NCBI GenBank assembly: GCA_003641665.1
Contig: QNBC01000003.1
Span: forward strand, 1-35,440
Direction of reading: 5' to 3'
Source of the DNA: a candidate division TA06 bacterium
GTDB taxonomy: Bacteria > Hydrothermota > 32-111 > QNBC01
DNA length: 35,440 nt
The notes below the pieces were generated by a model. It ran no database searches and was not told where the DNA came from. It saw only the letters and a list, made by a program, of their open reading frames with translations. Positions within the stretch are counted from its first letter, which is position 1. Each line of letters starts with the position of its first letter. Below, piece after piece: positions 1 through 35,440 of this stretch. Position numbers and translations under genes: made by a program.

Positions 1-18
1 GAAAACAGTTCGTTTCAT
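1..18 (-). CDS. 5' end of a gene running off the left edge (MKRTVF...), product unknown
   Basis: ATG at 18 preceded by SD-like GGGGGTG; only 6 codons visible. Confidence 0.5.
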
Positions 19-114
19 AAACACCCCCAATTTAAATTATAAATAAAATGATTTTTAAAATGAAATAAACTTTTTTTCATAAAACCACCCTTGTTGATTA
101 TTATAATTTTACCT

Positions 115-144
115 ATTATACCACTCCTCCATACATATTTTCAA
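115..144 (-). promoter_or_regulatory. sigma70-like promoter TTGAAA-N18-TATAAT with extended -10 (TG)
   Basis: Minus-strand TTGAAA 144-139 and TATAAT 120-115, facing the gene at the left edge. Confidence 0.55.
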
Positions 145-205
145 GTACTATTTTTTGTTTTCCGATAGATACGCATGTAATATTAACCAATTACTAAAAA
201 CCAAT
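139..205 (-). repeat. Promoter-abutting dispersed repeat, copy D (degenerate, no 30-nt insert)
   Basis: TTTCAA-N21-TAGATA (166-171), then atattaacca and actaaaaaccaat, matching atatcaacca in copy A and actataaaccaat in copy B. Confidence 0.5.
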
Positions 206-395
206 AAATCAGAGTAATACAATAGTTAAACGAAAAGGAAAAATATATACTTTTGATAGATTTAATCAGCTTACCGCCATCGGAAACAGTGTCGAAGCAA
301 TCTTATCCGATTACCCTACCACTTTTTCCTTTTAAACTCATAATTCTCCCTTTTCAAAATCAGTGTTAGCCGGATGCACAAAAAACAAAATTTAT

Positions 396-827
396 TTAAT
401 AGCCCGTATGACCGAAACCACCTTCGCCTCTACCCGTATCGCTTAAATCTTCCGCTTCTTCAATCTCTGCTTTATAGACCTTTGAAATAACTAATTGAGC
501 TATTCTATCCCCTTTTTTTACATAATAGTCTTCCGATGAGAAATTAAAGAGTATTACTTTTATCTCTCCTCTATAGTCAGCGTCGATTGTTCCCGGAGCA
601 TTCAGAATGCCAATACCATGTTTAAACGCAAGACCACTTCTCGGTCTAACCTGAAGTTCAAATCCGGGAGGAATCTCTACTGCAATTCCCGTTGGTACAG
701 CGACAAATTCTCCCTTTTTTATAACAATATCTTTTGACGAAGAGATATCCATTCCCGATGAATGTTCCGTTTTATATTGAGGTACTTCTATCCCTCTTTC
801 CAGTAGTTTTAATTTAATCTTAACCAT
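396..827 (-). CDS. dut: dUTP diphosphatase (trimeric dUTPase)
   Basis: Motifs SGMDI, PRSGLA, GTIDADYRGEI, GDRIAQL, RGEGGFGHTG. Confidence 0.97.
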   Translation of the reverse strand: MVKIKLKLLERGIEVPQYKTEHSSGMDISSSKDIVIKKGEFVAVPTGIAVEIPPGFELQVRPRSGLAFKHGIGILNAPGTIDADYRGEIKVILFNFSSEDYYVKKGDRIAQLVISKVYKAEIEEAEDLSDTGRGEGGFGHTGY

Positions 828-828
828 C

Positions 829-1770
829 TTAGTGTTTATGAAACAATTTTCCCAGATCTCCTCCTATCCAAACATCATTTTCATCGCTATAATAGACTGT
901 TCTTAAAATTGCATTTTTTATCCCCTCTTCCTTTTCCCATTTCCCCTGATTAAAACGATATATTGTTGAATTTAATCCCGAACCGAGTCCTCCTACAATA
1001 TAACCGCTGTTAATATCACTTTTATAAACGGCATACAACGAAATATCCAGATTTTCCATACTGGTATCCTCAATAAAAACACTTCCGTTATAGTAATAAA
1101 TTTTATTTTCGTTACCTACTATATATCCCGTAGATCTATTTAAGAAAAATATATCGTTTAATTTATCCCCGTTCCCGAGAGTAACTGTGTTCCAAGTGCC
1201 ATTACTGTACTTTAAAAGAACCGATCCCGAATCTTTTGAAGCAACAAAAAATGCGGTTTCACCGGACAACGCCCCGACCTTAAACGGATGAGGATCCCAT
1301 GAATTTGCCAAATACTTAGGAGCCCAGTACGAACCGTTAAAGTAGTAAATAACATCATTACCACAAACCCAGATACTGTTTGTGTCCAGCCCATCAATTC
1401 CCGTTAATCCACCCAGTGTATCCCTCATTATAACGCTTGCATTCCCTGATGTATCAATTTTTATTACGACAGAATTGCTATCATCTCCCCCGCAGATATA
1501 AACTATATTTCCAAAGACATCCATATCATAAAGAGGAAGATTTAACGTGTCCGGGTTTGCAATTTCGTTCCATCCATCGTTTTCATATGCGAATATTTCA
1601 CCGCCATTAGTTACAAGATATCCTCTTCCATCTGATGTGAACTGTATTCTTTCAATGGTATGCGTTGTCCCTATTTCCACCTGATTCCATGATGGGGAAT
1701 GGAAAATGGAACAACCCGCAACAAATAGCACGATCATTGAGATAAACAGTCCGAATTTAATTGTTCTCAT
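829..1770 (-). CDS. Putative lipoprotein with beta-propeller-like (Ycf48/BNR-type) repeats
   Basis: Lipobox VAGC after a hydrophobic signal; repeated L-x-x-I/V...GYIVG...W units. Confidence 0.7.
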   Translation of the reverse strand: MRTIKFGLFISMIVLFVAGCSIFHSPSWNQVEIGTTHTIERIQFTSDGRGYLVTNGGEIFAYENDGWNEIANPDTLNLPLYDMDVFGNIVYICGGDDSNSVVIKIDTSGNASVIMRDTLGGLTGIDGLDTNSIWVCGNDVIYYFNGSYWAPKYLANSWDPHPFKVGALSGETAFFVASKDSGSVLLKYSNGTWNTVTLGNGDKLNDIFFLNRSTGYIVGNENKIYYYNGSVFIEDTSMENLDISLYAVYKSDINSGYIVGGLGSGLNSTIYRFNQGKWEKEEGIKNAILRTVYYSDENDVWIGGDLGKLFHKH

Positions 1771-2436
1771 TTATGCCTCCTTTAAATAATTTTCCAGTTT
1801 AACAAATGCCTTATCCAATCCTTCCGATCTATCTTTGAAATCACTTTTCAATATTTTATACTGACTTAGTAAATCCTTTCGTTGAAAAATAATCGGAAGA
1901 CGTAAAGTGCCAATTGCATTTTTAATATCATTGTTCATGATGTTCTCTCTTTCTCTGAATTCCTTGTCTATTAAATGAAATTCATCCTTCGACAAACCGA
2001 ACCTTTTTGCAATTTTTGCTAGATATTCCCTCTTGACACCATTTATCCCCCCTATGGACATAAGATTATATATTATTCGAAAGTTGTCGTATCGATCATT
2101 TTTAAATTTGCTCGATGAAAGTGATACTATTTTCATATTTTCATTGTTCAAATATTTGTCAAACAATCTTAAAAGTGATAATTGCTGATCTTCGGGGATT
2201 CCATTTACAATATTATTCCTCACATATTCCCTCTTGCTAAACATAAATTTATCATCCAAACTCGATGCTCTTGCCGCCCAATATACCATCTCTTTTAGCG
2301 ATTCCAATTTCTCATTTCCACTATCCGTATGAAATAAGTCGAACAGGTGGCCAACCATTCCGCCTATTAAAGCTCCCGGCAATCCACCGAAAATCAAGCC
2401 TGTTCCCGCTCCGAATATTTTACCCTTAATCTTCAT
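1771..2436 (-). CDS. DjlA/TerB-like membrane-anchored protein with degenerate J-like C-terminus
   Basis: N-terminal [29 protein letters not shown] typical of DjlA; E-x-x-L-x-x-IA-x-x-FGLS TerB-like helix; no HPD. Confidence 0.7.
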
Positions 2437-2902
2437 CCTTTTTTACCAAATCGGAAAATTGAATAACCTCTATATTCCCCTCTTTTAACATCTCTTTCGA
2501 AAGTTCGTCCGGATATCCTTCTTTATATATAATACGCTTTATACCCGCATTTATAAGCATCTTCGTGCAAATCACACATGGATGGTTCGTGACGTATATT
2601 GTTCCACCATCGATACTTATCCCCATTTTAGCCGCTTGAACTATGGCATTTTGTTCCGCATGAACGGCTCTTGATAACTCCTGTCTTTGTCCGGAAGGAA
2701 TATGTAATCTATCCCTTATGCACCCCCCCAAATCATCACAATGCTTGAAACCTTCAGGTGGACCATTATATCCTGTTGTCAAAATTCTCTTGTTTTTGAC
2801 TATAACCGCACCTACTTTCCGTCTTAAACAAGTGCTCCTCTCTTTCACCAATTCCGTAATTTGCATGAAGTACTCATCCCAACTAGGCCTTTCCATAATC
2901 AC
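2426..2902 (-). CDS. dCMP deaminase family protein (ComEB-like)
   Basis: [31 protein letters not shown] and PCxxC zinc motifs. Confidence 0.93.
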
Positions 2903-3447
2903 TTCCCATTAAACATATTATACATTTTTCTAAATTTATCATACTCTTCTTTGAAAACATCATACTTCGAATCTTCATAAAGGCATAAGATAATTCTTTC
3001 AAGAGAGGTGTTTGCATTCTTACAAAAAGGAATTATCACTTTAAATATGTTTTCGGCACACCTTTTAACAGGATAACGAAAAATTCCGGTGCTTATTGCA
3101 GGTATGGCTATGGATTTCAACCCTTTCTCATCTGCTATTCTTAAAATATTTCTTATCGCCTCTTTGAATTTTTCGTCTTCGTCTCCCTCTCCCATTGTGG
3201 GGCCTACGGCGTGAATGATGTATTTTGCAGGCAATCTCCCCGCTCCCGTTAAAACAGCTTCCCCTACATTTATGGGAGATAACTTATCACTCTCTTTTTG
3301 AATCGTATAACCACCTCGTCTTACTATTTGCCCCGCCAATCCGCCACCATGCTGAAGATACTTATTGGCAGGATTTACAATTGCATCCACTTCGAGACTC
3401 ATTATATCCCCTTTCATAATCTCGATATTAGTGTTTCCGACTTTCAT
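2899..3447 (-). CDS. Macro domain protein (YmdB-like ADP-ribose binding/hydrolase)
   Basis: [11 protein letters not shown]-x-x-L-x-HGGG, [15 protein letters not shown]. Confidence 0.93.
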
Positions 3448-4945
3448 ATAACCTCCTAAAAACAGGGTAAAACAGGTATATCAGTAAAATTAATAACAAG
3501 AATTCAGGAAAATAGAACCCGTATTTATTATAAAATGTTTTCTCGTTAAGTATATCGATTTTAGCACATAATGTTGCCTTTGTAAATATTTTAGTCTCAT
3601 GCTCCATATTGCCCCATTGGTCAATCTTACCGGAAATTCCCGTATTAGCGCATCTAACTATCGTTCTTCTGTTTTCTATTGCCCTTATGGGTAAAAACGA
3701 TGTATGCATGTAAGAAAAAAATGTTTTACCAAACCAGGCGTCCTCTGTTATATTTATCAGGAATTGGGCGTCTCTTTTAACGAATTCTCTCGATAAATTT
3801 TCAAACATGGATTCAAAACAGATAATAACGGAAAATTTAGTTTCCCTTTCTTTAAATACGGTATATTCCGGGCCCACCGAATAATCTCCTTCACCAAGAT
3901 CTATTTTTCTCAAAAATTGGAATTTGTCTGCATAAGGCATACGCTCTACGAATGGGACAGGTAACATTTTTCTGTATATTTCCGATGAATCACCGGGATA
4001 GAGTAACATCGCCCCGTTGTAATACCTCACCGGTCCTTTCCTTGCAAAATCAACAATAGGGGTCCCCGTTAAAATGGGTACCTTTATGGAATCTATAAAT
4101 TTGAAAAGTCGTTTCATTATATCGGTTCTGTAATTCAAATAGACAGGACTTGCCGTTTCGGGCCATACAACCAAATTCAAATCTGAATCTGCTATTTCCT
4201 TTGTCATTCCCTCAAGACGATTAAATCGCTCTGTGATATAATCGGAACGATGCTTGATATACGGTGAAATGTTCGGTTGAATAATACCTACACTTATCGT
4301 GTTCTCTCCTTTATGAAAATCAGTGCTTAAAAATCCATACAAAGTTATAGTTACTATTACAACTGCCAACGAATAAACATAGCCATATTTTCTTGTTTCT
4401 AAAAATTTGTAGATCAGGTAATTGACAAATAAAATAACAAATGTAACACCGTAAACACCGATTAAATCGGCATATTGTATAAAAAATGGGAATTGTGATT
4501 GCGTCAGAGGAATTATACCCCATTGAAAGCCGAATGAAGGTCCAAGTCCTCGCCAAAATTCTGTAAGCGGAAAAATCAATAAAAATGGCCAAACTTTTCC
4601 ATATTTCCTTTTTATAAGACCGAATATTACAAAACCTATTCCGTATTGAATGGCAATAAACAGAATAAGCAGAAACACTCCAAACCGGATAATCGCAATA
4701 TTTACCCCTTCTATATTTAGAAGGAACATCCAGTATAATAGAATTGTAAATAAAATCAAACCGAATGTAAAACCGACAAGAAAAAAATCTCTGCGAGAAT
4801 CCGTCTTATTTAAAATATAAAATATGGGAATAAAAATAAAATAAGGCACAAGAGTTTTAAGGATAACATTAATGGGGAAAAAACAAATAGCAAGTATTGC
4901 CGCAGAAATTGCAGTCAAAATATAACTGTTTTTAAGATATTTCAT
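3428..4945 (-). CDS. lnt: Apolipoprotein N-acyltransferase
   Basis: Multi-TM N-terminus; nitrilase triad motifs WPETA, YRK-x-x-PVPF, IICFE; DAWFG, RAIENRR, ANTGIS. Confidence 0.95.
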   Translation of the reverse strand: MKYLKNSYILTAISAAILAICFFPINVILKTLVPYFIFIPIFYILNKTDSRRDFFLVGFTFGLILFTILLYWMFLLNIEGVNIAIIRFGVFLLILFIAIQYGIGFVIFGLIKRKYGKVWPFLLIFPLTEFWRGLGPSFGFQWGIIPLTQSQFPFFIQYADLIGVYGVTFVILFVNYLIYKFLETRKYGYVYSLAVVIVTITLYGFLSTDFHKGENTISVGIIQPNISPYIKHRSDYITERFNRLEGMTKEIADSDLNLVVWPETASPVYLNYRTDIMKRLFKFIDSIKVPILTGTPIVDFARKGPVRYYNGAMLLYPGDSSEIYRKMLPVPFVERMPYADKFQFLRKIDLGEGDYSVGPEYTVFKERETKFSVIICFESMFENLSREFVKRDAQFLINITEDAWFGKTFFSYMHTSFLPIRAIENRRTIVRCANTGISGKIDQWGNMEHETKIFTKATLCAKIDILNEKTFYNKYGFYFPEFLLLILLIYLFYPVFRRLYESRKH

Positions 4946-5553
4946 TCCTTAATCTTCACGATTCTTCCGTTAATTTCAAGCCTGTTTTCAACAAGTAATT
5001 TTATGGCATCAGGATATGCTTTATGCTCTTCTTTCAGGATCCTTTCGGATAGTGTTTCTTCGGTATCATCGGCAAATACCGGAACAGTTCTCTGAAGTAT
5101 GATAGGCCCAGTATCCACATCTGTATCAACGAAATGAACGGTACACCCCGAAACTTTCACTCCGTACTCTATTGCTTGACGCTGTGCGTGTAATCCTTTG
5201 AATGAGGGCAAAAGACTGGGATGTATGTTTAAAACATAATCCACCGAATCTATTATTCGTTTATCCAATATCCGCATAAATCCAGCGAGAAAAATGTAAT
5301 CCGCATCATATTTATTGATAACTTCCATATATCTTTTCACCCCCTCATCATCAAATCTTGATATTTTTTCCCCGGGGTAAACATAAATGGAATCTATTCC
5401 CTTTTCCCTTATCTTAAAAAGTCCTTCCGCTTCAGGATTATCACTAATTACTTTGACTATATCGAGATTTCTAATATAGCCTTCCTCAACGGATTTTGCT
5501 ATTGCCAACAAATTTGAGCCTCTTCCCGAAATAAAAATAATGGCTTTTTTCGT
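4942..5553 (-). CDS. purN: Phosphoribosylglycinamide formyltransferase; start placed at non-canonical ACG 5553 (ORF track starts at TTG 5511)
   Basis: LAGFMRIL, LNIHPSLLP, GCTVHFV, DTGPII; conserved N-terminal ISGRGSNL lies upstream of the TTG; SD AGGTGG 6 nt before ACG. Confidence 0.92.
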   Translation of the reverse strand, partial: TKKAIIFISGRGSNLLAIAKSVEEGYIRNLDIVKVISDNPEAEGLFKIREKGIDSIYVYPGEKISRFDDEGVKRYMEVINKYDADYIFLAGFMRILDKRIIDSVDYVLNIHPSLLPSFKGLHAQRQAIEYGVKVSGCTVHFVDTDVDTGPIILQRTVPVFADDTEETLSERILKEEHKAYPDAIKLLVENRLEINGRIVKIKE

Positions 5554-5556
5554 ATT

Positions 5557-6486
5557 CTACCACCTGTTCAAAACATCGATTAGTCTTTTAATTTCTTTAT
5601 CGTTGTATAAAAAATGTGCCAATCCGATAAAGATTAACGAATCATTAAATTCCGCACTTTTTTCGTTCATTGGTAAATCATTTTCAAAGTAGTTTAACGG
5701 CTTAATCTCGTTATCCATTAGGTAAGAGAATAAGTCTTTTTTATCTCTAACCAAAATGACTAACGCAAAATATACAAATTTCTCACAATAAAGTATTTTA
5801 AAATGCCGATTCTCAACATTTTTATTTATTTCACTACAGATTTTTTTAAAATTATCATTCAACGATTTCGTATAAACTCCGTTTATTCTGCTTTCCAAAA
5901 ATGCTCCCAATCGTGGGAAATCGGAATTCTTTATGTTCTCTATATGTTCGTCTATCAGATTGAGGGCTCCTTTATTATTTCGTATAAAACGATAAAAATT
6001 ACTACTGAATCGGAATGAAAAAGGTTCTTTTGTCTTTCGGAGTTTTTCATAATTTCCGGTTTCTATATTGCCGTTCGGTTCCACACAAACCCCGAGAGGA
6101 GACCTGTAAAACAGGTTCAAATTGTCCATATTTATAACATTTTTCAAGTGATAACTATCATTATCAAAGATGTAAATGTTTTCTTTTATCGTCAATCCGC
6201 AACGATCGAAAATATTTGCTATATTTTTAGCTCCACATGGATAAATATCTCGTAAAACAAGCAGTGAATTTTTATCGATTAACTCATTTATATTTTCATA
6301 ATCGGGGGAATAATCCACAAAATCATAATAGTATAGTTCCGTAAAAAAATTTGAAAATATATTATTTTCTCTTTTACCTATTATTGAGGGCAACACAACC
6401 TTACCATAATTATTCTTCAAATTATTTAAAACATAGCTTATGGCATGGTATTTATTTGTAAAAAGTAAATTTTTTGTTCTTTTCAT
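5557..6486 (-). CDS. Hypothetical protein, distantly DegT/DnrJ PLP-aminotransferase-like
   Basis: 309-aa ORF in operon; AISYVL...KVVLPS N-terminus and EIKRLIDVL C-terminus recall the family; catalytic motif not evident. Confidence 0.55.
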   Translation of the reverse strand: MKRTKNLLFTNKYHAISYVLNNLKNNYGKVVLPSIIGKRENNIFSNFFTELYYYDFVDYSPDYENINELIDKNSLLVLRDIYPCGAKNIANIFDRCGLTIKENIYIFDNDSYHLKNVINMDNLNLFYRSPLGVCVEPNGNIETGNYEKLRKTKEPFSFRFSSNFYRFIRNNKGALNLIDEHIENIKNSDFPRLGAFLESRINGVYTKSLNDNFKKICSEINKNVENRHFKILYCEKFVYFALVILVRDKKDLFSYLMDNEIKPLNYFENDLPMNEKSAEFNDSLIFIGLAHFLYNDKEIKRLIDVLNRW

Positions 6487-6496
6487 TATTTCAAGA

Positions 6497-7600
6497 TTAC
6501 TGCATCAGGTCAGCACCACATTTTTCACAGAACCAACTATCGGGCTTGTTTTTATGTCCGCATTTGGGACAAACTATATATTTGTCCTCGGGGTTTTCTT
6601 CCGGATTAACCGTAATAACCGTATCATGTTCTATAAAGCTATCCCCCTTTTCTTCCGTTGTTTCGATTTTCTCATCCTTTTCCGGGGCATTCTCTTTCTG
6701 CTCTTTTTCTTTCTTTGGGTTTTCCTCAGCAACGCCCTTTAATTCATCTATAAGTTCTCCCACTTCATTTTCATTAAAGAAACTTTCAAATGATTCGTTC
6801 TCTACTGATTCTCCTTGTTGTTCTTCTTCCTTCTCCGCATTTACTTTTGATTTTTCTTCTTTTTTGGTTTCAGCTGTTTCATCGGAAGCGGATGTTACTT
6901 CTTCCGTAGTCTCTTCAAGATTCGTCCCGAATATGTCTTCGAGGGTTTCATCGAGATTTGCCTGTAATTCTTCAATCATATCTTCTTCTTTCTTCTCAGG
7001 CGTTTCTTCAACCTTTTCTTCTTCGGATTTTTCCGGTTCGGTCACCTTATCGGTAACAATAGGTTGTTCCTCCTCCTTATGTTCAATAACTTCCGGTTGT
7101 TCTTTCCGACTCTCTTCTTTCGCCGGTTCATGAGTGGCTTCTTCCATCACTTTTTTATTCTCTTCTTCTACTCCGACAACCTCCGGAACTACGTTTTCAC
7201 CACCCAAGGTCGCTTTTATTGTTTCGATTTCTTGCAGAAGTGATTGATATTTTTCTTTCTTATCCCCCATTCGTTTTTTATATTCATCTTCTCCGAATTC
7301 CTCGGCTAAGTATCTGAGTTCTATTTCATCGATTTCCTTTTTTAATTTTTTACTCTCTTCCTCATTATTTAACATCTTTTCGTTAAGTTCTTTTTTGAGA
7401 TTTTCAAGATTTGATAAATCTTCTTTATATTTCTTTTCTATTTCTTTAAGTTTCCCTTCATATTCATTGAAAATTTTATCAAAAACATCAGGATCCACAT
7501 CATTCTTTTTCTTTTCGATTTTTGTTAATTTTCTCTTTATATCATCAATATCATTCTTATACTTTTCGCAAGCCTTTTGAAGTTTTAAAAACTCATCCAT
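6497..7600 (-). CDS. Coiled-coil / acidic linker / C-terminal zinc-ribbon protein
   Basis: About 130 aa K/E-rich helical N-terminus, E-rich low-complexity middle, CPKCG-x8-CEKCG; SD GGAGG. Confidence 0.8.
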   Translation of the reverse strand: MDEFLKLQKACEKYKNDIDDIKRKLTKIEKKKNDVDPDVFDKIFNEYEGKLKEIEKKYKEDLSNLENLKKELNEKMLNNEEESKKLKKEIDEIELRYLAEEFGEDEYKKRMGDKKEKYQSLLQEIETIKATLGGENVVPEVVGVEEENKKVMEEATHEPAKEESRKEQPEVIEHKEEEQPIVTDKVTEPEKSEEEKVEETPEKKEEDMIEELQANLDETLEDIFGTNLEETTEEVTSASDETAETKKEEKSKVNAEKEEEQQGESVENESFESFFNENEVGELIDELKGVAEENPKKEKEQKENAPEKDEKIETTEEKGDSFIEHDTVITVNPEENPEDKYIVCPKCGHKNKPDSWFCEKCGADLMQ

Positions 7601-7610
7601 ATATGCCCTC

Positions 7611-8549
7611 CTAAATGGCTTTTAATATTTCAAGTGTATAAAAATCAATTACATCTCTGTCGATTCCTATCACTCTTAGTTTATATTCCATATTATAAAA
7701 CAAATCAAACAGTTTTTCAATTCTTTTCTTATTCATTTCTCTCGCTATTCTTTCATATTTCTCTTCGAGATAATCCCCTCTTAGACGTTCTCCTTCATAT
7801 ACAGCAACAATTTTAAGAATCATTTTTTTAAACATGGATAAAAAGATAACAGGATGTACACCCCAATTTAAAAGATTATCTATATTCTCTCTGACACCAT
7901 TTATATCTTTGTCAAGAAACGATTTACTCATTTTATAAAATGAAATCTGTGAACCTTCTCCTATAATTCTGGTAAAAAGATCCGGCTCTTTTGCAGCTGC
8001 CTCTCCAAGCAATTCAACCTGTTCCAGAACGCTATCGATTTTTTCGATATCGTTACCGTATAACTGAACAATCGTATCGATGTTTTTCATGTTTAGTTCA
8101 ATCCCTCTTCTGCTACTCATGGACTTTACAATAGTTTTTATATCCGAAGGTCGTTTACTCACCGAAGCTATTTCAATTTTATTAAAAGAGTTGAATATCT
8201 TATACTTTTCTTTTGAGAAAATGAATATATTACAGTTTTTTGCCTTTTTAACATAAGAAATCAGTTCTTCTCGGTTATTTGCATTAAGACTTTCAAACGA
8301 ATAGACGATAATTAAATTTTCATTACATCCGAAGGAGTACGATTGAAGTGCTGAGGAAAATAAAGAAATATCATACTGCTCCTCAAGGTCAAATATAAAA
8401 AAGTTGAATTCAACGGAACACCCCTTCAAATAGACTTTTTTTAGTATATTCTCTATTTTATTCCTGTTAATATTGTCTTTATATAAAACAAAATTAATTC
8501 CCTCATATTTACGATTACTTAAATTTCTATAAAATTCCAAAATATTCAT
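7611..8549 (-). CDS. holA: DNA polymerase III subunit delta (divergent)
   Basis: 312 aa; FNF..FD, YSFG..NLIIV, GNDIEKIDSVLEQV and EYKLR segments follow the HolA layout. Confidence 0.7.
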   Translation of the reverse strand: MNILEFYRNLSNRKYEGINFVLYKDNINRNKIENILKKVYLKGCSVEFNFFIFDLEEQYDISLFSSALQSYSFGCNENLIIVYSFESLNANNREELISYVKKAKNCNIFIFSKEKYKIFNSFNKIEIASVSKRPSDIKTIVKSMSSRRGIELNMKNIDTIVQLYGNDIEKIDSVLEQVELLGEAAAKEPDLFTRIIGEGSQISFYKMSKSFLDKDINGVRENIDNLLNWGVHPVIFLSMFKKMILKIVAVYEGERLRGDYLEEKYERIAREMNKKRIEKLFDLFYNMEYKLRVIGIDRDVIDFYTLEILKAI

Positions 8550-8564
8550 ATAAACTCTTTTTTA

Positions 8565-8593
8565 ACAATAACAAACTTATATTGTAATGTCAA
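8565..8593 (-). promoter_or_regulatory. sigma70-like promoter of the holA-dut operon, TTGACA-N17-TATTGT
   Basis: Perfect -35, 17-nt spacer, TGn extended -10. Confidence 0.6.
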
Positions 8594-8646
8594 GAAATAA
8601 TAGTATAAAGAGGGTAGATAAGTCCACTTGTTACATTATATTGACA
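8588..8646 (-). repeat. Promoter-abutting dispersed repeat, copy C (short, between divergent promoters)
   Basis: TGTCAA-N18-GGGTAGATAAGTCCACTTG, bounded by the 8-bp inverted repeat aatgtcaa/ttgacatt. Confidence 0.6.
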
Positions 8647-8669
8647 TTGTCAGTAATTAATTATAAAAT
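8641..8669 (+). promoter_or_regulatory. sigma70-like promoter TTGACA-N17-TAAAAT
   Basis: Near-consensus boxes 30 nt upstream of ATG 8700, which has SD AGGAGG. Confidence 0.7.
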
Positions 8670-8699
8670 TAAATAATCAATAAAAATAAGGAGGAGAAA

Positions 8700-10307
8700 A
8701 TGAAAATGTTTTTGTTCATTCTATTGTTTCCCTTTATGCTATTTTCAGCAAATCTTATACAAAATCCCGGTTTTGAGACATGGGCGGCTGACGATTCCAT
8801 TCCGAATAATTGGTTAATTGAGAACAATTACTATGTTTGCTCCGCAAAAGAGAGCACAAACGTATTTGCCGGTAACTACAGCATTAAATTGGACAGAATA
8901 AGAGCCGGTAACGACGGTATAAAACAATTTGTAAAATCGGGAATTTCTTCCGGAGATACATTTGTTTTCTCTATGTATGTTCTCGATAACGACTCAACAA
9001 GAATAGGTGGCTTTCTCAGGACTTATAAACACGGAGGAGGGGACTCCACTGTTTTTCTCCCATACAGTTCTGATAACACATCATTTCAACAAATTGCAGA
9101 CACTTTTGTTACGCCTAACGGGGCATGCAGTATAGGCGTTTTTATAAGATTATACAAAGATACAGCAGATTCCGGCGTTGCCTTTGTTGATAGTACATAC
9201 CTCGACATTCATTCCACCGGACCTCATCAACCTCCATTTTTATACGATGAAGAAAAAACACCTGATAATGTAACTTCCGATGACGATGTTGTTACATTCA
9301 TATCCGTTTCCACGGACGATAATGCTACAATTGCAGCAGATACGATGTTTTATAAAATTAATGACAACGGGGTGTTTACAGCCGTCAACCATGATAGTAT
9401 GTCGCAACAAACTTATTACTATTCAATTCCTAAACAAAGTACCGGTGATACAATTTTTTATTATTATAAATTCAAAGACAGCGATGATTCGATTGCAATT
9501 TCCGATACTCTCTCCTATGTCGTTCAACCGAAGAACGTCCCTGATGTTTTCATCAACGAGATCATGTACAATCCAAGCTCTTCACAGGGAACTGATGATC
9601 ACTGCGAATATTTGGAACTCTGGAATCTTGAAGGAAGTACGGTTGATATGACAGGATGGACTCTATCCGACGGAGAAGCGACTTTTACATTTCCTTCACT
9701 ACAAGTCGCGGCAAACTACTTTGTGGTTGTATGCAGAGATACGGATTCCATAAGAGGATTTTATCAAACAAAAGCACTCGGTGACGGGGATGACTATCTT
9801 CTCGGCAATATGTCCCTTGCACTAGGCAATAGTGGAGATCAGGTGATATTAAAAACAGGCAATTCAACGCTTGTGGACTCCGTAAACTACGATGATGCTT
9901 CCCCCTGGCCAACAACGCCTGACGGAGGCGGTCCTTCGCTTGAACTCGTAGATCCTATGAATTATGCAAGTCATAATCAGGGAAGTGGTTGGGCAGCATC
10001 TGCCGATAACGGAACCCCCGGTGATATAAATTCCACGTATAATCCGTCGGGGATTTCAACCGAATCCCATGATACTCCTCCAATAAGTTTAATAAAATAT
10101 CGGAATCTGCATCTCAGTGTAAATTCTCCCTACGAGGGCAAAAAATCTGTTTCTCTATATGATATTTCAGGGAAATTACGGTTTAAGAAAATATTTTTCT
10201 CAAAAAGTAAGACTTTTAAATTATCGGATTTCGGTAACGGCGTCTATTTTGCACATATCAAATCATTGCACGAAGACGGAGTTAAAAAAATAGTTATTAT
10301 AAAATAG
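8700..10307 (+). CDS. Secreted lamin-tail-domain protein with CBM4/9-like N-terminus and T9SS type A-like C-terminal domain
   Basis: Signal peptide; NLIQNPGFE; VFINEIMYNP...EYLELWN...GWTLSDG...GTPG; LYDISGK...GVYF...KKIVIIK. Confidence 0.85.
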   Translation: MKMFLFILLFPFMLFSANLIQNPGFETWAADDSIPNNWLIENNYYVCSAKESTNVFAGNYSIKLDRIRAGNDGIKQFVKSGISSGDTFVFSMYVLDNDSTRIGGFLRTYKHGGGDSTVFLPYSSDNTSFQQIADTFVTPNGACSIGVFIRLYKDTADSGVAFVDSTYLDIHSTGPHQPPFLYDEEKTPDNVTSDDDVVTFISVSTDDNATIAADTMFYKINDNGVFTAVNHDSMSQQTYYYSIPKQSTGDTIFYYYKFKDSDDSIAISDTLSYVVQPKNVPDVFINEIMYNPSSSQGTDDHCEYLELWNLEGSTVDMTGWTLSDGEATFTFPSLQVAANYFVVVCRDTDSIRGFYQTKALGDGDDYLLGNMSLALGNSGDQVILKTGNSTLVDSVNYDDASPWPTTPDGGGPSLELVDPMNYASHNQGSGWAASADNGTPGDINSTYNPSGISTESHDTPPISLIKYRNLHLSVNSPYEGKKSVSLYDISGKLRFKKIFFSKSKTFKLSDFGNGVYFAHIKSLHEDGVKKIVIIK

Positions 10308-10309
10308 GA

Positions 10310-11665
10310 TTAAGGTTTATATTTTTTCATAAATTGCAACCGTTTAATGGAATAGAAAAGCATGATAGCGGTAACGATTGCGGATATGGAATCTGTTATC
10401 GGGAATGTTATCCAGATGCCGTTTAATTTGAATATAGCCGATAATAGGTAAACAGCAGGGATAAATAGCAATAATTGCCTGAGTATGGCAAGAAAAAAAG
10501 CCGGTACCGATTTACCGAGGGACTGATACATGGATGATGCAACTATTTGAAAACCGATAAGCGGAAAAGCTGCAGTTATTATCCTCAATGCACTACTTCC
10601 CATTTTAATTAAATCAGGATTTTTACTAAACAGCGATATGAAAAATCCGGGGAAAAGACAGAGTATAATAAAACTCGATGTGGAAATCAGACTTGCCGCT
10701 ACGATAGAATCCTTTATCCCCTCTTTCACTCTATCATATAATCCAGCTCCGTAATTAAAGCCCACAATCGGCTGCAATCCCTGAGCAATACCGAACATAG
10801 GCATGTATGCAAGCATCAGAAGTCTCTGAATCACTCCATAAACAGCAATCCCCATATCGCCCCCGTAAACGGAAAGTAGTTTGTTTAACACGATTATCAT
10901 TAAACTTCCCACAACCTGCCTTGCAAAAGCAGAAGAACCTATGGTAAATATTTCCTTAATTAAATGCCATTTTAACCGTAATTTATTTATCCGGAATTTA
11001 ATTATACTGTACTTGCTCCTAAAATAGTAAAACTGAACAACAGTAGTTATAAATTTCGCAATCACCGTTGCAATTGCAGCACCTGCAACCCCCATATGGA
11101 GGCCGAAAATAAAAATCGGATCAAGAATAATATTTACAATTGCCGAAGTAAGCATTGTTATCATCGCCATGTTGGCATTACCTTCAGCCCTGATTATATT
11201 GTTTGTCACCATTGTGAATAGAGTAAAAAATATACCGGAAAGAATGATTCTCAAATATACAATTGAGTAACCGATGATATTCTCCGAAGCACCAAAAACT
11301 TTCAATATCTGAGGGGCAAAAACAATAGACGGAACACCTATTATGATTCCAAGTAGTACCGTAAGAGAAAGAGCATTACCCAGGGTGGATTCTGCACCGT
11401 CAATATCTTTTGCTCCCCACTTTCTCGAAATTATAGAGGCACTACCGATTCCCACGGAAAGTGATATTGCCATAACAATCATCTGAATGGGAAATGCGAT
11501 GGAAATAGCCGCTATACCACGGACACCAACCCCTCTCCCCACAAAAATCGTATCCACAACATTATAGAAAGCATTTACAATCATCCCGATCATTGCGGGA
11601 ACGGAAAGCTTGAGGAGAAGACTCCAAATCTTCTCCTCAGCTAACATTTCAGTTCTTTTATGCAT
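10310..11665 (-). CDS. MATE family efflux transporter (MepA-like)
   Basis: YNVVDTIFVG, RAEGN, NIILDPIFIF..GVAGAAIAT, QPIVGFNYGA; about 12 TM segments. Confidence 0.95.
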   Translation of the reverse strand: MHKRTEMLAEEKIWSLLLKLSVPAMIGMIVNAFYNVVDTIFVGRGVGVRGIAAISIAFPIQMIVMAISLSVGIGSASIISRKWGAKDIDGAESTLGNALSLTVLLGIIIGVPSIVFAPQILKVFGASENIIGYSIVYLRIILSGIFFTLFTMVTNNIIRAEGNANMAMITMLTSAIVNIILDPIFIFGLHMGVAGAAIATVIAKFITTVVQFYYFRSKYSIIKFRINKLRLKWHLIKEIFTIGSSAFARQVVGSLMIIVLNKLLSVYGGDMGIAVYGVIQRLLMLAYMPMFGIAQGLQPIVGFNYGAGLYDRVKEGIKDSIVAASLISTSSFIILCLFPGFFISLFSKNPDLIKMGSSALRIITAAFPLIGFQIVASSMYQSLGKSVPAFFLAILRQLLLFIPAVYLLSAIFKLNGIWITFPITDSISAIVTAIMLFYSIKRLQFMKKYKP

Positions 11666-11683
11666 AGCGGAATAATTTTATTT

Positions 11684-13348
11684 TTACGATTTTATTCTAT
11701 CTATTAGATACTTTGCCTTCGGGAATCTCTCATGGATGTAACGTTCGGCGATTTGCACTTTCTCTTCGCTATATTTCGCATTTTGAAGCATAAATATGGC
11801 AATTGTTATGATAGCTGCAATCTCCACCAAATCGCTTTCATAGTACTCTTTCTTAGTATGGTTCTCCTCTTTTTTAAGAAGCTCTACAAGTGCTTTCAAC
11901 TCATTTAACAAGTCTTTCGTTTTATTAATATGCTCAACCAAACCAAGTTCTGTTTTTTCGATAGCCTCTTCCATGAATTTGAAATACAATCCGGAAGTAA
12001 TGAAGCCTATAGCGGCAACAACCTGCAATTGCGTTGTTCCTTCGTAAATATTTGTAATTCGTATATCTCTGTACAAACGTTGTATTTTAAAATCTCTCAT
12101 ATACCCTGTACCACCATGTATCTGCAGAGCATCATAGCATATCTTGTTACCAACTTCCGTTAAATAAAATTTGGATAGCGGGGTAAGAAATCCTGCTAAC
12201 TTATTGTAGTATTGATAGAGTTTCCTAATGGATTTGTCACCTGTGGCTTCATATTTCTTCTCATATATCTTCTTATAATCTACAGCAATTGTCGTATTAT
12301 AGAGTAATGCTCTCATTGCATCCAATTCCATCTTCATATCGTCGAGCATTCTTCTAACCATGGGGAAGTTTATAATGCTTTTACCGAATTGTTCTCTTTC
12401 CTCTGCATAGGCATATGCCTCTCTATAAGCTTCCTCGGCAATCCCGAGAGCCTGTGCGGAGACTCCGATTCTCGCTCCGTTCATCAGAGTCATGACATAC
12501 TTGATCAAACCGTAACCTCTTTTACCAACAAGTTCGGCTTTTGTCCCATGAAACTCTATTTCACAAGTAGGAGAGCCGTGAATTCCAAGTTTATCCTCAA
12601 TTCTCCTAATTTGCACCGTCTCATCTCTTTCGATAACAAACATTGAGAGCCCTCTTGCATCCGTTGTACCCTCTTCACTACGGGCAAGCACAAGTGAAAT
12701 ATCGGCATTGCCATTCGTTATGAAACGTTTTACTCCGTATAATCTAAAACAACTCTCCTTTTCATCCCAAACGGCCTTTGTCCTTACAGACTGCAAATCA
12801 CTCCCTGCATCAGGTTCGGTCAATATCATTGCTCCTGTTGCTTCTCCCTTAGCGAAAGCCGAACAGTACTTCTTCTTCTGCTCTTCCGAACCAAAATCAT
12901 TTATCGTTTCGCCTATATCCTGCAACCCGAAAAGATTCATCAAACTTCCATCAGCTCGAGAAACAATTTCTATCATCATAACATAAATAAGCGTAGGAAA
13001 ATTAAGACCAAAATACTCTCTTGGCAATGTTACACCGTTAAGTCCCGCTTTTTTCAACATATCGAGGTTAATCCGGGTTCCTTTTGCGTATGTAACTTCT
13101 CCATTTTCGAATTTTGCCCCTTCTTCATCAACGGAATCTGCATTTTCCGCTATAATATCACCTGCAATTTTCCCGAGGATATTCAGGCTGAGTTTATAAT
13201 TTTCCATTGCATCATTATAATTTTCAGGAGCAAAATCGTACTTTTTTACTTCTTCGTAATTATTTTCATACAAACTTACCAGTTCACTTAAATCATAATT
13301 GTTAAGATAAAACTCTATATCCTTATTATCATCATAATAGTTTGCCAT
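11684..13348 (-). CDS. Acyl-CoA dehydrogenase (Etf-associated)
   Basis: LTEPDAGSD, GVKRFITNG, KLGIHGSPT, REQFGK, QIHGGTGY, IYEGT. Confidence 0.95.
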   Translation of the reverse strand: MANYYDDNKDIEFYLNNYDLSELVSLYENNYEEVKKYDFAPENYNDAMENYKLSLNILGKIAGDIIAENADSVDEEGAKFENGEVTYAKGTRINLDMLKKAGLNGVTLPREYFGLNFPTLIYVMMIEIVSRADGSLMNLFGLQDIGETINDFGSEEQKKKYCSAFAKGEATGAMILTEPDAGSDLQSVRTKAVWDEKESCFRLYGVKRFITNGNADISLVLARSEEGTTDARGLSMFVIERDETVQIRRIEDKLGIHGSPTCEIEFHGTKAELVGKRGYGLIKYVMTLMNGARIGVSAQALGIAEEAYREAYAYAEEREQFGKSIINFPMVRRMLDDMKMELDAMRALLYNTTIAVDYKKIYEKKYEATGDKSIRKLYQYYNKLAGFLTPLSKFYLTEVGNKICYDALQIHGGTGYMRDFKIQRLYRDIRITNIYEGTTQLQVVAAIGFITSGLYFKFMEEAIEKTELGLVEHINKTKDLLNELKALVELLKKEENHTKKEYYESDLVEIAAIITIAIFMLQNAKYSEEKVQIAERYIHERFPKAKYLIDRIKS

Positions 13349-13357
13349 ACCGCTCTC

Positions 13358-14365
13358 CTATTTCCCCAATTCTTTATACATTTTTATCATCATTGGCAAT
13401 ACTTCATTCAAGTCACCTACTATTCTCACATGGGCAATGTCAAATATGGGAGCCTCCGGATCGGTATTCACCGCTATAATGGTCCCCGATTGCTCCATCC
13501 CTACCCTGTGTTGAACAGCTCCGCTAATTCCAAAAGCAAAATAAACCTTCGGCTTTACAACAGTCCCGGTTTGTCCTATCTGATGATCTTTCCCGATATA
13601 ACCTGCATCTACGGCTGCTCTTGTTGCACCGACTTCGGCTTTTATCAGTTTGGCGAAATCAAATAATTTTTGAAAATTTCCCTTGGAACCTACCCCTGCA
13701 CCGCCTGCTACAATGATATCGGCACCTTTCAAATCAACTGTTTTTTCCTTCAATATGCGATCTAATATCTTCACTTTTTCATCTTCGGGTGATTCATCAA
13801 GAGTTAACTCTACTACTTCACCTTTCCTTGAATAATCAGGTTCGATTAAGTGCATTACTCCCTCTCTCACTGTAGCCATCTGAGGATGCATTTCGGGATT
13901 TACAATTGTAGCAATTATATTTCCTCCCCATGCCGGTCTGATTTGGTAGAGAAGATTTTCCCATTTCTTTTTCATATATTCAAAATCACCGATTTGCAAA
14001 TCCGTGCAATCCGCAGTAAGACCGCACCTTAGTGTGGATGCTATTCTCGGTGCAAGATCCCTCCCAATATTAGTCGCTCCGTAAAGAATGATTTGAGGAT
14101 CTGATTTTTTTATGATTTCGAGCATACCCCGTGTGTGGGGTATCGTTCTATACGGAGAATATTTATCTCCCTTAACGGAAAATACCTTATCAGCACCGAA
14201 TGCAAATAATTCTTTGAAAAACCTGTCATTATCTTTCCCAATAATAGCCGCATGCAATTCCGTATTGAGCTTTTCCTTCAGTTCGTTCCCTTTGGAGAGC
14301 AACTCCAGAGATACACTTCTTATTTTATCATTATCCGTTTCAATATAAACCAAAACACTTTTCAT
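13358..14365 (-). CDS. etfA: Electron transfer flavoprotein alpha subunit
   Basis: GLTADCT, GATRAAVDAG, QIGQTG, GISGAVQH. Confidence 0.96.
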   Translation of the reverse strand: MKSVLVYIETDNDKIRSVSLELLSKGNELKEKLNTELHAAIIGKDNDRFFKELFAFGADKVFSVKGDKYSPYRTIPHTRGMLEIIKKSDPQIILYGATNIGRDLAPRIASTLRCGLTADCTDLQIGDFEYMKKKWENLLYQIRPAWGGNIIATIVNPEMHPQMATVREGVMHLIEPDYSRKGEVVELTLDESPEDEKVKILDRILKEKTVDLKGADIIVAGGAGVGSKGNFQKLFDFAKLIKAEVGATRAAVDAGYIGKDHQIGQTGTVVKPKVYFAFGISGAVQHRVGMEQSGTIIAVNTDPEAPIFDIAHVRIVGDLNEVLPMMIKMYKELGK

Positions 14366-14368
14366 AAA

Positions 14369-15190
14369 TTACCCCACAAGGTGATTTTCCATTAAATCAT
14401 TAAACAGTTCTTTTATACCGTTTTCGTCCGGGCTATAATCCTTAGTTTCCTTTTTAGCAATTACCACGGATTCTATGTTCTTCACTTTTGTGGGAGAACC
14501 ATTAAGCCCGACATATTTTGCATCTACCCCTATATCATCAAGGGATAACATATCTATCTTTATCTTGCTTTCCGGTGCAATGTCAGCCTTTTTATATTTC
14601 ATCATCATCTTTACATTTTCCGGTCTCGGTATATTGGCTTCTTTTGTAACAGTTAATAGAACCGGTAATGTGGCTTTTACCTTTTCAACACCGTTTTCTA
14701 TCTCCCTATCGCAAATCACTTCTTTGCTATCAACTTCTTCTATGGAAAGGGTATACGTAATCTGTGGAACATTTAGTTTTTCAGCCACCTGAGGTCCCAC
14801 CTGGGCTGTATCTCCGTCAATCGCCTGTCTACCACAAATAATAAGATCAAAATTCGGCTCCACATGTTTAATAGCACCTGCAAGGGCCACGGATGTTGCA
14901 AGCGTATCGGAACCTGCGAGTTTTCTATCACTTATAAGCACCGTCTTATCTGCACCTCTGTATAAGGAATCCTTCAATACCTCTTTTGCATTGGGTGGTC
15001 CCATGGATATTACAGTGATATAAGCTCCATATCTATCTTTTAGTTCCAGCGCCATTTCCAGGGCGTTCAAATCCTCAGGATTGAAAATTGCCGGAAGAGC
15101 CTGCCTGTTAAGAGTGCCGTCCTCTTTCATGGCGTTTTCAGGTACATTTTTAGTATCCGGCACTTGCTTTGCAAGTACTACTATTCTCAT
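14369..15190 (-). CDS. etfB: Electron transfer flavoprotein beta subunit
   Basis: KQVPDT, SMGPP, GSDTLAT, GRQAIDGDTAQVG, GLNGSPT. Confidence 0.96.
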   Translation of the reverse strand: MRIVVLAKQVPDTKNVPENAMKEDGTLNRQALPAIFNPEDLNALEMALELKDRYGAYITVISMGPPNAKEVLKDSLYRGADKTVLISDRKLAGSDTLATSVALAGAIKHVEPNFDLIICGRQAIDGDTAQVGPQVAEKLNVPQITYTLSIEEVDSKEVICDREIENGVEKVKATLPVLLTVTKEANIPRPENVKMMMKYKKADIAPESKIKIDMLSLDDIGVDAKYVGLNGSPTKVKNIESVVIAKKETKDYSPDENGIKELFNDLMENHLVG

Positions 15191-15216
15191 AAATAACCTC
15201 CATATTTAGCATAGCA

Positions 15217-15261
15217 ATGTTATCATATTATTATTTACATGTCAAACTATAATGATAACAT
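15217..15261 (-). promoter_or_regulatory. etf promoter TTGACA-N17-TAACAT flanked by a 10-bp inverted repeat (candidate operator)
   Basis: -35 at 15245-15240, -10 at 15222-15217; ATGTTATCAT 15217-15226 and ATGATAACAT 15252-15261. Confidence 0.6.
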
Positions 15262-15417
15262 AATGATATACAAAGAAACTGTAATTACCATTTTAAAAAG
15301 CAATAACACTTCCTATTTTTTGTGAAAGCGGAGAAGAAATACGGGAATGTTGGGAATCCTTATATTTACAATCAACGGCAAAACATCTATTATATAATTC
15401 TCATATGCAATTAAATA

Positions 15418-17157
15418 TTAAACCTGCTTCCCAAGTATGGCGGCTCTTTCTTTAACCTTCTCTATAAGAGGTATAATATTCAGTGTTGTGAATATTTTTA
15501 GTGCCCGCTTGTATGCCGAAATAGCTTCTGTTTTACTTTTTCGCTCCTTTGCCTTTCCCATACAGTAATAAATCATACCTCTAATTTTATCGCTATAACC
15601 CTTTTCCGCCAATTTATTATTGATATCGTCTATAACATGCTCTCCCCTACCATTCTCAATTTGATATAACCATTCTGAAATGTAATATTTGTAATAATCA
15701 TCCTTTTTCTTGGCACTTTCTCTTAATTCTTTCGCTTTAATCAGGAAGAACAATGCTTTATCATAATTTTTCATTTCCCTATAAATATCAGATAAAAGCA
15801 AACTCGTAAGATAAATCCCATATTTATCTTTATTTTCATGATTCGCTATTAAACAGTTTACTGAAACCGCTTCGGCCTTACGGTAATTTCTCATTTCATA
15901 ATAAACCCTTGCTATTCCCCGAAGGCTCATTGCCCTTCCCAAAGAATCTCCCGTAATTGCCTTAATACTCAATGAATAATTATAATATTTTATGGAATCC
16001 GACAATTTATTTAAATCAAACATTATTTCCGCCATAATATTGTAACTTTTCGATTTGATATATATCATATCATCAAAATCTTTTCTCTTTCTCTCAATAT
16101 AAATAAAAATATCGTCCTTTGAGGAATAATCCTCTTGCTCGAATTCTCTATACATTTTCTCAAGCTCTTCCCCGTATATCAAAGCTCTATCGAGTTCTCT
16201 TTTTTTCCAATAATATATCAAAATACCATTGTATGCTCTTACCTTTTCCGCAATGGGAATGTGAGCATTATTTTCATTGAAATAGAGGAAATTTTTATAT
16301 AGTTCATCAATATTTCCCATATAATAATTCGACATAGCAATTTCATTTCTAATCCTATATTTGTACTCCCCGTTAACTTCCAATCCTTGATTTAAGAAAT
16401 AGATTGCTTCCATCGGTTTCCAAACTTTATTCAACGTCACACCCATCATAAGATACACTCTATCAATATCCGGACGATTGTATTTGTCTAAAGATCTCCT
16501 AAATAAATCAAGTGATTCATATAAATCAATTTTACTCCTGTAAATTCCACGGCAGTAATCGATAATTCCATGATTGTATAAATCCAAAAAAATCCCTACA
16601 ATATCTGCGTCAAATTTTCTTCCGGCTTGCTTTTTTAAATACTTCAATGTCTCCTCATCTGTGTATGCTCGTTTCCTGTAAACTCTCTTAGAAGTCATTG
16701 CATCAAAAACATCGGCAACAGCTATAATGCGTGACAATAGGGGAATCATATCACCTTTAAGGTGGTCCGGATACCCATCTCCAGATAGTCTTTCATGATG
16801 AGATCTTATAGCTTCCAAAACAGGGGATAAGACGGGATGTCTTCCTAACAGTTCTTGAGAATAAATTGTATGTCTTTCAATCTCATTTCGCTCTTCTACT
16901 GTCAATCCCCCCTCTTTCTTAAGAATTCTCTCATCGATTTTTAACTTACCAATATCATGTAATTTTGCAGCCAAAGATAGGATTGCAAGCTCTTTCTCCG
17001 ACAAATTTAATTCTCTACCGATTTCTACAGAAAATAACCTTACACGTTCGGAATGCCCTTCCGTATATTTATCCTTTGCATCAAGAACTTCGGATATCAT
17101 ATTTGTAATCAGAAAAAATAATTCCTTTACACTATTCGAATCGTTGTAAATATCCAA
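15418..17157 (-). CDS. HD-GYP cyclic-nucleotide phosphodiesterase with C-terminal TPR-like repeats (possible ATT start at 17169)
   Basis: HSERV, LHDIGK, HHERLSGDGYP, ADVFDAMTS-x-R-x-YR, then helical TPR-like repeats. Confidence 0.9.
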   Translation of the reverse strand: MDIYNDSNSVKELFFLITNMISEVLDAKDKYTEGHSERVRLFSVEIGRELNLSEKELAILSLAAKLHDIGKLKIDERILKKEGGLTVEERNEIERHTIYSQELLGRHPVLSPVLEAIRSHHERLSGDGYPDHLKGDMIPLLSRIIAVADVFDAMTSKRVYRKRAYTDEETLKYLKKQAGRKFDADIVGIFLDLYNHGIIDYCRGIYRSKIDLYESLDLFRRSLDKYNRPDIDRVYLMMGVTLNKVWKPMEAIYFLNQGLEVNGEYKYRIRNEIAMSNYYMGNIDELYKNFLYFNENNAHIPIAEKVRAYNGILIYYWKKRELDRALIYGEELEKMYREFEQEDYSSKDDIFIYIERKRKDFDDMIYIKSKSYNIMAEIMFDLNKLSDSIKYYNYSLSIKAITGDSLGRAMSLRGIARVYYEMRNYRKAEAVSVNCLIANHENKDKYGIYLTSLLLSDIYREMKNYDKALFFLIKAKELRESAKKKDDYYKYYISEWLYQIENGRGEHVIDDINNKLAEKGYSDKIRGMIYYCMGKAKERKSKTEAISAYKRALKIFTTLNIIPLIEKVKERAAILGKQV

Positions 17158-17202
17158 ATTGTCTTTAATATCTAAACCTCCCTGTGGAATATACTTTATA
17201 TA

Positions 17203-17231
17203 ATAATATTTTAAATATCTCTATTTGTCAA
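17203..17231 (-). promoter_or_regulatory. sigma70-like promoter TTGACA-N17-TATTAT for the HD-GYP gene
   Basis: Near-consensus boxes upstream of SD AGGGAGGT (17183-17176). Confidence 0.7.
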
Positions 17232-17320
17232 TTGACGAATAAGAATTTAGGGTAGATAGGTCCGCCTGCATTAAGGTTCCGGCAGACAGGTATAGACATA
17301 TCAACCAGTAATGGAAATAA
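17226..17320 (-). repeat. Promoter-abutting dispersed repeat, copy A (30-nt palindromic insert at 17261-17290)
   Basis: 17250-17292 matches 34943-34985 at 37/43 nt; TGTCAA-N21-TAGATA. Confidence 0.85.
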
Positions 17321-17426
17321 AGGAGGTGAAAAAGCGAGTAAGATTTGGGAAAGAACTGAGCTCAAATCACTACATAAATAAGAACGGCTTCCACATTGTC
17401 ACTCTTTTTTTTATTTTAATAAATAT

Positions 17427-19317
<1,891 letters not shown>

Positions 19318-19339
19318 TTACTTCCTTAATTCCCGCTTT

Positions 19340-20371
19340 TCACTTATTGAGAATAAGCATAGCGTCTCCGTAACTGTAAAATCGGTAGCGTTTCTCAACT
19401 GCAATTTTATATGCATTCAAAATAGTGTCCTTTCCACCTAATGCACAAACAAGCATAATCAATGTGGAACGGGGAAAATGAAAGTTAGTGATTAAATTGT
19501 CGATAATTTTAAATTTATATGGTGGATAGATGAAAATATCCGTCTCACCTTCTCCGGGCTGAAGTGTACCCGATTCTGTGGCACATGTTTCCAAAACTCT
19601 GACCGTAGTCGTTCCCACGGCAAATATCCTCCTCCCCTCTTTCTTTGCTCTGTTTATGATAGCTGCTGTCTCTTCTGATAATCGGTAATATTCCGTATGC
19701 ATCTTATGCTCTTCCGGATTGTCCGTTTTCACAGGTCTGAACGTTCCGATTCCCACATGCAATAGTACTTCCGTTATGATTACTCCTTTCTTCTTGATTT
19801 TCTCTATCAAATTAGACGTGAAATGCAAACTTGCCGTAGGGGCTGCACACGAACCGTCTATCCTAGCAAAAACGGATTGGTATCGTTCCTTATCCAGTTC
19901 CTCGCTTTCCCTTTTAAGATACGGAGGAATGGGAGGGGTTCCGTATTTCTCTACAATCCTGTAAAAGTTCTCTTCTCCGTTTGTTTTCAAAATTCTCAAA
20001 CCCTCATCGTTTCTATCCGAAATTTTTATTTTAGACGAGCCTATACACAATATATCTCCGATTTTTGCCTTTTTACCGGGGCTTACCATTGCTTCTACGG
20101 TAAATTCATCGATGAATTTACTTATGAGGATTTCCACCTTTCCCCCCGTTTTCTCTCTCCTTGACATAAGCCGAGCGGGAATAACTTTCGTCACATTAAA
20201 AACGAGAACATCCCCCTCTCTGAAATACTCGATTACATCCCTAAAAATTCTATGTTCAATGGTTTTATTTTTCGTATGCACCACCATAAGCTTGGATAAA
20301 TCTCTCTCTTTAAGCGGATATTTGGCTATGAGAGACTCGTCAAACGGATAATCAAAATCAGAAGTTCTCAT
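19340..20371 (-). CDS. queA: S-adenosylmethionine:tRNA ribosyltransferase-isomerase
   Basis: DFDY, KVIPARL, PPY, AAPTASLHF, HVGIGTF, TNFH, YRFYSYGDAM. Confidence 0.97.
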   Translation of the reverse strand: MRTSDFDYPFDESLIAKYPLKERDLSKLMVVHTKNKTIEHRIFRDVIEYFREGDVLVFNVTKVIPARLMSRREKTGGKVEILISKFIDEFTVEAMVSPGKKAKIGDILCIGSSKIKISDRNDEGLRILKTNGEENFYRIVEKYGTPPIPPYLKRESEELDKERYQSVFARIDGSCAAPTASLHFTSNLIEKIKKKGVIITEVLLHVGIGTFRPVKTDNPEEHKMHTEYYRLSEETAAIINRAKKEGRRIFAVGTTTVRVLETCATESGTLQPGEGETDIFIYPPYKFKIIDNLITNFHFPRSTLIMLVCALGGKDTILNAYKIAVEKRYRFYSYGDAMLILNK

Positions 20372-20572
20372 CTATTTTAGTATAAAATTTGCAATAATAG
20401 TCAAAATTATGGAAATAATTATGGAACTTACTATGGGGATTATTATTGTAAAATCATTCTTCTTGATTATAATATCACCCGGCATATGAAACTTTGGCAA
20501 AAATGTTAAAATCAAACCGACAATTAAAAAGAATATCCCCAGCAAGAGCATTATTTTTCCCAATCCTATCAA
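20372..20572 (-). CDS. DUF2905-family small membrane protein
   Basis: Two TM helices around PGDI...F...PI-x-SSIIIS; usual position between ruvB and queA. Confidence 0.85.
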   Translation of the reverse strand: MIGLGKIMLLLGIFFLIVGLILTFLPKFHMPGDIIIKKNDFTIIIPIVSSIIISIILTIIANFILK

Positions 20573-21591
20573 AACATTTCCTCCTGTTTATTAAAGCCGT
20601 TATACGCAATATCCAGATGTTTGAACGCAAGTTCCGTAACTTCCCTACCCCTTGGCGTCCTCTTTATAAATCCTTTCATCAGAAGGTATGGTTCGTAAAC
20701 ATCCTCTATGGTATCCTGCTCTTCTCCGATGGATGCGGCTATGGTCTTTAACCCCACAGGACCACCATTGTATTTCCTTATAATAGTAAGTAAAATTTCT
20801 CTATCCACATCATCTAACCCCTCTTCATCTATTTTTAATTTCTCGAGAGCATGGGTTGCTATGGCTTTATCAATAACACCTTCCCCTTTCACAATAGCGT
20901 AATCCCTGACTCTTTTTAACAGTCTATTTGCGATTCTTGGTGTCCCTCTGGAGCGCCTTGCAATTTCCAAAAGCCCGTCTTCTTTATATTTGGCTTTCAA
21001 TATTTTAGCAGATCGCTTTATGATTTCCAGAATATCATCCTCACCGTAGAAATTGAGACGCGAAGTGAAACCGAATCGGGATCGCATAGGAGAAGATAAA
21101 AGCCCCGTTCTTGTTGTAGCTCCTATGAGAGTAAACGGTTTAAGCGGTATTCTCACTGATTTTTCACCCGGACCATTATCTATCATTATATCGAGTAAAA
21201 AATTTTCCATGGCGGGGTAGAGATATTCTTCCACCGTGCGATTCATCCTATGAATTTCGTCTATAAAAAGAATATCCCCTTTTTTCAAATTCGTTAAAAT
21301 CCCGGCAAGATCGGCGGGTTTATCGAGAATGGGACCACTTGTAATCTTAATATCAACATCAAGTTCATGGGCGATTATGTATGCAAGCGTTGTCTTCCCC
21401 AATCCGGGAGGTCCGAATAGTAAAATATGATCCAGGGATTCGTCACGTATTTTCGCCGATTGGATAAAGACGGAAAGATTCGACTTCAAATCTTCCTGTC
21501 CGATAAATTCATTGAAACTCTTAGGCCTGAGAGCATTATCAAATTCGACATCATCTTTGGACCTAGAAGGTGTAAATATTCTTTCTATCAT
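20569..21591 (-). CDS. ruvB: Holliday junction branch migration helicase RuvB
   Basis: LRP, GPPGLGKTT, FIDEIHR, GATTR, RGTPRIANRLL, EPYL, RTPRGR. Confidence 0.98.
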   Translation of the reverse strand: MIERIFTPSRSKDDVEFDNALRPKSFNEFIGQEDLKSNLSVFIQSAKIRDESLDHILLFGPPGLGKTTLAYIIAHELDVDIKITSGPILDKPADLAGILTNLKKGDILFIDEIHRMNRTVEEYLYPAMENFLLDIMIDNGPGEKSVRIPLKPFTLIGATTRTGLLSSPMRSRFGFTSRLNFYGEDDILEIIKRSAKILKAKYKEDGLLEIARRSRGTPRIANRLLKRVRDYAIVKGEGVIDKAIATHALEKLKIDEEGLDDVDREILLTIIRKYNGGPVGLKTIAASIGEEQDTIEDVYEPYLLMKGFIKRTPRGREVTELAFKHLDIAYNGFNKQEEMF

Positions 21592-21592
21592 A

Positions 21593-22168
21593 CTACTTTT
21601 CCTGTAATGCCAATTTGATTATTTCCTCAATCGTAAGATTGGAATCTCTCTTTAAAATCTTTCCGACCTTCTTTTCAGCGTCGTTTCTCTTATATCCGAG
21701 TTGCATCAAAGCCCGAGCTGCATCGTTGAATTTCGACTCGTTTACCCTATCAGGTATCGTAACATCCACATTCAACTTATTCTTCAATTCCACAAACAAC
21801 CTCTCCCCCGTTTTTTTCCCAATTCCCTTTATTCTTATAAAACTCGAAATATCCCCTTTGGTAACATTATCATAGATCTCTTTCGGTGAAAATCCGCTTA
21901 ATATGGATAGGGCGGTTCGCGGTCCTATACCGCTTATCGAAATCAAATCAAGAAACATATTTCTCTCTTCATTTGTACCGAATCCGAATAATTCGATTTT
22001 TTCCTGTCGAATAATCATAACAGTATACAGGCTCACATGGGAATTAATTTCTGGCAATATGGATGAAACGGAAACAGGTATGTTAATTCTGTAACCAATA
22101 CCGTTTACATCAATCAGACAGGAAAGGGGGTCTTTATCTGTAAGAATTCCTGATATTCTCTCTATCAT
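21593..22168 (-). CDS. ruvA: Holliday junction DNA-binding protein RuvA
   Basis: GIGY, LFGF, HhH motifs GIGPRTAL and GIGKKT, ALMQLGY. Confidence 0.96.
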   Translation of the reverse strand: MIERISGILTDKDPLSCLIDVNGIGYRINIPVSVSSILPEINSHVSLYTVMIIRQEKIELFGFGTNEERNMFLDLISISGIGPRTALSILSGFSPKEIYDNVTKGDISSFIRIKGIGKKTGERLFVELKNKLNVDVTIPDRVNESKFNDAARALMQLGYKRNDAEKKVGKILKRDSNLTIEEIIKLALQEK

Positions 22169-22631
22169 AATCCATCAAACATCCGATTGCAATAGCACAT
22201 GCATCGGAAATATCATTCTCCTTTTGTGGAATTTCTATATTCAATAACTTCTCCACCATGTATTTTACAGCTGATTTGGAGGCATTGCCTTTTCCCGTAA
22301 CAATCTTTTTCACCTCTCTCGGGGCAAACTCTTTTACCTTCAACCCGTTTACAGACGCGGCAATAATCGCTGCTGCTCGTGCTTGACCGAGTTTCAAGGA
22401 TGATTGATAACTCTTGCCCGAAAACACCGTTTCAATTGCAAATAAATCAGGTTTTTTATCCTTTATAATAGCATCTATACCGGAGAATATCGTCATCAAC
22501 CTTACGGCAACATCCTCCTTTACGTTCGTTTTAACCAAACCGTATTCTACCAATTTGAAACCGTATTGCTTGTATTCAATGATGGCATAACCCGTATTTC
22601 TAAATCCCGGATCTATTCCAATCGCTTTCAC
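22134..22631 (-). CDS. ruvC: Crossover junction endodeoxyribonuclease RuvC
   Basis: GIDPG, AIE, LGQAR, VKK-x-VTG-x-GNASK, DISDA. Confidence 0.96.
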
Positions 22632-23386
22632 TGTTTATTTAATATTTTTTCCATGATCTCATCCGGGATGTCAAAATTTGTGTATGTATTTTGTACATCA
22701 TCGAGATCATCCAGGGCATTCATCAGTTTTAATACCGATTCCGCCTGTTTCTCATTCAATTTCACAGTTGTTTGAGGGATCTTTGTCACTTCCGCCGTAT
22801 CGTATTTTATTCCCTTTTCATCGAGGGCATTCTTCACATCAAACAATGCATGAGGCGTTGTATAAATCGTAATCGTGCCATCCTCCGTTACCATATCATC
22901 TGCACCGGCTTCAAGAGCGACTTCCATTAATGTGTCTTCATCCGTGTTCTCATCTTTGGTAATCGTTATGATACCTTTGGAATCAAACATCCAGTTAACC
23001 GATCCCAATGAACCGAGATTTCCGTTGTACTTGTCAAAAACATGTCTGACTTCGGCTGCTGTTCTATTTTTATTATCTGTTACGGTTTCCACAAGTATTG
23101 CAACGCCATGAGGACCATACCCTTCGTAGGTCACCTCTTCGTATGTAACGCCCGGTAATTCACCTGTTCCCTTCTTTATTGCTCTTTCTATATTATCACT
23201 GGGCATATTTGCCGCTTTGGCAGCCTGTATCGCATTTCTCAGTCTTGCATTCGCTTCCGGATCTCCTCCACCTTCTTTTGCAGCCATTGTAAGTTCGCGA
23301 ATCAGTTTTGTAAACACCTTGCCTCTTTGTGCATCTGCCTTAGCTTTTTTGTACTTGATGGAACTCCACTTATTGTGACCTGACAT
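22628..23386 (-). CDS. yebC: YebC/PmpR family protein
   Basis: MSGHNKW, YEGYGP-x-G, TDNKNRT, DDVQN; upstream of ruvC. Confidence 0.97.
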
Positions 23387-23429
23387 CTATACCTCCTAAA
23401 AATAGTTTGATATTCGATATTTGTATCCG

Positions 23430-23458
23430 ATATTATCATTTTATAAGCATTTTTGCAA
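23430..23458 (-). promoter_or_regulatory. sigma70-like promoter TTGCAA-N17-TAATAT for the yebC-mazG operon
   Basis: 17-nt spacer with TGn extended -10. Confidence 0.5.
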
Positions 23459-23498
23459 GTGTAAAAAGAATTGGACAAGATTAATCATCCGCTATATG

Positions 23499-23566
23499 CG
23501 AGTTTTTCATAATAAATTGCAGATGTTTTTACCATAGCGGGAATTGACTTTATTATTAAAAACTCG
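23499..23566. repeat. 18-bp inverted repeat (17/18 match) with 32-nt spacer
   Basis: cgagtttttcataataaa 23499-23516 versus tttattattaaaaactcg 23549-23566. Confidence 0.7.
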
Positions 23567-23630
23567 TTTTATTATGTTACTATTTGCCATATCTTTCTTC
23601 AACATTATGACTTTTATCTTAAAACATTAA

Positions 23631-23669
23631 TAATATTCATACCTATCTATTGAATAAAAATGCTTGACT
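23631..23669 (+). repeat. Promoter-abutting dispersed repeat, copy E (no insert, shorter spacing)
   Basis: taatattcatacctatcta followed 14 nt later by TTGACT. Confidence 0.45.
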
Positions 23670-23808
23670 TTTATTTCCTCCTTTTCATTATGAGTAATCT
23701 CCTTTTTTTAAGATTACCCCTTTTTGCATTATTTTCAATCCTTCATATGTGACATTTCGCTTTGTAATTTATATGTAACATTTTAGCATTGTAACATCAG
23801 TCCATCAT

Positions 23809-23837
23809 TTGACATCCATTTTCTTTTGTTATAGTAT
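23809..23837 (+). promoter_or_regulatory. sigma70-like promoter TTGACA-N17-TAGTAT for the OmpA-family gene
   Basis: Perfect -35; preceded by TGT(A/G)ACAT direct repeats. Confidence 0.5.
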
Positions 23838-23915
23838 TCTATAATGAAAGATTATAATCAATTCAGCGTAGCAAAAGTACTAAAAATAGTGTTTTTTCAA
23901 AAAGGAGACTTTATT

Positions 23916-24884
23916 ATGAAAAAAATAACATTGATTCTGGTAATTGCATTAATGTTTTCAACAAATCTATTTGCATTGGAAACAGAAGATATTAAAGGGG
24001 CAAAAGACAACCCTCTAATTTCGAGATTTGATAATTCCGTTATTGTCTACTATAATACCGTTAAATGGGATACCTATATTTTACCCGTTTCAAAAATCAT
24101 AAAAGTTGAAGGGCAAAATGCCTGGAAGAAAAAGTTAAAATTAGAAGGGGAAGTAAATAGAATTCAATATGTAACAGATAAAAACAACAACGCATCTTTT
24201 GTTTATATGAATTATTTGTCAGCATTAAAAAAGTCCGGTTGGGAAATACTCTTTAGTGGTAATGGCAGTAATGAACTTGGAAATTCAAGTTATGAGTGGC
24301 AATACACTATGTTTGGAGAAGGCTTGGACCTGGGGGATAAATTCGGAGGTAAATACAATTTTCGTGGCAGTGATTATGCCTATATTGCTGCAAAATTTGA
24401 GGAAAATGACACATCCTACTATGCTATGATTTACATTATTGAGAAAGATGATTTTACAATGATAAATCAAGATATAATAAAAGTTAAAAATCCCGATTTA
24501 GGATTAGTTACTGCAAAACAGTTAACCGAAAAGATAGACAAAAAAGGACATTTGGCGTTAGATGGTATTTTCTTTGAAACAGGTAAGGCTACTATTACGG
24601 AAAAGTCTATTCCTGCTTTAAAAAATATTGCTGGATATTTAAACAATCACAAAAACAAAAAGTTCTTCATTGTAGGGCACACGGACAATATGGGCAATTT
24701 TCAAGATAATATGACATTATCCGAAAACAGGGCAAAAGCTGTAATGAATGAGTTAATCAATAAATATGGTGTTGATAAAAATCAATTACAGGCTTATGGA
24801 GTGGCAAATCTATCTCCGATAACTTCCAATTCAACCGAAAAAGGAAGAGCAAAAAACAGGCGAGTTGAAATAGTAGAGCAATAA
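23916..24884 (+). CDS. Exported OmpA-family protein with DUF4892-like N-terminal domain
   Basis: SD AAGGAG then MKKITLILV signal peptide; DIKGAKDNPLISRF; IFFETG, VGHTD, LSENRA, GRAKNRRVEIV. Confidence 0.92.
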   Translation: MKKITLILVIALMFSTNLFALETEDIKGAKDNPLISRFDNSVIVYYNTVKWDTYILPVSKIIKVEGQNAWKKKLKLEGEVNRIQYVTDKNNNASFVYMNYLSALKKSGWEILFSGNGSNELGNSSYEWQYTMFGEGLDLGDKFGGKYNFRGSDYAYIAAKFEENDTSYYAMIYIIEKDDFTMINQDIIKVKNPDLGLVTAKQLTEKIDKKGHLALDGIFFETGKATITEKSIPALKNIAGYLNNHKNKKFFIVGHTDNMGNFQDNMTLSENRAKAVMNELINKYGVDKNQLQAYGVANLSPITSNSTEKGRAKNRRVEIVEQ

Positions 24885-24941
24885 ACCATACTACCAATAT
24901 TTGAATTAGCTATAAGAGGACATGTCGGTTTAAATCTATTT

Positions 24942-24970
24942 ACCATCTATTTTAAGATGGTTATTACATT
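24942..24970 (+). terminator. Possible intrinsic terminator after the OmpA-family gene
   Basis: 7-bp stem accatct/agatggt, 6-nt loop, imperfect T-rich tail. Confidence 0.3.
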
Positions 24971-25026
24971 TTATTTTGATTATAAAACTCTGAAATGATT
25001 TCAAAAGGAAAGTTATGCTGGACTTG

Positions 25027-25131
25027 TTTCAGTATATCAATTTTACCTGTTAATTATTACCATACCTGTTCGTCGAAACTTCTGTGCAGACTGATCTATT
25101 ATATACCAAAATTAAAATATTTGCTTTGACA
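25027..25131 (+). repeat. Promoter-abutting dispersed repeat, copy F (opposite strand, degenerate 30-nt insert at 25065-25094)
   Basis: Insert matches the reverse complement of the copy B insert at 22/30; cagtatatcaatt-ttacctgttaat aligns with cggtatctcaattatttccgattaat; ends in TTGACA 25126-25131. Confidence 0.7.
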
Positions 25132-25154
25132 TGTGATAAAAAATGCTTTATAAA
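25126..25154 (+). promoter_or_regulatory. sigma70-like promoter TTGACA-N17-TATAAA
   Basis: Upstream of SD GGGAGG and ATG 25177. Confidence 0.55.
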
Positions 25155-25176
25155 TTAATCATACAGGGAGGTTCGG

Positions 25177-25908
25177 ATGATTATTTATCACATTTCGGAT
25201 CTGCATTTGGGTAGTTCTTACTATCTCGACAAATTGGGTGCTTCCGTAGCGAATATCATAAATAACGATGATTGTGACATTCTCCTCGTGACAGGAGATC
25301 TTACAAGTGAAGGGCATTATTTCGAATTTCAAGCTGTAAAAAAATATCTTAAAACCATAAAGAGTAAGGAAAAACTCATCATTCCAGGTAATCACGATTC
25401 GAGAAATGCCGGTTATATAACATTCGAGAATGTAATTGGTAAGAGAAATACATTCATCATAACGGGAAATATCGCCATTCTTGGACTTGATTCAAGCGAA
25501 CCCGATCTCGATGACGGGCACATTGGAAGAGAGAACTACCCGATGATTCGTAAATTCTTTGAAGATAATGATGACAAGATTAAAATACTTTCATTGCACC
25601 ACCATCTTATCCCCATCCCGAGAACGGGAAGGGAACGCCATATACCGGTTGATGCCGGGGACGTCCTGGAACTCATAAAAGAACTCAACATACATATGGT
25701 TATAAGCGGGCATAAACATGTACCGTACATTTGGAAACTCGAAAATACTTATTTTATCACAGCAGGGACGGCTACAACAAACAGAACGAGAGGCGATCAA
25801 GCACAGTCATTTAACAAGATAATTATCAAAAATCGTAATGTAAGAGTGAGTTTTATAAATTCAAATACAGGCAATGAAAAAGAGGTATTGAATTTTAATG
25901 CCAAATAA
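25177..25908 (+). CDS. Calcineurin-like metallophosphoesterase (CpdA/Icc-like)
   Basis: Complete motifs SDLH, TGDL, PGNHD, LHHH, SGHKH. Confidence 0.92.
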   Translation: MIIYHISDLHLGSSYYLDKLGASVANIINNDDCDILLVTGDLTSEGHYFEFQAVKKYLKTIKSKEKLIIPGNHDSRNAGYITFENVIGKRNTFIITGNIAILGLDSSEPDLDDGHIGRENYPMIRKFFEDNDDKIKILSLHHHLIPIPRTGRERHIPVDAGDVLELIKELNIHMVISGHKHVPYIWKLENTYFITAGTATTNRTRGDQAQSFNKIIIKNRNVRVSFINSNTGNEKEVLNFNAK

Positions 25909-26800
25909 TGTTTATGCAGGTATAGACATAGGCGGGACATTCACAAAACTCGGTGTCGTTTCTCATGATAAGATCGTAGCAAGAAAACTAATCAAGAGCC
26001 CGACGAATATAAACGAATTCTTCCAATTGTTCGAGGAGTTAAAAGCCAATTATGAATTTACAGCTTTGGGGGTTGGTATACCTGGTATAATCGACCATAA
26101 AAATATGATAATGAAATACGCTTCGCCTTCCCTTGGCTTTTTAAATGAAAAATCTATAAAAGAGAAGATTGAAAGGATAATAAGCACTAATGTGTACATA
26201 ACAAACGATGCAAATGTTGTTACAATCGGTGAAATGATATATGGAGCGGGCAAAGGGATAAGTTCGGCGCTATGCCTGACACTTGGAACGGGAATCGGTG
26301 GAGGTCTGTATTATAAAAACAGGTTGCTGATAGGTGACAACGGATTTGCAGCAGAATTCGGCCATATTAATGTGATTGAGAACGGAACTCTTTGCTCATG
26401 CGGGAAAAGAAGAGGGTGTGTTGAAAACTATTTTTCTATTTCCGGAATTATAAATCTTGTTAGAGAAGTAAAAGGTAAAGAGCATCCTATGGAGGAGATA
26501 TTGAAAATGGCTCAAAACGGGGATAAAGATATTTTAAAAGCTCTCTCGAATGTATCATTTCTACTTGGAAAAGCAATAGGCGCCATATTACTCGTAATCG
26601 ATATAAATACAATCATCCTCGCCGGAGGACTGTCACGATTTTTCCCCTATATCAAAAATGCTGTTATGAGAGGTATAAAAGAATATTGCTACTCCTCAGA
26701 TTATGCAAACATTACAATAAAAAAATCCGAATTACTGGAAAATGCCGGAATCCTCGGCGCCGCTTACCTCGCTAAATCCCGCGGAGAAATTCTATATTAG
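25898..26800 (+). CDS. ROK family sugar kinase (glucokinase-like)
   Basis: GIDIGGT, NDAN, TLGTGIGGG, EFGH, CSCG-x-x-x-GCVE; no N-terminal HTH. Confidence 0.92.
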   Translation: MPNNVYAGIDIGGTFTKLGVVSHDKIVARKLIKSPTNINEFFQLFEELKANYEFTALGVGIPGIIDHKNMIMKYASPSLGFLNEKSIKEKIERIISTNVYITNDANVVTIGEMIYGAGKGISSALCLTLGTGIGGGLYYKNRLLIGDNGFAAEFGHINVIENGTLCSCGKRRGCVENYFSISGIINLVREVKGKEHPMEEILKMAQNGDKDILKALSNVSFLLGKAIGAILLVIDINTIILAGGLSRFFPYIKNAVMRGIKEYCYSSDYANITIKKSELLENAGILGAAYLAKSRGEILY

Positions 26801-26897
26801 TAATATTCGAATTGTCAAACTGCCGTAACAATCCCATACAATTCACATGCTACTTTTACTTTTTCTTCTCTTTAATGTGACAAAATATTAAATCTCC

Positions 26898-28349
26898 TCA
26901 AATGCCGGACAAAACATCCTCTTTCTTACTCCTTTGTCTGTATATCATAAACAAAACTATTAAAATCGGAATAACTAATAAAGTTAAACTCATTTTTCTA
27001 TCCAAAGCGATACTGATATGAAACCTATTGAAATATGAAAGTAGGTAAAAATAGATCTTCTCGGTAAAATATATCACCGCTATTATATATTTTGATAAAA
27101 TAGGGAAAAATATGTGGAATATAATTGCCAAAATACCAAGAGTTATTATGAATGATGTTAAAGGTATGAAAATTATATTGGTAATTGGGGTTATTATTGA
27201 AACTTCGTGAAAAAAATAGGTCAAAATAGGTAGTGTAAAAAGGGAGATTAAAACGCTAATCACAAATGGATACAGTACATTTTTTTGAATACTGTTTTTT
27301 AAAGGAACATTAATCAAATCATTGGAAATTAAAATCGCAAGAGTAGCCGAAAAACTAAGTAAAAATCCCGGTGTATAAATTTGGCGTGGGGATAGAAGCA
27401 AAATAATAAATCCCACGGCAAACAATAAATTATAGGAGGATATATAACGTTTTACAAGATAGGAAATCATAATCATACTTAACATCACAGATGCTCTGAA
27501 TGCTGAAACTCTGAAATTTACGAATATAAGATAAAAGCCAATTGCCATTAGAACAAACAGTGTCGCAAATTTCATATTTAAGCGAAACAATCTCGCTAAA
27601 AGAAACATTATTCCCATTATAACTGCCATGTGCAAGCCGCTCAATGCGAGTAAATGGTTAATACCGCTACTTTTAAACATATCTCGTATGCTTTTTGATA
27701 ATCTTTCCCTTTCCCCAAAAAGGAATGACATTAAGAGGCTATTGTATTCATCCGGTAATGATTCAAAAACATCTTTTCTAAAAATATCAGTAAACATCAA
27801 TAATCCATTTAACGGTTGAGAATTTCCGCATTTTAATATCTTAACATAACTGTCTCTTTTTATTGTAATTTTACCGTATATCCCGTTATTTTCATAGTAT
27901 TGCTCGATTTGATCATTGAATTTGGATATAAATCCCTTAAAGGAAATTTCATCCCCGGGAAACAGTTTATAGTAACGATTGTAATTTATTAACCGTATCT
28001 TTTTCCCTCTTAAATAATCCGGATAAAACACACTTATGTATGCTTTGTTCTTATCAATGTTAAATGTACCATCACGCAAAACTTTCCCTTGAATATATAC
28101 ATCCTCTTGCTCAATACCCGAGACTTTAGCCTTTTTTGGTAAAATAACACCAAGTGCAAAAATTATGATTATAATAACAAATTGAGAAAAACGGTGATAT
28201 GTGAATTTAAAAAGAATAAACCACAGAGCGAATAGCGATATTAAAATAATCCAACCAAAATCCAATTTGTCGGATAAAATAATACCTAAAACAAAAATGA
28301 AAAATACTTTTACACTTAAAATTGTTCTGCTATTTAAGCGATTCCTCAA
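26898..28349 (-). CDS. comEC: ComEC/Rec2 DNA-uptake channel, lacking the C-terminal beta-lactamase-like domain
   Basis: F-x-x-SG-x-x-HLLALSGLH, SAFRA, GFLLSFSAT, many TM segments; 483 aa. Confidence 0.9.
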   Translation of the reverse strand: MRNRLNSRTILSVKVFFIFVLGIILSDKLDFGWIILISLFALWFILFKFTYHRFSQFVIIIIIFALGVILPKKAKVSGIEQEDVYIQGKVLRDGTFNIDKNKAYISVFYPDYLRGKKIRLINYNRYYKLFPGDEISFKGFISKFNDQIEQYYENNGIYGKITIKRDSYVKILKCGNSQPLNGLLMFTDIFRKDVFESLPDEYNSLLMSFLFGERERLSKSIRDMFKSSGINHLLALSGLHMAVIMGIMFLLARLFRLNMKFATLFVLMAIGFYLIFVNFRVSAFRASVMLSMIMISYLVKRYISSYNLLFAVGFIILLLSPRQIYTPGFLLSFSATLAILISNDLINVPLKNSIQKNVLYPFVISVLISLFTLPILTYFFHEVSIITPITNIIFIPLTSFIITLGILAIIFHIFFPILSKYIIAVIYFTEKIYFYLLSYFNRFHISIALDRKMSLTLLVIPILIVLFMIYRQRSKKEDVLSGI

Positions 28350-28695
28350 TTTCCACTACGGTTTTGTGCAATTCGTAACGAGCCAGCCCCAGATTCTGGT
28401 TCTCTCCCTCTACAATAAGGTAAACAAAATAGAGCTCGTTTATGGGAATAATAATGTATGTGCTATAACCCGTTGTAAAAAACATCTCCATTAAGTTGCC
28501 CTTATCTCTGCTTTTAGCGACTTTATCACTATTTAAAATTATAGATGTAACATCCGCATCCATTTTCTCTATATCTATACTATCGTCTTTTTTTACATGT
28601 GCAAGTCCCATTCCGTCGGTCCCTACTATGCTTACCAGTACGGAGCCCGAAATTTTATCTAAAAGCTTATTTAATTTCTCTTCATAATTAATCAT
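28330..28695 (-). CDS. Roadblock/LC7 (MglB-like) domain protein
   Basis: 121 aa; IVGTDG, GNLME, NLGLARYEL. Confidence 0.85.
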   Translation of the reverse strand: MINYEEKLNKLLDKISGSVLVSIVGTDGMGLAHVKKDDSIDIEKMDADVTSIILNSDKVAKSRDKGNLMEMFFTTGYSTYIIIPINELYFVYLIVEGENQNLGLARYELHKTVVEIEESLK

Positions 28696-29354
28696 TACTT
28701 CTTACCTCCTTTAAATATCTTGCTAAATATCCCTCCCCTTGAAGCTTCATCTATTTTTTTCTTTTCCATAAGCGCTCTTTTATTGTGCGGATTCCACTGT
28801 AATGCTTGTTTTATATTGCTCTTATATTTTTCTTCATTTCCCATGGATTTATAGATTATTGCTATGTTCACGTACAGGTCCGCATTATCTATCTTTTGTT
28901 CAAGGGCTTTTGTTGCATATTTTAATGCTTCGTTTACATTGCCCCCGGATGACATAATCGCAAGAGCTAAAAAACTGTTCGACTCAGGGTGATTCGGTTT
29001 CATCTTTATACATGCCTTGAAATATTCAACTGCTTTCTTGAATTCTTTTTTCCCTATTGAGTTTATACCTTCCTTGAAAATTTTTGTGAAATGTTGCTCG
29101 ACATAAACATCCCCTTCATCTTTAATCCCCATTCGCAGTTTTTTGTCGTATTCGTTCCTTCTTGCTGGATCAATCAATACACGGTATGCTTCCGTTATTA
29201 ATGCAAAATTATCATTAGTTGATACCCATCCTTCTTTTGTTATCGAATTTGCCTTATCCGGATGAAACAACTTAGCAAGCTCTAAATAGGCATTTCTAAT
29301 TTCTTTGGTTGTTGCATTCTTAGGGATTTTTAAAATTGCATAATAATCTTTCAT
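28695..29354 (-). CDS. J-domain plus TPR protein
   Basis: DYYAIL, FHPDK, EAYRVL-x-D-x-x-RR-x-x-YD, then about three TPR units. Confidence 0.9.
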   Translation of the reverse strand: MKDYYAILKIPKNATTKEIRNAYLELAKLFHPDKANSITKEGWVSTNDNFALITEAYRVLIDPARRNEYDKKLRMGIKDEGDVYVEQHFTKIFKEGINSIGKKEFKKAVEYFKACIKMKPNHPESNSFLALAIMSSGGNVNEALKYATKALEQKIDNADLYVNIAIIYKSMGNEEKYKSNIKQALQWNPHNKRALMEKKKIDEASRGGIFSKIFKGGKK

Positions 29355-29363
29355 ACTAATAAT

Positions 29364-29392
29364 ATTATATAAAATTTATTGATAATTTTCAA
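29364..29392 (-). promoter_or_regulatory. Internal promoter TTGAAA-N17-TATAAT, 9 nt before the J-TPR ATG
   Basis: -35 lies in the last greA codons; no SD before ATG 29354. Confidence 0.6.
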
Positions 29393-31793
29393 GCTTCTTA
29401 ACGGATAAAATTGTATATTCATCATCCCTAAGTTTTATTTTCTCTCCGGTTTTTTTACCTTCCAGGGCTTCTCCAATATCAGAATTATAGGAAATAATAT
29501 TCTTTTCAATGTTAGATTCCCACGGTCCCAACACTTTATATACAAATTCTTCACCCTTTTTGTCTTTTAATTTCACTTCGGTTCCGAATGTTACAAAATC
29601 GCCTTTAATGTCATCGAGTTCTTTGACTATAGCATTGTTAATTTCATCTTCCAAAACTTTTATTTTATGTGATAACATTCTTTGTTTTTCCTTTGCCGCT
29701 TTGTATTCGGCATTTTCACTTAAATCCCCCATTGCCACAGCTTCACTGATACGCTTACTATTCTCCGGAATTTCAACACCAAGAATATGCTTACGCAATT
29801 TAACTTTTTCATTATAAGTACTTTTCAATGTAAAAAACGTATCTAATGCTCCTTCTTCCCTTTTCTTTTTATCAATTTTTTTCTCTATCTCTATTTCTTT
29901 TTCCTTTTCAATATCAGGGAATTCTTCGTTTACCATACCTTTCAATGTAACCTGCATTTCAACGGGCAAATTTTCAATTCTATCTATCTGTCTAATAAGC
30001 ATCCTGGCTCTATTTTCATTACCAATACTACTTACGGCTTTCTTAAAGAAAGCAAAATTATTACTTCTTATTAAATCTCTCGTTTTCTGCATCAACTGCT
30101 GATATAATTGTCTTGCCTCTTTATCTTGTTCGTTATTCGCTTCTATGGAAATATATTCATACAGTTCAAACAATTTTTCAAATAGCCTTTCAATACCAAT
30201 CTCTTCATCTCCTCCCCAGGCACCTTTCAACTTATTCTTTACTACAATCAGAAATAAATCGGGATGAAGATAAATATCGTCCAATGTGTCTTTGATTATC
30301 TTTTCTGCCAAATCCTTTTTATCATTTTTGTATAGATATTCTATGTATTGTTCTTGAACAAAAGGTGAAAACTGAGAAACGGATGTTTCCATATAATCGT
30401 CAAATCCTTCCCAAATATTCTCTGCAATTTTAAACGTCTCATAAATATATTTTGCACGTACGATATCATTCATATAGCCGTTAAGACGTTCCTTCGCAGC
30501 TACCTGCTCTCTTAAGAAATTCTCCAGGTCATATTTGTCCGGGAAAATCTTTTTGAGAAAAAAGAACGCTCGCAGATTGGGTATTGTTTTAAAAGAACTC
30601 TCTATCTGTTTCTTTTCTTCCTCATCAAGATCATTCTGTATCTTTTCAAGTTCAAATAGCCTTCTCTTTAAATCAGTTATTTTCAATATTTCATCAACGA
30701 TAGATTTACCCCCCCCTTTATTTATCGCATAATTATAACTCAAATCTTTCGTTATAATCGGGGATTTTTCACATGCTCTTTTAATTCTTTTCCACTCGTT
30801 TAACCAATCTTTTTCATCGATAAAGTAAGGGACAAAAAACGATTTTAATTCCTTTTGAGAGAGCTTTTTGTTCGCCTTTTTCAATATAACATATACTGCT
30901 TTATCAGGAGATTCTTTTATTAAATTCTTAAAATCATCTATTCTGTCGAAACGGTAAACATTATAATCGTTTTTATCAAGATGAACAACTATATTATTAA
31001 GCTTCTGTCTTTTAAATTTCTTTACCGTATTATTCTTAAATCTTATTTTTACATCATCAAAAATATAATCGACCTTTTCGATTTTACCGGTTCCAAAATT
31101 TTGATGATAAACATATTCATCTTCGTCAAATAAAATGAGATCTTCAAATACCTTAACGGCTTTCTTCAAACTATCGCATATCATCAATTTTGATATTTTA
31201 AGTAGTTTATCAAGATTTTTATGTTCTTTATATATGTTTTTATAATAATCAATAAACAACATTTTAATATTTTTATCGTTGGGATCCGTATCGAGTAGCA
31301 ACTTGAGAAATTTATAGTAGATCTCATCTTTCATATCAATATCGTTAATTACAAGATTAATAATGCTGCTCGCGAGTTCTTTATTCCCTTTCTTTGATAT
31401 GATCACTGCAATTTCGTATATCTCATCATTGGACAATTTTTTATTTTCGAGAGCTTCAAGAATATTTTCTTCGAGTTTTCCATAACTCTTTTCATGTGCC
31501 AAAGATTTCAAATATTTAAAATAATATTTCTTATATTTAATTTCATCTTTCCCCTCGTAATAATCCATTAATTTTTTCACTAATGGTGATTGTTTTTCAG
31601 ATTTATTTATAAGATAATTCAGATAAGTAAAATAATCTTCATCAAATTTCCTGGTATTCTCACAGGCATCAATGTAAGCTCTTATAATTGCAGTGGATTT
31701 CTTCCCCTTATCACTTAACTCTTTAAACAGATCGATCAGCTCATCCCATTTCTTTTCTCTCTTTAATTCTTGAATCTCTTCCGATTTACTCAT
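29376..31793 (-). CDS. greA: Long-form transcription elongation factor GreA
   Basis: C-terminal GDLSENAEY-x-AAKE, VTFGT, LGPWE, ISY-x-S-x-IG-x-AL; about 650-aa N-terminal extension. Confidence 0.88.
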   Translation of the reverse strand: MSKSEEIQELKREKKWDELIDLFKELSDKGKKSTAIIRAYIDACENTRKFDEDYFTYLNYLINKSEKQSPLVKKLMDYYEGKDEIKYKKYYFKYLKSLAHEKSYGKLEENILEALENKKLSNDEIYEIAVIISKKGNKELASSIINLVINDIDMKDEIYYKFLKLLLDTDPNDKNIKMLFIDYYKNIYKEHKNLDKLLKISKLMICDSLKKAVKVFEDLILFDEDEYVYHQNFGTGKIEKVDYIFDDVKIRFKNNTVKKFKRQKLNNIVVHLDKNDYNVYRFDRIDDFKNLIKESPDKAVYVILKKANKKLSQKELKSFFVPYFIDEKDWLNEWKRIKRACEKSPIITKDLSYNYAINKGGGKSIVDEILKITDLKRRLFELEKIQNDLDEEEKKQIESSFKTIPNLRAFFFLKKIFPDKYDLENFLREQVAAKERLNGYMNDIVRAKYIYETFKIAENIWEGFDDYMETSVSQFSPFVQEQYIEYLYKNDKKDLAEKIIKDTLDDIYLHPDLFLIVVKNKLKGAWGGDEEIGIERLFEKLFELYEYISIEANNEQDKEARQLYQQLMQKTRDLIRSNNFAFFKKAVSSIGNENRARMLIRQIDRIENLPVEMQVTLKGMVNEEFPDIEKEKEIEIEKKIDKKKREEGALDTFFTLKSTYNEKVKLRKHILGVEIPENSKRISEAVAMGDLSENAEYKAAKEKQRMLSHKIKVLEDEINNAIVKELDDIKGDFVTFGTEVKLKDKKGEEFVYKVLGPWESNIEKNIISYNSDIGEALEGKKTGEKIKLRDDEYTILSVKKLENYQ

Positions 31794-32866
31794 ACATTAA
31801 ACCTAAATTCAATTATATCGCCATCTTCTACGATATAATCCTTTCCTTCTAATTTTAATAGACCTTTTTCCTTCAAAACGCCAAAATCGGGATTATTTTT
31901 AAAATCGTTAAAATGTACGACTTGTGCTTTAATAAACCCTTTTTCGATATCCGAATGAATCTTCCCGGCAGCTTTCTGTGCTGTAGTACCTTTTTTTATA
32001 GGCCAGGCTTTTACTTCATCCTTCCCAACGGTAAAAAACGATATTAAACCAAGACGATTAAAAGTTGCTTTCTTAACTATTTCTATTGCAGATTCTGAAA
32101 CACCGAGTTCTTCCATGTATTCGGCTCTCTCTGCTTCATCCAATTGATTAATTTCCATTTCCAGTTCCCCACACATATCAACAACTCCGAAATTCAGTTT
32201 TTCCCCCAAATCTTCTACCTGTTTTTTTGTCCCTTCATCAATCGTTTCCTCCCCTCTGTTAATGACTATAAGAAGTGGTTTCAAAGACAAAAGATTGTAA
32301 CCTTTCAAGAGGTGTAAATCTTGCTCGGATAGCGATAGTGTCCTTAAAGGAATTTCATTTTCGAGAGATTGCTTTAATCTTTCGAGAAGAGGAAACTCCC
32401 TTTTTTCATCCCCTACAAGGTTCCCTTTCTTCTTTTCCAGTCGTTGTAATCTCTTTTCAATAATCGAGTAATCACTAAACATAATCTCTGAATCAAGAGT
32501 CAATATATCTCTTAAAGGATCCGGTTCAGGAAATCTGTAAATGACATCCTCTCGATTGAAATACCTCACAATCTCAAGAATTACATCAATATTCTTTGCA
32601 AACTCAACAACTTTCGTACCCCAATTTTCTCTTTCCTCTTCCGATATAGCCGGCATATCGGTAATATTCATCGTTGCATATTTTAATTTTTCCGGCTGAA
32701 ATATGGAATTCAAATAATCAATTCTCTGATCTTTTAGTTTTACAACGGCGGTATTGGGTTTGGAATCTTTTAGGGAGTAAGAAGTTACTTCTACGGACAA
32801 TCCTGTAAGTGCATTAAATATAGTGGTTTTACCTGTATTTTCAAGCCCTATTATTCCGATATCCAT
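31790..32866 (-). CDS. ychF: YchF/Obg-family ATPase (divergent)
   Basis: GIIGL-x-N-x-GKTT-x-FNALT, SFFTVG-x-DEVKAW, AAGKIHSD-x-EKGFI, EGKDY-x-V-x-DGD-x-x-x-FRFNV. Confidence 0.92.
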   Translation of the reverse strand: MDIGIIGLENTGKTTIFNALTGLSVEVTSYSLKDSKPNTAVVKLKDQRIDYLNSIFQPEKLKYATMNITDMPAISEEERENWGTKVVEFAKNIDVILEIVRYFNREDVIYRFPEPDPLRDILTLDSEIMFSDYSIIEKRLQRLEKKKGNLVGDEKREFPLLERLKQSLENEIPLRTLSLSEQDLHLLKGYNLLSLKPLLIVINRGEETIDEGTKKQVEDLGEKLNFGVVDMCGELEMEINQLDEAERAEYMEELGVSESAIEIVKKATFNRLGLISFFTVGKDEVKAWPIKKGTTAQKAAGKIHSDIEKGFIKAQVVHFNDFKNNPDFGVLKEKGLLKLEGKDYIVEDGDIIEFRFNV

Positions 32867-33771
32867 TTTCCATTAATCTTTCTAAATCTATATGCATTTA
32901 ACATGCTATCGGAGATAGGAAATTCGTAATCAAAGAGAGTTTTGGCTTCTCCACTATATCCCACTATACTTTTCTTCTCTTTATCGTAATAAATATGAAA
33001 CAGTGCAATGCTTCCCATTTTACCATATGTTCTAAAAATCACCGTATGTGTGTTTTTGTCCTCAATGGGTTTATTGATTCCTCTTCCGTTAAATCCACCG
33101 AGAATAAAATCTATTCCGTTGACATTCTCAGCAATGTACTTATCCCTCTGATCCCCTATATCCGTAACAGCAATTATTATATCAACATTATGAGCTTTCA
33201 ATATTGAAACCATTCTTCTTGCAGATTCCAATTCATTTTCAATGTCGATTTTATCCCAGTATTTACTCTGATTGAATAACTTCAAATACTGCGAAACCAG
33301 GCCAAAAATACCAATTTTAATTCCTTTTCTTTCAATTATCTCATACTGTTTTATTGGAAAATCGGCAAATATGGCATTTGACGAAACATAAGGAAATTCA
33401 CCTACTATTGATTTTAAATCTGTCCCCATAGAGATATCATAGACACCGAAATTGATAAAATCGTAATTTACATCTTTCAAAAATTTTCTAATTTTCTCTG
33501 TCTTTTCCACCGGATAGAAGGGGTTGTCCGTAAATATATTCCCGTTTGAGATAAGAATCAAACTACTGTCTTTCTCTCGCTCCTCATTAACAAACGGAAT
33601 AAACGATGCCGCATTTCCTATGGTAGGAGGAAAGGAAGGATTCATGTAAGTAGCATATTCCGGCTTCAAGTGTCCTTGAATGTCTCCGGTAAATACGATA
33701 CTTATATCGGAAATACTGTCGGCAAAGACGAACAGAGGTAAAAATAAAAATAAAACTAATATTCTCTTCAT
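32851..33771 (-). CDS. Exported 5'-nucleotidase-like metallophosphatase domain, degenerate active site, no C-terminal domain
   Basis: Signal peptide; GIKIGIFGL, VDIIIAV, GIDFILGG follow the UshA N-terminal fold. Confidence 0.78.
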   Translation of the reverse strand: MKRILVLFLFLPLFVFADSISDISIVFTGDIQGHLKPEYATYMNPSFPPTIGNAASFIPFVNEEREKDSSLILISNGNIFTDNPFYPVEKTEKIRKFLKDVNYDFINFGVYDISMGTDLKSIVGEFPYVSSNAIFADFPIKQYEIIERKGIKIGIFGLVSQYLKLFNQSKYWDKIDIENELESARRMVSILKAHNVDIIIAVTDIGDQRDKYIAENVNGIDFILGGFNGRGINKPIEDKNTHTVIFRTYGKMGSIALFHIYYDKEKKSIVGYSGEAKTLFDYEFPISDSMLNAYRFRKINGKWISE

Positions 33772-34325
33772 TTAATCCTCAATTCTTTTGTGGAACGTTT
33801 TAATATGGGAGTAAAGAATTTTTCTTCATAGTATCGAGCGGCTTCAGGTGACGTAATCGCAACACTTGACTCATCATTTTGGGACATTGCGTAGTAACTC
33901 CAGTTTGTGGACCCCAAAACGACAATGGTGGAATCCACGATAAACATCTTCGCATGTGTAGTTGTATCCAAATCATCATACAATGCTTCTACACCATGTG
34001 CAGTAAGATATTCAACGGCATCCATATTTTGTCTCGTACTATTTTTTGCAAAATTTGAAGCATCAACTATTACCCTAACCTTCACTCCTCTGTTATGTGA
34101 ATAAATTAAAGCATCAAGTATCTCGGTTATGGGATCTCCTTCCCTATTAAGGGAGGGATGAATTTCAAGCATTGCTACATCAATGGTTTTACCGGCATTT
34201 TTAATCAAGTTGATTGTATAAGGTAAATAATCTCTGTTATTTAAAACGGTAACGCTTTTGGCGGGAAAACCAAACAACTGAAAAGAAAATAAAATCAGCA
34301 AAGTAAAAAATATAAATCGTTTCAT
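33768..34325 (-). CDS. Exported single-HKD phospholipase D / Nuc-like protein (paralogue 2)
   Basis: Signal peptide; RGVKVRVIVD; HAKMFIVD-x6-GSTNWS; N-x-E. Confidence 0.9.
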   Translation of the reverse strand: MKRFIFFTLLILFSFQLFGFPAKSVTVLNNRDYLPYTINLIKNAGKTIDVAMLEIHPSLNREGDPITEILDALIYSHNRGVKVRVIVDASNFAKNSTRQNMDAVEYLTAHGVEALYDDLDTTTHAKMFIVDSTIVVLGSTNWSYYAMSQNDESSVAITSPEAARYYEEKFFTPILKRSTKELRIK

Positions 34326-34888
34326 AATAGTTCCGGTTCTTTAAGAGATCTCTTTCTAATCTCGGAGAAATATCGTTCAAAATCACTGTAAACCGATTTT
34401 GAAAAAACAGCCACAGAAGCTTCTCGGTTCAATTCAAGGGCATAGTAACTCCAGTTCATTGAACCAACAATGGAAATATAATTATCGATAAGTATTATTT
34501 TATTATGGGATGTAATCATTCCCGGATCGTATAGAATATTTATTTTGTTATTCGATTTTTCCTCTATCCACTTGGCAAATTCAATATTTTTTCTCGTGTT
34601 ACTCATATTCCATGAAGAAACATCTAAAATCATAGTTACTTTTACACCTCTATCCATCGCTTTTAAAAGAGCATCGTAAATCTTATCATTTATGGAATTA
34701 GAATATTTTTTATATATTCTTGCTGTAAAAATAAGAACATTAATACTATCCTTGGCTTCGTTAATTAAATTGATTAACTTGGGAGTGTACTCTCTATTGT
34801 TCATGGGTATTATACTGTCGCACGGTAATGCATTTATAGAGGTTAGAGACACAAACGTAATAACGAAGAACAGAATAACTTTTTTCAT
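34322..34888 (-). CDS. Exported single-HKD phospholipase D / Nuc-like protein (paralogue 1)
   Basis: MKKVILFFV signal peptide from ATG 34888; RGVKVTMILD; HNKIILID-x6-GSMNWS; NRE. Confidence 0.9.
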   Translation of the reverse strand: MKKVILFFVITFVSLTSINALPCDSIIPMNNREYTPKLINLINEAKDSINVLIFTARIYKKYSNSINDKIYDALLKAMDRGVKVTMILDVSSWNMSNTRKNIEFAKWIEEKSNNKINILYDPGMITSHNKIILIDNYISIVGSMNWSYYALELNREASVAVFSKSVYSDFERYFSEIRKRSLKEPELL

Positions 34889-34895
34889 ATCTTCC

Positions 34896-34924
34896 CTTAT
34901 ACAATATTTTTTATCTGTTGTCAA
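34896..34924 (-). promoter_or_regulatory. sigma70-like promoter TTGACA-N17-TATAAG, 7 nt before ATG 34888
   Basis: Perfect -35, 17-nt spacer, 5/6 -10. Confidence 0.5.
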
Positions 34925-35037
34925 TATAAACAATAAATTTCGGGGTAGATAGGCCCGCCTGCACTAAAGTTTCGGCGGGCAGGTACAAAACATATTAATC
35001 GGAAATAATTGAGATACCGAGATACTATAAACCAATC
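34919..35037 (-). repeat. Promoter-abutting dispersed repeat, copy B (best preserved; 30-nt insert at 34954-34983)
   Basis: TGTCAA-N21-TAGATA; stem gcccgcc/ggcgggc; alignable with copies A, D and F. Confidence 0.85.
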
Positions 35038-35241
35038 ATACATTTATGTTTAATATGTCATATTATTGAGTTTGTATTTATTTCCGAGACAATACATCTT
35101 TCGTTACCGGAAATAGGTAAACCTCCCCAACTACAGCTCCACATTCTTCAATAATCTGTAATCCATATTAATGCTATGAAATCAGTTTTTTGCATTTTCA
35201 ATAAACATACATTATTTTCTTTTTCAAATAAAGCTATTCAC

Positions 35242-35440
35242 CTACTTCATTTTAAAGAATTTTTTCGTAAATTCCCTTTCCCCATCAATTACTATCATAT
35301 ATGACCCTTGTGGAACAACTTTCCCCTCGTTATCGCATCCGTTCCATATGTAGAAGTCACCATTCGTCTCAAATCGCTTAACCTCTCTGCCGATTAAAGA
35401 GTAGATTTTTCCTTTTATGATATTCTTGTTTTTCCTATCA
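35242..35440 (-). CDS. 3' end of a gene entering from the right edge; FlgD-Ig / T9SS-like C-terminal domain
   Basis: My translation: DRKNKNIIKGKIYSLIGREVKRFETNGDFYIWNGCDNEGKVVPQGSYMIVIDGEREFTKKFFKMK-stop; absent from the ORF track. Confidence 0.8.
   Translation of the reverse strand, partial: DRKNKNIIKGKIYSLIGREVKRFETNGDFYIWNGCDNEGKVVPQGSYMIVIDGEREFTKKFFKMK

Follow-up and report, generated by a model that had tools for sequence, protein, structure and literature searches.

Why should one short motif stand at the same distance upstream of the -35 boxes of unrelated genes? The question is raised by the window, meaning the whole 35,440-nt stretch of DNA analyzed here, in which a first-pass annotation had located T(G/T)TCAA followed 21 nt later by TAGATA at plus-strand positions 139-171, 8588-8620, 17226-17258, and 34919-34951. 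These coordinates are all correct, and on re-reading the sequence three of the four copies do have the form GGGTAGATA(A/G)G. The four matches to TKTCAA-N21-TAGATA in the window compare with a mean of 0.02 in 100 dinucleotide shuffles, none of which reached four, and the same pattern matches 26 times across the 1.75-Mb genome.

The answer favored here is that TAGATA belongs to a promoter-docking repeat of the MITE/REP-like kind, with a possible further role as an upstream promoter site, and we would give this reading an even chance of being right. That the motif is part of a dispersed MITE/REP-like repeat had been proposed from the outset and is supported. The copies in the window, together with the promoters and genes beside them, are as follows.

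34944..34953, plus strand: module A (GGTAGATAGG) of the focal copy, its promoter-facing end (sequence reading and divergence of public contigs)
34954..34983, plus strand: module H, an optional 30-bp GC-rich hairpin (CCCGCC...GGCGGG stem, conserved 14-nt loop; fold and copy count)
34984..35000, plus strand: module B in its focal form, TACAAAACATATTAATC (sequence and genome copies)
35001..35037, plus strand: linker and decayed C-type (REP-like) module (GAGATACCGAGATAC...; sequence)
34925..34943, no strand: unique 19-nt spacer from the -35 box to A in the focal copy (spacers differ among copies)
34919..34924, minus strand: -35 box TTGACA of the PLD-operon promoter (sequence and shuffle test)
34896..34901, minus strand: -10 box TATAAG, 17 nt after the -35 box and 7 nt before the ATG at 34888 (sequence)
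34322..34888, minus strand: first gene served, PLD-like protein (PF13091; Pfam)
17251..17306, plus strand: A-H-B copy (A 17251-17260, H 17261-17290, B 17291-17306)
17203..17231, minus strand: promoter of an HD-GYP-type gene (-35 TTGACA 17226-17231, -10 TATTAT 17203-17208), with A 19 nt upstream
15418-17157: the HD-GYP-type gene (PF13487, HD_5)
8613..8622, plus strand: variant of module A, GGTAGATAAG, then a truncated remnant (sequence)
8565..8593, minus strand: promoter of the gene at 7611-8549 (-35 TTGACA 8588-8593, -10 TATTGT 8565-8570; conserved in the family genome G002)
164..188, plus strand: decayed A-B copy (GATAGATACG 164-173, CATGTAATATTAACC 174-188)
139..144, minus strand: -35 box TTGAAA of a leftward promoter at the contig end
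25046..25107, plus strand, in gene orientation: decayed copy (B' 25046-25064, H' 25065-25094, A' (CTATTATATACC) 25096-25107)
25126..25154, plus strand: metallophosphoesterase promoter (-35 TTGACA 25126-25131, 18 nt after A'; -10 TATAAA 25149-25154)
25177-25908: the metallophosphoesterase gene (PF00149)
23642..23669, plus strand: partial copy, off-register and decayed (A' CCTATCTATT 23642-23651, 12 nt, then TTGACT 23664-23669)

The two copies lying on the other strand, to which the annotation had attributed altered spacing, are both real and decayed. The spacing is indeed altered at 23642-23669 (12 nt), but the copy at 25046-25131 keeps 18 nt, a canonical value that is recovered once a 2-nt insertion inside its A' is recognized.

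Promoters and genes behind the motif

The hexamers facing TAGATA had been taken for minus-strand -35 boxes of σ70-type promoters, and this holds up, with a -10 box 16-18 nt further on and then a gene start. A histogram of TATCTA-to-TTGACA distances, suggested earlier as a check, was run genome-wide and has its peak at 20-21 nt, where TTGA[CA]A follows TATCTA in 15 cases (20 nt) and 26 cases (21 nt), any other distance from 0 to 60 nt being represented by 0-5 cases. When the full 10-mer of module A is used (133 sites with at most one mismatch), TTGAC starts at 18 nt in 20/133 and at 19 nt in 33/133, which gives 53/133 sites at exactly 18 or 19 nt and 0-2 at each of the other distances from 0 to 60. 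Reversed-motif and opposite-orientation controls were flat genome-wide, with no distance peak. At the set spacing, 45 of the 61 composite copies carry a strong promoter pair (-35 with at most one mismatch and -10 with at most two), compared with 33/5000 at random positions and 5/366 when the register was shifted by 5-9 nt. The 19-nt class is partly accounted for by an extra C after A' (19/32), and no compensation was seen between the A-to-(-35) distance and the length of the -35/-10 spacer. The claim that the spacers vary in sequence and are fixed in length is one with which we agree, as the spacers of different copies have no common sequence. Indeed, the -35 box, the -10 box, and both spacers are unique host DNA at each locus, and it follows that the repeat does not supply the -35 box.

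Start codons peak genome-wide at 6 nt after the -10 box, which implies that the mRNAs are often leaderless; with its -10 box only 7 nt before the ATG, the mRNA of the focal promoter is likewise predicted to be leaderless. Module A is found at 11 of about 74 leaderless promoters. An exact TTGACA occurs in 7/11 leaderless promoters with A and in 26/63 credible ones without it, a sample too small to separate the two. A Pfam scan covered 24 products behind A-bearing promoters (20 from other contigs and four window genes) and matched 19 of them to unrelated families, the other five having no match. Those named were YceD, two pilin-like proteins, two GGDEF proteins, HD-GYP, a response regulator, a histidine kinase, SNF, ABC, MgtE, CorA, GAPDH, PPDK, a carboxyltransferase, an aminotransferase, TPR, DUF3307, and PLD, and no common functional theme emerged among these 24 products. 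By script, 3 of the 37 tRNA genes were flagged as carrying A. Two further tRNA genes, on contigs C28 and C146, seem on visual inspection to have an A-like sequence at a different spacing.

These observations bear on one of two models that had been offered for the motif, that of a class I activator site. Its position fits, since A covers about -64 to -55. Against it stand the lack of a shared theme among the genes, the few tRNA genes flagged, and a stretch of near-identity (26-56 bp) much longer than such a site would call for. The model is retained as a live rival or as a secondary function of A.

Modular build of the repeat

The core of module A (GGTAGATAGG, plus strand of the window) is TAGATA, and it is with A that the modular, non-coding repeat faces the promoter. 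A, a non-palindromic 10-mer of 50% G+C, covers about -64 to -55, with its center near -60. The core of the repeat is either A-B (26 bp) or A-H-B, in which the 30-bp GC hairpin H is inserted, and REP-like hairpin modules occur beyond it; the weaker homology previously noticed further outward is real and consists of modules H and B plus a degenerate C-type hairpin. The consensus of B is TATGAACATATTAACC. Some 60-75 copies of the repeat are present in the 1.75-Mb genome, each turned so that A faces a σ70-type promoter and has its edge 18-19 bp upstream of the -35 box (about -55). About 25 of them are A-B without H, and the module orders that recur are AH (21), ABC (10), AB (9), and AHB (7). Module H has 61 genome copies and module C, in its intact form GAGATTCCGAAACAAGTTCGGAATGAC, has 55, versus 0 for each in shuffled sequence. 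In many copies more than 60 nt are almost identical, and these repeats interrupt the assembly (G000, a metagenome assembly of 184 contigs that is 97% complete), which may leave copies in other settings under-assembled. The adjoining spacers are unrelated from copy to copy, even next to almost identical element sequence. An exception concerns the copy at 164-188, which has near-identical paralogues, spacer included, on contigs C98, C12, and C76.

Near-identity over 26-56 bp, along with a shared sub-family structure (H present or absent), indicates that the copies were derived from each other and are not convergent. The boundary of the repeat can also be placed: public contigs matching rightwards from 34944 and diverging to the left numbered seven in run X1 and nine in run X3, and the point at which these independent contigs part, precisely the first base of A (34944), marks the edge of the repeat. 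The second of the models offered earlier, a MITE ending in TGTCAA that supplies outward-facing -35 boxes and so builds hybrid promoters, does not survive this result. The exact TTGACA in 32/61 composite copies would suit such an element. However, the repeat ends at the GG of GGTAGATAGG, with its boundary at 34944 and not 34919; the 18-19 nt between A and the -35 box are unrelated among copies, spacer, -35, and -10 being unique per locus; a relative described below (G003) has the same -35 box and spacer with no element; and promoters lacking A also have good -35 boxes, as in the 26/63 credible leaderless ones with exact TTGACA. We regard the model as scarcely credible.

Two arrangements of A are worth recording for what they say about function. 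Tandem copies of A, 9-11 bp apart as read by eye, occur on contigs C27, C37, C56, C80, and C148, with offsets that resemble those of phased protein-binding sites. In divergent promoter pairs, five of which are clear (C1, C6, C24, C53, and C102), there is either one copy per promoter or a compact A-H-A'.

The hairpins in the repeat raise the possibility of an RNA product, specifically that A-B is the start of a divergent small RNA, with TAGATA as its -10 box, the hairpins as its body, and the fixed distance reflecting back-to-back promoters. TAGATA does fit TAnnnT, hairpin modules do come after it, and the stems of C-type modules vary yet stay complementary as judged by eye (ATTCCGAA/TTCGGAAT, ATGCTGAA/TTCAGCAT, and ATCCTGAA/TTCAGGAT). 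Against this, TAGATA is preceded by no conserved -35 box or TGn, the hairpins do not lead into a U-tract terminator, and the distal modules are wholly different between the two genera that carry the repeat. Moreover, the DNA fold of the focal H has an energy of -8.7 kcal/mol (z -1.7), fold z-scores overall are only -1.0 to -2.4, and no double compensatory changes were found in the H stem among copies, its loop being as conserved as the stem. Rfam gave no match on the whole window at gathering thresholds and none on 34800-35440 at E up to 1. A small RNA is therefore considered very improbable. The weak fold z-scores, the H stem without double compensatory changes, and the absence of an Rfam match also led us to reject a structured RNA or ssDNA element. 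ARAGORN found no tRNA in the window.

Filled and empty sites in relatives

The repeat is restricted to one bacterial family: the composite motif occurs in 4/4 further genomes from that family, which span two genera, as against 0/36 from elsewhere in the class and phylum, with a control pattern giving 0. Close relatives within the family differ in the presence of the element at orthologous promoters, and the comparison of orthologous loci proposed earlier did find empty sites, at two promoters. A metagenome scan with the PLD protein returned two loci, one of them informative (L059), which is 94.5% identical to genome G003 over 2117 nt, with an identical 19-nt spacer, -35 box, and -10 box. L059 has A-B; at the same place G003 has the end of an upstream gene, and homology begins at the last base of A'. 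(The G000 homologue of that upstream gene is inside contig C21, away from the PLD operon, and is uninformative across genera.) At the second promoter, genome G004 has A-B and G003 is without it, the homology break falling within 1-2 nt of the A edge; seven loci were queried between these two genomes, of which L025, L027, and L029 told us nothing, the G003 contig stopping at the promoter or short of it. The identical spacer, -35, and -10 without the element in G003 indicate that the element docks at existing promoters and does not create them. Other breakpoints between close genomes lie away from the A edge, about 8 nt upstream of the -35 box (two), inside A-B (one), and near -15 (one); turnover of upstream sequence in general also plays a part. 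Among contigs of four public DNA runs over 15441-35440, none joins across an element, and contigs of this kind cannot show absence.

Between genera, the element is common to 6/13 pairs of orthologous promoters, where about two would be expected at roughly 15% occupancy (binomial P = 0.0075 at 15%), and 4/13 pairs are empty in G000. Since copies have been kept at the same promoters across genera above chance, A is probably also an upstream promoter element. In the shared pairs, A and B are near-invariant and the spacers wholly diverged, a pattern that purifying selection on a functional site fits at least as well as repeated homing does.

The same data are one ground on which A might be considered purely cis-regulatory, that is, a site at about -60 for a family-specific global DNA-binding protein (class I-like) or for an RNA-polymerase accessory factor, with H, B, and C as incidental repeats. 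Invariance of A-B in the 6/13 cross-genus pairs next to unrelated spacers would be expected of such a site, as would its strict spacing and orientation to the -35 box, the tandem copies at 9-11 bp offsets, the A-H-A' that serves both promoters of a divergent pair, and the way in which decayed variants of A hold the same register. The difficulty is that near-identity over 26-56 bp, in sub-families with and without H, far exceeds what a binding site needs. A single register of 18-19 nt, with no secondary peak one helical turn out (+10 or +11) in the genome-wide histogram, is also hard to reconcile with it, as are the lack of common function among the genes served, the few tRNA genes flagged, and the finding of the same promoter, unbroken but lacking the element, in a relative with 94.5% identity; in addition, no candidate protein was found. 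Overall, a purely cis-regulatory A seems to us rather unlikely.

It could also be argued that the edge of A is a site-specific recombination junction of the attI/attC kind and that promoter-plus-gene units move, not the repeat. An identical spacer, promoter, and operon do stand on different upstream DNA in L059, G003, and G004, breakpoints recur at about -55 and -43, and tyrosine recombinases are present in 5/5 family genomes. In G000, however, there are just two PF00589 matches, presumably accounted for by the usual Xer pair. The 3' ends of the units show no second recombination site, gene order beside the elements is conserved between G004 and G003, and divergent promoters are each served by a copy of their own. 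This alternative is judged improbable.

Returning to a docking repeat, a sign of its mobility is the presence/absence polymorphism at orthologous sites (L059 against G003, G004 against G003, and the 4/13 cross-genus pairs empty in G000). Short A-B copies have no visible target-site duplication on either side, and no filled site is readable to both flanks. In a consensus read by eye, A can be matched to the end of B as an imperfect inverted repeat (GGT..ATA.GT / AC.TAT..ACC, 8/13 positions), and the MFE structure of the site-3 copy has A paired with B; genuine A...A' pairs are confined to the space between divergent promoters. The search for a transposase or recombinase whose ends match those of the repeat yielded none, PF01797, PF00665, PF01609, and PF07282 all being 0 in the G000 assembly, which is 97% complete but fragmented, so that one may have been missed. 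The PF01797 search matched 6/14 control genomes, and PF07282 has a match only in G003. An IS110-family element, with one copy within the repeat arrays, is present in G000 and G003 and was not found in G002 or G004, both of which have the docked repeat. Its ends are unlike A or B, and its inferred target is a different module, the foot of a C-type/REP-like hairpin (GTCAT|T).

Two candidate ways of choosing a target were rejected. A guide-like role for the spacer, in the style of TnpB, IscB, or a bridge RNA, finds no support in the longest exact match of spacers to their own element (mean 7.0 nt) versus other copies (6.9 nt). CTTGAC alone as the insertion target was likewise dismissed, for the GTCAAG inside the C-extension module has an A-like module after it in only 1/23 copies, and the hexamer by itself is thus insufficient.

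Proposed mechanism and known systems

In the mechanism that we propose, the repeat would be a present or recent non-autonomous mobile element of the MITE/REP type whose insertion is directed to the upstream edge of promoters (about -55), at a distance measured from the -35 box or from the RNA polymerase bound there. Its sub-families (A-B, A-H-B, and A-B-C) would be copied as whole units to new promoters. Once in place, A at -64 to -55 would probably double as an upstream promoter element, bound perhaps by a DNA-binding protein or recombinase belonging to the repeat itself, or by a host factor in contact with RNA polymerase. A more specific version, which we put forward tentatively and with well under even confidence, is that the recombinase, transposase, or DNA-binding protein of the element recognizes promoter-bound σ70-RNA polymerase, or the -35 box itself, and so sets the A end at the upstream edge of the footprint (about -55).

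If insertion were in fact directed by the promoter or its RNA polymerase, it would follow a targeting principle new to mobile DNA in bacteria, with possible use as a tool for delivering cargo to promoters, and about 10-15% of the promoters of the lineage would have a common upstream module, perhaps co-opted by the cell. If A is instead a protein-binding site, the repeat would represent a large, lineage-specific layer of promoter control spread by copying rather than by point mutation, and a bacterial case of regulatory sites distributed by a repeat. Either way, the motif allows promoters and leaderless transcription to be approached computationally, and with precision, in a group that has no cultured member. 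A search of the open full-text literature found no description of the motif, of WOR-3 promoters, or of fixed-distance repeats at -35 boxes.

Among the closest systems in form are the REP, REPIN, and BIME sequences, GTAG-tagged palindromes mobilized by RAYT tyrosine transposases, which are also short, abundant, lineage-specific intergenic stem-loop repeats in mosaic arrays. REPs are described as ending in GTAG (PMC3733652). A includes a GTAG, with 5-6 nt between it and the H stem. Unlike REPs, the repeat described here has no RAYT/Y1 transposase that could be found (PF01797 at 0 in G000), and A-B copies without a hairpin are common. REPs and MITEs are usually treated as loosely placed passengers, whereas here a single register and orientation are kept at dozens of unrelated promoters. 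We know of no report of REPs at a fixed distance or orientation from -35 boxes, and the literature search also surfaced none.

Correia elements of Neisseria, BOX of Streptococcus pneumoniae, and ERIC are similar in being small, non-coding, modular intergenic repeats near gene starts that may affect expression. These carry promoter hexamers themselves or sit at variable distances; the present repeat, by contrast, has neither hexamer and keeps one register 18-19 bp from the -35 box, a docking that spans two genera of an uncultured lineage with no promoter hexamer supplied by the repeat.

Class I sites and UP elements resemble A in their position upstream of the -35 box, their strict helical register, and their occurrence at many unrelated promoters. 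The standard class I site is that of CRP at -61.5, which can also stand about 10-11 bp farther upstream, keeping to one face of the helix; A differs in having a single register and in sitting inside a copied unit of 26-56 bp. UP elements are A/T-rich tracts between -40 and -60 that are enriched at the strongest promoters (rRNA and tRNA), a description that A, at 50% G+C and flagged at only 3/37 tRNA genes, does not match.

The IS110 family, with its bridge-RNA recombinases, is comparable in its site-specific insertion into REP-like repeats, and a copy lies in these very arrays. Joining the right and left ends of that copy would give TTGACA-N17-TATAAT, in line with a published account of IS110 circles (PMC11208160). 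The element differs from the docked repeat in that its inferred target is the foot of a hairpin, not the edge of a promoter, in its unrelated ends, and in its not being found in G002 or G004.

Finally, the yeast retrotransposons Ty3, at Pol III start sites, and Tf1, at Pol II promoters, are placed by tethering of the integrase to transcription factors. By analogy, the repeat may likewise be an element whose position, fixed or preferred, is set relative to the transcription machinery rather than to DNA sequence, although Ty3 and Tf1 are eukaryotic retroelements and the repeat is a bacterial sequence of 26-56 bp. Should its integration prove to be read from the machinery in this way, the repeat would be a bacterial counterpart of the promoter-tethered integration of the Ty3 type.

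Anatomy of the repeat and its distance from the -35 box

The first-pass annotation had reported T(G/T)TCAA-N21-TAGATA on the plus strand at 139-171, 8588-8620, 17226-17258 and 34919-34951. All four sites are present, where 100 shuffles with dinucleotide frequencies preserved averaged 0.02; 26 occur across the assembly of the source genome, G000 (184 contigs, 1.75 Mb, 36% G+C, with the window as contig C3). The distance histogram it had proposed gave a sharp genome-wide peak at 18-19 nt. With CCTATCTACC sites counted at up to one mismatch and distances of 0 to 60 scanned, TTGAC starts 18 nt downstream of 20 and 19 nt downstream of 33 of the 133 sites, every other distance holding at most two; neither the reversed motif nor the opposite orientation, used as controls, gave a peak. 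When GTAGATAG alone served as the anchor, leaving the upstream sequence unconstrained, (A/T)GTCAA(G) reappeared at a fixed offset, with a TATAAT-like hexamer (in reverse complement) 17 nt beyond it. Chance cannot be the source of this spacing between the promoter-facing module, A, and the -35 box.

Layout of the repeat and the promoter that it faces, in the plus orientation of the window
1. Start codon of the leftward gene, often just 6-8 nt from the -10 box
2. The -10 box, as reverse complement
3. Unique spacer, 16-18 nt
4. TGTCAA, the reverse complement of TTGACA
5. Unique spacer, 18-19 nt
6. Module A, GGTAGATAGG
7. Module H (optional), a GC hairpin of 30 bp whose loop is conserved
8. Module B, TATGAACATATTAACC
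9. Semi-conserved linker
10. REP-like hairpin modules such as C, GAGATTCCGAAACAAGTTCGGAATGAC

Fuzzy counts of the modules in G000 versus a shuffled genome were 132 versus 45 for A, 61 versus 0 for H, 100 versus 17 for B and 55 versus 0 for C, and the recurrent orders were AH (21), ABC (10), AB (9), AHB (7), AHBC (4), AHC (4) and ABD (3). On the element side, many copies are near-identical across more than 60 nt, and the assembly breaks precisely at these repeats, numerous contigs terminating within them; the adjoining spacers of different copies have nothing in common. Among four public DNA runs, seven contigs of X1 and nine of X3 match the window rightwards from 34944 and diverge leftwards, so the repeat starts at the GG of A and not at the -35 box. 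The repeat copies derive from each other as whole units.

Other mosaic modules are also abundant between the genes of G000, among them GTCACCCTGAA(N)TT(N)TTTCAGGGTCT and a 24-nt ATGACAAAGTCAAGTGAAAAATGA unit with 23 copies. Their arrays span several hundred bases, for instance downstream of copies on contigs C11, C49, C65, C105, C112 and C180, and the second genus of the family has another set (CATTGCGAGGAGTGAAACGA..., GAGAGAGGAAAGGATTAAATCC...). At window positions 100-190, a promoter, spacer and decayed A recur nearly letter for letter on C98, C12 and C76 (TTTTCAAGTA(C/G)TATTTTTTGTTTTCC...), a duplication that either accompanied paralogous genes or comes from redundancy in the assembly.

Promoters faced by the element

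Composite copies, in which A is followed by H or B, face a -35 box (at most one mismatch) and a -10 box (at most two) at the 18-19 nt register in 45 of 61 cases, compared with 33 of 5000 positions drawn at random and 5 of 366 for the composite loci after a shift of 5-9 nt; exact TTGACA is found in 32 of the 61. The focal site, the promoter of the PLD operon, reads TTGACA-N17-TATAAG-N7-ATG from 34924 down to 34886 on the minus strand. Genome-wide in G000, 63 start codons lie 6 nt after a -10 box, versus 6-28 per distance across 4-31 nt, so leaderless transcription is seemingly common. Judging from the many genes with TTGACA-N17-TATAAT placed 6-7 nt before ATG, leaderless mRNAs would seem to be widespread in the lineage. 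Window examples of such closeness to ATG lie at 34886-34924 (minus strand) and about 23809-23846 (plus strand), the latter upstream of an OmpA-family gene at 23844; other G000 genes have ordinary GGAGG leaders. A T-run at 23702, intergenic and upstream of the OmpA-family gene, carries two extra T in contigs of all four public runs, a length polymorphism.

Five divergent intergenic regions were clear. In four (C1, C6, C53 and C102), each promoter is faced by a copy of its own, an arrangement that is hard to explain other than by separate docking to each promoter; on C24, one compact A-H-A' (A' being A on the opposite strand) serves both. Within the window, 8588-8680 is a compact divergent pair with a single A-type remnant (8613-8622), which is 19 nt away from the -35 box of the leftward promoter and in orientation suits that promoter only. 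The remnant is also 19 nt from the rightward TTGACA of the LTD/Por_Secre_tail gene at 8700, a coincidence of layout. An A-bearing promoter on C76, upstream of a gene starting near 4500, contains a run of 9-10 G within its -35/-10 spacer, and this run is kept in the orthologue of G004 (L025), that is, across both genera. Slippage in the tract could alter spacer length and thereby toggle the promoter, as in phase variation.

Distribution, turnover and possible function

The composite GTCAA-N19-GGTAGATAGG is present in each of the four other genomes of the family (two genera) and missing from all 36 further genomes scanned from its class or phylum; its reversed control was absent from every genome scanned. 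The second genus retains the A-B core (GGTAGATAGGTATAGACATACTTACC) with different distal hairpin modules, and in promoter strings read by eye a TAnnnT hexamer lies 15-18 nt past the -35 box at 16 of 17 loci. Among named species-representative records, the sole match to a 24-mer of A-B was a candidate division WOR-3 bacterium, which would place the family in that division, and public runs containing the window sequence are labeled as hydrothermal vent, marine sediment or marine metagenomes.

Orthologues of the focal promoter show three states. L059, a locus from outside G000, has A-B 19 nt from TTGACA. The corresponding G003 region, 94.5% identical over 2117 nt and with identical 19-nt spacer, -35 and -10, has the 3′ end of an upstream gene where L059 has the element, with homology picking up from the final base of A'. 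In G004 a decayed tandem A sits at 18 nt, and there homology begins just 8 nt upstream of the -35 box. The earlier suggestion that a MITE ending in TGTCAA seeds -35 boxes is thus contradicted as worded: the repeat edge is at 34944, G003 keeps the same -35 without any element, and the -35 cannot come from the element. A second promoter has A-B in G004 but not in G003, the break falling 1-2 nt from the A edge. Other G004/G003 pairs vary in their breakpoints, which argues for fast turnover of upstream DNA: one has A-B in both, yet the two genomes differ in their modules and in the distal half of the spacer; another shares A with B replaced; in another, all sequence upstream of about -15 is different. 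Junctions recur at the A edge, though elsewhere too. Element copies arrive at, and vanish from, already existing promoters, and the simplest account is directed placement, in which a non-autonomous REP/MITE-like element would be directed to the upstream edge of σ70-type promoters.

The main rival to directed insertion, also raised in the first-pass annotation, is that the motif is a class I activator site. When 13 element-bearing promoters of a relative were compared with their G000 counterparts, six were in register (C116, C76, C52, C56, C61 and C24), three had a decayed or off-register remnant and four had none, two of these four with weak orthology (45-46% identity). At about 15% occupancy, the binomial probability of at least 6 of 13 being shared is 0.0075. 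This persistence across genera speaks for the activator site, as do the near-invariance of A-B at the shared promoters, where spacers are unrelated, and the phasing of tandem A copies. The genes served point the other way. A Pfam scan of 24 products encoded downstream of promoters with A, 4 of them in the window and 20 on other contigs, gave a family match for 19 and none for 5.

Pfam matches behind A-bearing promoters
Signaling: GGDEF (two); response regulator with PAS and GAF; HD-GYP-type HD_5; histidine kinase
Transporters: SNF, ABC, MgtE, CorA
Enzymes: class V aminotransferase; GAPDH; carboxyltransferase; PPDK
Others: YceD; pilin-like (N_methyl, two); TPR protein; DUF3307; PLD-like protein

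Three tRNA transcription units carry the element (3 of 37 tRNA genes flagged), the majority of tRNA promoters having a clear TTGACA-N17-TATAAT and no A, and A is present at 11 of about 74 credible leaderless promoters, as defined by -10 plus ATG. Occupancy of about 10-15% of promoters and the absence of a functional theme disfavor both a specific regulon and a UP-element-like enhancer of strong promoters. Directed placement remains the best reading, and the persistence, near-invariance and phasing suggest that A is also functional at about -60; alternatively, homing could be so specific that sites refill constantly.

Candidate mobilizers and an IS110-family neighbor

Family searches of G000 returned no Y1/RAYT transposase (PF01797), rve or DDE_Tnp_1. 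TnpB-type/Cas12f-like genes (PF07282) number four in G003 (C210, C322, C140 and C52; loci L081-L084) and none in the other four family genomes. Tyrosine recombinases (PF00589) were found in all five, with two in G000, and an IS110-family recombinase (PF01548) occurs as a single gene in each of G000, G001 and G003. The -35 hexamer alone failed as the insertion target, 1 of 23 GTCAAG copies of the C-extension module being followed by an A-like module; a guide-like role for the spacer also failed, and an RNA reading of the repeat was unsupported.

IS110-family features
C125 of G000, about 1-1260 (contig coordinates), gene on the minus strand: IS110-family element, PF01548, 333-aa ORF
L073 (G003:C276) and L075 (G001:C31): related copies

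In G000 and G003 the element is inserted between GTCAT and T, at the foot of REP-like hairpin modules, and in G003 about 28 nt separate it from a promoter-docked A-B. Its ends and target resemble neither A nor B, which makes it a neighbor in the arrays and not an evident mobilizer. The non-coding left end of about 250 nt could hold a candidate bridge RNA. The right end carries TTGACA and the left end TATAAT, and from these end sequences the joined ends are predicted to form TTGACA-N17-TATAAT, matching the layout described for IS110 circles (PMC11208160).
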